A stretch of DNA of 64,000 bases from Macrostomum lignano (Eukaryota), in the NCBI GenBank assembly GCA_002269645.1, contig NIVC01001802.1, positions 1-64,000 of the forward strand. Direction: 5' to 3'. Shown here piece after piece: positions 1-64,000 of this stretch (positions within the stretch are counted from its first letter, which is position 1; each line of letters opens with the position of its first letter). A program made the position numbers and the translations under genes. The notes beneath the pieces were generated by a model. It saw only the letters and a list, made by a program, of their open reading frames with translations, searched no databases and was not told the origin of the DNA.

Positions 1-169
1 TCCTCCTGACTTTTCATCTGTGATGCTGTGTCTTTGTTCATTACACTGAACTATTTGCTGCGTGGGATCGATTTTTACTTTGACACCTTTAATTGATATA
101 ATAACCTGGTTTCTTTGATTCAATGATTTTATTGAGTTTATTGATGGTTCTAGTTTCAATCTTTGTCAT
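1..169 (-). pseudogene. Degraded ORF downstream of the integrase (MTKIETRTINKLNKIIESKKPGYYIN..., frameshifted); runs off the window; unknown product
   Basis: ATG at 169 on the minus strand in AT-rich virus-like context. Stop after 26 codons, with a plausible continuation in another frame (IKGVKVKIDPTQQIVQCNEQRH). Confidence 0.35.
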
Positions 170-184
170 TTTTTATTTTAATAT

Positions 185-1221
185 TTAATTAATTTCTGTG
201 TCAGCTGGTATCACTAGGAGTTCAGCTCTAGTGAATGACGCGCGTGGGGATTTTAGGGTTAAAGGCTTGAGATAAAAAGTAATAGTCACCGGAGTCGGAG
301 GTAAAATGTCTGTCTATTTTATGCACATCAAGGCTGAAGTATGGATTGTAGCTCTTCTTTTGGTGTCTTCTCTAGCTCTCCAGGTAGATATAAAAAGCGT
401 AGAAACTCAGAGTTTGTCAGTATGTATGGTGATTCAACTCCTGGAAGCTTAGGGTAGTTCGAGGTGTGTTTTGTGTTTGTGTGTGTGTGTTGTGTGGGGT
501 TGTCGTGTTGTTGTCTGTTCTATGAGATGCCTTAAGTTCGACAGTGTCTTGTTTAATTGCATGGGATGGTTTCAATCCAGTCATCGTGTGACTTCATTGT
601 TCAGTTGCTCTATAACAGTGGGAGTCTTTCTGTCCACTTGGTATAGTACTGCCGCCGCACTCAGTTTGAGTTCTTGCGCTGTCTGCTTAGTGAATAGTCT
701 CTTGGCTAGAGTTAGATTGAATCTTCCACAAAAAGCCTGGTCTCTGTGCAAGTTTGTTCTGCATATGCGAATCTCTGTGTTTTTCTTTTCCATAAGGGAT
801 TTCACTACACCCATGAATTCCTTACCCGGTCGGTCATAAAGATTTGGGGGTATGTGAGCGAGAGTTTTATAATATCTTGCAGTGCGCTGGCAACAACCTC
901 TGACTTCTTCGTCTTGAGTGGGCGAGCTTCCTTATATCTGGAAGCAATGTCAATAATTGTAAGAGCATACTTGTAGCCTGAGTCGTTGGGGAGAAACAAA
1001 AGATCTGCTTGGTGCGCTTCATTAGGTTTATAAATACTGAAATGGGGCCTTTCAAATTTTACTGGTGGGAAATAGACTTGAAAGACAGCCTGCTTAGAGA
1101 GCCATTTTTCTACTGTAGCTTTTGGCTCTTTACTCAGCTCCATGAGTTTACTAACAGCATTTTTGCCTACAAAGAATCCTTTGTCGCTGTAGTAGAGTTT
1201 TTTAAGTTTCTGATCTGTCAT
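185..1221 (-). pseudogene. Polinton/adintovirus-type retroviral-like (rve) integrase, multiply frameshifted
   Basis: ORF 805-1221: LKKLYYSDKGF...WLSKQAVFQV...PNEAHQADLLFLP...YKYALTIIDIASRYKEARPLKTK...PQIFMTD. ORF 581-814 continues with HRDQAFCGRFNLTLAKRLF. Further frames give (R)MTGLKP, RFLYLPGELE/RRAT-PYFSLDVHKI and RSFTRAELLVIPADTE, the typical C-terminus of Polinton-type integrases. Confidence 0.85.
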
Positions 1222-1251
1222 TTATTTAAAAAGAAAATTTTAAATAAAATA

Positions 1252-1714
1252 ATGCAGCGCTCTGGTGGTAAATAGATTCACATGGACTGATAGAAAAGCT
1301 TCCTCATCCAAACAAAGGCTGGACACTTCCCGGCTATAAATATTGCGGGCCTTTGAATCCTCTTGAAATACAGCTGGATGGAAACAACAACCCAAATCCT
1401 GGGCATGAGCCTGTGAACGAGCTAGACTCTGTCTGCATGTGGCATGACGTTAAATATAGAGATTTTCCTGAGGAGAAGAATCGTTGGGACAAAGAAATGC
1501 TTAAGAGACTAGACAATATAGGGGCTTCAGCGGATTTCGTGAGTCGATCGCTCGGAAGCTAGTTAAAGCTGTTATTTTTAGTAAGACAAAACTGGGGTTG
1601 GGGGTTCAAGGCAAAGGTGGGGTGGGTTTTGCATTGCACGCGCCAAGTCAAGAACTAGGAAGACTGTTGAAAGAGCTGGGGTTGAGAGAGCAGAATGATT
1701 CTCTCTCCACTTGA
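1252..1714 (+). pseudogene. Parvovirus VP1u-type phospholipase A2 (Polinton/adintovirus PLA2), two frameshifts
   Basis: ATG 1252 (MQRSGGK), shift near 1270, then HGLIEKLPHPNKGWTLPGYKYCGPLNPL...PVNELDSVCMWHDVKY (Ca-loop YxGP and catalytic HD). A second shift near 1535 gives RESIARKLVKAVIFSKTKLGLG, ending TGA 1712-1714. Confidence 0.85.
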
Positions 1715-1828
1715 GTGGAGCGAAAAGAAGCGAAGGCCAAAAGGCCAGAACGCAAAGGATTTTGGCCTCGAGTAAGGCCAAATTTTATCGCAAACTGGCC
1801 TTTTGGCCTTCGCTTCGCTTTTCTCCAC
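1715..1828. other. 114-nt imperfect hairpin with iterated GGCC motifs
   Basis: 1727-1748 (gaagcgaaggccaaaaggccag) is the perfect reverse complement of 1795-1816. Inner stem tttggcct/aggccaaa around loop cgagta; outer gtggag/ctccac. Confidence 0.9.
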
Positions 1829-2102
1829 ACAAGTGTACAGTCTTGAGCACACTGGTTTCGGCTACAATCTCTCTTTCCACCATGCTTCTCCTTCATGCTC
1901 CTCACCTCCTCACCCTATGCTTTGTCTATAGAGAAGTCTCACCCCTCACATTCACACGCCTCATGCTCTATCGTACACTGAGCTATATCGATTGTTTTCC
2001 CTGCTTGACTCCAAGATTGTACAGTCTGGAATTTTCTAGAATTTTCTACGGCTAGCTATATTTAAGCAAACACAGAAACACTCGGGCTGCTTCTCCCCAC
2101 AT

Positions 2103-2671
2103 ATGCCCTCAACTGCTACTGATAAACGGCGACTGCAAAATCTTAAGTCAAAACTACGGACTGCACAAAATGTGACAACCGCGTTGCACGCTGATAGCGA
2201 CCTCAAAACCTGTCCGCTAGAGACTATATATATAGTGTGGAATGAAAGTTCACTTCAGAGAAATACGGAATTTTTTAAATCAGTGCAGGTAAGACTCGAA
2301 ATTTGTGTTTTCTGTGTATTTCTGGGTACTTTTTTTATCATTAATCATGGCATTGTTTCATTTATTACTATTTGAAGGTGGTTAAAGACCTAAAGGAAAA
2401 GATTCAAATTAAAGAGAAGGAGTTGGAGAGCCGCGAGAGGGAAAACATCCCGCGTGGATGCGAATGCCCAGTGTGCTACAACTGGCTTTCGCCTTCTAGG
2501 AAGCTGGACTGCCCGCATTCGTTCTGCTTGAGATGTGTCCAAACTTTGTACAATGCGGCAGAAAATAGTATAACATGTCCAGAGTGTCGTGCGATAACAT
2601 CCAAGACGATCGATCAATTGCAAACAAATGTGGCAATGGAGAGAGCGATTGAAAGTCATCGAATAAATTAG
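2103..2671 (+). CDS. Two-exon C3HC4 RING-finger protein (about 159 aa; exons 2103-2288, 2378-2671), putative E3 ligase
   Basis: CAG|GTAAGA donor at 2289 and TTTGAAG|GTG acceptor at 2377 join in phase 0 with no stop. RING: CPVC-x11-CPHSFCLRC-x13-CPEC. TATATTTAAG at 2057-2066. Confidence 0.8.
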
Positions 2672-2707
2672 TTTCGATTTAAGATTCTGCAGTCGTCGTT
2701 TGTTAGT
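2669..2707 (-). repeat. Inverted copy of RING-gene codons 6-18 (2118-2156)
   Basis: 33/39 nt identical; encodes TNKRRLQNLKSKL versus TDKRRLQNLKSKL; preceded by its own ATG at 2713. Confidence 0.85.
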
Positions 2708-2787
2708 AAACATAAAACACCTTTACGAAAATAAAATATAATCTTAAATCTTAAATAAAATATAATGAGTCTTTGTTTCTTTTCTTT

Positions 2788-3346
2788 CTGTCAGGGATAA
2801 TGCTCTGATTCTGTCAGGGATAATATGGATGGATTTAATGGAATTATGGAGGACGTTTTGTGAGCGAGTGCGACCCCCCTTTTTTTCTGATTCTGTCAGG
2901 GATAATATGGATGGATTTAATGGGATTATGGAGGACGTTTTTGGAGCAGGTGCGACCCCCCTTTTTTTCTGATTCTGTCAGGGATAATATGGATGGATTT
3001 AATGGGATTATGGAGGACGTTTTCGGAGCGAGTGCGACCCCCCTTTTTTTCTGATTCTGTCAGGGATAATATGGATGGATTTAGGTGGATTATGGAGGAC
3101 GTTTTCGGAGCGAGTGCGACCCCCCTTTTTTTCTGATTCTGTCAGGGATAATATGGATGGATTTAGGTGGATTATGGAGGACGTTTTCGGAGCGAGTGCG
3201 ACCCCCCTTTTTTTCTGATTCTGTCAGGGATAATATGGATGGATTTAATGGGATTATGGAGGACGTTTTCGGAGCGAGTGCGACCCCCCTTTTTTTCTGA
3301 TTCTGTCAGGGATAATATGGATGGATTTAATGGGATTATGGAGGAG
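2788..3346. repeat. 82-bp tandem array, about 7 copies
   Basis: gattctgtcagg recurs at 2889, 2971, 3053, 3135, 3217 and 3299. Confidence 0.95.
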
Positions 3347-4495
3347 GTGAAAAATTTTGTCCCAGAAGCCCCCTCATGCCTTCTACTGGCCCGAGGCTGT
3401 ACGAGTGCAAAACAGGGACGCGGTGACAGTCAAGCGGGTGTTGCAGACAGTCTTTGCTAGGAACGGCGTGCCTCATGTGCTGGTCAGCGACAACGCCGCC
3501 GAGTTCCACGACGCCAATCTGATCGCCTGGCTGGAAAGAATCGGCTGCCGCGCCATCAAGACTCCCCCGCGACACCCTCCGTCTAACGGCTTGGCCGAGC
3601 GGATGGTCCAGTCTATCAAGAGAGCATCTGCGGCGTGGGACCAGTCCGAAAGCTACGAGTCGTTCCTGTCCAGGGTACTCCTAAACTACAGGTGTGTGCC
3701 GCATGCTGGGCGCCAGCAGAGCCCGTCACAGCTCATGGGTCGACAACTACGCAACCCGATAACCATGCGCACACCAATCGGAGCGAGCCTGTGGTACACG
3801 CCTGGAGATCAGCAGCGTCAGGAGCGAGCTGAGTTCGTCGTGCAGAAGGGAACCAACACCGCCCTAATCGCTCGTCAAGGCGGTCGCATCGCCCTGGCGC
3901 ATGCGGATCAGCTGAGACGTGTTGTAGAAGACCAGGTCCAGCCAAACCGATTCGGCCGGAGCCTACCTATCGAACTCGGTCAGGACCCGCCTGGCGAACT
4001 CGGTCAGGACCCGCCTGGCGAACTCGGTCAGGACCCGCCTGGCGAACTTGGTCAGGACCCGCCTGGCGAACTCGGTCAGGACCCGCCTGGCGAACTCGGT
4101 CAGGACCCGCCTGGCGAACTCAGTCGGGACCCGCCCACCGAATCCGAACAAGGCCCAAGTCAAACAGCAGTACGTCGCTACCCAGCTCGGTCAACGAGGC
4201 GTGCCCCCTATCCGTTTCGAAGGGGGGAGATGAGGCAGCGCTGGATTCTACCGCTGTACTTATGACTAAGTGACTAGCTGATTGACTATTGAAATATTGA
4301 CTGTACATCCAGTGTACCCACCACCCCGATTTCGTACCCCGTGCGCCCCGCCACCCCAATGCGTTAATAATTATATATTGAGCTTCGTTTGTGTTAGCAT
4401 CGTTTATGATTAATATATCGAGACTGAGACATCGTTTATTTACAATACCAAATCATCGTGTTGCTCAGTTGAACTCTTAATTAAACGACGCGACA
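3347..4495 (+). mobile_element. Ty3/Gypsy LTR retrotransposon 3' fragment: integrase core and C-terminus, PPT and 3' LTR (4231-4495)
   Basis: FARNGVPHVLVSDNAAEF...TPPRHPPSNGLAERMVQSIK (D,D35E region). 24-bp ELGQDPPG repeat at about 3970-4130. PPT aaggggggaga immediately precedes TG at 4231; candidate LTR ends ...gcgaCA at 4495. Confidence 0.85.
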
Positions 4496-4579
4496 TTCTC
4501 CATTTGAGGTTCTATAGAAGAGGTTCTATCTTCTATAGAACCTCTCAAATATCATTTCTCTACTATTATTGTTTAGACT

Positions 4580-5240
4580 GAGACTCTCATGCCTCCTCTC
4601 TCCTTTTTGGTCTCTCATCTCTTATCTTTCTTTTCTGCTCTAACTTTTATTTATCATCTCCTATCTCTCCTTTCTTTGCTCTTATATCTATTCTCTAATC
4701 TTTCATCTCTTCTTTCTACTCTATCATCTCTGCTCTTTTCCCTTATCTCTATTATATTATCTTCCATTTTTCCTTTCTTTGCTCTTATATATCTATTCTC
4801 TTCTTTCTCCTCTCTAATTTTTTATCTCTTCTCCTTACTTTTTCATCTTTTCTCATGTTCTTCATCTCTACTCTCTTATTTTTTCTCTTTTGTCTTTTGG
4901 CTCTACTCCCTCCTGTCTTCTCTCTTATCCTCTCTCCTCTCCCTTATCCCATTTCTTCTCTTTTCTCCTTCCTTTTTTTCTCTCTTCTCTTCTCTCTTCT
5001 CTTGTACTTGTATCTTTCTTCTGCTTTTTTATCTCTCTTCTATCCCTTTTCTTTTTTCTCTCTTCTTGCATTGTCTCTTTTATTTATTTTTGTTTCTTTT
5101 TTGCATCTCTTATCTTTATCTATTTTCTCTTCTATCTTATAGTCTATACTTTCTTTTTTCTTGTATCGCTGCTTTTATGTCATATCTATAGGCTTATTCT
5201 CTCTACCTTTTTGTATTGCACTGCATTTTTTACTGCATGA
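4580..5240. repeat. Pyrimidine-rich (TC) low-complexity tract
   Basis: Almost purely T/C; its ORFs are L/S/F-biased artefacts. Confidence 0.9.
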
Positions 5241-6951
5241 ATGAAAAAAACATTAATTTTCTTTCTGGTATAGGCCTATGCTTGCTTTGATCCAGACTAT
5301 AGGACCTAGTCCTATATAGTATATTGTAATTATATAAGCCTACTAATAGAAAAAAGAAATTAAAAAGACATTGTCATTGGTTATTAATAGCTAATAAAAA
5401 ATTGCAAAAACGTTTTTAAGGCTTTTTGTCACATCTATGAAATTCCATCTATGCAATTATATTATTGGATAAATAATAAAATACTAAAAAAATTAAGTTA
5501 GGCCTATCTATATATATCTACACACCTTTTACTAAGCCATCAAGACATGTTGTTAAGCATCTATTTTTTGCATGCAGGACTGCCTAGACTAGAGTAATTT
5601 AGAGTTAGGCCCTACTAAATAGTAAAACAAAATCAACTTGCTAAGAAAGTAAGATTGGCCTAAAATGATTAAACTGAGTAAAATTATGGAAAAGGCCAAA
5701 AGGTAAGTAAATGGAAAAAACTGTTAACTGTGCCTGTGTCAGCCAAAGAGTTAGAGACCCAAATTTCTATAGAGGCCTAATATAAAACCAAAAAACAAAC
5801 AAGCAGGAATATTGTTATTATAATATTACCACCAATACACCGCAATGTTTTCTCCATTAGTCCCATTTTACAGCAGTCCCTGCTGCTTAGTTTACAAGTA
5901 AGTATTCTTTTTGTTAGCAATTGGCACTTAGCAGCGTGGCAGGCACATTGCTGCTCGTTTGTTCAGAGATCTCAGCGCTGCAATTCGAATCACTTAAAAA
6001 ACAGTACGTTAAATTAGTGTAAGTTAAATCTTGGCTAAAAAGTACCTTATTTTAAACAAATGTTCTTATACTTTTTGTTACAAAAACAGAAATTGCTTAA
6101 TGACTTCTACTAGTGATTTATTTTTTTCTATATATTTGCGTACTTTATTTAAATATGCCTATTTGCATGTTGGTCAGCTTTAGTTTACATTTTAACTTAG
6201 TTATGCTATCGCATTTTTTGTGGATCTGGCTTATTTTGCCATTACCGCTTAGTAGACGCTTACCAGTCATCATTTTGTGTAGCAGCTGTACATGCACATA
6301 TTGTTGGCTGCTAGCTTCTGTTTAGTCAAAGAGATTATGCGCTCTTGTACTTTAAACAACAATATCAAAATCACGTTTGACTATATAGAAACTTGGAAAA
6401 CTTTTCTATTGTTGTATATTGTACATAAATTTTAGTAGCGAATCCGCTTCATGCCTTTATAGAAGTTTAATTAAAAAACAGCATTTTCCTTTTCTTGTAT
6501 GGCAAAAAGTTTGTGGTATATTGGTGAAGCGAAAAGGAAAAATTAATTATGATGTATGCAAATAAAAATGTTTTAGGATTTGAAATTACCTCACATATAC
6601 CAGTTCAAAAGTCTTAGAATAGATGCACATGCACATGCACAGGCACATGGTTTCAATATTTTGTTATCTCCCTTGTACTCAGATAATAATGGCCACCGAT
6701 GAGTTCATGGCTTTGTAATTTTATTATAGCGACTTAATCATGACAATATGTATTTTATTTACTACTTTAATTGCCTATGCTAAAAAATGTTGTGTAAAAT
6801 GTGTAAAATACCAAAATGTGTAAAATACCAAACACATATATATATATATCAGACCCTTCTGATGGAATTATTGGCATATTATATTTATTATCTAGTTTTT
6901 AAAATACATTAGTAGTAGTAGCAATAGTGAACTATGTAAATTGCTTTTTTC

Positions 6952-8259
<1,308 letters not shown>

Positions 8260-9539
8260 CGTCGGGTTGTCCATTTAGAACGGATGATGATGCTGTACTC
8301 ACCAGCCGCAGTCAGTCACTTTAACAAAACAGGGCATGTGGCTGAAAAGCTTTTTAATAATACTTTGTCAATGATTGCTGACTCGAGAGTTTTACTTTTG
8401 ATTTTCTGTTAAATGCCGTTTTTTAAGCCCCACTTTCTTGTTTTTGTAGACGCATATAAAATCATCGGTCAAATATAGCAAATTCTTACCGATTTTATAT
8501 CTGTTTCTATCCAAGCGATATTCGAATAAGTATACAAATCGGCAAGTTGGTCACGAACCTTTTTTATTCTATCAGTGGAGCGACAGCAACTGTTAACGTG
8601 AATATCTGTAGAAAGTACTAACAAGGTCATAATGCAGCATTCCATGATGGCTATAATAACGTACTATATTCTCCTTATTTCTCTGACTGCCTGCCAATCA
8701 TTCCACAATTGGTCCTGCTTTCTTACCAAAATCGTGTTGTATGTTTAATATCAACTTATTCATAATTGTTTATCAACCATGTTTCTCTCGATTTTCTTCT
8801 GCTTTCTTTGTTCTTCATAGTTTTTGTGGCACCCCAGCTAAAGCTGTTTTTATGTCGGCTGTGAGCACCCTCGCTGTGTAGAGTACAGGTAACACATTAT
8901 GTGCTACGCTATTGTACGGGCTACAGGTCATGTTACTATGCTAGGCCTTGATGTTGTCGTTTTATTTAACTTTGACTGCCGGCTCTGAATTACCGTCCAA
9001 TAGAACTCAATTTTAGCCCTTATATACCTATGCTGTTCTATTGCTCTTTCTAAAACTTCAGTTTTCACTAGCTGCCCCTGTTGTTAAAAACGTATCTTTG
9101 AAGTTCAAATTTACCTAACAAAAATAATATATTCTAAAATCTGGATTTAACCTCAACAAAACTGTACCTTCCCTTGCTTTGGGATTGGTACATGGAAAGC
9201 ATTCAATGAGATAAGTGTTAAAAACACAAAATGGCTGTGTTATTCTAACCATTGCGAGTCGTACGTCTTGACTTATTCTAAACTAAACATTTGTTTAACC
9301 TTGAAACATCAAGGACTACTAAAGTAGATACGTGGCTTTAGTTGTCCGTGCTAAAACATTAACTCGATTCTTGTGTCTTAATTTTGAACCACCATTTAAC
9401 TCAAGCTGTATTTTTGAGCCATGCTTGGTTCTTTCTAAAACGATATTCCGCTCCTCGAAGTGGTGGGAACCACTTTACCACATTTTTGAAACGCCATGTG
9501 AAGCTCTAAAGCGCCATTTGGGAGCCCTGAGACTCCACT

Positions 9540-9900
9540 GAGGAGCTCAGAGACACCAGGAAGAGCTTTGACACACCATGAGGAGCTTTGAAACACCATG
9601 AGGAGCTCTGAGACACCATTGATGTGCTCTGAGACACCGTTGAGCAGCTCTGAGGCCCAATTGAGGAGTCTTGGGGCACAATGAAAAGCTCTGGGAAACC
9701 AAGAGGAAGGCCGAGGGAAAACAAAGAGCTCTGACACAATGAAGAGTCCTGGGGACACAATGAAGAGCCCTGGGGACACAATGAAGAGCCCTGGGGACAC
9801 AATGAAGAGCCCTGGGGACACAATGAAGAGCCCTGGGGACACAATGAAGAGCCCTGGGGACACAATGAAGAGTCCTGGGGACACAATGAAGAGTCCTGGG
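9540..9900. repeat. 21-bp minisatellite (acaatgaagagccctggggac) with degenerate 5' copies
   Basis: Visible tandem units; near-perfect from about 9735 to 9900. Confidence 0.9.
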
Positions 9901-10299
9901 GGTGAAGAGACCATGATATCCCATGCAACCGATGATACGGCCGCACAGCTTCGGCAGTACCTAGGCTAAATGCTACTGCATGCAATGCGCGCATAAGCCA
10001 AATGTACCGCTGGACGCAATTAATAAAGAAGCTCATTTAAGCAAATAGACAAAAATAATAGATTTCACAGATCAATGCCGCTCATTATTCGCGCCTGCCT
10101 GTATCAACTGGTCAGATTTACGCCTGTCTTTGGATTCCGAGTAGCGGGTATTTCTAATACTGTCTCAATAGGCTCTCGCGCCTAATGAGAATTCGTAGGC
10201 GTAGTTGCAAATGCTTAGATGCTTCTCAGTAACTGTCACTCTTCTCGCGTCTTATCCTATCCTCTCTGCAGACTCTTTTGGACTTGTAAGGTCCCTCTA

Positions 10300-10490
10300 G
10301 CCTTGATCTAGGGACTCTACTAGCACTGATCTAGGGACTCTACTAGCACTGATCTAGGGACTCTACTAGCACTGATCTAGGGACTCTACTAGCACTGATC
10401 TAGGGACTCTACTAGCACTGATCTAGGGACTCTACTAGCACTGATCTAGGGACTCTACTAGCACTGATCTAGGGACTCTACTAGCACTGA
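10300..10490. repeat. 23-bp tandem repeat, about 8 copies
   Basis: Unit tagcactgatctagggactctac. Confidence 0.95.
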
Positions 10491-10513
10491 TTCTAGCAGT
10501 GGGAAAAGAATAT

Positions 10514-10832
10514 GGACCAGAGGCGCCAGCACCAGAGGCGCCAGCACCAGAGGCGCCAGCACCAGAGGCGCCAGCACCAGAGGCGCCAGCACCAGAGGCG
10601 CCAGCACCAGAGGCGCCAGCACCAGAGGCGCCAGCACCAGAGGCGCCAGCACCAGAGGCGCCAGCACCAGAGGCGCCAGCACCAGAGGCGCCAGCACCAG
10701 AGGCGCCAGCACCAGAGGCGCCAGCACCAGAGGCGCCAGCACCAGAGGCACCAGCACCAGAGGCGCCAGCACCAGAGGCGCCAGCACCAGAGGCGCCAGC
10801 ACCAGAGGCGCCAGCACCAGAGGCGCCAGCCC
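10514..10832. repeat. 15-bp tandem repeat, about 21 copies
   Basis: Unit accagaggcgccagc. Confidence 0.95.
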
Positions 10833-11238
10833 CAGCTCAATCAATCAGTTGGGATCGTCTTCAATATGATTAATGCAAGCACGATTAGAGTTTGTGTGTT
10901 CAAAACACATCAGAGTCCATGAAAATGCTGCTTTTTCCAGAGAGATAAAGCAGACCTCAATAATTACTTTAGTTTTATTTAAGAAGAACAAGTTGGCGAG
11001 AAAATGTCTGTAGCTAACTGGCGTGGAAATGGCTACATAGGAAATCATCATCATGAAACGTGTACAATAAATTAATATTTCAGAGGAAACTTCGAGTAAG
11101 CCACCTAAAAATTTCAACAGTCTAACAAATAGTCAATTAATTTTTTGATGCTGTCAGGCTGGCCTTACTGACACACAGAAGAGGCAGGTGCGGTACGAGT
11201 ACAAACATTAGGTTAGGCATTGGAGGTAATTGAGGACA

Positions 11239-11452
11239 GGGACTCGGGGGCAAACTGGGGTCCGAAAATTGCATCAGAGCCAGACAGAACTAGATGTTTT
11301 TGAGAAGCTGACTCGGGGGCAAACTGGAGTCCGAAAATTGCATCAGAGCCAGACAGAACTAGATGTTTTTGAGAAGCTGACTCGGGGGCAAACTGGAGTC
11401 CGAAAATTGCATCAGAGCCAGACAGAACTAGATGTTTTTGAGAAGCTGACTC
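11239..11452. repeat. 69-bp tandem repeat, 3 copies
   Basis: Unit gactcgggggcaaactggagtccg...tttttgagaagct. Confidence 0.9.
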
Positions 11453-11519
11453 ACACTTGTTGATTTAGCGGTTAAAGCAACTGAAGGCGAGTAAAACGAC
11501 ATGAAAAATATGAAACATT

Positions 11520-11980
11520 TCAGGTGAGCATGAGAATCTCCAGCTGCTTGAAGCTGTAGAAGAACCCGTCAGTGATGTTTGTTGGAGCATTTGAAGCCCA
11601 AACGATGCCCTTGGCTCGGTCTGCAGCTGGCACATTCAGCGCTGTCGGGTATTTGAAGTACTTGCCGAACGGACCTGAGGCATGGCAGCATTTGTGCCAG
11701 TGAGGCTGGTACCTTTGGGCACATTTCTGTCCATTATTGCAGGTACTCAAGCCACGATCTCGAGTCTGAAACTGGATGTTCTTGCCACCGAACAAGTTCT
11801 GGTGAAGACCTCTAGCAGGCTCAAACGTGAATTCAGACACCGTGTAGTTGGTGCTCTCGGCCAGAATGAGCACGTTCAGGTAGTAGGCGTAGATGTAGGC
11901 GTCGTTCCAGTACAGCAGGTCGACGCGGAACCGGTTGTTGCTAGGCTGAGCGCTGGTCCGGGCGTGCAGCCACTCCAGGC
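11520..11980 (-). CDS. Duplicated terminal FReD exon (alternative last exon, or orphan copy, of the PAN-PAN-FReD gene)
   Basis: Acceptor cgccag|GC at 11980 (phase 1), open to TGA 11520. (G)LEWLHARTS...FRVDLLYWNDAYIYAYY...QTRDRGLSTC...CAQRYQPHWHKCCHASGPFG. Near-identical to 13032-13492. Confidence 0.75.
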
Positions 11981-12183
11981 CTGGCGTTACGAGATTTGCA
12001 GGTAAGAAATTCGCTTATAAATGAGCTAACTTGCTACAGGAAAATTGTCACATCCAGCAGACAGCAAAGGAAGATATAACAACATCGCAAATTTTTTATC
12101 TCAATGTTCTAAACAGTAATTTGACGGGACAATAGCCTTAAGAGCTGCTTTGAAAATAAAAAATAAAATAAAAAACTAACTTA

Positions 12184-12465
12184 TTACACCCGCTTCGATG
12201 GGCAAATGCGGAACTGACAGCTCAGCCGCAGCTATTGCGCGGCGCATCTGAAGGCTGCGTACGGCTGTTCAGTCCAAGGACTGGGGGGTCGCCACACACA
12301 CCCTCAATTACCCCAGCAATGCCATGGCACCCATTTTACAGCTGGGTGAACTGAAGCAATGCAAAGTTAAGTGTCTTGCTCAAGGACATAAAAATGTTTT
12401 AAATGGGTCTAGATTCGAACCCCTGACATTCCGGTCGTGAGTCAGATGCTCTAACCACCAGGCTA
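12184..12465 (-). mobile_element. tRNA-headed SINE, family 2
   Basis: Minus-strand head tagcctggtggttagagcatctgactcacgaccgg...ggttcgaatc (A/B boxes), then gtccttgagcaagacactt...cacccagctgtaaaatggg. Second copy at 44370-44631. Confidence 0.8.
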
Positions 12466-13031
12466 TAATCCTCTAAGATTGAATTTGCCTAAAGCCTAAA
12501 ATACTACTTAAACGGGCTTCCTTGCTTCAGGGGGAGCGGCCGCAACCCAAATGAGTTTCCATGCTTCAGGGTCTAGATGGAAAACTCTTTTAAAGAACAA
12601 AAGATCGTTCGCTTTTTCATGTTTTTTAGCATTATTCTGCCGCAAATTTCCAGTGCAAGAAGTATTGTTTGAGTGCAAACTTGCTTTAGTGCAAAAGGAC
12701 AACTTAAAACATGACAGTTAAGGAAAAACTTGGTACAGTTGCAGCGTGAGGACAAACAGCAGAAAGCTATCAGCTATCTTGTTTGATTCAGGCAAACCAA
12801 AAAAACCTTGTTTGCGACTGAAAAGTCTGGAAAATTATTTAAATGGCAAGGAATCGACGAGCAGCTCGATATACGAGTAAAAAGCCAGGAATGCTGCTGA
12901 CACTGCAGAAATTGCCATTGAATCCTAGATGTGCACAACCCTCCACCATACTGGTCCTTTGAGTTTATTCTCGTTCAATAAGATTTGAAGTCAGAGAACC
13001 CTATGATCAGCAATTGAACCCAATACAAAAC

Positions 13032-16000
13032 TCAGGTCAGCATGAGAATCTCCAGCTGCTTGAAGCTGTAGTACCATCCGTCAGTGATGTTTGTTGGAGC
13101 ATTTGAAGCCCAAACGATGCCCTTGGCTCGGTCTGCAGCTGACACATTCAGGGCTGTCGGGTAGTTGAAGTACCTGCCGAACGGACCGGAGTTGTGGCAG
13201 CATTTGTGCCACTGAGGCTGGTACCTTTGGGCACAGTTCTGTCCATTAATGCAGGTACTCAAGCCACGATCTCGAGTCTGAAACTGGATGTTCTTGCCAC
13301 CGAACAAGTTCTGGTGAAGACCTCCAGCAGGCTCAAACGTGAATTCAGACACCGTGTAGTTGGTGCTCTCGGCCAGAATGAGCACGTTCAGGTAGTAGGC
13401 GTAGATGTAGGTGTCGTTCCAGTACAGCAGGTCGACGCGGAACCGGTTGATGCTGGGCTGAGCGCTGGTCCGGGCGTGCAGCCACTCGAGGCCTGTTTGT
13501 GAGAAAATTTTACATGGCTTACTTTAGAATTTCCCATTAGAATTAATAAGCAACACTTGTTTGTCCCCATTTATCTTTTACTTTACAAAGCTTTTACACA
13601 GCTACTTGAGCTGCACAAGGCAAACACATTTGGTCTTTGACAAACGAGAATATTTCATGTTATCGCTTGCCTCATCTTCATCAGATAAGTAGAGCTTTTA
13701 ATATTCCAATATCCTATTTTAATATGGGCAGTGTTGGGCACCAGTCCGTTAATAAGCGTTAATCCGTTAGTAAGCGTTAATAAGCGTTAAGATTTTTCAT
13801 TAACGTTAACGGACTGTCGTTAAGATTTTTTTGAACTAACGGATTAACGAATTTGCGTTAAAAAATTGTGAATTAACGATAAATTCATCGTTAACGGTAG
13901 TGTCTATGTCAATGACCAAAGACGCAAAGAAGGAACGAAAAATAGAAGTCTTACAAGAAGTTTAAACATTACGAACGTATTTGAGCTTACCTATATGCCT
14001 AAATATAATCTCTTTATCTATGACGATGATCATACAGACGTACATGTAATTAACAACTTCTTACAAATAAACTTTAAAATAATGAATTAAAATAGTGTGA
14101 AACTTTATTTCTTGCGCGTGAGCATCGATCGCTTTGATTCACTTCTGTCCCAATCTTTCGCAACTTTCTGCTGCGCCTGCTAATGGTACTGAAACAACCT
14201 TCGATGCGTATTTAATTATGAATTTCTCGTTATTAGCTTTTAAGTTTCAAATAAAATAAGTTACTTTTTTACCATATGCTTTACTTTTAGTAGTATTATG
14301 CATGCAAGTTTTTAAAATGATTATTTATTACTTTTTTAGCTTTCAAATCGCTTAGATGACCTCCGTGTTTCGCTAAAAAGATGGAATAGCAAAGACGTGC
14401 AATACGAAGTCTGTTTTGGAAAAAACGTGCAAGATTTCCGTATTTTCTGTGTTAACTTTAACGGATTAACGATTATCAGTTAACTTTTAGTTAACTTAAC
14501 GAAATTAGGAGTTAAAAAGTTAAGATTTTTTTGTTTTAACGCTAACGCTTTTGCTATTAACGGAAGTTAATATTTTCATTAACGGTGCCCAACACTGAAT
14601 ATTGGAAGAGAAATCTAAAAGTTTTGAACATGCAGAATACTTTTAGAGTAGCTTTGAGTGCTGAAGTAGAATATGTAATAGTTGCTAAAAAATTCAAAGT
14701 TTCTTATAAATTAGATAAATTCAATTTTCAAAAAAACGTTTTTTCAAGTACATATCATATTTCTGAATTCCGAAAGTATTCAAAATTACCAATGATCTCA
14801 ATAAGTTAAAAAATAAATAATACTTACTTTCTACTATGAAAAACACAGTGCGCATACGACCAGAAACTCAAGTAAAAGAGCCCCAAGTGACTCACCAGTA
14901 AAGTAGTTGCCGTGATAAGTGCCGAAGCCGGTCTTTTACTCGGCCCAGAGCCGGTCGAAGCTCAGCGCGTCCGACACTCGCAGGTTGACGGTCTGGAAGC
15001 ACTGCTGAGTGCCCACAGTGTAGAACTCCTGCGTTTGCGGTTTCGTGAAATCTTTAAAGTTTTCTTATGATAGAAATCAATGTGGACTGTCAGAGATGTT
15101 AGCTGTTGATCCAGAAAGCAATCAAAATACTTTTACAGCCTTGTTTAAATTAAACTCATGCAACAAAAGCATTTATAACTGCTAGCAACTTTAAAATAAC
15201 TATTGGCATAAGACTTATGGAATCCTTGAACAAACACTTTCGGTGGCATCGGACGTCCAGCAGCGTTGAGGCAGCTACATGTATGACTCAAGGACGACTC
15301 AAGTAAAAGCACGGGAAACCTCGATTCCTGAAAAATTTTTGAAAGCAGGTTTTTCCGAAAAAATGTTTTCGTTTTTGTTAGGAGGCAGATCCAGTGTTCC
15401 TCTTTTGATATTTTGTGTCTTTCTTGTTGCTCTATCGATATTCTGTAGCTTTTCGTTAAGAAAATTAGGATTCTATGCTCTTTTCTTATTCTATGTGCAT
15501 TTCCTGTACCTAAAAATCATAAAAATGCTTGGCACAGCTCCAATTTTTGGTTTTCTGAATCGATTTTATAATCTCTGTTAAGCATACTCCGTATTTAAAC
15601 AGTCAGCTAAGAATAACAAAATACACTAATAAAACCAAAGAGCAGAGCTGTGCCATTTTAATGGTTTTTAGGCACAAGACACGTGCAAATTTACGTGGAA
15701 TTAAAAAGAGCATAGAATACTATTTGTCTGAACGAAAAGCTTTATGAATATCGATAGAGCAATAAGAAAGCAATAACAACATATCAAAATATGAACACTG
15801 GATCTGCCTCCTATTAAAAGCAATAATAATTTTTTTGCTAAGAAATGAAAAGTTTCTATCTCCGCAGTGTATTTTTTGGAAAAACCGGCCTTCAAAATTT
15901 TTCCAAGAAACGAAGTTTCCCGTCCTACTTAAGTCGTCCTTGGTATGACAGTTACACTGCTGACTCCTAAGCTCATAGGCTCGTACATTTATTTAAACTG

Positions 16001-17696
16001 AGAGATGCTGTACGCAGGAACGCCACTCAAACACGCGTGCACACAGGATGAAATTCTAACTGTCACGCATGTGTCTGTGAAGTGTCGGCACGCATGTGTC
16101 TGTGAAGTGTCGGCACGCATGTGTCTGTGAAGTGTCGGCACGCATGTGTCTGTGAAGTGTCGGCCGGCATGTGTCTGTGAAGTGTCGGCACGCATGTGTC
16201 TGTGAAGTGTCGGCACGCATGTGTCTGTGAAGTGTCGGCCGGCATGTGTCTGTGAAGTGTCGGCACGCATGTGTCTGTGAAGTGTCGGCACGCATGTGTC
16301 TGTGAAGTGTCGGCACGCATGTGTCTGTGAAGTGTCGGCACGCATGTGTCTGTGAAGTGTCGGCACGCATGTGTCTGTGAAGTGTCGGCCGGCATGTGTC
16401 TGTGAAGTGTCGGCACGCATGTGTCTGTGAAGTGTCGGCCGGCATGTGTCTGTGAAGTGTCGGCACGCATGGGTCTGTGAAGTGTCGGCCGGCATGTGTC
16501 TGTGAAGTGTCGGCACGCATGTGTCTGTGAAGTGTCGGCCGGCATGTGTGGAAATCAGAGAAAAGACCCCTCAGCTAATTTCTCAGAACAAGGCCAAATT
16601 AATGCGGCCGCACACAGAATCGAACCAAGGCCCAAGGGTCGTGGCGCGCGAGCCGCTGAGCTGCTCAGAGAAACTGCTCGCTGGCACAGAAACCGAACCC
16701 GGAACATCCGGAACTCGATCGTCATTAATGCAGACATGCTTTACTCAGCAGTGACGTGACACCAAAAAGCTTCCTTTCCCAACACTCACATAGACGGCCA
16801 GCTCAGAGCTGTTCGGAGGCTGCTCGAACCAGCGGCACAGCGGGTAGTCGATGAGCAGAGAGCAGTTGCTGGAGTTGAATACAATCCCGCGACAGTCCGG
16901 CACCTCGCTGCACTTGTCAACGCAGCCAACGAGCGATGAGACAGCCGACTGGTGCTGAAGAAAGGCGGCGATAATCTTCACCGAGTTGCTGGGAATATGG
17001 ACCCGCTTGTGCGTCACGTTCCGGTCCACCAGGTACGCTGTGAAATATGTATTTTGGGGATGGATTTGATGGGCAATAAGGTGAGAAAAGCTAGCGTCAG
17101 CGTTGAAACTGGCTGGATTGCATCAACCTTTCCATGCTTATGCTAGAACCCATCGCTTAAACAGACCACAGGTGTAAGACTAGGTTTTCATCGAAAAACT
17201 CACCAAGTAGGCGTGCGGCGTCGGTGCCTCTGAGCAGCTGCTGCTCAAAGTCGCCAGCCTTCCAGATCTGCACACCGTCCTCAGGCCGAATCTCCCTGGC
17301 AACAAAGCTGCTGCTGCTCAAGCCCGGCTCGCTCGCATTGTAGATGACGAGCACCTGGCATTCGAGGATCGCGGCTTTTTTGACGACTGCGACAGCGCAG
17401 GACGTTGCCCAGCACTTCCACAGGCAGAGAACATCTGATCGAACACCCGTATCGTTGAGCAGCTCGCTGCTCACGTAGCTTCCGATGCCGATGAAGCCGC
17501 TGGTCACCCGATCGTAGAGACCTCCGGTGAGGGCGCTGAGGTCTGCGGCGGAGACCACAGCTGAAAGGGGTGTGAGTGAGCAGTGAGTGAGTAGAGTCTC
17601 TCCGTCAAGGTGGCACCATTTTCATGCAGACTCACCCGTGAGCAGCTGGCACAGAAGCAGCTGCAGCGGCTCGGACCGCTTGGCTGTCAGCTTCAT
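13032..17696 (-). CDS. Secreted SP-PAN/apple-PAN/apple-FReD protein (420 codons; exons 17696-17636, 17560-17204, 17037-16790, 15028-14896, 13492-13032) with an in-frame TAA at 14938-14936
   Basis: All junctions are GT-AG with compatible phases (1,1,0,1). N-terminus MKLTAKRSEPLQLLLCQLLT. Two C-x3-C-x(4-5)-C...C modules (CLWKCWATSC; CVDKCSEVPDC). FReD motifs SFDRLWAE*KTGFG and GLEWLH...FRVDL. Confidence 0.7.
13729..14597. mobile_element. Non-autonomous hAT-like element
   Basis: TIR CAGTGTTGGGCAC / GTGCCCAACACTG; imperfect 8-bp TSD aatatggg/aatattgg; many subterminal cgttaa/ttaacg motifs. Confidence 0.8.
15283..15948. repeat. Foldback element: degenerate ~260-300-bp inverted arms (15283-15540 and 15645-15948)
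   Basis: Matching pairs include caaggacgact/agtcgtccttg, ggaggcagatccagtgttc/gaacactggatctgcctcc and ggcacagctc/gagctgtgcc. Confidence 0.8.
16064..16548. repeat. 25-bp minisatellite, about 19 copies
   Basis: Unit gcatgtgtctgtgaagtgtcggcac. Confidence 0.95.
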
Positions 17697-20079
17697 CGCA
17701 GGCAGCTGAGTTGCTGGGCAGATTTTACAGTCAGCGATCGGCTCTGCTGATGCGAGATGATCCGCGATGGAGCTCAGCTCCTGATGGGGCTCCTGAAATA
17801 TGGGATTCTGCTGATATCTAATATATGATAGCTGATAAATACAAGCTGGTTGCCAAGCGCCTGACAAACCGCCCCTCGCCTCTCTTTCCCGGCGGCCCCG
17901 CAGTGCCCAGTTATGGAGCACAATGGCCCAATCAGGGAGCTAGGTACCGAGCCACTGTGCGCTCATGCCGAGTCCCTTTGCTATGCAGACAGTTGGCCAC
18001 CCAGTGGTCGCTCCCCATCTCCCTCCCCACCTCCCACTTTCCCTGTCTCTCTTGCCCGCATCAAATGACCCGCTAGCAACAGCATGGCAACCAGCAGCAG
18101 TCCCCGAGCCAGAGAAGCGCTGCCCCATCACATTAATAATGCACCCACCTGGCCTTCTGCTCACTGAACGAGAATTCTGCATTCAATTAATGATGGAGCC
18201 CCGACCAGGTGCTGCTGGGAGGCGGGTCCGGAATCCATAAAAATTTGCAAACCCCTGCCCGCATTGAACGGCAGCAAAAGTGGATTAAAAAACTGATGCG
18301 AGCTTTGTGAAGATGAGCTCTGTTGACTTTGACTGCCGTCATTTGCCTGTGCGGCTCTGCCAAGTATTGACAGCGCGCTCACATTTACGGAGGGCTGGGC
18401 ACGCCTGTGTAGCATGGGACAGACCAGGCTTACAACCCCTCTGTTCCGGTGCAGGAATTGCAGGAGAAATTACTCCAAGCTTACTCAGGGACTCACAAGT
18501 CGACCCGGGGGTTCCCGTCACGCATGTGTTCAGGGCAGCTCTAGGACTGCTGGACTGATTGGGCTCTGGTGGCGGAAATCCATCCATTAGCCTTGGCTTC
18601 TGTCTTGTCCGTATTGGGTTCGGCTTCTACCTGTAAGTGAACCTGTGCGTATCTCTGGCCACGGCTTTGAGGAACAGATTTTGCCCTCTGACTTCTTAAC
18701 ATGATATGCGGCCAATCCGCAGGCTCCAGAGACAGCCTCCTTGTCTCTCTTAAAGGCCCAGTGCAGCACCACAATGATGGATCTTTGGCTTTTGGCCAGG
18801 GAGTTTCTCTGTTGCTGGCGGTCGGGCTGGCAAAGGCTTGGGCCACCCCCGGTCGCTATCTTTTGGCTGCTGTTGGGTTTGGGAATATGGCCCAGCAGCT
18901 TCTCACCTTAGTCCCCATTTGCTTTGCAGCGACAAATGGAGTAACAATGTATAAACGCCGCTTCCCTTGATGTTGCTGGAACCCCCACCGAGGATGGTAC
19001 CGCGGCTCAACCGGACATTTGTAGCACCGGAACATCCGTCTCTTCTCACGCCAACAACCTTGTCGGACAACACGGTAGCGGGCGCTACATCTCTAAAAAG
19101 AGGCTCATAGCATCGCCCGCTTCTAGGATTTCCGCCGGCGCAAAGCCGAAGCCTACATGCGAAAGGGGGGCTCCGCGCGTCAGCTGGATCCTCCCTCGGC
19201 GGGACCTCTGATCGTGAGGAAACTTTGGAGAGATCCAAAGCAAAAGCTTTTGGCCAAACCCATTAAGCCGAATAACCCACAAACCCACCTTAGAAGAGGA
19301 CGAGCGTCGAAGACCAGGCAGTTCACATCCAACCTGCCGACCGCCAGTCTGGGCGGTAGCTTCTCGAGATACTGTTCAAAGCTTTCGAATGTTGTGCGGA
19401 GTTGAGCGACCCCAGACACATCGGCACCGTGCTTTGATTCCGGCTCGCAGCACCATTAACAACGCCGACGAACTAGTGTTGCCAACTAATCTGGAACTAC
19501 CAGCAAATTGCGTCGTGGTCCCATGAGAACCGGAGAAGCGGAAACGGGCGAGTGGGAGATCTGCCGAGCCGAAACGCCGAATAAAAAGGAACCCCTGCGC
19601 GTCGCGATCCCTCTGAGGACCCGTCAGGCGCAAAGCCGCGAAATCTGCAGCAGCAGGCGGACGTGGGAACGGTCAAAAACCCGCCCGGATGTTTTCTAAG
19701 CGTGGCTGTTTGCGGTCTGCACGAACGGAAGCAGAAAATACAGCACATGTACCAGGGCATGCTACGAGTACTATATGGTCAACGTACAAGCGATACGGCA
19801 ATCAGATTCTGGCCAGCAGTTAAAACTAGACCGGTTCAGCTGGCCTAGGAATTGATGTTCAAGCATACTGCAAGCACGCCTAATGCCAGGCGGCTATCAG
19901 AACTGCACAGAAAAATTGTGCAGGCAAACCCAAGCAAGATGCGATCGATATGCTTGGCTGCGGCAAAGCGAATATAACGCCATCAGAGGTGGAAGGTATA
20001 GCTATAAAAGTAAAAGGTCGCCAAGAAACTTCGTCTGGGATATTTTTGCTTGCGCTTGAACGGCAATACTAAAACACAC

Positions 20080-22315
20080 ATGAGTTCCGCAGCCCAAGTG
20101 GCAGTGGCTGCACTGCTTCTAATTTTCTGCTCGCTGGTAGCTGCTCAGCTTCCTCAGAGAGCTTCAACTGCCTCATCCAAGCCGCGCTTTGTGACCCAGC
20201 TCAACGTGAGCGGCTGTCCGCTGGTTGTATACGACTCGGGAGAGCATGCACTGGAGATCGAGCCTATCATGTGCGTCACTGGTGCCATCGAAAAGCAGCC
20301 TTTGAAACTCGATCTGATTTCGCAGATTTTGTACATCCGAGTCCCCATGCTTCTATGGGATGCCGACATGCTTGCCCAAGCTGGGCTGCAGCTGCGAAAC
20401 GTTTCTCTAAAGCCCGTTCGCTTCGCTACTGTCACTAATATAGGAGCTGTGGCAACCAAGTCTAGCGTTATTGGGTTCGAGTGGAGTTCAAATCACTCGG
20501 CTGGTGTTCTGAAAATAGGAATAAATAACACAGAAGCGGCTCTGATGATGATGACGTGAGTGTATTTAGAGTCCTTTTTGGTAGAAAAATATTTTAGGCA
20601 ATTTTTGACAAAACCAATATTAAACTAATCAATTTCTAGACGAGAAACGTCGCCTACCGACGCCTTAGACCAGGTGCAACTCAAGGTCACCATTTTATCA
20701 AATCGCAAATTTCGACAAGTCACTCTGCGCCCAGTGGCGCGAAACCGCGGATTCACGGAACTGTCTCTCTTAAGTGCCAGATACGAATTGGAAACTTGCT
20801 CAGACATTAAATTTGTACTTTTAATGCACCACAGAAACCGTCAAGTTCGAGTATTTCAGCGACTCGATTCTAGGGGTGCCTATTATATTGAGCCTCTACT
20901 CTGGAGCGTCGATAAGTCAACATACGGACCAGTTGAATATGACTACGGCAGAAACATGCACTACCTGAAGCTGGATCTCGTGCTGCAAGATGAGGCCACA
21001 CTCGATGCCGTGAGGACACAGCTGGCCGAATTGTCGCCTCGCTCAGTCGAGTTTATGCGGCTGTGGGCTGTTGAGAGATCGGTGAGCTCTTTGTTGAGCT
21101 CTCGGTTCGAGGTCGGTCCGCTGATGGTGTCGGCAGACTGGAAGTTCGCTCAGCTGCGGCTGTACTGCAGGAGTATAAAACAGTGCACCAATCTGAAGTA
21201 ATTATTGCCTCTATAGTATTATGTCCGGATTTTTTAGTATTTTAAAACAAAAAACCATAAAACTACAACACATTTTAGGTCCAATGTAATGACAAAAGAT
21301 CCATTTGCTTTTTGGTATCATATCAATTGGCATCCAACGTCAATTGTTAATTCGGATTGCCTCTTCAAGTCGGACTCGACCGTCTCCTCTGGGAAGACGG
21401 AAAGCTCCACCGACGCCATCAGTTGCAGCCGCTCCGCAAGCTGCGCCTATCTTCGCAGTCTTGCTCGGAGTGGAGACCTGAGTTTTGGCAAGCTAAAAAG
21501 GCTCGCAGATGGCAGATGGTTTTTCATTATACAGCAGAGAGTCTCGGCCGAGGAAAGTTTTCGGCGCACTCTGGCGTCGTACATCCGCGGATTCGGGAAT
21601 GAAAACAACTTCTGGATCGGTACGATGTCTCAACATTAAAAAGTTTTTCTTTATTGTTTCTGTATGATAAAATCTGAGTTGCTTTTGAGAATCTTTTGTC
21701 AGACTTATCTTGGCTTAGCCGCGGCAAGAGTCCCAGGGGCTACCAGTGTAAAAATGAAACTACACGCGAAATTCAGCGTTCAAATATTGTCAGTGCTTTC
21801 AATTCTTCTAAATACTATTAAACATTTCAAATCGCACCAGCCCATAAAAAGCAAATCAAATATTAACAAACGTGAATTCGCCCTTCATTGACATTGCAGG
21901 TCTGAACAGAATTGCCTCGCTTACCGACGGCGGCGCCACCCTTCGAGTGGAGATGAAGCTGTGGAACGGCACCGAGTGGTACGCGGAGTACTCGAACTTT
22001 ACAGTTGAAGGCGTCGGCTCCATGTATCGGATGACGTACCGTGAGATGCTGAGGGACAAGTCTAACGCCAAACACGATGCAATGCAGTACCACAAAGGCA
22101 TGCAGTTTTCTACCATCAATGTGGACAATGACAGAGACCGTAGGAAGTCCTGCTCCAATGCATATGGCGGAGGTGGCTGGTGGTTCAATAGCTGCTACCA
22201 TTTCAATCCAAATGGGCTGTTCCCGACCAGCCCGACAATAAACCTGAAGTACATGCTGTGGCACTCTGACAGATGGATGTCCATTCGGCTTGTGCGGCTG
22301 ATGGTGCAGTTATGA
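20080..22315 (+). CDS. FReD gene A: signal peptide, two copies of an unassigned domain, linker, fibrinogen C-terminal domain (about 596 aa; exons 20080-20555, 20640-21197, 21279-21619, 21900-22315)
   Basis: Phases 2,2,1 join without stops. FReD motifs IIQQRVS...F.RTLASYIRGFGNENNFWIG|LNRI...LRVEM...FST.NVDND...GGWWFNSCYHFNPNG. Confidence 0.85.
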
Positions 22316-22551
22316 TCTGATGCTTAACACGACACGAACAAGTTCAAATCGGGACATGTCGATATGATTAAACTTCCGCGCAAACTTGACGCAATAAAAT
22401 AAAGGAAGCGATTGTTTAATCGCTGTTCTCAGATTTACCGTTTTCAAAACAGAACTGCAATATTAAGATTAAGCTGTTTCCTGTTTTTCACTTACATTAA
22501 AAAGTTTATTTGTATCTTTGTTTAGGTTTTCAACGCAAGGATGCGTTAAAC

Positions 22552-22750
22552 CAGGGGGTGGCAAAAATTTTTATCTCAAGGGCCAGATAAAAATCCAGCT
22601 CATTGCTGCGCACGAGATGAGCGAGAAAAGAGAAGAGAATGGGGAAAGTGAAGAAGAAAGAGATGACATATGACAGAAGAGAGAGGAGTGGGGAGAAAAG
22701 ACACAAATAAGAGGGCCGGATTGCTATCGTGAACTTTCAAAAAACCCCTG
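22552..22750. mobile_element. Degenerate hAT-like MITE
   Basis: CAGGGG...CCCCTG ends; flanks cgttaaac/tgttgaac match at 6/8 positions. Confidence 0.5.
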
Positions 22751-23386
22751 TGTTGAACAAACAGCTTTATAAAACTTGCAATTTTGATTAGAAGGTCATC
22801 AAGTCCAGAAAAATGCGTTTGTACATGTATATGAAGTAGTTTTGGAAATCGATGATTCCCACTTCGAGCGGAAAACTGGCTTCAAGCCCACAAATAGCCG
22901 GTGCAGATGCTTTCTGCAACTTGCAAGAGAAGCACGCGAGTAAACATCAGATACGGTGAGGAAGCCGCTACAGCTTTAGACGCTAAATTTGAAACGAACG
23001 AAGCTTTGCACCAAAATGAACTTGCGAATTGGAAAACATCATGTGACTCTAAGACGCACGTGCGCAACAAGCAGTGACAGACAAGGCAAGTCACAAATAA
23101 CCAATTCACCTAAGCAAACGGCTGAAAATATCAAATTTCAGTCCATTTTTTTGTATATTTGCCCTTAAATTTTACTCGTGAAAGTAGGTGTATCAGGCAA
23201 TTACGAAAACAGCAAAACTTATTTGACTAAGACTTGACAACACAATCTTGATCTGGCATTCGCTGGTATATAATTAGCACTATAAATTAAAAAATTTCAA
23301 CGGCAAGATATTATTTATTAGTAAATTTAGAAGACAACTATATTGTTCGAATAGCAGGCACAGAAACCTTGAGGAAAGGCACTTCA

Positions 23387-25442
23387 ATGAAAATGTCACT
23401 CAAAAATGCAGCACTGTCACTGCTGTACTTCTATATGGGAATCAGCGGCCAGGTCTCCCAGTGCGCTCCCGCTGCCTCTTCTCTACGGCTCCGCTTCGTG
23501 GCGCAGCTCAACGTGAACGGCTGCGCGCTGTTCGTGCACGACACGGGAGCGAGCGACGGTCCGCACTTGGCAGTCGAGCCGCTCATGTGCGTGATGCGAA
23601 GCTTAAAGTCTCTGAGTCCGAAAGTGGACCTAATCACGCAGCAGATGTACGTGAGCATTCCTGTGTTGATGACGGATGATGGGATGCTGGCAGAAGCTCA
23701 GCGTCAGCTGCAACATCTATCACCAAAGTCTGTGACCTTTGCGGCTGTGTCAGAAGTCAATGCTTCCACAGATGCTAACTCCACTGTTCGTTCTATTGCT
23801 TTTATCTGGAGTCCACATGAGTCCGTTGGAGATCTAAGAATCGAAACAGATATGGACAGAAGTGCATATGAGCTCTCGTAAGTTTTGAAAAATTGGGTTG
23901 GCTCATATTTACAAATCATTATAGTGAAGATTCGAACAAACCTGAACCATCCTGCTCAGATCAGAACTGCAGCTATCATCGGTCGAATCCCTTCAGCGAA
24001 TTCGCTTATCGGCGAAGCTTTTTCTCAACGGAACCTACCAGACCTACCAGTACCGAGTATCGACTCAAAATCACAGCTTCTTTGACCCCAGTGAGTACAG
24101 ATTAAGGTACAGTCCCCTGCCTTCATGTCGACAACTGAGATTCATTCGTTCCATCAGTCTGGAGAACTGCTCTGTTCGAGTGCACCAGAGACTCGACATC
24201 AAGGGCCACTTCCTTATCGAGCCTCTGCTGTGCCACAACATCTCCAGCTTGAGCAGCGAGTCAATCAGATATGACTTCAGCCGCGGCAAATATTATCTCA
24301 AGCTGAACCTTTTAGTGCAGGATGAAGCATCACTTCAGACTGTGAGAACTAAACTGGCTGATTTTTCGCCTCTCTCAGTGGAGTTCATGCGGCTGTGGAC
24401 TGCTGAGAGATCGGTGAGCTCTTCGTTGAGTGCCCGGTTCGAGGTCGGTCCGCTAATGGTGTCGGCAAACTGGAGGTCCGCTCAGCTGCGGCTGTACTGC
24501 TCGTCCTTAAACCAGTGTGGCGCTGCCAGGTTGGCGCTGCAGTTAAATGCAATTTTTTAGTCCATATTGAATGACAGGAAAATTGCCTCTTGTTTTAGAT
24601 TTTCTGCTCTGTCGGAGCCTGTTGACTTGTGGCGACATCTAAAATGGCGGACATCCTCTCTGGTGGCGAATCAGTGCTTATTGATGTCCCATAAGCATCT
24701 TTCGTCTTGGAGAATGAAAACGATTGGCAGTTCGCCTTCCTGCTCAACCTACAACTCCTGCCGCAATATTCCCAGCCTATTGCGATCCAAAATTGTTTCC
24801 TTCGAGACGTTTCGCAGTTTACCTGACGGCAGATGGTTCGTGACCATCCAGCAGAGGGTGAGTGGAAGCGTCAGCTTCCAGCGAACGTGGGCGGAATACG
24901 AGACTGGCTTTGGCCACGACACCGACTTTTGGATTGGTTCGTTTTTTGTTATTTTAGTAAATGTATCCATCCTGAAATTGTATAAGGCCTAAGCTGTAGT
25001 TCCAGTAGCTTTTGTTGCAATTTCAGGTCTATCTGCGATTAGTCTGCTAAGCACAGGTGGCGTCACCCTCAGAGTGGAAATGAGGCTGTGGAACGGCTCT
25101 GAGTTGCATGCGGAGTACGCGGGATTCCAGGTGGGCGACGCCAGCTCCAGGTACCGGATGACGTACCGAGAGATGCTGCCGGAGAGGTGCACCGTCAGCT
25201 GGGACGCCATGGAGCACAACAATCGGTCCCGGTTTTCCACCATGGACACAGACAACGACAGGCGCAGTGAGTCGTGCTCCGACGGCTACGGCAAAGGTGG
25301 CTGGTGGTTCAACAACTGCATGCACTTCAACCCAAACGGGATTTTTTCCACCCGTGAGACTTCGGACGATGCGTACATGTCTTGGTTTTCGCGTCGCCGG
25401 TGGCTGGCACTTCGCCAAGTACGACTGCTGCTCCAGATTTGA
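23387..25442 (+). CDS. FReD gene B, paralogue of A (about 604 aa; exons 23387-23877, 23960-24529, 24599-24936, 25027-25442)
   Basis: Same exon phases as A. The acceptor at 23959 gives a frame that aligns residue-for-residue with gene C (LSAKLFLNG...[11 protein letters not shown]). FReD: [25 protein letters not shown]...[15 protein letters not shown]. Confidence 0.85.
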
Positions 25443-26149
25443 CAGGAAAAGAAACAAATGAATTCTCACAAATGCTCAGCAATAATGTCTAAATATCTCT
25501 TAATCTGAAGGCATCTAATCTAATCTGCATTGTTAATATATAAAATTTTTCTATGATTAACTGAGTAATCGTCATCTCTTTTTTGCCTGATTCAAAATAG
25601 CAAATTTAATTGGTCATTGTACTTTAAGAAGTCTTTTAAAAGTCTTTTTTTGATAAATAGAAATTGATTAAATAAAATTGAATAATGTCTATACTCGAGT
25701 TGCACTACTGCTGCGTCCTGTGCTAACAATTGAGTGAGGCTTTTTCAATTACCGATCTGAAAAGCGTCAAACTCGTCCAAATGCTTAGAAGACTCAGTCT
25801 GATAAAGTCTGCTTGAGCACAGAGAGACAATTAAGAGCCATGTCTGTTGCATCACATAGATTTTGTGAATCGCGTCTTTAAGTATAAAGATCTGTAGCCT
25901 TTTGAGTCTATTGGATTTAGAAAGTCCGATAATTGAATAAAGATAATTCTGAGTTATTTTGTCAACAAAGTTCTCATATCAAATTAGTTAGCCATATAGT
26001 AAATAGATTTTACAATATTTAGCCTTGTTTTTATCCTCTGACAATGAATTGTAGTTTGATATACGTCACTGTCAGTACATGCAGGTAGCAGTTAGGTTCG
26101 AAGCTGTTGTTGAATTGCGAAGCTAAGGGGAACCTCAAAGTCTCTGCTA

Positions 26150-26280
26150 GTACTTTAGGCACTTTAAGCACTGTAAGCACTGTAAGCACTGTAAGCACTG
26201 GAAGCACTGTAAGCACTGGAAGCACTGTAAGCACTGGAAGCACTGTAAGCACTGTAAACACTGTAAGCACTGTAAACAGC
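26150..26280. repeat. 9-bp tandem repeat (agcactgta/agcactgga)
   Basis: Visible tandem units. Confidence 0.9.
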
Positions 26281-26684
26281 ACTCCTTCACCTTTTATCAA
26301 CTATAGCTCGACCCGGCCTCCAGGGTTTAGTCTCGAGACTTCCGAAGCTCACTTGATAGTATAAAAATAACCCCTGAACTTGATCGCGCTGAAATTCTGC
26401 ATTAGCATCCTGTATCTGAATAGGCAATTAGAAGCTCTTGCAGATTAAAAATAGATATGTTTTTAAAGCGTCTCTTCCTAATTATAGAGCATTTATTTAT
26501 TCAAAACTTTCTATAGTGTTCCCGTTTGTCTCGCATTTCTAAATTGCAGACTATTATAAATAAAAGAATGCTAACAGCAAAGATGAAGTGCAATTCAACC
26601 TATTTTAAAACGCGTTTGTAAAATTCTACACATCTTTAAACACAAAGCAGATTGTAGAGTCTTCAATTCTCACAAACAAAGATA

Positions 26685-29600
26685 ATGGAGCAACTAAATT
26701 TGCTTTTCAAAACTTTGCTGGCTCTGCTGCTCTGCTCGCTGGCAGCCGGCCAGGTCTCCCAGTGCGCTCCCGCTGACTCTCCGCGGCTCCGCTTCGTGGC
26801 GCAGCTCAGCGTGAACGGCTGCGCGCTGTTCGTGCACGACACGGGAGCGAGCGACGGTCCGCACTTGGCAGTCGAGCCGCTCATGTGCGTGACGGACAGC
26901 CTGAGAGGCATTGTTCCCCGATTCGACTTCATCACCCAGCAGATGTACTTCAGCGTTCCTGTATTGATGCGGGACGCTGGGATGCTCGCAGAGGCTCAGC
27001 GTCAACTGCGGCATCTTTCACCGAGGTCTGTGAGCTTCGCCACGGTGACCAACATCAGCGTCTCAGCCGACACCCGCTCATCGGTTCGGGCTTTGGGCGT
27101 CCTGTGGACTCCGGATGAGCCAGTCGCCACTCTCAGATTGAAAAACATCAGCTCGGAGGACAATTCAAGTCGAGTTCCAAAGACATGGTTAATTAAAAAC
27201 ATTCTTCCAATGCAATGCGTGTACAGTCAGAAGAACAGTGATGGCCTTAGAAATTCACCCCGAGAAGCTCTTGAAAAAGTGAAGCTAACAGCTTCAATCA
27301 TTGCAAACGGCTCCTGCCACGATGTTCAGAGTCGCCTCCGGCTGCAGAATGACATCCTCCTCGACTCAGAGATAAACGCACAAAGATTCTCACCCCTGAT
27401 GACATGCCGACAGCTGAAATTCAGCCGCACCGTCAATCTCGAGAACTGCTCTGCCCGAGTGCACCAGAGACTCGACATGAAGGGCCACTTCCTCATCGAG
27501 CCTCTGCTGTGCCACAACATCTCCAGCTTGAGCAGCGAGTCAGTCAGGTATGACTACAGCCGAGACATGCACTACCTGAAGCTGGATCTGGTACTGCAAG
27601 ATGAGGCCACACGCGATGATGTGAGGACTCAGTTGGCCGACTTGTCGCCTCTCTCGGTCGATTTCATGCGGCTGTGGACTGCTGAGAGATCGGTGAGCTC
27701 TTCGTTGAGTGCTCGGTTCGAGGTCGGTCCGCTGATGGTGTCGGCAGACTGGAAATCAGCTCAGCTGCGGCTGCTCTGCACTACATCATTGCAGTGCCGA
27801 GAACTCAGGTTTGATGATATTATGACATTGAAATGAAGAAATTTGAAATTTGAAATTTCGGTTTCGGTTTTTGCGAATGCGTTATTAGTATATAATTTCT
27901 GAGCGCTCTTTAGCAGCAGTTTACTATTCTGCCTGCTCGCATGACATAAAAATACTGTCGTCATTTTGCACAAAATGTGTGATTATTTTATTCGATGACG
28001 CAGTGAACGCTCCTAAAGTTTGCAAGTTTATCAAGCATCCAAAATTCAAATTGGTCCTTTCAGCTTCTGAATTAGTTATGCTATCGAAAAACATCAAGTG
28101 AGTCCTTCAGTTTAGGGAGTCGTATTCTTCTGTAATACGTTTTTTATGAGCTAGGAGTGTAGTCACCCAACAGTTTCCATCACAAGATCAATAGCAAGAA
28201 GTTGGAAGCATATGCAATAAGTCCTGTACAACCAAAACAGTATTGGAGGTGCTGCTGCTAACGCTGCAGGCAACTATCCAACACCACTGAGACAGGTGGG
28301 AATTCACTGTTTCATCAACTTCTAGCAGCTGGCTGATTCTGTCCCACAGTTTCTTATGCTTTGGATTATATTCACACAAAGGATCGCCCTCTTACGCAAG
28401 GCATTTATGACATTGCAAGACTTTTGCCATTTTAGCTCTTTGATTTTCCATAATGCTCATATGTCTTTTGACCATTTCTTACGTCGATTCAAAGTTTTAT
28501 TAGCAAAATATTGTTCAACTTCAGGTCTGTGCTTCTTTTGGAACCTGTTGATATCTGGCGACACGTGCAGTGGCGCGTGACATCGCTGGTTGCTGAGCAG
28601 TGCCTCTTCGAGTCCAGCCGAATCACTTCATCATGGAGAATGAAACCACTTGGGAGTGCAGCCAGCTGCTCCAGCCTCAGTTCCCGGGCCGAGCTGTGCA
28701 CAGCCGACTTTGCTAAGCGAGTTAAGCGAGACGGTCGTTGTTTCACAATAATTCAGCAGCGACTCACCGATAAAGTGAGTTTTCAGCGAAACTGGACTGA
28801 GTACGAGACTGGCTTCGGTGACGATATTGACTTCTGGATCGGTGAGTGGTGTCGGGCCAGTTGTTTAGCGTGAGTCGAAAAACTTTAAGCAAAGCCTTGC
28901 GAAAAATTTTAGAAGTTCTTATTATGTCAGTAGGTCGCGTGTTAGACGAGACCGATGGTCAGTTATAGGAGACCGAAGAGATTTCTGAATTTGTGACCGT
29001 CCGCAGTATTCAATTTTCATTTGGTCCTTTGGTGGACGAATTGATAGATAGATGAGTAAGTGAATGAATGGATGAATGAGTTGATCAGTAGCGCAAACAG
29101 AAATTTTTTGAGGGTGGGATTCTGGAGGGTAAAGTCCCCGGGGGGGGGGCGGAGGGGTGGCTCTGTTTTTTGCGAAAATTCGCTTGGTCCCCCCTTCGAT
29201 TTTTTTGGGTCTCCGCCTAAAGGGCCCCCCTGGTTGCGCCCCTGGAGTTGATGAATTGATTGGTGGATAGGTGGGTCCAGGGTCCAGGGTGGACGCATGG
29301 TATAGATATGTGAGTATACTGTTGAAAGAGTCACGAGAGAGAACTAGGGGAGGGTGCTCAACGGATCAAGTAGCTAGTCAATCTCTTCACTGCTAAGTGA
29401 ATCGCTTAGAAAGTGGGGAACTCCCAGCACACAGCTACATGTATTGTCTTGTATTTCGAGTATGTCGGATGCTTAGGGGGGCCGTAGCCCAGCGGTAGCG
29501 CAGCTGCTCTGGTGTGCCAGCGACCCAGGCTCGATTCCAAGTGCAGTCACATTAATTTGGGGCTGAATTGGAATCTCGGCTTGGCTCTGCTCGTGCAATT

Positions 29601-30336
29601 AACGGCCTTGAGAGCCAACCCCCCAAGGCGCAGTGAAGTGTACATGCCTAACGATAATATAAAGTTAGGGCCGCTGTACACTCCTGTGTGAGTGTGTGCC
29701 TGCGTACGTATCCGCGCGCTTGTGTGCCTGCTCAGGGGAGTCGGCGGAATGGGCAGTAATGCCTCTCGCCGGTTGTGTGCCTATGTCGCCTAAAGTGCGC
29801 CAGGGTGCACACAACCCCCCTGCCTCTAATAAAAAAAAATGTCGGATGCTTTTCGGGCCGCCACATCACCAACTAATACAACTGCAGGCCTGCAGAAGAT
29901 CCACAGTCTGAGTGGCGCAACGCCGCGCCTGTTTCGAATGGAAGCTCGCAACCATCAGAACGGCAAGCTGTACGTGTGCGAGTACTCTCACTTCTCGGTT
30001 GGCAGCGCCAGCACGCGGTACAGGCTGAGTGTCAGCGGTTACCTGCCCGGCAGCTCCAACACCTCTAAGGACGCATTCTCCTACAACAACAATCTGACCT
30101 TCTCAACAATGGACTCGGGGTCGAATTCTCGCTGCTCAAGACAGAATAGTAACGCTGGATGGTGGTACGACAGCTGCACCTACGTCAATCCAAACGGCTA
30201 CTTTAACTTGTCGGAGATCGGCAGCAGATGGAACAGTTCGAGAAATATGCAGTGGCTTTACGCAGCTGACTATGTGGGGGGATTCACGATCAGACCAATG
30301 CTGAGAAGTATTCGTCTAATGTTGGAAATTAGCTGA
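26685..30336 (+). CDS. FReD gene C (about 612-629 aa; exons 26685-27808 with a possible in-frame intron from 27188, 28525-28841, 29888-30336)
   Basis: SP MEQLNLLFKTLLALLLCSLAAG; same two N-terminal domains; FTIIQQRLTDKVSFQRNWTEYETGFGDDIDFWIG|LQKIHSL...FSTMD...AGWWYDSCTYVNPNG. Confidence 0.85.
29086..29244. mobile_element. hAT-like MITE in gene C last intron
   Basis: Perfect 8-bp TSD GAGTTGAT; TIRs CAGTAGCGCAAACAG versus CAGGGGCGCAACCAG. Confidence 0.85.
29476..29838 (+). mobile_element. tRNA-headed SINE, family 1
   Basis: Head ggggggccgtagcccagcggtagcgc...ggctcgattcc, AATAAA plus poly(A), 13-bp TSD ATGTCGGATGCTT. Confidence 0.9.
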
Positions 30337-31213
30337 GTGAAGCTAGCTGCATGTTCTGAATGAAATTTTCAATCGACTCCGAATCTGAACTGATAGCCAT
30401 GTGCTGACAAGAGATTTTCTGGTTCAACTTAGAAATCCTATAGTGTGTATTGCTTAATTTGTAGTGATTTCGGGGCCTCATCTGTGGTTCGTTAGAAGGT
30501 CACACGGGAGGCCTGATGAGTCGATTTTCCATTTTAGCTAATCAACACACATTGACTATGAAATAATTAATATATCTGTGATATAATCTACTCAATAATT
30601 ACTCAAAATCTATAAAATCAAGATGCGAAAATTTTGAATGTTTATAATCTCGCTTTTTAAAAACAACTTTTATTCGAACGCTAAATTATACTAATTATCC
30701 ATATTTTACCTATCGTTTTATTTTTATTCCAACAAAATTTATTCAGAAATTTCCCCAGAATTAACGGCACTTTCTGTTTGATGTTTTTATTCAAGATTTT
30801 CTTTAATACCGAAGTCAACTAGCAACTAGCAACTAGCAATCTCAGAATTTATGATTATAATATTAGCCTGCTGCTAGCTACTCTACTTATACACAGATTT
30901 ATTACGCAGTAAACTAATGAAGTATATTTATAATCCCAAAAAATATAAACAATGTTTGTTAAAACTGAGAATATTATAATTTGAATTTGAATCATTACTC
31001 GATTCGTTTTTGACGTACAAACTGCATGCTTTAATTTGGTCTTGTGTTGTGTATTTGCTGAATGGTACAGTATGGCTATAGTTGATGAATATGAGATGCA
31101 TTTTATGCAAATCAATAAACAACTCTAAATTTAATATTTATTGATACTGTTTCACTTCAAAGTATTTTTAATCAAATCATAAGATCACAATATATCTTTT
31201 GCATGAATCCCAA

Positions 31214-33488
31214 CCCCGTCTTCACGGATGGCATGCTGGGCGTACCATATTATATACTAGAAAGAAATATTTCTTGCTTAACGTGTCTATGGCACAATCT
31301 TTTTTTCTGACTTCTCAGTTTTCTACATCCCCACAACTCACGGATGGCACGCCCTGCGTGCCATCATAGATCGAAAGACTTTTTTGTTCTTGTTATTCCA
31401 TGTTTAGTGTCCGAGGAAATTTTCTATTTTAAGAATTCGAAATTCTAAGTAAACAGTCTAGCAAAATACTATAACAATAGAAGCACTGGGATTCGGATAA
31501 CTGGGATTTTGAGACACATGGGACTTCGACGGACTCGGAATTATACGAACTGGGACTTGTACGAACTATTCAAACAAGCTAAGGAGGTAAAGAAGCTTAG
31601 CTAATTTAACTAGCACTTCAACATAAAACAAGCGAGAAGTAGCTTACTCTCTGACTTGTAGCAATAGAAAATTGACAAGATAATTCGGCAGAACGGGATC
31701 GATTTGGATGTCAGGAATTCAGATGGTTACAGAGTAACAGTAAGTCGACTGTACAATCAGTTCCCCGCGGCAGTGTGCCAGCTCTGAAAGCAAGGAGCTG
31801 CGCAAAGTCCAGGCTCTCCAGGGCAAGCATCGCACACGTAGACAGTTCGCTTGACCGAGCCGTTTCCATAGCAGAATCTGCACCGCTTAGTCGGTCTCAT
31901 ATTGGCCTCTGTCGGTGGTAGTTTGGATGGGGTTTGCAGCGAGGCAGCTCGACGCTTCGATGTGTTCTGTCGCTTGCCCCGACCCGTCTGCTCCATCAGA
32001 AGGCGGATCGTAGCCTCCAAGAAGTCTAAGAACTTGATGCAGTTGCCAGAATGGCAGTAACAAATCCAAGCATTGCGGACCAACTGAAGCAAAATATGAA
32101 ACCCGAGCTTCTGGTGCCACCTGTGCGTCCTTCTTCCTGCACTGTAGGGTTGTAGCGCTGCGTCAAGGCGATCGGCGCCTCCCATACTCTTGTTGTACTG
32201 CAGCAATGAGTTGGGCTTCAAAACTGTCTCCACTACGCCGCCTCGAATTACTCGCCTCACCTCCGTGCTTCCAGCGACGCCGTGGGTGTCCAAAAGGTAA
32301 ACAGTTTTGCGACCACTGCCTTTCTGTCAACGAGCTTGACGGCAACAACATCGCCTCGGCGCATGTGAGAGTGACTTATGGGTTGCAGTGCCAGCACCTT
32401 TAGCTCGTTGGGGATGCCTCGGTCGACTCTCACGGTTCCTGTCAGCATGGTATTACGTTCGAGCAGAAACTGAGCTAGGCGAAGCGACGTGAACCAGCTG
32501 TCACAGTAGATCCGGTAGCCCAAGCCCAGCAAGTCCTTGCTTAGCTCGACAACAATCTTTTCACTGAAAGATAAATTCCCGCAGTTCACTCCTTCTCCAA
32601 ACCTGTCGTTGTCCTGCTTCACAGCATGCACACGGAAGTTCCACAGAAATCCGGTGGAAGCCTCTGTGAGACAGTAGACCTTTATGCCGAACCTGGCGCG
32701 CTTGTTGGGCATGAACTGTCGGAAAATGAGTCTGCCTTAGTACATGACCAACTCTTCATCTACTGAAACGTCCTGATTCGGGCAGTAGTTGGCTTGGCAA
32801 ATACCACGCGCAATGTCTAAAAATGGCCTGATTTTCTTCAGGGAATCCTGGTGATTATTTACTGCGGTGCAGTCGTAGAATCGGAGGAATGACAAGAGCT
32901 GAATGAACCGATCCCTTCCGAGGCAATGCTCTTTTTGAAAATATTCACCACCGTAGAAATCGCCAGTCGACCAATACATGTGCAATTCGGGCTTCTTCAC
33001 TAGACCCATGTACAGGACAATGGCGAGACATTTCCTCACTTCGTTGTCGGTGCATTGTCTCCAAGATGATAGTAAGGGGGAAGAGGTCCATCAGCCTCAG
33101 TTGCAATGTTTTGGAGCTCGAAATCAGCTCGAGCATTGGTCCAAAATCGAATGGCAGACACCAGATCAGAGGTAATAAAGTGCTGGAGGAAGAATTTGAT
33201 CCGAGCCATTGTGTTTTCCGGCGCTTGGGCTAATAGATCCGGGTTCAGAACGGGCACTCCGAGGAATTCTGGCGCATCCCGGAGACGCGAGTCTTCACCC
33301 TCCTGAACGAAATTCCATCCATTTTCAATCAAAGCTTCTTCTACCTGAGAGCCTTCCACGTCACTCTGGCCATCTTCTTCATCCACCTCGCCATCAATGC
33401 TTGCGTACTCGCTGGCGCTGTTATCACTGGTCAAAGCCGGTGAGTCGTCAAGAAAGTCAACGGCATCCTCATGAAAATTGCTAGCCAT
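31214..33488 (-). mobile_element. Decayed piggyBac transposon (PGBD4-like DDD transposase; ORF pieces 33488-33036, 33039-32257 with an in-frame stop, 32293-31757)
   Basis: VSVDEELV, MPNKRARFGIKVYCL, IYCDSWFTS, YNKSMGGADRLD and a C-terminal CRFC...CDACP...CAAPCFQSWH. Two frameshifts plus TAA at 32739-32737. Candidate 3' terminus CCCCGTCTTCACGGATGGCA at 31214; 5' TIR not found. Confidence 0.9.
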
Positions 33489-34367
33489 TTATACTTGTCT
33501 CGAAGGATTTGATTAGAACCAGTATTGAAAGCAGTAATAAGGTAGCCTAGGGGCACAAAAATATATGTTATAAAATCGTAAAGTTTTACTCCAGAGAGTC
33601 AGTCATTCTATTTTGAAAAAATACTGTAAAAGAAAAACAAGAGGGGTCGATATTGGCCATAGACAGTCTCCAGGATAGGGCTGCGTAAAATCAATCGATT
33701 GATGGAAAAAGAAGCTGCCAAGTTAGTCTGTGCTAATAGTTTATGTAATTAGCCGTTTGCTGACACAGTGCTCATTGTTTAGCAATTTGACGATCATTAT
33801 TCACATTTTTAATGCAGAACAATCCACTACTACAAACAATGCATTGTCTGTAGGATCGTCAAACAGAAAAACAATGCAAAGAATCAGCGGTCGCAGCACG
33901 TGACAACGATTTGTCTATGATATTAAGGGGGGAAAAGATGAATATCTTTATCCAGTTCCCTAAAATAGCCAGGCTTTAAGTTGAAAGTGTCTTTGGTTGT
34001 TTCTGCAATTACACATCTACTGTCTATGGCTTCAAGTTGAAAGTGACTGTTGGCTAAATTTAGAATGGCTATTTTAGGAAACTGGATAAAGATTTCCATT
34101 CCAAAGTTGGCAGAAAAAATCTTACAGGTGTCAGGATTCACCTGCTGCGAGCCTGTAAAGATTCACTGTATTGCCTTGGCACAGTTTCACTACAAAGTTT
34201 GTCCATTTTTTGGATCACCCGTTATAATAGTCCAGATGCCAAAGAGGGATACTTGGATACTAGCTACTTTAATTTGAATTCAGCATTTTTTATTAGATAA
34301 TGGTAATCGCTAAAATGAAAGTTCACTATCGCTTTATCGTCGTTTAATTATAAGCTGCGTCTTCCGA

Positions 34368-37300
34368 TCAATGCTGTGGGAAGATCTCACGGATTAGGGG
34401 CAGCACCTGGGGCCGCTCCTTGGTTACCTGAAGGCACGCGTCAATACCCTGTCTCTGACGCTCAGTCAGCGGGTCACTGTGGTACACCGTCACCCACGGG
34501 CTGCCTGCAGTAAGGAAATTGTTCATTGAGTTTGGTCATAAAGGGAAGTGCAAGACGTGCAGAATTACCATCTTGATTGTTAAAGTAAATTTATTTATTT
34601 ACGATTTTCGATTTACGATTTAGAAATTTAACGATTCTAAAGGTACATTTATTGTTGTGAAAGTACATTCTAGAATGTAAAAGTACATTATCGATTGTGA
34701 AAGTACATTATCGATTGTGAAAGTACATTCTCGATTGTGAAAAAAGTACAGTCTCGATTGTGAAAGTATATTCTCGATTGCGAAAGTACATTCTCGATTG
34801 TGAAAGTACATTCTCGATTGTGAAAGTACATTCTCGATTGTGAAAGTACATTCTCGATTGTGAAAAAAGTACAGTCTCGATTGTGAAAGTATATTCTCGA
34901 TTGCGAAAGTACATTCTCGATTGTGAAAGTACATTCTCGATTGTGAAAGTACATTCTCGATTTCAAAATTTACTCGCACTTCCCGAAGTATTTTTTTTAA
35001 AAATTAGAAAAATTCTTCGTAAATTGATTCAGCGGCTTTAATGAAATTGATTTTTACCTACACTGACTCGGTCTAAAATTTGGAAGCTTCCTACTACAGT
35101 TTAGCTCAGACAAAAACGTACCCTGTTTAACAGCGTCACCCTTGACAACCAGCAGCTCGAGTCCGGTTGAATGATCCAGCTTGCCACCGAGACGCTCCGG
35201 CCTGCTGAGCTGATGGCAGATCTTGGCCAGAGACAGGGCGTCAATGTCCGACACGAAACCTGCAATCAAAGGGCATTCGTAGCATGTAGCATTTATCCTA
35301 GCATGTGGTTATGAGGCAGAGTGCCTCAGCGGTAAACGCGTCTTACTCCTGAATCACGACGACTCACAGTCATGGCCTCCCATGCCGCTGTTCACCCTGT
35401 GTGAGCGTGTGCCGTCATAAGGCATGAATGCTTTTGCCTCTTCGAGTTCTGAATGTTGTTTCATTTGTGGTATCAAGTTATTTTGCCTTTAAAGTCCACC
35501 TTGTGAACACCAATAACTCTTGTAGTAGGCTTCATTCGAAAGCAATCCTACGAACTATATGTAGGGCCTCCTGGGGTGAACTTAGTAAACAATGTCTTTG
35601 GTGATTAAAATTCATTTGAAGGAGCCTTGAGCGTGCATGAGCATGAAGTGACTCGTTTTAGCATCAAGAGTGTAGCCAGGATCTATCACTGGGGAGGGGA
35701 AAGGCGCCATTATAAATTTGAGGTGGCGCTACACCTTTTGGCGACATCGTCCCGCAACGATTTTTTTTTATTAGAGGCAGGGGGGTTGTGTGCACCCTGG
35801 CGCACTTTAGGCGACATTGTCACACAACCGGCGAGAGGCATTACTGCCCATTCCGCCGACTCCCCTGAGCAGGCATGCAAGCGCGCGGATACGTTACGCA
35901 GACACACACTCACACAGGAGTGTACAGCGGCCCTAACTTTATCAATTGTTAGGCATGTACACTTCACTGCGCCTTGGGGGGTGGCTCTCAAGGCCGTTAA
36001 TTGCACAAGCGAGCCAAGCCGAAATCCCAATTCAGCCCCAAATTAATGTGGCTGCACTTGGAATCGAGCCTGGGTCGCGGCACACCAGAGCAGCTGCGCT
36101 ACCGCTGGGCTACGGCCCCCCTCCCGCAACGATTAGGTCATGACAATTCTGTCCATTCCGCCACCCCATGAGCACATAATGTACAAAGGCACGCGTTCAT
36201 ACACACGCTCACTAAGGGTGTACATCGGCTCTGACTTTCTAATCATCAGGCATGTTTTGTAGACTCTCTGCGCCTTGGGGCCGGCCTTCGTGACTGTGAA
36301 ACCGCACAACAACCTCCAGGCCAATGATGGTCCAAAAGTCCTTAAGTTGTACTTTTACTATATATTTTACGGTTATCCTGATCACCAACCTGTTGATGAA
36401 CTACTCAAGGCGCAGCTGGATCACTCTTGACAAATTGCTAAACTTAGTGACTTAGCGGATTTGAGCTCCCCTGAGTACAATGCACTCACCGGAAGCGGGA
36501 CTGCTCAGCTGAGTAACAGACAGCGGCTCCCGGCCCATCCGGCTCAGGTACTCCTGCACGCTGAACTGGCCCGGCTCGCACAGATTGTCGGCCAGCGCCT
36601 CGGAGACGCCCTGGTTCACCAGGATGCGCCGCATCGCCTTCAGCGCCGAGCCGTCGCTCCAAGAGTTGCGCACCGCCGCAGCGCCGGCCTCGTCCGTTGC
36701 GACTTTGCCGGTCAGGCGCAGCAGGCAGCCGCTTTGGCGCGCCACCAGCTCGCGCAGGCCGGCCGAGGCCGCGTCGCCTCCATTCAGCACCTGCAGAGCT
36801 TCGGCCACCTCGACGGCGTTGCCGATGCAGCGGGCGAGCGGCCGCTCCATCTCGGTGATGAACACTATCACTTTCATGCCGTAGCCGCGTCCGGTTCGCT
36901 CCTTGGGCGGTTGGATGAGAGAGTTATTTCAGTGTAAAACAGTTCATGCTCACAAGTGAACTGCCAAAGGGTAGGAAGTCTGTCCACTGACAATTTTTTT
37001 GCGCCGTCACGGATGTCGAACGATCGTATTGTTAAAAAGATTTGAGGTTAACTTTTTGGCAAGCATATTAGTTGCCATCAGTCGTTCAGGCTGCAAATGG
37101 ACGAGAACTTCAACAGACTCAAAATCGTTGCTCAAAGGCACACCTTTTGGGAGGAATCGTTGACGACCTTGTGCAGCCTTACTAATGAGAGACAAAATCC
37201 GCAGTGCAATTATTGTACGTGTTCCACCCAAACTACATGTAACGATTGACGCAAATATGATCTCACAATGGACTCGGCCAGGATCTGAGCCTCCTCAAAA

Positions 37301-38262
37301 GTGGTCATGAAGGCGGCGCGGCCGAACTTCACGTCCATCACCAGGGCGGAGATGCCCTCGGCGGCCTTCTTGCTCAGGATTGAGCTGGTGATGAGCGGCA
37401 CGGACCGGATGGTGGCGGTCTCCGACCTGGCCGCGTACAGCACGCGGTCGGCGGGCACCATCGCCTCGGTCTGGCCGGCGATGAAGCCACCAACGTCCGA
37501 CATGACGGCGCCGCGCATCTGCTCGGCTGTCAGGCTGGCGTTGAAGCCGGGAATCGACTCCATCTTGTCGATGGTGCCACCAGTATGGCCGAGCGACCGG
37601 CCGGAGATCATCGGCAGCTTGAGGCCGAGGGCGGTCAGTGATGCCACCATCGGTGGGCTGACCATGTCGCCGACGCCTCCGGTGCTGTGCTTGTCCACCA
37701 CCTGCCGGGGGCATTCAAATTGGCAGGTAGCGTGTTAGCGGAGTAAAAATAATGTAACTCTATAGTCATAATTCATGTCCATTCAAAATCACCGGAACGG
37801 AACCCCTAAGTTTAAAAGAAATATTTTAATTTTATATCAATTTTACAATCGTCCTATCGTTTTGTTTTACAAGCGTATTTCGCATTTGGTGAACAAGAAT
37901 GAATATGAGGAGTACATGTAGCTACCATAAATAACAGAAAGCGCAATTGAGCTTTTGGACTGCAGTGATTTTCATACACTCGAGTAGTTCAGGGTCAGAA
38001 CATCAGACAGAAAACGCACCAATGGTCTCAGGCTGTCAGGCCAGGACAGAGTCTCCCCCGAAGCAGTCATGGCCGAGGTGAGTTGAACAATCTCCTCCGC
38101 GTCCATGCCTTTGGTGAAGATGAGCATGAGCACTGCTCCGATTTGCTGTCCGGAGAGCCGGCCTGAGCTCACCAGCCGCACAAGCAGCTTCACGTCCTCT
38201 TCACTCCATCGCTCTCCGCTCAGCTTCTTCTCAAGCAGTTCGCTGAAATCCAACAATAGCAT
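34368..38262 (-). CDS. TYMP: Thymidine phosphorylase (about 454 aa; exons 38262-38020, 37701-37267, 36901-36490, 35259-35122, 34504-34368)
   Basis: [72 protein letters not shown]. Phases 0,0,1,1 are consistent. Confidence 0.9.
34672..34962. repeat. 20-22-bp intronic minisatellite (cgattgtgaaagtacattct)
   Basis: Tandem units within TYMP intron 4. Confidence 0.9.
35763..36121 (-). mobile_element. tRNA-headed SINE, family 1 (second copy)
   Basis: Reverse complement of 29476-29838; 13-bp TSD TCCCGCAACGATT at 35750-35762 and 36122-36134. Confidence 0.9.
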
Positions 38263-38989
38263 GCTGTCTGTGGGGGTTAATTCAGGTTACTCTGCAAGGA
38301 TTCTCAGTTAGTCAAGGCGTGTGTGGTTCGCTTATCTCTCGCTGCCATTAACTTAAAAATGTAAGCTCTTTATCGCTAATACACACACGTGACAAACGAG
38401 TTGGCTTCCTGCTGTGCCTTGCGTCCCTGACTCCAAAATATATTTTAGAGCCGTCTGGCAAAACCTACAGCACATGTGCATGCATTTAACTGTATAAAAT
38501 ACGAGCTTATTATAGTTTTGAGTAGCGCTTGCACTACGGACTGAAGTTGCTTGGTTTGTGTCAAAAAGGCATCTGTCTGCCGTAGTGTAGCAGTGTAGAA
38601 AATGAGGTTCTACCTTTAAGAGAATATTACAATAGATTGACTAGGTATTCAGTGAATAGCGTATACTAAGGTACATTCTAGCTATAGTGTATTGTAGCAC
38701 CCGGTACTTTAAGTCATAATTTGCGAATCTAAATTTAGAAGTGAGCTCGCCCCTAGACGTATCTGCTGTGTGTACGATCGTACATAATATAAAGTAGCAT
38801 TTTATTAAACAATGGATCGAGCCTTACTATAAACAAGCAGTTTAATTATCAGTGGTTGAATCTGAATGAATCAAGCCATCAAAGACATGCCCTTATTGCC
38901 TAAAAGCCAAAAAGTTCTGTAGGGCAGCCATTTTTAGAATTTGCGCCCAGTTAATCCTTTCTACAGCATATTTTACTTGTAAATGTATT

Positions 38990-39330
38990 TGCTGACAACA
39001 ATAAGAGATAGACAATGGAGAAGATGAAAAGCGACTGATAGCTTTCGAGATGAAGGCCTACAGGATGAAAGCCTGAGCATTTTCTGGAAACAGAAGAGGA
39101 CTAACGACTGGATTAAAAAGGAATTAACAAATAACTGATCAATAGAAGGAAATATCGCTTCTTTAGGAATGTTGCGAGAAGTGGAGCGTCGAAGACTGAA
39201 GTGAAGAAGTGGTGAGAGGATGGTGCAGCTGAGCAGGATGGCCTTACATGTAGATCGGAGGCTGGAGAGTCGCTGTCGAGAGATTGGTGCACAAAGGGCC
39301 ATAATGGCTACGGAATTGATGACGACATTT
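38990..39330 (+). mobile_element. Degraded non-LTR retrotransposon ORF2 3' fragment (RTE/L2-like)
   Basis: Broken frames read DEKRLIAFEMKAYR / LSIFWKQKRTNDWI / LREVERRRLK, resembling the post-RT tail of RTE-type LINEs. Confidence 0.5.
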
Positions 39331-39427
39331 CCATGTTTGTCTGATCTGTTGAGATCTTTCATTTCAGGTTTGCACAGCTGTGAAAAAAGTTAACTGTGCG
39401 CCCAAGTTTTCAAATTAGCTGCATTAA

Positions 39428-39635
39428 AATAGACAGTGACAATTAGGCCATTGACAGTGACAATTAGGCCATAGACAGTGACAATTAGGCCATAGAGTCA
39501 TAGATAGTGGCATTTAGACCATAGACAGTGACAATTAGACCATAGACAGTGACAATTAGGCCATAGACAGTGGCATTTAGACCATAGACAGTGGCATTTA
39601 GACCATAGACAGTGACACTTAGACCATAGACAGTG
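39428..39635. repeat. 21-bp minisatellite (ggccatagacagtgacaatta)
   Basis: Tandem units. Confidence 0.9.
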
Positions 39636-40654
39636 AAAAGTAAGTCTTCGATCGCCCCACCCTCTCTCACTAAGGATTCAACTGTTTACTCCTAGGCTCC
39701 AATGACTTAGAAAATGCAATAGAACCAGCGTACAGCCCCGACTAAAATGAAATGTTTATGCTGCTGTTGAACTGCTATCTGTAACATTACTAGCCAGGAT
39801 CTGTCTGAATAATGCCAAATCGAAAAGATTAGTATAAAATTTACAGTTTTACTTGTCATTTATCGTACCAAATGTATATATTGCTTGTTTAGCTAACAGA
39901 TAAAATTTACTAGTAGCTTGTAAGCCTACACCAAAACGAACCAGTGACAGGTTTATCTTAACCTTTGCACTCGTACAAACTGGTCTGATTAAAACCGAAG
40001 TACCTAGTAAGCACGGTTGAGCTTACAAAGACAAAGTTCCCTATTATTGAACATTGTGCATAATAGGAAACTCTATAGTCCCAGATATGAGCTAGCAATG
40101 AGACCATTTTAAAGTACATTTTGAAACTAAATTGAAAGTTTAACAATAGCCATTTGCAATTCAGGTGGAAAGTCAAATTCAGATTTAAAAGTACAAACAA
40201 TACCACACAAGGAGCGAGATTTATTTGAAAATTGAAACACAATTTTACAAGCAACTATTTATAGTCAATTTGGCAAATATTGAAGCAAAACACAAGCAGA
40301 CAGATAGATATAGCGAGTAGCGGTGCCAAATATAACGAAGCAGAAAAAAAACAGCGCCAGGTAATTGAAGCTAACGACTTATTCAACAATTAACTAGATT
40401 CTTTATAATTGCTAAAACATTTAACTGATACAGGTATAAATAATATTAACATTGTACAGTGAGATTAGGGACTATTCAAACAAACTGCAAATGTTCAATT
40501 GATTCATTGTGCTCAAGTGCGCATAGGTGAGATTTTGTTTGTCAAAGCAACATTGCAGAATGAATTAAATTAAATATTGTCATGTACTTTACTTAGCCTT
40601 TACCCCTTGCCTATCCTTCTTGTGCTTTGCTAGCGGAAAATCTCAGTAAGTATT

Positions 40655-41512
40655 CACCGTTGCCATAGACAGCACTCTCCACATTCTCCCACTGCCATAG
40701 ACAGCACTCTCCATATTCTCCCACTGCCATAGACAGCACTCTCCACATTCTCCCACTGCCATAGACAGCACTCTCCACATTCTCCCACTGCCATAGACAG
40801 CACTCTCTACATTCTCCCACTGCCATAGACAGCACTCTCCATATTCTCCCACTGCCATAGACAGCACTCTCCACATTCTCCCACTGCCATAGACAGCACT
40901 CCATATTCTCCCACTGCCATAGACAGCACTCTCCATATTCTCCCACTGCCATAGACAGCACTCTCTACATTCTCCCACTGCCATAGACAGCACTCTCCAC
41001 ATTCTCCCACTGCCATAGACAGCACTCTCCACATTCTCCCACTGCCATAGACAGCACTCTCCATAATTCTCCCACTGCCATAGACAGCACTCTCCACATT
41101 CTCCCGTTGCCATAGACAGCACTCTCTACATTCTCCCACTGCCATAGACAGCACTCTCCATATTCTCCCGCTGCCATAGACAGCACTCTCCACATTCTCC
41201 CGTTGCCATAGACAGCACTCTCTACATTCTCCCACTGCCATAGACAGCACTTTCCATAATTCTCCCACTGCCATAGACAGCACTCTCCACATTCTCCCAC
41301 TGCCATAGACAGCACTCTCCATATTCTCCCACTGCCATAGACAGCACTCTCCATATTCTCCCGCTGCCATAGACAGCACTCTCCACATTCTCCCACTGCC
41401 ATAGACAGCACTCTCCATAATTCTCCCACTGCCATAGACAGCACTTTCCATATTCTCCCACTGCCATAGACAGCACTCTCCATAATTCTCCCACTGCCAT
41501 AGACAGCACTCT
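40655..41512. repeat. 32-33-bp minisatellite (ctgccatagacagcactctccacattctccca)
   Basis: About 26 tandem units. Confidence 0.95.
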
Positions 41513-41981
41513 TGATAATTGTGTTTATAACTGCTTGTTTCCATCTCTATTTAAACCTATCAGGGACTTCTCCGCAAAAAAATTTGCAAGCCCTTAAACA
41601 GCTATTTGTGTTCTCGGTCGGACTTTCTTTATGCTCTTAAATCGACCCCAGAAGGCACCATTAAGCACGGAGGGTTAACAGAGTGAATAAATACAGAATT
41701 TCAAATCCATAAAACTAATACCAATGCGGACTTGGCATGATTAAGCAGAATTGACTGCTTTTGTACCGTACATTCGTTGCAGCTTCAATAGGGCAATCAA
41801 AATTCAAAATGTTGTAATACAAACAATAAATATGCAAATACAGCGAAACATTCCACTAAACTGAATTCAACTTAGTTTTGTACAGTATTAAGGCGTTGCA
41901 TTAATTTATCTGGACAATGTAGCTTTTATAAAGTAAGTCCTCCGACTAAAACTACCTGTTTAACCGGACAGGTAGGTCAAC

Positions 41982-42660
41982 TGACAAGTAAATGACACCT
42001 GACAAGTACATAATGACACCTGACAAGTACATAATGACACCTGACAGGTACATAATGACACCTGACAAGTACATAATGACACCTGACAAGTACATAATGA
42101 CACCTGACAAGTACATAATGACACCTGACAAGTACATAATGACACCTGACAAGTACACAATGACACCTGACAAGTACATAATGACACCTGACAAGTACAT
42201 AATGACACCTGACAAGTACATAATGACACCTGACAAGTACATAATGACACCTGACAAGTACATAATGACACCTGACAAGTACATAATGACACCTGACAAG
42301 TACATAATGACACCTGACAAGTACATAATGACACCTGACAAGTACATAATGACACCTGACAAGTACATAATGACACCTGACAAGTACATAATGACACCTG
42401 ACAAGTACATAATGACACCTGACAGGTACATAATGACACCTGAAAAGTACATAATGACACCTGACAGGACGACAGGTACATAATGACACCTGACAGGACG
42501 ACAGGTACATAATGACACCTGACAAGTACATAATGACACCTGACAAGTATAAAATTACACTCGACAAGTACATAATGACACCTGACAAGTATAAAATTAC
42601 ACTCGACAAGTACATAATGACACTTGACAAGTACATCATGACACCTGACAAGTACATTAT
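41982..42660. repeat. 21-bp minisatellite (aagtacataatgacacctgac)
   Basis: About 30 tandem units. Confidence 0.95.
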
Positions 42661-42807
42661 GAAACACTTATTGACAGACTCATTACTATTAATAGGAACC
42701 TGTCAAACCACACAGTCAAACACCAAGCTATTACAATGAAGCAAAACAAAAATGCTAACTATCATATATCATATCTTTACAACAGTTGCCACAGGCTGCC
42801 AGTCAAC

Positions 42808-45800
42808 TCAGACAGAGACAGCCCGCTTCGCCAGTCCCACTGACTCCAGCAGAGGCACCCCGCTGGGTACGGTCAGGTCAGCGGCGGCTTCCCCGACTGA
42901 GTCGGCAGCAGCAGCGGCGCCGGCTGCTCCAACGAGACCCAGCGAATCGGCCATCAGCTGCTGCCGCTTCTGGCTGCACTGGCGCTGCTGGCGAGAGCGG
43001 CGATGGCGCAGCAGGCGGGTGGGGCGGTGGCGAACACGGCGAATGAGGCGCACGGTTGACCCCGGCTGCTGCCAGCGAGAGGCGGCGGAGCCACCGCTGC
43101 GACTGCTGCTGACTCCGACAGAGAGGCGACAGCCAGAGGCTGCGTGCCTGTGGATGGGTTGGGTGCGTTGGGAGGCTGGTGATGATGAGCGATGGCTAAG
43201 GTAACTGGGGTTGAACATTGGGGTGTGCAATAGGCAGTTGCTGTGGCATTCAGTCATTCTGCCTATCAGACTATTTATTGCCACTGTGAGGGTATTTATT
43301 GTGTCTACAGGGGTACTTATTATGTCTATATGGGTATTATTTATTGTCTATATAGGTATTATTTATTATGTCTATATGGGTATTATTTATTGTGTCTATA
43401 TGGGTATTTATTGTGTCTACATGGGTATTTATATTATGTCTATATGGGTATTTATTGTGTCTATGAGGGTATTTATAGTGTCTATAGGGGTATTTATTGT
43501 GTCTATAAGGGTATTTATTGTATCTATATAGGGTATTGATTGTGTCTATTGGGGTATCTATTGTGTCTATAGGGGTATTTATTGTGTCTATAGGGGTATC
43601 TATTGTGTCTATAGGGGTATCTATTGTGTCTATAAGGGTATGTATTGTGTCTATTGGGGTATTTTTGTGGCTATAGGAAGTTACTGTGTCTATAGGGGTA
43701 TTTATTGTGTCTATAAGGGTATTTATTGTATCTATATAGGGTATTGATTGTGTCTATTGGGGTATCTATTGTGTCTATAAGGGTATGTATTGTGTCTATA
43801 GGGGTATTTATTGTATCTATTGGGGTATTTTTGTGGCTATAGGAAGTTACTGTGTCTATAGGGGTATTTATTGTGTCTATAGTTGCATTTCTAGTGTCCA
43901 TAGGGGTATTTAGTCAATCATAGGGGTATCCAGGCTGCCTATGGGTACCCAGACCCAGCAGATGTCCTCACATTGCCATGGCATCGCCATTCACAGTGGC
44001 GAAGCCGCAGAGGCAGTAGAGCGCAAACGCCGGATTGCTCAGGCCCGAGCCGACGCCGATATCGCCCAGAGCAGCAGGAGCCGCCGAGGTGGCAGCAGCA
44101 GTCGATGCCGCAGTGCGGTGGCGGCGCTCGTGCCTGGCGAAGGCCTCAACGCAGCAGGTAACATAGCGGCATGCAGGGCACAGGTGCTGGCGCTGGTAGT
44201 GGCCTGAGAATTATAATTCAAATACTGTTAATTAGCCAGCTTTTCTGTTGAGCAATAATGCTACTGCAAGTAGACAAAATGCATAAAAGTTAGTTGCCCA
44301 TGGCTTTTTAGCAAATTTAACTACTTCAAGTAGGTTAAAAGCTTGTAGCTTTACGAAAAAAATAATAGATTACACCTGCCCGAATTGGGCCACATGTGCA
44401 ACGGACAGCTCAGCCGCAGCTATTGCAAGGTACGGCTGTTCATTCCAAGGACTGGGGGTCGCCACACACACCTTCAATCACCTCAGCTAATGCTGGCACC
44501 AATTTTACAGCTGGGTGAACTGAAGCAATGTAGAGTTAAGTGTCTTGGTCAAGGACACAAATTGTTCTAGTGGGATCGGGAATCGAACCCCCGACCTTTC
44601 AGTCGTGAGTCTGACGCTCCAACCACTGGACAAATCTGCCTTAAAAACTATTTTAAGAATTTTATCATCTAGACTAATACTACTTATGACATGAGTAGGC
44701 AGCAAAGCTCGGCTTCGATAGCTCACCAGGCAGGCTCATAGGCTGCAGGCATTCCAGGCAGGTCTCCTGCCGCTTCACTTTGAATTTCAGCTGGGCCAGG
44801 CCGCATAGCCTGGAGGCTGGTGCAGCGTTCAGACTGCGGGTGCCCGCGGCTGCAGTCACCGCTGCAGAGGCTGCCGCTGCAGTCGCGCCAGACGGTACTG
44901 GGGACACCTCTGCCACGGTGAAGCATTTGCCAATGTGCGCCGAGTCCAGGTGCTGCTTCAGGCTTTGCCGGCTAAGAAAGTGCAGCTTGCACTTTGGACA
45001 GCCGTTTGAATTGGCGTTGCCATGGGGATCTGAGCAACTGTCCGCCAGGTGGGCTCGCAGATGAGAGTAGTAGGGGCTGAGAGACTGCGCGGCTGGGGAG
45101 CTGCCAGTGCCTGCGGAGGGATTAAAAGATTAGGATAAATATCCTATCTGAACACTATTGTGGGATAAATATCCCAACTGAATACTACTGTGGGATAAAT
45201 ATCCCAACTGAATACTACTGTGGGATAAATATCCCAACTGAATACTACTGTGGGATAAATATCTTATCTGAATACTACTGTGAGATAAATATCCCAACTG
45301 AATACTACTGTGGGATAAATATCCCAATTGAATACTACTGTGGGATAAATATCCCAACTGAATACTACTGTGGGATAAATATCCCAACTGAATACTACTG
45401 TGGGATAAATATCCCAACTGAATACTACTGTGGGATAAATATCCCAACTGAATACTACTGTGGGATAAATATCCCAACTGAATACTACTGTGGGATAAAT
45501 ATCTTATCTGAATACTACTGTGAGATAAATATCCCAACTGAATACTACTGTGGGATAAATATCCCAATTGAATACTACTGTGTGATAAATATCCCAACTG
45601 AATACTACTGTGGGATAAATATCCCAACTGAATACTACTGTGGGATAAATATCCTAACTGAATACTACTGTGGGATAAATATCCTAACTGAATACTACTA
45701 TGAGATAAATATCCCAACTGAATACTATCATGAGATAAATATCCCCTGTACAGTAAAGTTCATAGGGAAATCATCACAGACAGAAGCTAAAAATGGAAGT

Positions 45801-46927
45801 ATCCTAAAATGCATTAGTTCTGTAGATCGATAGAAAAAAACGCCAACCAAAAGTCACCAACCATTTGGAAACCGAAAAACCTTCAAGCAGAAGTAGCAGA
45901 GCAGCTCGCCGCTGCAGGCGTGGAAGGAGTAGAAATGCTGGATCAGATCAGCGTGGCTGGAGCTGCGGTGGGCGCACAGCTCGCACCGGTAGGGCATGTC
46001 CCTGGGCGGATGTGTGCCAGCCAGGTGGTCGGCCAGCTTCGAGTCCGTGTCGAAGTGCAGCTCGCAGATTCGACACACCAGCGCCGATTCGTCCAGGCAG
46101 TCGGGGTGGGCGCGGCTGAGGTGCCGCTGCATGCGGGCGGGGGTTTGGAAGCTGCGCAGGCAGCGGTGACATCGCGTGTGCGCGGTGAGGTTGGCGCGGT
46201 GAATCCTGGCGCTGAGCAGGTGCTCAAGAATGTGCTTGGCGGCCGCATCGCTGCAAGGCATCTGGGCGGAGCAGACGCAGCAGTTGTAGGCAAACGGACC
46301 AGCGGCAGGTGGGGTGACCACAGTCTCCAGCGGGTCCAGCTCTCGGCAGTAGAAATACTCTGTGTAGTCAATGTAGTTGTTCTCATTCTCGATCACCGAG
46401 TCGTAGGTTGCGGCTGGAGGCAGCGGCTTCGTAGCTGCCGGGGCTGGCGGCGGGTAGGAGTGGCTGACCCGGCCGTTGGTTAGGAGGGCCTGCTTGACAA
46501 TCGGAGACAACTGCTGTTGCTGCTGCGTCTGTTGCTGCGGCTGCTTCTGCACTCCAGACGGCGAGCCGCCCAGCCGCAGGGCGGAGCTGACGCACAGGCC
46601 GCCTGTGGACTTTCGTCCTCGCGGCGTCTCCTTGAATCGGCGCGATCTCGCTGCCGCCGCTGCTGCCGCTGTGCCAGCGCCGCCGCCTGTCACGGTGCAG
46701 TTGAGCGGCACGAAGCCGCCAAGCTTGACGCTTTGCAGACTGCCGGCATAGTTCTGCTGATGAGGCTGCTGAGGAGGCTGTGGCTGCTGAGGCATGGCAA
46801 CTGCTGACCTGGCTTTCATTGCTCCAATTGAAGCCGTGACGAGAGCTCTTTGTTTTTGCCGCCGCCGCTCCTGCTGCTGCTGCTGTTCATCATCGTCTGA
46901 GTCAATCACAATGATGGACTCGTTCAT
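42808..46927 (-). CDS. ZNF280/POGZ-family multi-C2H2 zinc-finger protein (about 689 aa; exons 46927-45862, 45110-44727, 44203-43972, 43195-42808; upstream exons possible)
   Basis: CRICELHFDTDSKLADHLAGTHPPRDMPYRCELCAHRSS...LLCYFCLKVF, CPKCKLHF, CLEC, CPACRYVTCCVEAFARH and LCGFATVNGDAMA match the characteristic POGZ/ZNF280 finger series. Phases 1,1,2 are consistent. Confidence 0.75.
43270..43925. repeat. Intronic ~21-22-bp minisatellite (tatttattgtgtctatagggg)
   Basis: Degenerate tandem units. Confidence 0.9.
44370..44631 (-). mobile_element. tRNA-headed SINE, family 2 (second copy)
   Basis: Colinear with 12184-12465. Confidence 0.8.
45130..45745. repeat. Intronic 30-bp minisatellite (gggataaatatcccaactgaatactactgt)
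   Basis: About 20 units. Confidence 0.95.
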
Positions 46928-47079
46928 CAGTTGAGACGGCAGGAATTGTGGAAAAAATGAAATTAGAGAAATAAAGCCGATATGTATCGAAAAATACATA
47001 ACTGCGGGAATACAGCCAATACTGTATATATCAATAAGTATGAAACCAGAGAAATAAAGCCGATATGTATCGAAAATAT

Positions 47080-47500
47080 GAAAATAAGCCAAGGATTATT
47101 GCACTTGATAAGCCAAGGATTATTGCACTTGATAAGCCAAGGATTATTGCACTTGATAAGCCAAGGATTATTGCACTTGATGAGCCAAGGATTATTGCAC
47201 TTGATAAGCCAAGGATTATTGCACTTGATAAGCCAAGGATTATTGCACTTGATAAACCAAGGATTACTGCGCTTGATAAGCCATGGATTACTGCGCTTGA
47301 TAAGCCATGGATTATTGCACTTGATAAGCCAAGGATTATTGCACTTGATAAGCCAAAGACTATTGCACTTGATAAACCAAGGATTACTGCGCTTGATAAA
47401 CCAAGGCTTACTGCCTTTGATAAACTAAAAATTATTGCACTTGTTAAGCCAAGGGCTATTGCACTTGATAAACCAAGGAATATTGCACTAGATTAGAAAG
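47080..47500. repeat. 24-bp minisatellite (ataagccaaggattattgcacttg)
   Basis: About 17 units. Confidence 0.95.
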
Positions 47501-47639
47501 GATTATTGCACTAGCCGAGAAGCTGATTATTGCGCTGTCTAAAAGAGATTATTTCGCTTGCTGAGATGTGGATTGTTGCACAACCTGAGAAAGCGATTAT
47601 GGCATTAATCCTGCATTAATAGGTAACATTTGCACTTGC

Positions 47640-48110
47640 TACTTGCTATTTGGGAGGGGGGGGGGTACTGGCTACATGTATGGGATTCTTTCTATCCAGG
47701 GATGTTTGCTATTTAGGGATTCTTGCTATCTGGGTGGTTGCTTTTATAATATCTGGGGGGTGCTTGCTATCTGCAGGATGCTTCTATAATATCTGGGGGA
47801 TGCTTGCTATCTGCAGGATGCTTTCTATCTAGGTGGATGCTTCAACAATATCTGGGGAATGCTTGCTACCTGCAGATGCTTGCTATCTGGGGTGATGCTT
47901 GCTATCTGGGGAATGCTTGCTATCTGGGGTGATGCTTGCTATCTGGGGGATGCTTGCTATCTGGGGGATGCTTGCTGTCTGCAGATGCTTGCTATGATGC
48001 TATCTGGGTTGATGCTATGCTATGAGCATTAGGGGATGCTTGCTATCTGCAGTTGCTTACTTTTGGAAGGTGCTTGCTATCTGGGGGATGCTTGCTGTCT
48101 TGGGAATATT
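47640..48110. repeat. Degenerate 18-19-bp repeat (tgcttgctatctggggga)
   Basis: Visible degenerate units. Confidence 0.8.
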
Positions 48111-49859
48111 TTCTATTTAGAGGGAGCTATATTTTGTTGTCTGTTTGTTAATTTTAGAGAAAAAGTGATTTATAGCAAACATCTTTGTCCGTGACAATTT
48201 TACACAAAAAAGGTGATTTTTAAAAGTGAGGAAAGAATTGGTTCCTAAGAAAATGTGCTTTTTTAATTGTTTTCCATGAACTATTGTTGGTCCTTACTTA
48301 TTGGGTGCCCCGAAGGGGGGCTGCACTAGATTGCTAGTATCAAACTAAAAATCCAAAGTTACTAGAATATTATTTTTTTTGTTGTAAAAAATTTAATGCC
48401 AAATTCATATAGAATAAAATGATACAAAGAGACAATGAGATGTTCATACTATGCAAGTATTCTTTGAAGAGGATCCTATATATCTACTTCAGTTTATGAT
48501 CATTTAAATAGGAGAAATATATATAAATGATTGTAAACCAAAGCTAAAGGGTTTGATATAAATAACCAAAATTGATCCCTATCTAAATATACACTACCTT
48601 CAGTTTATAATAATTTATATATCTGCCATTTAATTTTAAATGAGTATAAACCAAAGCTTAGGGGAGGTAGTGAGGACATATTGTATTTTAATTTATTTGT
48701 CATTTCTCTACAGAACTTTGCAGATAATGTATGGAATTGAGTCTAAAGTGCTATATAGTATAAGGTACATGGTCAACTATTGTATAGTATAGTCAACAAG
48801 ATAGCATCATATAATATACCAAACCCCCTTAGCTTTGGTTCACAATCATTTACATGTATTTATCTTATTTAATTTTGAATGATTATTAATTGAAGTAGAT
48901 ATAAAGGATCTTGTCTTTGCCATATGCCATGAGAGAAACTTTAGGTTGGCTATTTTATTCAGATTTTTAGTGAAATAAATAAGCCCAATTCAATAATTTT
49001 GTTTCCTTTGAACAGGCCATGATTGCTAAAATGGAAATTAACATAGGGATTATAAATTGAAATAAAAAAGAATAATTATAAACCAAAAGAATGCATTAAA
49101 ATATGCCAAAGTTCTTTTGATTCCTATCCTCTCTACCAAGTAAACAAAATCTTTACTTGTCTCATAGGCATCTAGAAGTCATGCTAGATCTTCATTGAAT
49201 ATTCTCCTATAAGGCCATTATTGGTTTTGGTCTTCTTCAACCTTTTTTAGATGACTAAGCTTTTCTTTTTTAATCTTTTTGATAATTTCCTTTTTATCTT
49301 CTATATGTACCATAGCAGCCATCTTTTTCTTAAAAAGTATGCGAAGTAGATTTTTTAGCATATATTTTTGAAAGTAATATTTGGATAAGTTAAAGGGGAA
49401 AATGAGCCTCAGCTTTTTAGTCTAAAATGAATATTGGCTATTTAAATTGAATGTGCCAGTATCCCTATATGACACTTGTAACTATAAATATTTTATTTTC
49501 TATAGCCATAGGTAATATGTTTAAACTAAATATTTAATGGCTAAAAAGAATTTCAATTATCTAATTTGAATGTTCAGACCTATAGTGGTAGATGGTATCA
49601 CCACTGATTACTTTTTGAAAATTGATTTTAATAACAATAACATTATCTAGACATTAAAATTATGCTTGCCCCCCTTTCTGGCCCCATTTGTCCACCCCCT
49701 GGCATGCAAATATTACGTTTTCTGCCCTTTTTCTGTTCTCTACGCCCTATTTTCTAGCATTGTATACCCAACTTATGGTTATTTTGTTTTTTTCTATGTA
49801 TTTTCTGCGGTATTTTTTTGTTGCCTCTTTCTGCATTCTAGTGTTTTTGCTAGCACAGC

Positions 49860-50137
49860 CCTATTGCAGCGCATGGCTTAAGTAGGCCAGACGCCTACAC
49901 AACCTGCGCCACGCTGTGAAATGACTTACCTATGAAAGAAACTCTAAAGCAAAATTAACGAAGTTTTGGGTAAACGGCAGGAGTAACTATGACTGTCTTA
50001 TCAAGCCTAAATGCCTCGGCATCTAATTAGTACCGCGCCGCGCCGTACTAATCGCCGCGCGCCGTACGCGCCGCGCCGCGCCGTATTAGATCCGCGCCGG
50101 ACGCCGTCCGCCAAAATGCCCATGCGCTGCAATCAGG
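49860..50137. mobile_element. 278-bp non-autonomous TIR element with 9-bp TSD, carrying a 28S rRNA fragment
   Basis: TIR CCT(G)ATTGCAGCGCATGG at both ends (14 bp perfect plus a 1-nt indel); TSD TAGCACAGC at 49851-49859 and 50138-50146. Confidence 0.8.
49953..50037 (+). pseudogene. 28S (LSU) rRNA fragment spanning the R2 / I-PpoI target region
   Basis: GGGTAAACGGCaGGAGTAACTATGACTgTCTTAtca-AGCCtAAATGCCTCGgCATCTAATTAGT versus the eukaryotic consensus GGGTAAACGGCGGGAGTAACTATGACTCTCTTAAGGTAGCCAAATGCCTCGTCATCTAATTAGT. Confidence 0.9.
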
Positions 50138-50787
50138 TAGCACAGCGACCAATCTAGTGTTGTTTACCAATTTCGCTGCTCTGAGGATCAGAGCGTTTCC
50201 TACATTGGAAAAACAAAGTGACACCTGCACACTAGAGCTAGGGAACATTGGCTATTTTTTAGAGCCTATTTTTCTCTCTCTCTCCCTTCATTATATACTT
50301 GGCATTTGAAATTTTACCAGACTGTTTTGACCCGCCTTTGGAATATACAGTTTGTTTTGCTTAAATATATTGGTGCTGAAAATTAAGGTTAGTTGAATTT
50401 GCCTTGACGATGTCTTGTGTTTTATTAAACGCATTGGCTAAAAAAATTATTTTATGTTTTTGTTGACGTTTATTTTCCTACTATTTGTAGACGAGCTACA
50501 CTTCCCCAGTCATTTGAATTGTTAGTCGCTGCTCAAGTGTGAATAATAATAACTTGTTTATAATAACTTTGTTTATCGATTAATAAATAAACAGCAATTA
50601 TAATTTGTTTTCTTTGTTCTGGATTAAGAGCCATAGCTTATCTTAAGTCATTTGCCTATGGGGCATAAAATAACCCAATCTCATCTCAAAACAAGCTCTA
50701 AGACTTCAACATTCCGTAATAGGCAAATTACAGTGGTGGCAGCGCTACTCTACTGTTAGTAATAGAACAAGCATATGAGGTACATTG

Positions 50788-52313
50788 CGCCAGGCGCTGC
50801 TTTGCACAGATGAGAAGAGTCATCGGGCCTACTTGGGGTCTTTCTCCCAAGACGGTCAGATGGATTTACACCGGCATCGTTCGGCCCAATATCACCTACA
50901 CGTGTGTTATCTGGTCCAGTGCGTTGGAGTTGAAGACTGTGTGGGACCAGTTGTACCAGCTGCAGGGTAACATCTGCCGAGCCATCACCGGTACATATCT
51001 ATCCACCCCTTACGAGGGGCTCAACACCATCCTCAGCATGCCTCTGCTGCATTTGTTCATTAGAGCCGAGGCGATGAAGGGCGCCACGTGTCTCATCTGT
51101 GATAAATTTATTGCTAACACGCCCTTGGGCTTCATGCCCGAGAAGACTCTTTTCCCACATCTGGACTATATCCGTTGCGATCTTCAATGCATCCACCTCA
51201 ATTTAGACAAGGTAGACTGCAAATCCCCCACTCTCATTCTCAGGAGGGGCTTCAAGTGTACTCTTCCACCGAGAGGGAGTCACCCGCTGGATGTGGGCAT
51301 CAACCAGAGAAGCTAGGGTATTCACTGCTTCACTGATGGATCCCTGTGTGACAGTCTCGCTGGTACGGGCATTGCCATTTTCTACAAGGGTGAAGCATTC
51401 TTACAAGAGAGTCTTCATCTTGGTGAGAATGTCTCGGTTTTTCAATCCGAAGTTGTAGCTATCAACCAGTGCACTGAGCATTTGCACAAAGCTGGCATCA
51501 GCAGCTTTGACATTTATTTTTACTCTAACAGCTAGGCTGCTATTAAGGCCTTGTCTTCTATCAAGCTCTCAACCAAGTCAGTCTCAGACTGCCTCAAAAG
51601 CTTGCAGACCCTAGCGATTCTCAACAGGATCAATGTTATCTGGACACTAGGCCATAGCAACATCCTCGGCAACGAGCTTGTGGATCAGCTTGCCAAGTGG
51701 GGTTGCACCCCCGATGGAGCGCAACGCTCAGTCAAGTTACCTTCTCCGAAGTCATCAATCAACCGTGCAATTCAAGATTGGCTGAACCGCCAGCATCAGA
51801 CTCACTGGGATAGCTGCTCCAAATACTGGCAAGCACGAAAAGCTATGCCTGCTATTAACCGGAAAGTATCCGAATATCTAATCTCCATAAGTAAAACTGA
51901 CTTGAGGGAGATGTGCATGTTAATTACTGGCCATGGCTTCTTCCAGAGACATACTTCACTGCAAAGTGGCTGCTCCCCTATCTGCCCATTCTGTGATTTA
52001 GAGGAGGAAACCTCGACACACCACGTCACTTTCTGCCCGCACTTCAACAAGGCGCAGAGGCGTCACCTTGGTCACCCGCTAAGGCTTGACGAGCTCACCA
52101 CTCTGGACCGGATCCATGACCTATGTGCATTCATTCAGGATTCTGGGCAGATGAAGATTGCAGACGCCACTCTCGCAAGCTCTTCTGCTGCCGGCGAGGG
52201 GTGGGCGCAGCCCCAAGGCTAATGCCTTTTTGTCTCTGTTTAGCTTGGGGTTGCGATAGGGGCCTCGCGGCCTATTCGCGGTGCTCTGCCCCCCGTTGGT
52301 AATAAGTAGTAAG
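50788..52313 (+). mobile_element. 5'-truncated RNase H-containing LINE (LOA/R1/I group), with stop codons
   Basis: [22 protein letters not shown]; RNase H CFTDGS...[10 protein letters not shown]...[21 protein letters not shown]; CPFC...HHVTFC knuckle; taataagtagtaag tail; 14-bp TSD TATGAGGTACATTG at 50774-50787 and 52314-52327. Confidence 0.9.
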
Positions 52314-53087
52314 TATGAGGTACATTGAATCTACAGTGTCTGAGGACTTGCATCTGAATGCTTGCGCCAAATAAAGACGGCTTGTCTACAACTAAAACTA
52401 CCCTCCCCCCGAGATTGAGGACCCTGGTAGTCGGAGTATCTATGAGAAATTTCAAATAGGATTCGTCCACTCAATTTTCCAGCTTATTTGTGCAAACTCA
52501 ATGCCATACGGTTTCGAAGAAATTTGAAGAATTGAAATTTAAAATTTAACCTAATTCCCAAATCTTTTTCTTAAACCGCCCTTATCTCACTATGTTCCAA
52601 ATTAAAAGGAGTCAAAATATAATACTATCCCTTCAAAAAAGAAGTAAAGAACCAACTATTCTTTTGTTTTGTTGAAATTGAACAAGAAAAAGTATATTTA
52701 TCAAAAAATATGCTGTGGAAATTGGAATTTTAGTGTTAAAAATGTTTTTAAAGATTTTTTTAATAGGGGGCCAGGTTAGTTATAATTATTGTCTACTTTT
52801 AGGCAAAAGATACGTTATATAGGCCTAGCTAGTATAAATCAGAGTGGTTGCATAATGCTGATTATATTGTTTTTTTATATTTTTTGGCAAAAATGATTTT
52901 TCAATTATATCTAATTCTAATACTAATAATAGGGCCTATATTATATAAGCTTAATCCTAAGGTCTAATATACAATTGCATAGTAATGACTATTGACCTTA
53001 TAAATGTAGCTAGGCCTAGGCCAGGGCCTAGTCCTAATATTTAGGCCTAGGGCTTATCTATAATTAAAACTCTATTCAATATTATAA

Positions 53088-53676
53088 GGCAGTGCTTATC
53101 CCCACGGTACCGTAGGAATAATTTCTGTCTTATTCCAACGGTACCGTGCGAATAATTTTCTGCTTATCCGCACGGCACACTGAGGAGATAGCTGCCCTAT
53201 CTTCTACATATGCCGTGCGAATAATTTTCTGCTTATCCACACGGCACACTGACGAGATAGCTGCCCTACACGTCCTCTGTTTTATTCCCTCTGCTTTACT
53301 AGCTGCCCTATCTGCTACATATATATGCTGTGCGTGAATAGAATATAGCTTATTGAAAGGGAATTTGAACTGAGGATACTAAGAAGCTGTTGATCTTGAT
53401 GTATAAACTCGAATCAGTTCTAGACTAGTATATGCATGTGTAAATGCGTGTTATTCTGCTTTACTGATACCCTTCTGTATACTTATTCAACAATAATTCA
53501 ACAAAGTTGTTATACTGCACTCAAATCGTATGTACTAAACTTCCCACACGGCATATGTAGAAGATAGGGCAGCTATCTCCTCAGTGTGCCGTGCGGATAA
53601 GCAGAAAATTATTCGCACGGTACTGTTGGAATAAGACAGAAATTATTCCTACGGTACCATGGGGATAAGCACTGCC
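53088..53676. mobile_element. Mutator-like (MULE) MITE
   Basis: About 130-bp TIRs starting GGCAGTGCTTATCCCC; 9-bp TSD ATATTATAA. Confidence 0.9.
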
Positions 53677-56145
53677 ATATTATAAATAAAGCTATTTCAA
53701 ACAAATCAAAATTTAACCAAATTTAACCAATTTATCCAAAATTTATTAGAAAATGTAGGTCTAATCAATAATAGGTCTAAAGTCTCAGAATCTATTGACT
53801 ATTATATTGACAATACAATATGAATATAGGCCTAGAATGCAGCTAAGCAAAGTCATTTTCAGTTTCTAATTCTAACTAATCTGTCTAGCTAGTCAAAGTG
53901 CATTTATAAAAAATGACAAATAACAGTTTCTGAGTTTGGCACACATTGTCATTAGGTCTACATCTGCATCACATGGAATTGTGAACAAAGAACTTTGCAT
54001 TAGGCTAGGGCCTGGGCCGCCTAGGCCTAGTTAATTCTTAATTAGGCCTAGTTAATATTACATTATTAGGCCTAGGCTTCAGAAAACTAAAACTAAAACT
54101 AAAACTCACAAATTAGTTATTTGTATTTATATTTTTAATTTTTTTAAATATTTTTATTTAAATATAAATTAAATTAAATATTTTTATATTTTAAATTAAT
54201 GTTTTTACAAATGAACCTTAAGAGTTTTTAACTTAGAGTTTCAATATTCGATGAGGTGTGTCACAGCGGGGACACCGGACAGTTAGGTCTATAATTTATA
54301 ATTATTCGATGGACGAGTGTGAGTGACTCAAGTGAGTCGGACGCGTGGAAGAGCTGGAAAGGGCCAGCCAGGAGTGCAGTTTTTTGGCTTTTATTCATTT
54401 AGACCTCTGGGAAAGGATTAAAAGGCAAGATTAAATTTACACAGAACGTAAAAATTCGATTTGTTCCGGGATTTGAGCAAATCTAAGAACTTATTTGGGC
54501 TTATTTAATTCTTTAATAATATCCTTGATCACGCATCGTATTTTGCAAGTCTTATTATCAACGGTTTTATATTTACGATTGCAACGATAAACAAAATATA
54601 TTTTTAAGACACATAGAGCAGCCGTAGTACGTACTTAAACTCTATATGATAATTTTGTTACCTGTGTTAAATTTAAATTAGTTTTTTATGACAGTTAATA
54701 AATTCGCCAAAAGTTTGCATCTTTTGAAGCGGCCTAAGACGCAAATTAAATTAATTCGCTTATTATAAAACACAGACTAGAAGCGAATTTACGAAATCTT
54801 AACCGAAAGCGAAGTTACTGCAATCATGTCGGATGATGAGGTGAGATCCTGGGCTTTTTTATAGAACTTCAAGAGAACATTTATGTGACTTCTAATAGTA
54901 ATAATAATAACATAATTGCAATTGCATCTGATCTACATGAGTAGCCATAGCCCCCCCCCCCTACTTGATTCGATTTCAACCTACTTCGGCGAAAGTCAAT
55001 AACGGCGAAAAATACTTTCGCAATGACCATTTTGTCTAAAGGACTAAAGCTTACTATTTATGCGAAAGATTTGTTCCAAGCTTTGGAACAAATCTTTTGT
55101 TGTTGTTTTGTTGTTTTTGAGTTTTGTTGTTTTAGAAGAAAGTTAAAAAGTAAACCAAAAAAAACTTTGGTAGTTCTTATTGTTATGGTGACTGTATAAA
55201 TAGCAAGACTGTTATTTTTACGGTTAACACTTAAAACAAATACCATCTAAATGAAGTGACAAACTTACTGTGCAAATACTATGATGGTTAAATTTAAAAA
55301 ATAAAGAAATGTTTTATTAATTAATACAATAGTAACTTCTAGAATCTAGTGGCTCTTGTCATGGTAGCTTACTTTAGGTAATTGTTGACTATTACCTTGT
55401 AAAATAGAAATTTCTTCCACAAGACCGTAAAAATAGCCATTTTGCTTCCTAGTTCCTATTTATGGTGACCATAAAAGTAATGGTTCTGCTATTTATATGG
55501 TTACATTAGGTAAAGAACATAGGGCTGCATAGTGTCTTATGCATTAACCGTATAAGTAACCATTTTGTTATTTCTACAGTCACCGTAACAATAACAACTG
55601 CCAAAAACTTTATAAAGATATATTTTATTGTGAAATTTTTTGTTTTATTGCAGTTTAATTCAGTTGTTTTTTAGTAGGTGCCATTCTATTATAATAGGAT
55701 TTCAAAGTACTATTTTAGGAACTGAAAAACCACATCATTATTTGTATACTTTAATTTATCAATTGCATAAGCCTATCAATAGATTACATGTACATAACAT
55801 AGCTATTAGCAATGCCATGAGTTTTTTAATTTTCTAACTGCAAATAATCTGCAGCAATGAATAATTTCATAAAGCTTCAATCACCAAAGGGGTATATTTC
55901 CAATAATATAGCCAATCTTTTTGTCAAACTGGTCACTTTCTTTCACAAAAAATGTCTATCTATTTAAACTAAAAATTCATTTTTGCCAAAGCATTTTTTG
56001 CCAAAAATTCCTTTTCCAAAATGGGCTGCACTTTTTGCTTCTATGGGGTACTGACTATACTAACACTAATATTGACAGAGCTATAGTGACATTGATTTGA
56101 AATTTTGGCTGTTGTCCTTCCTTACAAATTATATTTAATCATTAA

Positions 56146-56517
56146 GAAGGTGAGCGCTATCATTTTTTATGCGACATGTTTTGCCTCGCATCATATAAAA
56201 TCGCATAAACCAATCCTAAATAAGCAACTTGCCAATCACAGTGCCAGTGCCCTCCTTAGAGTATTCTAGGTGTACACTTATGCTCATCTCACTCTATCTC
56301 TCTCTCTCTCTCTCTCCCCTCATTGCAACTCTGTGAGCACTCTGTCGGACTGTACAATCTACTGTTAATTTATATACATTTCTGACTTTTATCAACCTGT
56401 TCTTAGTCTTAATTGTTAAATATTAATGAACTAATAAATCGTTACTAATTTTAAGAGCCTGACGATGCCTGACGCGAGGCAAAACATGTCGCATAAAAAA
56501 TGATAGCGCTCACCTTC
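56146..56517. mobile_element. 372-bp element with ~45-bp terminal inverted repeats flanked by TTAA (Kolobok-like MITE or Penelope-derived remnant)
   Basis: TTAA|GAAGGTGAGCGCTATCATTTTTTATGCGACATGTTTTGCCTCGC...GCGAGGCAAAACATGTCGCATAAAAAATGATAGCGCTCACCTTC|TTAA. Confidence 0.75.
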
Positions 56518-56620
56518 TTAATTCTACTTTTTCTTAGACGTGCAACTTTACCACATATTTATTCAATAGTCTAGATCATGCTGGGTGCACACCTGAACAA
56601 AAATTGAATGCCCTTAATAA

Positions 56621-57013
56621 TAGAGGTCGGACGAGCAGAAAATTTTGGTCGGGCATGAAATTTCGTGAAATTTTAAAAGTTGGGCGTGATCGTGAATTTA
56701 TATTTGCATGCACATATTTTGAGCTCATAAGTTACAAGTGTTGAAAATAACAAATCAAGAAAAGAAATAATTTTAAATTGATAATAGCTACTCGGTAATG
56801 CTGTCAAGTCAACAAATTTAAAATTTATCACTTTTACACATTTGTCTTCAAATATTTTGGTAAACCAAGTAGAAAAGTTATACTTCTAATAAAATGTAAT
56901 AAAGCAGAAATTCATGACTGTCGTGAACGGGTTTCAAGGAAATAACGATCGTTAAAAAAATGGTCGTGAATTCACGAAATCGTGATCACAATCGTGATCA
57001 TGTTCGACCCCTA
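56621..57013. mobile_element. hAT-like MITE
   Basis: TIR TAGAGGTCGGAC / GTTCGACCCCTA; perfect 8-bp TSD CTTAATAA; repeated cgtga subterminal motifs. Confidence 0.85.
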
Positions 57014-57753
57014 CTTAATAAGGGATTAAACTGTGTCTGGAAAAGTGATGCACCCAAAAATTATCATGTTTTTTACAAATTAAAGGTTCTGATCTTCAAC
57101 AAAAGTGCACAAAGTTTACATTTGTTTTTCAAAAATATAAAAAAAGTTGTACAAAGAGAACTGCTATTTTCAGTTTTTACCTTTGTCTTATATAAATGAA
57201 ATATCTCAAAATGTCGATTAAATCTCATGTTATATTGTTGTCATATTGTAGTAAAAATCTCAAAAATTCTATATTGTATAACCCTTTGTTATAGTCAACA
57301 AGAATATTGATAGTTTTTAAAAGCATATGTGACTGCAATAAAAGTTTGTATGATTTATAATATAGGCAACATATTAAAATGAGCAACAATTGTGTAGGAA
57401 GAAACCTGCATCTTTGTATTAGATTAAGTATGTTTGTTTATAAAATTTTTAATGTCCATCATGACATGGCTTAAACTGGTATTTGAAAAAGCTTAGTCTA
57501 GTTTTAGTGTATTAACAATAGCAGCAACAGTCCTATTTGGATAGTAGACTTAGCATCTCAACTTCCCTAAAGACAAAAAACATTTAATAGAGTTCAAAGT
57601 AGCCTCCATAAAAGTGCAAACATTTGACCAAAAATTGGTTTCCCTGACACAGCTGAACCAATTTTCATAGACCCTTGTACCATATTCCCAAAATTTGAGT
57701 TCAACTTGCTGACAGCGCTGCCCCATCCCACTCACCTGTTTCCCCCACCCCAG

Positions 57754-60700
57754 TGGACCCCCGGCAGCAGGCCGAAGGCGAAACCAGCCATCCCTGATGC
57801 TGGCTCTGGCCATCGCGACCCGGCATTCGAGAACAAGCTGGAGTACGACCGCACTAAACGATTCGAATATCTCATCAAGCAGACTGAGCTGTTCAGCCAC
57901 TTCATCGAGACTGGCACAGCCCAGGGCGCGTCAGCCAGGTCACGCAAGGTGACCAGCCCGCTGAAGATGAAGCTAGCGGAGGCTGGCAGCAGCAGCGTTA
58001 AACGCCAGCTGTCCAAGGACGGCGACCATCGGCACAGGCGCACAGAGAAGGAGGAGGACGACGAGCTGCTGTCGCAGACCGCGGCGGAGAGCGCCGACCC
58101 TGGCGAGATCTCGCGCTTCGACGCCAGCCCGTGGTATGTAAAGAATGGCGAGATGCGCGACTACCAGGTGCGCGGCCTGAACTGGATGATATCGCTGTAC
58201 GAGAACGGCATCAACGGCATTCTGGCCGATGAGATGGGCCTGGGCAAGACTCTGCAGACCATCTCGCTGATTGGCTTCATGAAGCACTACAGGCAGCACT
58301 CCGGCCCGCACATGGTCATCGCGCCCAAGTCCACCCTGCAGAACTGGATGAAAGAGATCGAACGCTGGGTGCCGACCCTCCGGCCAGTCTGTCTGATTGG
58401 CGACCAGGAGACCAGGACTAACCTCATCAAGGAGACCATCCTGCCCGGCGACTGGGACGTGCTCGTCACCTCCTACGAGATGATCATCCGCGAGAAGGCG
58501 CTGCTGAAGAAGTTCAACTGGCGCTATCTCATCATTGACGAGGCGCATCGGATCAAGAATGAGAAGAGCAAACTGTCCGAGATTGTCCGAGAGCTGAAGT
58601 CGTCCAACCGGCTGTTGTTGACTGGCACTCCTCTGCAGAACAACCTGCACGAGTTGTGGGCTCTGCTGAACTTCCTGCTGCCCGATGTGTTCAGCAATAG
58701 CGAAGAGTTCGACTCCTGGTTTAATCCGGAGTCGCTTGACCAGCAGCAGGATCTGATCCGGTGAGTGGCTCTCTCTGCTTGCCTGGGGCCGTAGCTAATA
58801 GGGTGGATATTGATATAGTGGATGCTAATGGGGCTGGCTGTTGAGTGTAGTAGATGCTAATGGGGCTGATATCGAGTGGAAGATGCTAATGGGGCTGATA
58901 TCGAGTGGAAGATGCTAATGGGGCTGATATCGAGTGGAAGATGCTAATGGGGCTGATATCGAGTGGAAGATGCTAATGGGGCTGATATCGAGTGGAAGAT
59001 GCTAATGGGGCGGATAGTGAGTGTGGAAGATGCTAATGGGGGCGGGTAGTGAGTGTGGTAGATGCTAATGGGGCGGATATTGGGTGTGTTAGATGCTGAT
59101 GGGGCGGATATTGAGTGTAGTAGATGCTAATGGGGGCGGATAGTGAGTGTAGTAGATGCTAATGGGGGCGGATAGTGAGTGTAGTAGATGCTGATGGGGC
59201 GGATAGTGAGTGTAGTAGATGCTGATGGGGCGGATAGTGAGTGTAGTAGATGCTGATGGGGGCGGATAGTGAGTGTAGTAGATGCTAATGGGGGCGGATA
59301 GTGAGTGTAGTAGATGCTGATGGGGGCGGATAGTGAGTGTAGTAGATGCTAATGGGGGCGGATAGTGAGTGTAGTAGATGCTAATGGGGGCGGATAGTGA
59401 GTGTAGTAGATGCTAATGGGGGCGGATAGTGAGTGTAGTAGATGCTAATGGGGGCGGATAGTGAGTGTAGTAGATGCTGTGCTGTGAGGCCCAATACCAA
59501 GCATTGCAACAACAATCCCGCAGCCGCCTGCACCAGATCCTTCGCCCCTTCCTGCTCCGCCGCGTCAAAGCGGACGTAGAGAAGGCGCTGCTGCCCAAGA
59601 AGGAGACGAAGATCTACATCGGCCTGAGCCACATGCAGAGGGAGATGTACACCCGCCTGCTCATGAAGGACATCGACGTGGTGAACGGCGCCGGAAAGAC
59701 TGAGAAGACTCGCCTGTTGAACATCCTGATGCAGCTGCGGAAGTGCGCCAATCATCCCTACCTGTTCGATGGCGCGGAGCCCGGCCCGCCGTACACCACC
59801 GATGAGCACCTGATCGACAACTGCGGCAAGATGGTGCTGCTGGACAAGTTCCTGCCCAAGCTGCGCGACCAAGGCTCCCGGGTGCTGATCTTCAGCCAAA
59901 TGACCCGCATGCTGGACATTCTGGAGGACTACTGCTACTACAGGAACCTGCGCTACTGCCGGCTGGATGGCCAGACGCCTCACTCGGAGCGGCACGAGTC
60001 TATCGAGGCTTTCAACGCGCCCAACTCGGAAAAATTCCTGTTCCTGCTGTCCACCAGAGCTGGCGGTCTCGGCATCAACTTGGCCACCGCCGATGTGGTC
60101 ATTCTGTACGACTCCGACTGGAATCCGCAGGTGGACCTGCAGGCCATGGATCGGGCTCACCGCATTGGACAGAAGAAACAGGTGGGTTTTTGTTGAGCCT
60201 TGTCTGTCTCTGGGATCGGCCAACCCCGGCCATCAGGTCCGTTTGGAACTCTTCTTTCCCCTCTTCCCTCTGCCCTCGCTTTTATCTTTTCCCTCTTCCC
60301 TCTGCCCTCTCTTCTCTTTCCCCTCTTCCCTCTGCCCTCTCTTCTCTTTCCCCTCTTCCCTCTGCCCTCTCTCTTCTCTTTTCCCTCTTCTCTCTGCCCT
60401 CTCTTCTCTTTTCCCTCTTCCCTCTGCCCTCTCTCTTCTCTTTTCCCTCTTCTCTCTGCCCTCTCTTCTCTCTTCCCTCTTCCCTCTGCCCTCGCTTTTA
60501 TCTTTTCCCTTTTCTCTCTTCTCTCTGCCCTCTCTCTTCTCTTTTCCCTCTTCCCTCTGCCCTCTCTCTTCTCTTTTCCCTCTTCTCTCTGCCCTCTCTT
60601 CTCTTTTCCCTCTTCCCTCTGCCCTCTCTCTTCTCTTTTCCCTCTTCTCTCTGCCCTCTCTTCTCTCTTCCCTCTTCCCTCTGCCCTCGCTTTTATCTTT

Positions 60701-62596
60701 TCCCTTTTCTCTCTTCTCTCTGCCCTCTCTCTTCTCTTTTCCCTCTTCTCTCTTCTCTCTGCCCTCTCTCTTCTCTTTTCCCTCTTCTCTCTGCCCTCTC
60801 TCTTCTCTTTTCCCTCTTCTCTCTGCCCTCTCTTCTCTTTTCCCTCTTCCCTCTGCCCTCTCTTCTCTTTTCCCTCTTCTCTCTTCTCTCTGCCCTCTCT
60901 CTTCTCTTTTCCCTCTTCTCTCTGCCCTCTCTCTTCTCTTTTCCCTCTTCTCTCTGCCCTCTCTCTTCTCTTTTCCCTCTTCTCTCTTCTCTCTGCCCTC
61001 TCTCTTCTCTTTTCCCTCTTCCCTCTGCCCTCTCTCTTCTCTTTTCCCTCTTCCCTCTGCCCTCGCTTTTATCTTTTCCCTTTTCCCTCTTCTCTCTGCC
61101 CTCTCTTCTCTTTTCCCTCTTCCCTCTGCCCTCTCTTCTCTCTTCCCTCTTCCCTCTGCCCTCTCTCTTCTTTTTTCCCTCTTCCCTCTGCCCTCTCTCT
61201 TCTCTTTTCCCTCTTCTCTCTGCCCTCTCTCTTCTCTTTTCCCTCTTCTCTCTGCCCTCTCTCTTCTCTTTTCCCTCTTCTCTCTTCCCTCTCTTCTCTC
61301 TTCCCTCTTCTCTCTGCCCTCTCTCTTCTCTTTTCCCTCTTCTCTCTGCCCTCTCTCTTCTCTTTTCCCTCTTCTCTCTGCCCTCTCTTCTCTCTTCCCT
61401 CTTCCCTCTGCCTTCGCTTTTATCTTTTCCCTTTTCTCTCTTCTCTCTGCCCTCTCTCTTCTCTTTTCCCTCTTCTCTCTTCTCTCTGCCCTCTCTCTTC
61501 TCTTTTCCCTCTTCCCTCTGCCCTCTCTCTTCTCTTTTCCCTCTCCCTCTTCTCTCTCCCCCTTATCTCTCTCACCTTTTCTCCCCTCTTCTCTCATCTC
61601 TCATATCGTCTTTCTCATCTCTTCTATCATATATCTCATCTTGTCTCCCGTCTGTCACGTTTCAATTCTGTCTTCTCTAATCTCTCTTCTATTCCTTCTT
61701 CCCTCTCTCATCTCACCGGCAACCATTCGCTAGATTCTTTATCTAGCCCTTGAGGTAAAAAAAATGCCGACTCAGCTTATCTATATACGGATTGACCTGT
61801 AGAAGAGATGGGAACCTCAAGTTATCTCAGCCAACAAGGCTTGTAGTCTTTGTCCTGCAAGGCAAATAAACTCATCCTCATCAGATTGGGACTTGGGCTG
61901 ATCTGGGAAAATTCGCATTTTCATACTTCATTGGTATGAATTAAACTGTAAAATTATAATTGCTCCCTACTCTCCATACTCACCTGACCATCTCCCTCTG
62001 CTCACCCAGGTGCGCGTATTCCGCTTCGTCACGGAGCATACCATCGAGGAGCGCATCATCTGGCGCGCAGAAATGAAACTGCGCTTAGACAACCTGGTCA
62101 TCCAGCAGGGCCGCCTGGTGGACCAGAAGGCCAACCAGCTGGGCAAAGACGAGGTGCTCACCATGATCCGCCACGGTGCTCAGCACATCTTCCGCTCCAA
62201 GGACTCCGAGATCACCGACGAGGACATCGACCAGATCCTGGCTCGCAGCCAGTTGAAAACGGACGAGCTGAACAAGCAGCTGGCCAACCTGGGCGAGTCT
62301 AGCCTGCGCACCTTCAGCATGGACACCGAGGCTGATCAGCAGTTCGGCACCTACATGTTCGAAGGCGAGGACTACCGCGGTCGCAAGGCCAACATCGCCG
62401 CCAACTGGATTGAGCCGCCCAAGCGAGAGCGCAAGGCCAACTACGCTGTGGACGCCTACTTCAAGGAGGCTCTGCGCCAGGCCGAGCCCAAGGCGCCGAA
62501 GGCTCCCAGGCCGCCCAAGCAGCCCATTGTGCAGGATTTCCAGTTCTTTCCTTCCCGGCTTATTGAGCTGCTGGAACAGGAGGTGCTGGCATTTCG
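57754..62596 (+). CDS. SMARCA5: ISWI-family chromatin-remodelling ATPase, partial (exons 57754-58760, 59524-60181, 62010-62596; continues beyond the window; candidate first micro-exon 54826-54840)
   Basis: [103 protein letters not shown]. Phases 2 and 0 are consistent. Confidence 0.95.
58815..59478. repeat. Intronic 28-32-bp minisatellite (gatgctaatgggggcggatagtgagtgtagta)
   Basis: Tandem units in the ISWI intron. Confidence 0.95.
60250..61680. repeat. Intronic TC-rich satellite (ctcttctcttttccctcttccctctgccct variants)
   Basis: Lies between ISWI donor 60182 and acceptor 62009. Confidence 0.95.
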
Positions 62597-62609
62597 GTGA
62601 GTGTCTGGC

Positions 62610-64000
62610 TGTCCCATGACTGTCTCATGACTCGCATGACTGTCCTATGACTCTCATGACTGTCTCATGACTGTCCTATGACTGTCTCATGACTGTCCTA
62701 TGACTGTCTCATGACTGTCCTATGACTGTCTCATGACTGTCCTATGAGTGTCTCATGACTGTCCTATGACTGTCTCATGACTGTCCTATGACTCATGACT
62801 GTCCTTATGACTGTCCCGTGACTTTAAATGACTGTCTAATGACTGTCCTATGACTGTCCCATGACTTTGAATGACCGTCTAATGACTGTCCTATGACTGT
62901 CCCATGACTGTCCCATGACTTTAAATGACCGTCTAATGACTGTCCTATGACTGTTCCATGACTTTAAATGACTGTCCTATGACTGTCCCATGACTTTAAA
63001 TGACTGTCTAATGACTCCTATGACTGTTCCATGACTTTAAATGACTGTCTAATGACTCCTATGACTGTTCCATGACTTTAAATGACTGTCTAATGACTCC
63101 TATGACTGTCCCATGACTTTAAATGACTGTCTAATGACTCCTATGACTGTTCCATGACTTTAAATGACTGTCTAATGACTCCTATGACTGTTCCATGACT
63201 TTAAATGACTGTCTAATGACTCCTATGACTGTCCCATGACTTTAAATGACTGTCTAATGACTCTCCTATGACTTTAAATGACTGTCTAATGACTGTTCTA
63301 TGACTGTTCCATGACTTTAAATGACTGTCTAATGACTCTCCTATGACTGTCCCATGACTTTAAATGACTGTCTAATGACTCTCCTATGACTTTAAATGAC
63401 TGTCTAATGACTGTTCTATGACTGTCCCATGACTTTAAATGACTGTCTAATGACTGTCCTATGACTTTAAATGACTGTCTAATGACTGTCCCATGACTTT
63501 AAATGACTGTCTAATGACTTTAAATGACTGTCTAATGACTTTAAATGACTGTCTAATGACTGTCCCATGACTTTAAATGACTGTCTAATGACTTTAAATG
63601 ACTGTCTAATGACTGTCCCGTGACTTTAAATGACTGTCTAATGACTTTAAATGACTGTCCTATGACTGTCCCATGACTTTAAATGACTGTCCCATGACTT
63701 TAAATGACTGTCCTATGACTGTCCCATGACTTTAAATGATTGTCTAATGACTGTCCTATGGCTGTCCTATGAGTTTCCGATAATTGTCACGTGACTGTCC
63801 TATGACTTTCCCATGACTTTAAATGACTTTCTAAAGACTCCTATGACTGTCCCATGACTTTAAATGACTGTCTAATGACTGTCCTATGACTGTCCCATGA
63901 CTGTAATTGACTGTCTAATGACTCTCCTATGACTGTCCTATGACTGTCCTATGAGTGTCCCATAATTGTCCCATGACTGTCTAATGACTGTCCTATGATT
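62610..64000. repeat. Intronic ATGACT-based satellite
   Basis: atgactgtcctatgact and ttaaatgactgtcta variants to the end of the window. Confidence 0.95.

Follow-up and report, generated by a model that had tools for sequence, protein, structure and literature searches.

Macrostomum lignano, a free-living flatworm and transgenic model organism, carries a tandem array of three paralogous genes (A, B and C) on the plus strand at positions 20080-30336 of the window, the 64,000-nucleotide stretch analysed here (contig NIVC01001802.1, positions 1-64000). The three proteins share one layout, comprising a signal peptide, two copies of a domain that we term X (X1 and X2), a short Cys-containing linker and, at the C-terminus, a fibrinogen-related domain (FReD). 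X is a globular module of ~170 residues that has not been described before. Our favoured reading, held with moderate confidence, is that these are tandem X-X-FReD lectins in which X forms an orphan stalk, that the family arose by duplication, conversion and loss, and that its most likely role is non-self recognition. Genes of this family are already public as hypothetical proteins; new here are the domain definition, the disulfide scheme and the use of X with two lectin families, together with the mosaic evolution of the family and the unannotated gene C.

Gene models and FReD heads of the tandem array

The array was resolved into the following gene models.

20080..22315, plus strand: gene A (BOX15_Mlig015699g2), 596 aa, annotated at the same coordinates on NIVC01001802.1
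20080-20555, 20640-21197, 21279-21619, 21900-22315, plus strand: exons of A, splice model
20080..20145, plus strand: predicted signal peptide of A, residues 1-22 (MSSAAQVAVAALLLIFCSLVAA, followed by Q), from hydropathy with the cleavage site placed by inspection
23387..25442, plus strand: gene B (BOX15_Mlig006328g2), 604 aa, annotated at the same coordinates on NIVC01001802.1
23387-23877, 23960-24529, 24599-24936, 25027-25442, plus strand: exons of B, splice model
26685..30336, plus strand: gene C, new unannotated model, 629 aa, supported by uninterrupted reading frames and GT-AG splice sites whose phases agree with A and B
26685-27808 (X1 and most of X2), 28525-28841, 29888-30336, plus strand: exons of C, splice model

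Introns of all three genes are GT-AG, lie at conserved positions and follow phases 2, 2 and 1, with C lacking the first intron of A and B. The models of A and B are identical, residue for residue, to PAA63927.1 and PAA63928.1, respectively; since the annotation behind these proteins was derived from RNA-seq, A and B are both transcribed, with splicing as in our models. Gene C is not called in the annotation of contig NIVC01001802.1, and an exact-sequence cluster look-up did not recover its model in the protein collection. Within its first exon, a 39-nt intron (GT...AG, phase 2) is possible on paper; the exon was kept unspliced because two L004 paralogs also hold this region open. An initial annotation of the window had proposed three intact genes at these positions, and open frames and GT-AG introns bear out all three; "intact" stands for the reading frames of A, B and C, and transcript support extends to A and B. 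Every motif it quoted (RFVxQLNVxGC, EPxMCV, YLKLDLVLQDEA, RFEVGP and AQLRLYC..QC) was found, and the tblastn check of family size that it had proposed recovered exactly three members within the window. A fourth family copy lies beyond the window on the same contig, and two tandem paralogs occupy contig NIVC01000136.1.

Signal peptides were called by inspection and a hydropathy scan. In A, the signal peptide is the sole strongly hydrophobic 19-mer of the protein (Kyte-Doolittle 2.4), and across A, B and C hydrophobic segments are N-terminal only, strongest in A and C and weaker in B. A, B and C have no transmembrane segment and, judged by the N-terminal one, are predicted to be secreted.

The C-terminal heads, which the initial annotation had already recognized as FReDs, are supported by Pfam at E-values of 1e-30 to 1e-35.

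21424..22312, plus strand: FReD of A, residues 394-596, spanning intron 3 (Pfam PF00147 E 2.3e-32, residues 423-594)
24741..25439, plus strand: FReD of B, residues 402-604 (Pfam PF00147 E 1.7e-35)
28667..30333, plus strand: FReD of C, residues 423-629, spanning a 1046-nt intron (Pfam PF00147 E 1.5e-30)

Fibrinogen_C bit scores were 113 (A), 123 (B) and 107 (C) against a cut-off of 22, and Pfam assigned no other family to the three proteins. Sixty-eight PDB FReD chains matched at E < 1e-5, the closest relatives of the A head being fibrinogen-420 alphaEC (4e-22) and ficolin-3 (4e-20). The head of C is the most divergent, its last exon being 32-36% identical to that of A. All three have the P-subdomain Cys pair around GGWW followed by N-x-N-G (SCSNAYGGGGWWFNSCYHFNPNG in A, RCSRQNSNAGWWYDSCTYVNPNG in C). 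Read from sequence, the putative Ca-site stretch that follows FST is a canonical D-x-D-x-D in B (MDTDNDR), has Asn in place of the first Asp in A (INVDND) and is degenerate in C, which lacks the second Asp (MDSGSNS); we take fibrinogen gamma D318 and D320 to be the counterparts of this stretch. The profile match begins only at position 37-41 of 221, leaving the first ~40 positions unmatched. In A, a 15-aa Ser/Thr-rich linker precedes the head and two Cys lie upstream of the profile match (SCSRSASC); the second Cys usual for the disulfide of the N-terminal A-subdomain (V-x-C-D-M) is missing in A and B.

Definition and fold of domain X

The family HMM detects both X copies in each of the three proteins (E 1e-36 to 1e-61), and the domain boundaries were set as follows.

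20182..20787, plus strand: X1 of A, residues 35-208, spanning intron 1 (HMM envelope 35-177, E 1e-36)
20788..21378, plus strand: X2 of A, residues 209-378, spanning intron 2 (HMM envelope 215-366, E 9e-54)
23462..24113, plus strand: X1 of B, residues 26-215, spanning intron 1 (HMM envelope 35-184, E 2e-50)
24114..24695, plus strand: X2 of B, residues 216-386 (HMM envelope 223-374, E 4e-58)
26763..27392, plus strand: X1 of C, residues 27-236 (HMM envelope 35-168, E 4e-47)
27393..28621, plus strand: X2 of C, residues 237-407, spanning a 716-nt intron (HMM envelope 244-395, E 1e-61)

The relationship between X1 and X2 that the initial annotation had suspected is confirmed, the two being copies of one domain by hhalign (probability 97%, E 5e-10), BLASTP (E 7e-5) and the family HMM. 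Its estimate of ~125 aa per domain gives way to a unit of ~170 aa, and the "middle" stretch that it placed between the two copies consists of the last third of X1 together with a linker. The domain is marked by an h-h-E-P-h-h-C motif, an S-V-x-F strand and L-R-L-x-C-x(5,6)-C followed by a helix. Its Glu-Pro pair is at least 90% conserved across 29 divergent repeats.

Six canonical Cys positions are all occupied in X2 of B, the sequence used for structure modelling. Of the 29 repeats, 21 have both Cys2 and Cys3, eight have neither and none has only one of them, and Cys4/Cys5 and Cys1/Cys6 follow the same joint presence or absence, save for alignment shifts. X1 of A, for example, lacks Cys 1, 4, 5 and 6, X2 of A lacks the Cys 2/Cys 3 pair, and the Cys4/Cys5 pair is missing from X1 of all three proteins. 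Because Cys presence and absence covaries pairwise, and given proximity in the secondary structure (in the AlphaFold2 model, residue 5 sits in a bridge close to strand 166-169), we infer that the disulfides of X pair as 1-6, 2-3 and 4-5.

The AlphaFold2 model of B X2, built on the 29-repeat alignment, reached a pLDDT of 95.1 and a pTM of 0.85 and describes a globular, mixed beta and alpha domain. (A first run on A residues 22-383 with an eight-sequence alignment gave a pLDDT of 48.6 and was kept out of the fold search.) No match to X was returned by Pfam (0/29 diverse repeats) or by comparison of the X profile with PDB sequences. The fold search that the initial annotation had recommended for X2 likewise matched no known domain among 350,542 PDB chains (Foldseek best E 0.067, best TM 0.23). 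Against BFVD, Foldseek aligned all 171 residues to A0A7S7YF07 of Medusavirus stheno T3 (E 7e-4, probability 1.0, TM 0.58), and the fold of X is therefore not unique to flatworms. That structure is itself a prediction for an uncharacterised protein rather than a solved one, and at 13% identity there is no sequence-level relationship, so that common ancestry is not claimed.

X might alternatively be a very diverged version of a known extracellular fold (e.g., SEA or a ferredoxin-like alpha/beta sandwich), its orphan status then being an artefact of sensitivity. By our reading of the model, its strand-helix-strands-helix-strand order partly resembles beta-alpha-beta-beta-alpha-beta sandwiches, and the BFVD match at TM 0.58 also speaks for this view; the fold comparison covered the PDB and BFVD. 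We nevertheless regard this explanation as unlikely, as nothing in the PDB chains fell below E 0.067 or rose above TM 0.23 even locally, and neither the 29 repeats nor their profile gave a Pfam or PDB sequence signal. An immunoglobulin-type identity, which the initial annotation had set aside together with collagen, finds no support either: Pfam gave no IgSF family at E <= 1, whether for the three full proteins or for the 29 repeats, the X model contains helices, and no Ig-like PDB neighbour exceeded a TM of 0.22. Neither a Gly-X-Y run nor a Pfam Collagen match occurs in A, B or C, and the low-confidence model of A residues 22-383 shows no long helical stalk.

As the initial annotation had surmised, the family is lineage-specific: when 1.84 billion protein representatives were searched exhaustively with the HMM, 13 matched, 11 of them from M. 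lignano and the other two from a transcript-like contig and a metagenome contig. The likeness of X2 to Daphnia or rotifer proteins that it had suggested was not recovered among these representatives at E <= 0.001. A word-indexed search with the 29-repeat profile found two short family members only, and a scan of metagenomes with the A3 alignment pattern gave 36 pattern matches, none confirmed by tblastn. By sequence, X is confined to Macrostomum-type flatworms.

Duplication, loss and a fast-evolving cassette

A duplicate of the A-B-C locus, 96-98.5% identical, lies on NIVC01001149.1, and contrasts in dS mark out a cassette within C.

28516..29362, no strand assigned: 847-bp segment including C exon 2, cleanly missing from NIVC01001149.1
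27105..27440, plus strand: fast-evolving cassette of C, residues 141-252, in the X1-X2 exon (dS contrast)

The deletion is documented by a break in blastn co-linearity, the absence of N in the locus and direct reading of the junction sequence. Comparing C with two paralogs on another contig, dS is 1.0-1.2 in the cassette and 0.04-0.09 in both flanks, a more than 10-fold difference within one exon. The cassette runs from the replaced Cys4-Cys5/helix segment of X1 through the final strands of that domain and the inter-domain linker into the beginning of X2. When we tested it as an exonised intron, the variable insert of the C-type paralogs resembled intron 1 of A and B no more than shuffled controls did. 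We envisage a family that would have grown by tandem and whole-locus duplication and whose conserved frameworks may be homogenised by gene conversion; gene loss would also shape it, C being broken in the duplicate locus.

These data bear on whether part of the cluster is decaying, with C and perhaps other genes being non-functional duplicates in a recently duplicated, repeat-rich genome. Gene C is unannotated in a transcript-based annotation, its exon 2 is lost in the duplicate locus, it combines an odd number of Cys (17) with a degenerate Ca site, and pN/pS between the locus copies is ~1 for A and B, albeit on 12-15 differences only. Against this, all C exons are open in the window with correct splice sites and phases, pN/pS between its two copies is 0.26, A and B are transcribed and correctly spliced, and the X fold and six-repeat arrays are conserved between species. 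Such decay is possible, in our view, if rather less than probable.

Lectin heads paired with X and the proposed role of the family

X also occurs outside the X-X-FReD layout, in one copy with a FReD (P0030) or in six copies with a Lectin_C head (P0025, P0035 and P0036). The six-X C-type lectins (BOX15_Mlig001890g2, Mlig001546g1 and Mlig001894g2) and the single-X FReD protein Mlig010354 have X in common with A, B and C (HMM E 1e-28 to 1e-50 per repeat) and, like them, are secreted with the lectin head at the C-terminus; the former differ from A, B and C by their head and the latter by its copy number, and P0025, unlike A, B and C, has a Ser/Thr/Pro-rich, mucin-like N-terminus. The six-X arrays of two proteins align co-linearly (49% identity), and the Cys pattern peculiar to each repeat is preserved. 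As X is found with both FReD and C-type lectin domains, we regard it as a lineage-specific lectin stalk module, and its pairing with two unrelated heads in one, two or six copies points to a scaffold or accessory-binding module.

A contrary view would place the main function in X, be it as a second lectin, as a lipid- or toxin-like effector or as an enzyme, and leave the head only to target it. Conservation of the Glu-Pro pair in at least 90% of the 29 repeats would favour this; furthermore, the fold is confidently predicted and unlike any solved structure, so a hidden activity is possible, and its sole structural neighbour is an uncharacterised giant-virus protein. The copy numbers of one, two and six are instead typical of spacer or avidity modules, disulfide pairs are freely lost in individual repeats, X1 tolerates the swap of a 30-50 residue segment for unrelated, length-variable sequence, and X matches no enzyme or toxin family by Pfam, PDB sequence or PDB fold. 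We therefore hold X as the main functional unit to be highly doubtful. The effector half of the "recognition-plus-effector" family proposed by the initial annotation is unproven, nothing suggesting such activity for X.

Returning to X as a stalk, the FReD head would bind carbohydrate or acetyl-group ligands, probably in a Ca-dependent manner in A and B, and the X domains would space and present it. X may add a second, diversified surface through the fast-evolving cassette at the X1/X2 junction. In this scheme X would take the place of the IgSF domains in snail FREPs and CREPs. Invertebrate FReD proteins (snail FREPs, ficolins and tachylectins) are pattern-recognition lectins and a textbook case of innate recognition by domain shuffling; to our knowledge, FReDs had so far been seen paired with IgSF, collagen, coiled coils or EGF, and flatworm immunity is almost unexplored at the receptor level. 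For the A, B and C family we infer an immune role, recognition of non-self (microbes, food or surface glycans) being the likeliest function. One observation that counts against a multivalent lectin is the lack of a collagen or IgSF match and of a long helical region.

In Biomphalaria glabrata, the fibrinogen domain of FREPs/VIgLs is preceded by one or two IgSF domains and an interceding region, and CREPs carry a C-type lectin head (PMC7588048). The flatworm proteins are built in a similar way, with a signal peptide followed by one accessory domain or two in tandem, then a linker and the FReD at the C-terminus; the accessory domain X is also joined to a C-type lectin head as in FREPs/CREPs, and the family is likewise multigene and clustered, with gene conversion and a variable region. 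Unlike in FREPs, the accessory domain is X rather than IgSF (no Pfam IgSF match), and the linker is 15-30 residues with no match to a Pfam coiled-coil family. Documented traits of FREPs further include somatic diversification and the binding of parasites. The A, B and C architecture parallels that of FREPs, a likeness that confers no FREP membership; as the phyla differ (Platyhelminthes versus Mollusca), it would be convergent. Literature on flatworm FReD architectures yielded nothing relevant. A bolder proposal, which we judge improbable, casts X as a new Macrostomum fold acting as a variable, non-immunoglobulin lectin partner in an independent, diversified pattern-recognition system convergent with FREPs/CREPs, its frameworks homogenised by gene conversion and its diversity lying in the X1/X2 cassette. 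M. lignano pairs FReD and C-type lectin heads with a domain that is confidently predicted to fold yet lacks a family assignment and a solved relative. If our favoured reading is right, X would add a new extracellular module, possibly a new fold, to the domain catalogue, the combination of a variable accessory domain with a lectin head would have a second, independent example beyond the molluscs, and the family would open a testable entry into flatworm immunity.

The family could also be reproductive or adhesive rather than immune, its products being secreted by prostate, testis-region or tail glands under sexual selection, with roles in seminal fluid, sperm-egg or mucus/adhesion glycan binding. 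Gene identifiers of the A/B family are not named in the text of published papers, and the expression data used here are the orthogroup tables of PMC7336406, in which 73 transcripts from M. lignano, M. hystrix and M. spirale form the orthogroup that holds A and B. Some members bear "Tail" and "Testes" positional labels and the "OvI_up" social-sensitivity label, some being up in grouped versus isolated worms; these labels are given for the orthogroup as a whole (PMC7336406). Reproduction-related genes evolve fast in the genus (PMC7336406), and the fast cassette and gene turnover suit sexual conflict as well as immunity. The same orthogroup, on the other hand, includes "Non-Specific" labels, received a final call of "positional_mix" and has no germline/neoblast FACS label or ISH annotation (PMC7336406), and the best-known cases of FReD or C-type lectin heads joined to variable accessory domains are immune lectins (PMC7588048). 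A reproductive or adhesive identity for the family, and the particular glycan-binding roles envisaged, are accordingly both quite unlikely in our assessment. Counting against the immune reading, the orthogroup labels are mixed and fit a reproductive role for some copies too.

Comparison with ficolins, tachylectin-5A and FIBCD1, FReD lectins that bind acetyl groups, places the FReD co-linear with ficolin-3 to the C-terminus, including the P-domain Cys pair and GGWW, with NPNG standing for NLNG. Unlike ficolins, A, B and C show no collagen-like match or predicted long helical stalk; the first ~40 FReD profile positions are divergent, and the C-terminal loop from NPNG to the last strand is shorter. 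Read from sequence, the putative Ca-site Asp residues are retained in B and largely in A.

Gene models and integrity of the cluster

The window is eukaryotic and corresponds without difference to NIVC01001802.1, positions 1-64000, of Macrostomum lignano assembly GCA_002269645.1; the stretch 62378-76087 taken from that record agrees at 100% with window 62378-64000. The three tandem genes, all on the + strand within 20080-30336, have GT-AG introns of conserved position and phase.

Gene models of the FReD (fibrinogen-related domain) cluster
20080-22315, +, gene A, four exons, 596 aa
23387-25442, +, gene B, four exons, 604 aa
26685-30336, +, gene C, three exons, 629 aa

Because C lacks the intron that comes first in A and B, its X1 (the first copy of the N-terminal domain X) and most of X2 (the second) lie in a single 1124-nt exon. 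A hydrophobic leader opens each protein, which has no second hydrophobic segment and carries 6–11 N-x-S/T sites and 10, 14 or 17 cysteines after the leader; Fibrinogen_C, C-terminal in A, B and C (E 2e-32, 2e-35 and 2e-30), was the sole Pfam match. These genes encode multidomain FReD proteins with a signal peptide, without a transmembrane segment and with a novel duplicated module; splice models, Pfam and tblastn confirmed the proposed three-gene cluster, and tblastn found no further family copies in the window.

Models A and B are identical in every residue to PAA63927.1 (BOX15_Mlig015699g2) and PAA63928.1 (BOX15_Mlig006328g2), and their coordinates are exactly those of the public annotation of NIVC01001802.1. 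Since that annotation was made with RNA-seq together with a transcriptome assembled de novo (StringTie/TACO, TBONE, TransDecoder; PMC5730564), A and B are transcribed and spliced as modelled. Gene C has no annotation on NIVC01001802.1 and its protein is absent from the protein collection; the earlier description of three intact genes therefore holds for the reading frames of all three, with a transcript-derived match for A and B only, and C is intact in the window as a predicted gene model. The whole locus is present twice in the genome, as expected in M. lignano, whose genome is partly duplicated. In the second copy (NIVC01001149.1, 96–98.5% identical), a clean 847-bp deletion (window 28516-29362) takes out C's 317-nt middle exon, and the remnant (16680-19479 of the duplicate locus) is annotated only as a 132-aa FReD fragment, an instance of copy-specific gene loss.

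Definition, fold and distribution of domain X

X1 and X2 are related by BLASTP (E 7e-5) and by profile–profile comparison (probability 97%, E 5e-10), and an iterated local HMM found two X copies per window protein (E 1e-36 to 1e-61). Aligned at a mean column identity of 24%, 29 non-redundant repeats gave a unit of ~170 residues, so that the two related domains initially described stand, with extents that had been drawn too short. Six cysteine positions covary in presence and absence across these repeats: Cys2 and Cys3 occur together in 21, are both missing in 8 and never occur singly, and Cys4/Cys5 and Cys1/Cys6 covary likewise, apart from alignment shifts. This covariation implies predicted disulfides 1-6, 2-3 and 4-5, of which pair 4-5 is lost from X1 of A, B and C and pair 2-3 from X2 of A.

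An eight-sequence alignment yielded an unusable structure model (pLDDT 48.6), and AlphaFold2 with the 29-repeat alignment modelled X2 of B at pLDDT 95.1 and pTM 0.85, with eleven strands and three main helices; N-terminal residue 5 sits in a bridge near the last strand, in agreement with a 1-6 disulfide. Pfam matched 0 of the 29 repeats, a PDB sequence search with the X profile gave no match, and Foldseek against 350,542 PDB chains reached at best E 0.067 and TM 0.23; X is thus an orphan at the Pfam and PDB level and, judging from the model, a candidate new fold. BFVD held one neighbour, an uncharacterised 417-aa Medusavirus stheno T3 protein (A0A7S7YF07; E 7e-4, TM 0.58, 13% identity).

When 1.84 billion representative proteins were searched exhaustively with a profile, 13 X-bearing representatives were recovered: 11 from M. 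lignano, one from a 4.8-kb transcript-like contig of sequencing run SRR30276812 and one from a JGI metagenome contig. The suggested likeness of X2 to Daphnia and rotifer proteins found no support in this search. More divergent members among the matches included additional X-X-FReD proteins, P0030 with a single X and a FReD, and proteins of 1285–1462 aa in which six X copies precede a C-type lectin domain at the C-terminus; P0026, truncated at its N-terminus, retains five and a half copies. Six-X lectins of 1436–1462 aa are the SRR30276812 product (199-4587 of its contig) and M. lignano P0035 and P0036; P0025, from SRR30276812, carries a signal peptide and a repeat region rich in Ser/Thr/Pro as well. 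P0025 and P0035 have co-linear six-repeat arrays (49% identity, repeat order kept), and we read the former, from sequence, as a probable ortholog from another Macrostomum species. The cysteine pattern of each individual repeat is also kept, which argues that the six-X arrays are old and constrained. The metagenome contig (JGI 3300040801, 300-1444) encodes X1- and X2-like segments with 27–34% identity to the window proteins, presumably from an unsampled Macrostomum relative. FReD lectins themselves are known; what is new is a lineage-restricted accessory domain that they have in common with C-type lectins.

FReD head and proposed function

The FReD of A, B and C is genuine: its nearest solved relatives are fibrinogen-420 alphaEC, ficolin-3, ANGPTL2 and tenascin-R, it aligns with ficolin-3 as far as the last strand, and the P-domain cysteine pair and GGWW motif are retained, with the first ~40 profile positions divergent. 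As read from the sequence, with residue roles that we take to be those of fibrinogen gamma, the Asp-rich Ca site of B is canonical; A has a near-canonical form of it and C a degenerate one.

The head would bind glycan or acetyl ligands, with X as a putative stalk and possibly also a second, diversified surface. X may be the counterpart of the IgSF region that holds this place in snail FREPs and CREPs (PMC7588048), an analogy that underlies the proposed immune role. A, B and relatives fall in published orthogroup OG0000014, which holds 73 transcripts across M. lignano, M. hystrix and M. spirale, with 0 from the deep-branching M. pusillum (PMC7336406). It carries a mixture of labels for expression (Non-Specific, Tail, Testes), and some members are up in grouped worms (PMC7336406), which makes a reproductive role for some members a live rival to an immune one. 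Of the initial annotation's interpretation, secreted FReD proteins with a novel lineage-restricted module remain; nothing supported effector activity of X, and the Daphnia/rotifer resemblance is not supported.

Paralogs, within-exon mosaic and genomic surroundings

Two tandem paralogs lie on NIVC01000136.1. We compared dS between C and two paralogs on another contig (10097-11245 and 22165-23292 of their locus) along the X1-X2 exon.

dS along the X1-X2 exon, C against the two paralogs
First 120 alignment codons: dS 0.04-0.09
Central 120 alignment codons, window 27105-27440 (C residues 141-252): dS 1.0-1.2
Last 113 alignment codons: dS 0.04-0.09

The central cassette, with dN/dS = 0.9 in the closest paralog pair, spans the Cys4-Cys5/helix segment that is replaced in X1, the last X1 strands, the linker and the start of X2; A and B have their first intron within this region. 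The neighbours B and C likewise show tracts of low dS when compared with each other, at alignment columns 1-30 and 241-270. Such a mosaic within one exon suggests gene conversion of the frameworks on both sides of a fast-evolving cassette.

A fourth family member on NIVC01001802.1 (BOX15_Mlig019144g2, 600 aa; 72378-75442, or 10001-13065 of the extracted locus) lies outside the window, on the same strand as A–C and ~42 kb downstream of C, beyond unrelated genes that include an ISWI-type SNF2 ATPase (window 57706-64000). Downstream of the cluster there are also exons of a thymidine/pyrimidine-nucleoside phosphorylase-like gene on the opposite strand (36452-37701, -; Pfam Glycos_transf_3, E 8e-28). 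Transposon remnants flank the cluster, among them two integrase (rve) fragments of retroelements and a DDE transposase of piggyBac type together with its zinc finger:

805-1221, -, transposon remnant
3357-4265, +, transposon remnant
31757-32712, -, transposon remnant
50810-52222, +, transposon remnant

Two more ORFs without a Pfam match look retroelement-like by eye. Minisatellites are dense in the window (26159-26275 and ~30 other arrays, units 9–32 bp; for example 16064-16549, 40661-41512, 41991-42662, 60253-61558 and 62609-63998), some exceeding 1 kb and one, a 9-bp x13 array, lying between B and C. At 60-62 kb, the extreme skew in GC and AT is due to the array at 60253-61558, which sits between coding segments of ISWI.

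What the first reader, a model, noticed from the sequence alone, without database searches (positions are those of the whole stretch)
23446..27675. Gene C is a patchwork of B-like and A-like tracts (gene-conversion mosaic)
Seen: B 23446-23594 and C 26747-26892 share about 115 nt with one mismatch, then drop to roughly 70% identity. C 27441-27562 is nearly identical to B 24161-24282. At about 27563, C switches abruptly to match A 20954-21065 (acatgcactacctgaagctggatct...gatgaggccacac), where B is clearly divergent. All three share gagagatcggtgagctct...ggttcgaggtcggtccgct. Inference: ongoing segmental conversion or unequal crossover is shuffling the paralogues, a germline (possibly somatic) diversification route reminiscent of FREP diversification.
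Basis: partly seen in the sequence, partly recalled or inferred. Interest (0 to 1): 0.7.

Follow-up and report, generated by a model that had tools for sequence, protein, structure and literature searches.

The report
Gene-conversion tracts among flatworm lectin paralogues
Three neighbouring fibrinogen-domain lectin-like genes of the flatworm Macrostomum lignano share short, GC-rich stretches of near-identical DNA inside otherwise very old, diverged sequence, which is the ordinary footprint of gene conversion in a multigene family and not evidence that one gene is being actively shuffled.

Summary
The window is bases 1-64000 of M. lignano contig NIVC01001802.1. It carries three tandem 4-exon genes (A, B, C). 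Each encodes a signal peptide, two copies of a Macrostomum-restricted N-domain and a fibrinogen C-terminal domain.

B and C share two tracts (T1 and T2, about 97% and 94% identical). A and C share a third (T3, 89%). All three share a fourth (T4). The flanks are 50-67% identical and the introns cannot be aligned.

For the same gene pair, synonymous divergence (dS) is 0.03-0.4 inside the tracts and saturated (above 1.3) outside. Permutation tests give p<1e-4. Third-position GC (GC3) is 0.68-0.88 in the genes that share a tract and 0.37-0.64 in the one that does not. The same switch points occur in three homeologous copies of the cluster, so this is not an assembly artefact.

C carries the sequence typical of a larger "C-like" pool (at least 5 loci) at every tract. 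B (T1, T2) and A (T3) are the genes that share pieces with that pool. The exchange homogenises the conserved domain core rather than diversifying it. Most of it predates the subgenome split. Nothing bears on somatic change. This is a known kind of process in an undescribed family.

The parts
20080..22315 (+). Gene A (596 aa). Exons 20080-20555, 20640-21197, 21279-21619, 21900-22315. Signal peptide, two N-domains, Fibrinogen_C.
   Evidence: ORF and splice model; identical to NCBI protein P0057; Pfam PF00147 E=2e-32.
23387..25442 (+). Gene B (604 aa). Exons 23387-23877, 23960-24529, 24599-24936, 25027-25442.
   Evidence: identical to NCBI protein P0055; Pfam PF00147 E=2e-35.
26685..30336 (+). 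Gene C (about 629 aa). Exons 26685-27808 (the frame is open through the position of A/B intron 1), 28525-28841, 29888-30336.
   Evidence: The homeolog C3 is annotated with the same read-through structure (P0060, 627 aa). Pfam PF00147 E=1e-30.
26747..26892 (+). Tract T1 in C, shared with B 23446-23594 and with all C-like paralogues. It is not shared with A (67%).
   Evidence: B versus C-likes 97-98% identical. B-C dS is 0.03 against 1.3-1.7 in the flanks. p<1e-4. GC3 is 0.84-0.88 against 0.64 in A.
23446..23594 (+). Tract T1 in B.
   Evidence: Same evidence as T1 in C. The B homeologs B2 and B3 carry the same tract.
27430..27547 (+). Tract T2 in C, shared with B 24151-24268 and the C-like pool. 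A is 49% identical here.
   Evidence: B versus C-likes 90-93%. dS 0.17-0.18. p<1e-4. GC3 is 0.77-0.85 against 0.37 in A. Four-gamete failures among B, C, D, E and F.
24151..24268 (+). Tract T2 in B.
27548..27638 (+). Tract T3 in C, shared with A 20937-21027 and the C-like pool. B is 64-67% identical here.
   Evidence: A versus C-likes 87-89%. A-C dS is 0.39-0.41 against saturation elsewhere. p<1e-4 (third positions 0.0006). GC3 is 0.68-0.75 against 0.46 in B.
20937..21027 (+). Tract T3 in A.
27639..27760 (+). Tract T4 in C, shared by all three genes (A 21028-21149, B 24360-24481) and by the pool.
   Evidence: All pairs are 87-95% identical with dS 0.11-0.23. Fisher tests against the flanks give p from 1e-5 to 7e-10. 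GC3 is 0.71-0.73 in all genes.
26734..26746 (+). Possible very short A/pool tract in the signal-peptide core (A 20129-20141), immediately 5' of T1.
   Evidence: 12 of 13 nt identical between A and the pool, against 46-62% for B. Permutation p<1e-4, but the tract is short and weaker evidence.
27141..27429 (+). Hypervariable inter-domain linker plus block V1b. It is not exchanged with A or B.
   Evidence: B-C about 51% identical. C-likes are 63-76% identical to each other, with dS 0.74-1.4 and dN/dS 0.2-0.5. The linker part cannot be aligned.
29888..30336 (+). Exon 4 of C, a divergent half of the fibrinogen domain unlike any other family member.
   Evidence: 31% aa identity to A exon 4. The only close database hit is its own homeolog. 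Present in C2 and C3 as well.

Best explanation
A, B and C are old tandem paralogues of a Macrostomum-specific family of secreted proteins. Each has two N-domains and a fibrinogen-type lectin head. Outside the tracts their synonymous sites are saturated and their introns cannot be aligned.

Superimposed on this old divergence are short (about 90-150 bp) tracts inside exons. These were homogenised by GC-biased interlocus gene conversion within a pool of exchanging genes. The pool consists of the multi-copy 'C-like' subfamily: C, D about 42 kb downstream, E and F on other contigs, G2 beside D2 in the homeologous cluster, and others. B takes part at T1 and T2. A takes part at T3, and perhaps at 13 nt of the signal peptide. 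All three take part at T4.

C is therefore not a special patchwork. It carries the pool consensus at every tract, and B and A carry pool-type pieces.

Relative ages, inferred from divergence: T3 and T4 are oldest (about 9-13%), T2 is intermediate (about 7-10%), and T1 is youngest (about 2%, equal to the divergence between subgenomes).

The sharp B-like to A-like switch at about 27548-27565 is most simply a homology discontinuity. Once the pool and A shared T3 and B did not, later exchanges between B and the pool could not extend past that point. This step is inferred.

The direction of transfer is not resolved. I lean towards pool to B for T1 and T2, because there are many more potential donors in the pool.

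The net effect is concerted evolution of the folded core of N-domain 2 and the first third of N-domain 1, not diversification.

Shown: the tracts, the dS and GC3 contrasts, the reticulation, and the presence of the same mosaic in three homeologous clusters. Inferred: the mechanism, the order of events and the direction.
For: Identity profile and exact mismatch counts.

Permutation test on polymorphic sites and on third positions only.

dS for the same gene pair: B-C is 0.03 (T1) and 0.17 (T2) against 1.3-1.7 in the flanks; A-C is 0.4 (T3) against saturation; Fisher p ranges from 6e-13 to 8e-4.

Introns and flanks cannot be aligned between A, B and C, or between C and D, E, F.

C-like genes at other loci carry the same tract sequences (T1 97-100%, T2 89-98%) while differing by 24-37% in block V1b.

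GC and GC3 are raised only in the genes that share a given tract.

All four tracts contain site pairs that fail the four-gamete test.

Homeolog divergence inside the tracts (0.7-1.2%) equals that in the variable blocks (0.95-1.3%), so the tracts are neither mutational cold spots nor under unusual constraint.

The same mosaic is present in three homeologous contigs. Their roughly 2% divergence matches the published subgenome divergence (PMC10733133).
Against: No outgroup species is available, so donor and recipient cannot be polarised.

With only three gene types, part of the 'switching nearest neighbour' pattern could in principle reflect lineage-specific rate changes. The dS drop for the same pair argues against this.

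The coincidence of the end of B's tract with the start of A's tract is explained only by inference.

T4 is also the most conserved protein segment within the A, B and C types, so protein-level selection contributes to its identity.

The permutation test and the dS calculation are my own implementations, not GENECONV, RDP or PAML.
Confidence: 0.85

Rival explanations
1. Gene C itself is a recent recipient, assembled from B-like and A-like donor tracts by ongoing conversion or unequal crossover, and this serves germline or somatic diversification as in snail FREPs.
For: Within the window alone, C switches from B-like to A-like at about 27563. A few differences between homeologs look like later micro-events: B3 26782-83 TA to CG (the pool state), C2 26879 shared with D and D2, and C3 27754-58 carrying the pool state.
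Against: D, E, F and G2, and about 12 annotated proteins, have the same sequence as C at every tract and the same T2|T3 junction. Locus-specific tract variants are shared by all homeologs, so the states were fixed before the subgenome split. The tracts are the conserved parts, not the variable ones. The tracts are bounded on both sides and the introns are unalignable, so this is not unequal crossover. Clustered differences between homeologs also occur outside the tracts.
Confidence: 0.07
2. Chimeric origin of the C-type. An ancestral pool gene was built once from a B-like 5' part (through T2) and an A-like T3-T4 part. It then amplified, so the junction is inherited rather than created by later tract limits.
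For: One event would explain why B's similarity ends where A's begins. B-pool divergence in T2 and T4 and A-pool divergence in T3 plus T4 are of similar size.
Against: B-pool flanks (V1a, V1b) are saturated, so T1 and T2 are islands and not the remains of a whole B-like 5' half. A-B similarity in T4 needs further exchange. Pool members differ by 24-37% in V1b yet by 0-10% in the tracts, so repeated conversion is required in any case.
Confidence: 0.25
3. Purifying selection alone, on the protein or on an overlapping RNA or DNA element, keeps the tracts identical.
For: T2-T4 cover the folded core of N-domain 2 in the structure model. T4 is the most conserved protein block.
Against: Synonymous sites are also identical, with dS 0.03-0.2 against more than 1.3. 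The gene that does not share a given tract is fully diverged there although it encodes the same domain. Homeologs accumulate differences in the tracts at the normal rate. There is no Rfam hit, no excess RNA structure (z from -1.2 to +1.3) and no co-extensive antisense ORF. More distant subfamilies do not conserve most of T4.
Confidence: 0.03
4. The duplicates are young, and the variable blocks were hypermutated or replaced.
For: T1 is about 0-3% diverged between loci, similar to the divergence between subgenomes.
Against: Introns and intergenic DNA cannot be aligned between the paralogues. Each tract has a different non-participating gene. Variable blocks show dN/dS of 0.2-0.5, not a hypermutation signature.
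Confidence: 0.03
5. An assembly or polishing artefact, that is, collapsed or chimeric paralogues.
For: M. lignano is a neopolyploid and hard to assemble (PMC10733133).
Against: The same tracts and switch points occur in three homeologous contigs that differ by about 2% and by indels, and in other loci. Polishing cannot turn 65% identity into 100% over 110-150 bp.
Confidence: 0.01

Closest known systems
Interlocus (ectopic) gene conversion and concerted evolution in multigene families, including GC-biased conversion (classic cases: primate globins, Hsp70, histones, MHC; from my own knowledge)
   Same: Short tracts bounded on both sides. dS drops inside the tracts. The flanks are not homogenised. 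The pattern is reticulate. GC3 is raised in the genes that share a tract.
   Different: The partners include both tandem and dispersed loci in a neopolyploid genome. Different paralogues join the pool at different tracts. No outgroup is available to show polarity.
Biomphalaria glabrata FREPs and the VIgL family (FREP/CREP/GREP), PMC12074976
   Same: Secreted proteins with tandem N-terminal domains and a C-terminal fibrinogen head. The same N-terminal module is also combined with a C-type lectin head (P0024, P0025). Both are multigene families with gene conversion.
   Different: The N-terminal module is not IgSF. It has no Pfam match and no PDB fold match and is restricted to Macrostomum. Conversion here homogenises the conserved blocks. 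There is no evidence of somatic diversification or of an immune role.
Hybrid genes made by unequal crossing-over (Lepore-type globin, opsin hybrids; from my own knowledge)
   Same: Tandem paralogues with switch points inside the gene.
   Different: Those cases have a single junction, with everything distal (introns included) coming from the partner gene, and a change in copy number. Here there are several short islands and the introns cannot be aligned.

Membership tests
Interlocus gene conversion / concerted evolution | Discrete tracts, bounded on both sides, that are far more similar than their flanks | tested here: met
Interlocus gene conversion / concerted evolution | Synonymous divergence for the same gene pair is much lower in the tracts than in the flanks | tested here: met
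   B-C dS is 0.03 and 0.17 against more than 1.3. A-C is 0.4 against saturation. Fisher p from 6e-13 to 8e-4.
Interlocus gene conversion / concerted evolution | Introns and flanks are not co-homogenised, which excludes recent whole-gene duplication | tested here: met
   BLAST similarity is confined to exons.
Interlocus gene conversion / concerted evolution | Reticulate history (incompatible sites, polymorphisms shared between paralogues) | tested here: met
   Four-gamete failures in T1-T4; shared variants.
Interlocus gene conversion / concerted evolution | GC enrichment of the converted tracts (gBGC) | tested here: met
   GC3 is 0.68-0.88 in the genes that share a tract and 0.37-0.64 in the paralogue that does not.
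Interlocus gene conversion / concerted evolution | Donor and recipient polarity, or segregating tracts, observed directly | not testable with these tools
   No other Macrostomum genome or population data could be reached.
Gastropod FREP / VIgL | C-terminal fibrinogen-related domain | tested here: met
   PF00147, E from 1e-30 to 2e-35.
Gastropod FREP / VIgL | One or two N-terminal IgSF domains | tested here: not met
   No Ig family hit in Pfam. The N-domain model (pLDDT 85) is an alpha/beta fold with no PDB match, best E=0.13 and TM no higher than 0.24.
Gastropod FREP / VIgL | Somatic diversification of the recognition domain | not testable with these tools
   This needs single-animal amplicon or long-read data.
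Unequal-crossover hybrid gene | A single junction, with distal sequence (introns included) derived from the partner gene | tested here: not met
   At least four islands bounded on both sides; unalignable introns.
Diversifying conversion systems (for example pseudogene-templated Ig V conversion) | The converted segments are the variable ones | tested here: not met
   The tracts coincide with the most conserved blocks, and the variable blocks are not shared with A or B.

The most novel reading that the evidence does not exclude
The family could be a flatworm analogue of the snail VIgL receptors. It has a lineage-restricted N-domain with no PDB fold match, used as tandem repeats in front of either a fibrinogen or a C-type lectin head. 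In this reading the homogenised blocks act as homology anchors, letting the hypervariable inter-domain segment and neighbouring cassettes be exchanged among many loci, which would build a combinatorial repertoire in the germline or even somatically.

The hints are these. The nearest neighbour also switches among the C-like genes themselves: C is closest to E in V1a but closest to D in V1b. Annotated proteins combine the same upstream cassette with two different downstream cassettes, for example P0001 against P0014.
Probability: 0.08. Interest if true: 0.7.

Novelty: new member of a known kind. Interest (0 to 1): 0.3.

Why it matters
The finding itself is a clean but ordinary case of GC-biased interlocus gene conversion. 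It shows that judging a mosaic from three neighbouring genes alone can pick the wrong recipient.

Two things give it modest wider value. First, M. lignano carries three subgenomes about 2% apart. That allows conversion to be dated against a known split, and this family could serve as a test case. Second, the proteins are an undescribed, Macrostomum-restricted family. Their architecture (tandem N-domains plus a fibrinogen or C-type lectin head) parallels the snail FREP/CREP receptors. No paper mentioning these genes was found in the library, and M. lignano is amenable to RNAi and transgenesis.

Tried and rejected
- AlphaFold2 on full-length B with a 13-sequence alignment gave pLDDT 33. The model was unusable and was not searched.
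- The Rfam scan of the whole window found nothing.
- RNA folding of each tract showed no excess structure over shuffled sequences.
- Antisense ORFs are short and do not coincide with the tracts.
- The tRNA scan found none, including in the SINE head.
- Literature searches for Macrostomum fibrinogen genes and for the six gene identifiers found nothing relevant.
- DNA for proteins known only from UniRef (P0002, P0004) is not on record, so cassette shuffling among those models could not be checked at the DNA level.
- The clustering of differences between homeologs was considered as evidence for post-split micro-conversion. It was set aside because similar clusters occur outside the tracts.
- The A-B 'fragments' that my permutation test flags in exon 4 were not counted as conversion. 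They reflect C's aberrant exon 4 inflating the set of polymorphic sites.
- Protein outgroups (P0022, P0023) could not polarise T3.


Full report
**What the region is.** The window is eukaryotic DNA with introns. Protein searches return only Macrostomum lignano fibrinogen-domain proteins. Locus L002 overlaps window 62378-64000 at 100% identity, and NCBI proteins P0057 and P0055 are identical to my models of genes A and B. The window is therefore bases 1-64000 of contig NIVC01001802.1 of assembly GCA_002269645.1.

Three tandem plus-strand genes of four exons each encode proteins of about 600 aa:
- A: 20080-22315
- B: 23387-25442
- C: 26685-30336

Each has a signal peptide, two copies of an N-terminal domain with no Pfam match, and a Fibrinogen_C domain with E from 1e-30 to 2e-35. 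In C the frame stays open through the position of A/B intron 1. The homeolog C3 is annotated as reading through that position (P0060).

**Checking the observation.** A codon alignment with a sliding window shows very uneven identity. Exact counts are as follows.
- T1: B 23446-23474 = C 26747-26775, with no mismatch in 29 nt. After a roughly 10-nt patch with a 3-nt indel, B 23486-23594 = C 26784-26892, with 1 mismatch in 109 nt. The next 100 nt are 68% identical.
- T2: C 27441-27562 against B 24162-24283, 7 mismatches in 122.
- T3 and beyond: C 27565-27676 against A 20954-21065, 12 mismatches in 112, compared with 32 in 112 against B.
- T4: the two motifs shared by all three genes each occur exactly once per gene.

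A GENECONV-style permutation of polymorphic sites gives p<1e-4 for both B-C tracts and for the A-C tract. The result holds for third codon positions alone, with p<1e-4 for both B-C tracts and 0.0006 for the A-C tract.

dS is far from uniform.

| Pair and region | dS |
|---|---|
| B-C, T1 | 0.03 |
| B-C, T2 | 0.17 |
| B-C, flanks | 1.3-1.7 |
| A-C, T3 | 0.39-0.41 |
| A-C, elsewhere | saturated |
| all pairs, T4 | 0.11-0.23 |

Fisher tests of synonymous differences, tract against flank, give p from 6e-13 to 8e-4. Introns and intergenic DNA of A, B and C share no detectable similarity, so these are old duplicates and not young ones with hypermutated patches.

No Rfam family, excess RNA structure or co-extensive antisense ORF explains conservation at the nucleotide level.

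Base composition gives independent support. In each tract the genes that share it have GC3 of 0.68-0.88, while the paralogue that does not share it has 0.37-0.64. Variable blocks lie near 0.5. This is the expected footprint of GC-biased gene conversion.

**The family context changes the reading.** The protein search revealed a multi-copy "C-like" subfamily. I fetched DNA for D, E and F, for their homeologs, and for one further copy, G2. D lies on the same contig about 42 kb downstream of C. E and F lie on other contigs.

All of them carry the same sequence as C in T1-T4 and the same T2|T3 junction. Identity is as follows.

| Region | B vs C-likes | A vs C-likes | C-likes among themselves |
|---|---|---|---|
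| T1 | 97-98% | 67% | 97-100% |
| V1a | 62-67% | about 50% | 82-94% |
| V1b | about 51% | about 45% | 63-76% |
| T2 | 90-93% | 49% | 89-98% |
| T3 | 64-67% | 87-89% | 94.5-98% |
| T4 | 87-91% | 88-90% | 90-95% |

Among the C-likes themselves dS runs from 0-0.04 in T1 and T2 to 0.74-1.4 in V1b. Similarity between C and D, E or F is confined to exons.

C is therefore the family-typical sequence. B joins the pool at T1 and T2, A joins at T3 and perhaps at 13 nt of the signal-peptide core, and all three join at T4. Variants shared across paralogues, and site pairs in all four tracts that fail the four-gamete test, point to repeated events rather than a single one.

**Artefact and timing.** The A-B-C cluster exists in three homeologous copies: the window, L001 and L005. 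They are colinear at about 97.8% identity. This matches the 1.9-2.4% SNP divergence reported between the three M. lignano subgenomes (PMC10733133). All three copies show the same tracts and switch points, which excludes assembly chimerism.

Divergence between homeologs is 0.7-1.2% inside the tracts and 0.95-1.3% in the variable blocks. The tracts are therefore neither mutational cold spots nor unusually constrained.

Locus-specific variants inside the tracts are shared by all homeologs, so most exchange predates the subgenome split. Divergence between loci is as follows.
- T1: 0.7-2.7%, no greater than between homeologs.
- T2: 2.3-10.5%.
- T3: 2-5% within the pool, 11-13% to A.
- T4: 4.5-13%.

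T1 is therefore the youngest tract, and T3 and T4 are the oldest.

Only a few differences look like post-split micro-events: B3 26782-83, C2 26879 and C3 27754-58. Similar clusters of differences occur outside the tracts, so "ongoing" remains unproven.

**Mechanism and the switch point.** The tracts are short, lie inside exons and are bounded on both sides. Two of the partners (E, F) are on other contigs. This fits non-reciprocal gene conversion and not unequal crossover.

B's similarity ends where A's begins, at 27548-27565. I read this as a homology discontinuity. Once the pool and A shared T3 and B did not, later heteroduplexes between B and the pool could not extend past that point. A single chimeric origin of the C-type cannot be excluded, but repeated conversion is needed in either case. 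The direction of transfer is unresolved without an outgroup.

**What is being homogenised.** A structure model of one N-domain repeat is confident (pLDDT 85, pTM 0.73). It is an alpha/beta fold with no PDB match: best E is 0.13 and TM is at most 0.24.

T2-T4 cover almost the whole folded core of N-domain 2, and T1 covers the first third of N-domain 1. The variable stretch is the inter-domain linker and its surroundings. Variable blocks have dN/dS of 0.2-0.5, so there is no sign of diversifying selection. The exchange conserves rather than diversifies.

**Comparison with known systems.** The process meets every testable criterion for interlocus gene conversion with GC bias.

The FREP analogy holds only for overall architecture. 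The fibrinogen head is present and the IgSF domains are not.

The N-domain is found only in Macrostomum sequences and in a few unnamed Logan/JGI contigs. It also occurs as 4-6 repeats in front of a C-type lectin domain. This parallels the snail FREP/CREP pairing described in PMC12074976. No paper in the library mentions these genes.

**Verdict.** The recipient is wrongly assigned, and the functional reading (diversification, possibly somatic) is unsupported. This is a new example of a known process in an undescribed gene family.

Noticed in passing
window 29475-29840 and 35760-36122: Two copies of a SINE-like element about 365 bp long, in opposite orientation and 95% identical. It has a tRNA-like GC-rich head and an A-rich tail. 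The first copy is flanked by a direct repeat, tgtcggatgctt, and lies in C's last intron. The second copy is absent from the homeologous contig L001, so it is a subgenome-specific insertion. A further copy lies in L003 at 6741-7101.
   Followed up: partly
L001 13377-16176 (homeolog of C); window equivalents 27082-27084 and 28516-29362: The C copy in the second subgenome is a pseudogene. It has an in-frame stop (TCG to TAG) and an 847-bp deletion that removes exon 3. The window copy and the third subgenome copy (P0060) are intact.
   Followed up: yes
window 29888-30336: C's last exon encodes a half fibrinogen domain unlike that of any other family member (31% aa identity to A). Its only close database hit is its own homeolog. 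D, E and F have B-like last exons. At the exon level C may be a fusion with a different fibrinogen-domain gene.
   Followed up: partly
window 27141-27251, compared with A 20556-20639 and B 23878-23959: Intron 1 of A and B (82-84 nt, phase 2) has no counterpart in C-like genes, where the frame reads through a hypervariable, unalignable linker. This could be intron loss or exonisation. No RNA evidence is available.
   Followed up: partly
proteins P0024, P0025 (other loci): The same N-domain occurs as 4-6 tandem repeats in front of a C-type lectin domain. The module is shared between fibrinogen-headed and C-type-lectin-headed proteins, as IgSF is in snail FREPs and CREPs.
   Followed up: partly
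window 27354-27806 (N-domain 2 of C): The AlphaFold2 model of a single N-domain is confident (pLDDT 85) but has no Foldseek match in the PDB (best E=0.13). Sequence relatives come only from Macrostomum and a few unnamed Logan/JGI contigs. The fold may be new.
   Followed up: partly
window 2804-3345, 16064-16549, 40661-41512, 41991-42662, 43290-43912, 45133-45745, 58794-59478, 60253-61558, 62609-63998; also 26159-26275: The window is unusually rich in minisatellite arrays with periods of 9-82 bp and up to 131 copies. These include a CT-rich 32-mer array that explains the strong skew at 60-62 kb, and a 9-mer array just upstream of gene C.
   Followed up: no
window about 34200-37600 (minus strand) and the far 3' end of the window, up to 64000: By colinearity with the annotated homeologous loci, a thymidine-phosphorylase-like gene (Glycos_transf_3) lies downstream of C on the minus strand and carries the second SINE. 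Part of an ISWI/SNF2-type helicase gene runs over the window's 3' end (it is annotated at L002 1-4843; how far it reaches into the window was not mapped).
   Followed up: no
L006 8164-9027: A further C-like gene, G2, starts about 5 kb downstream of D2 in the homeologous cluster. The array therefore extends beyond A-B-C...D.
   Followed up: partly
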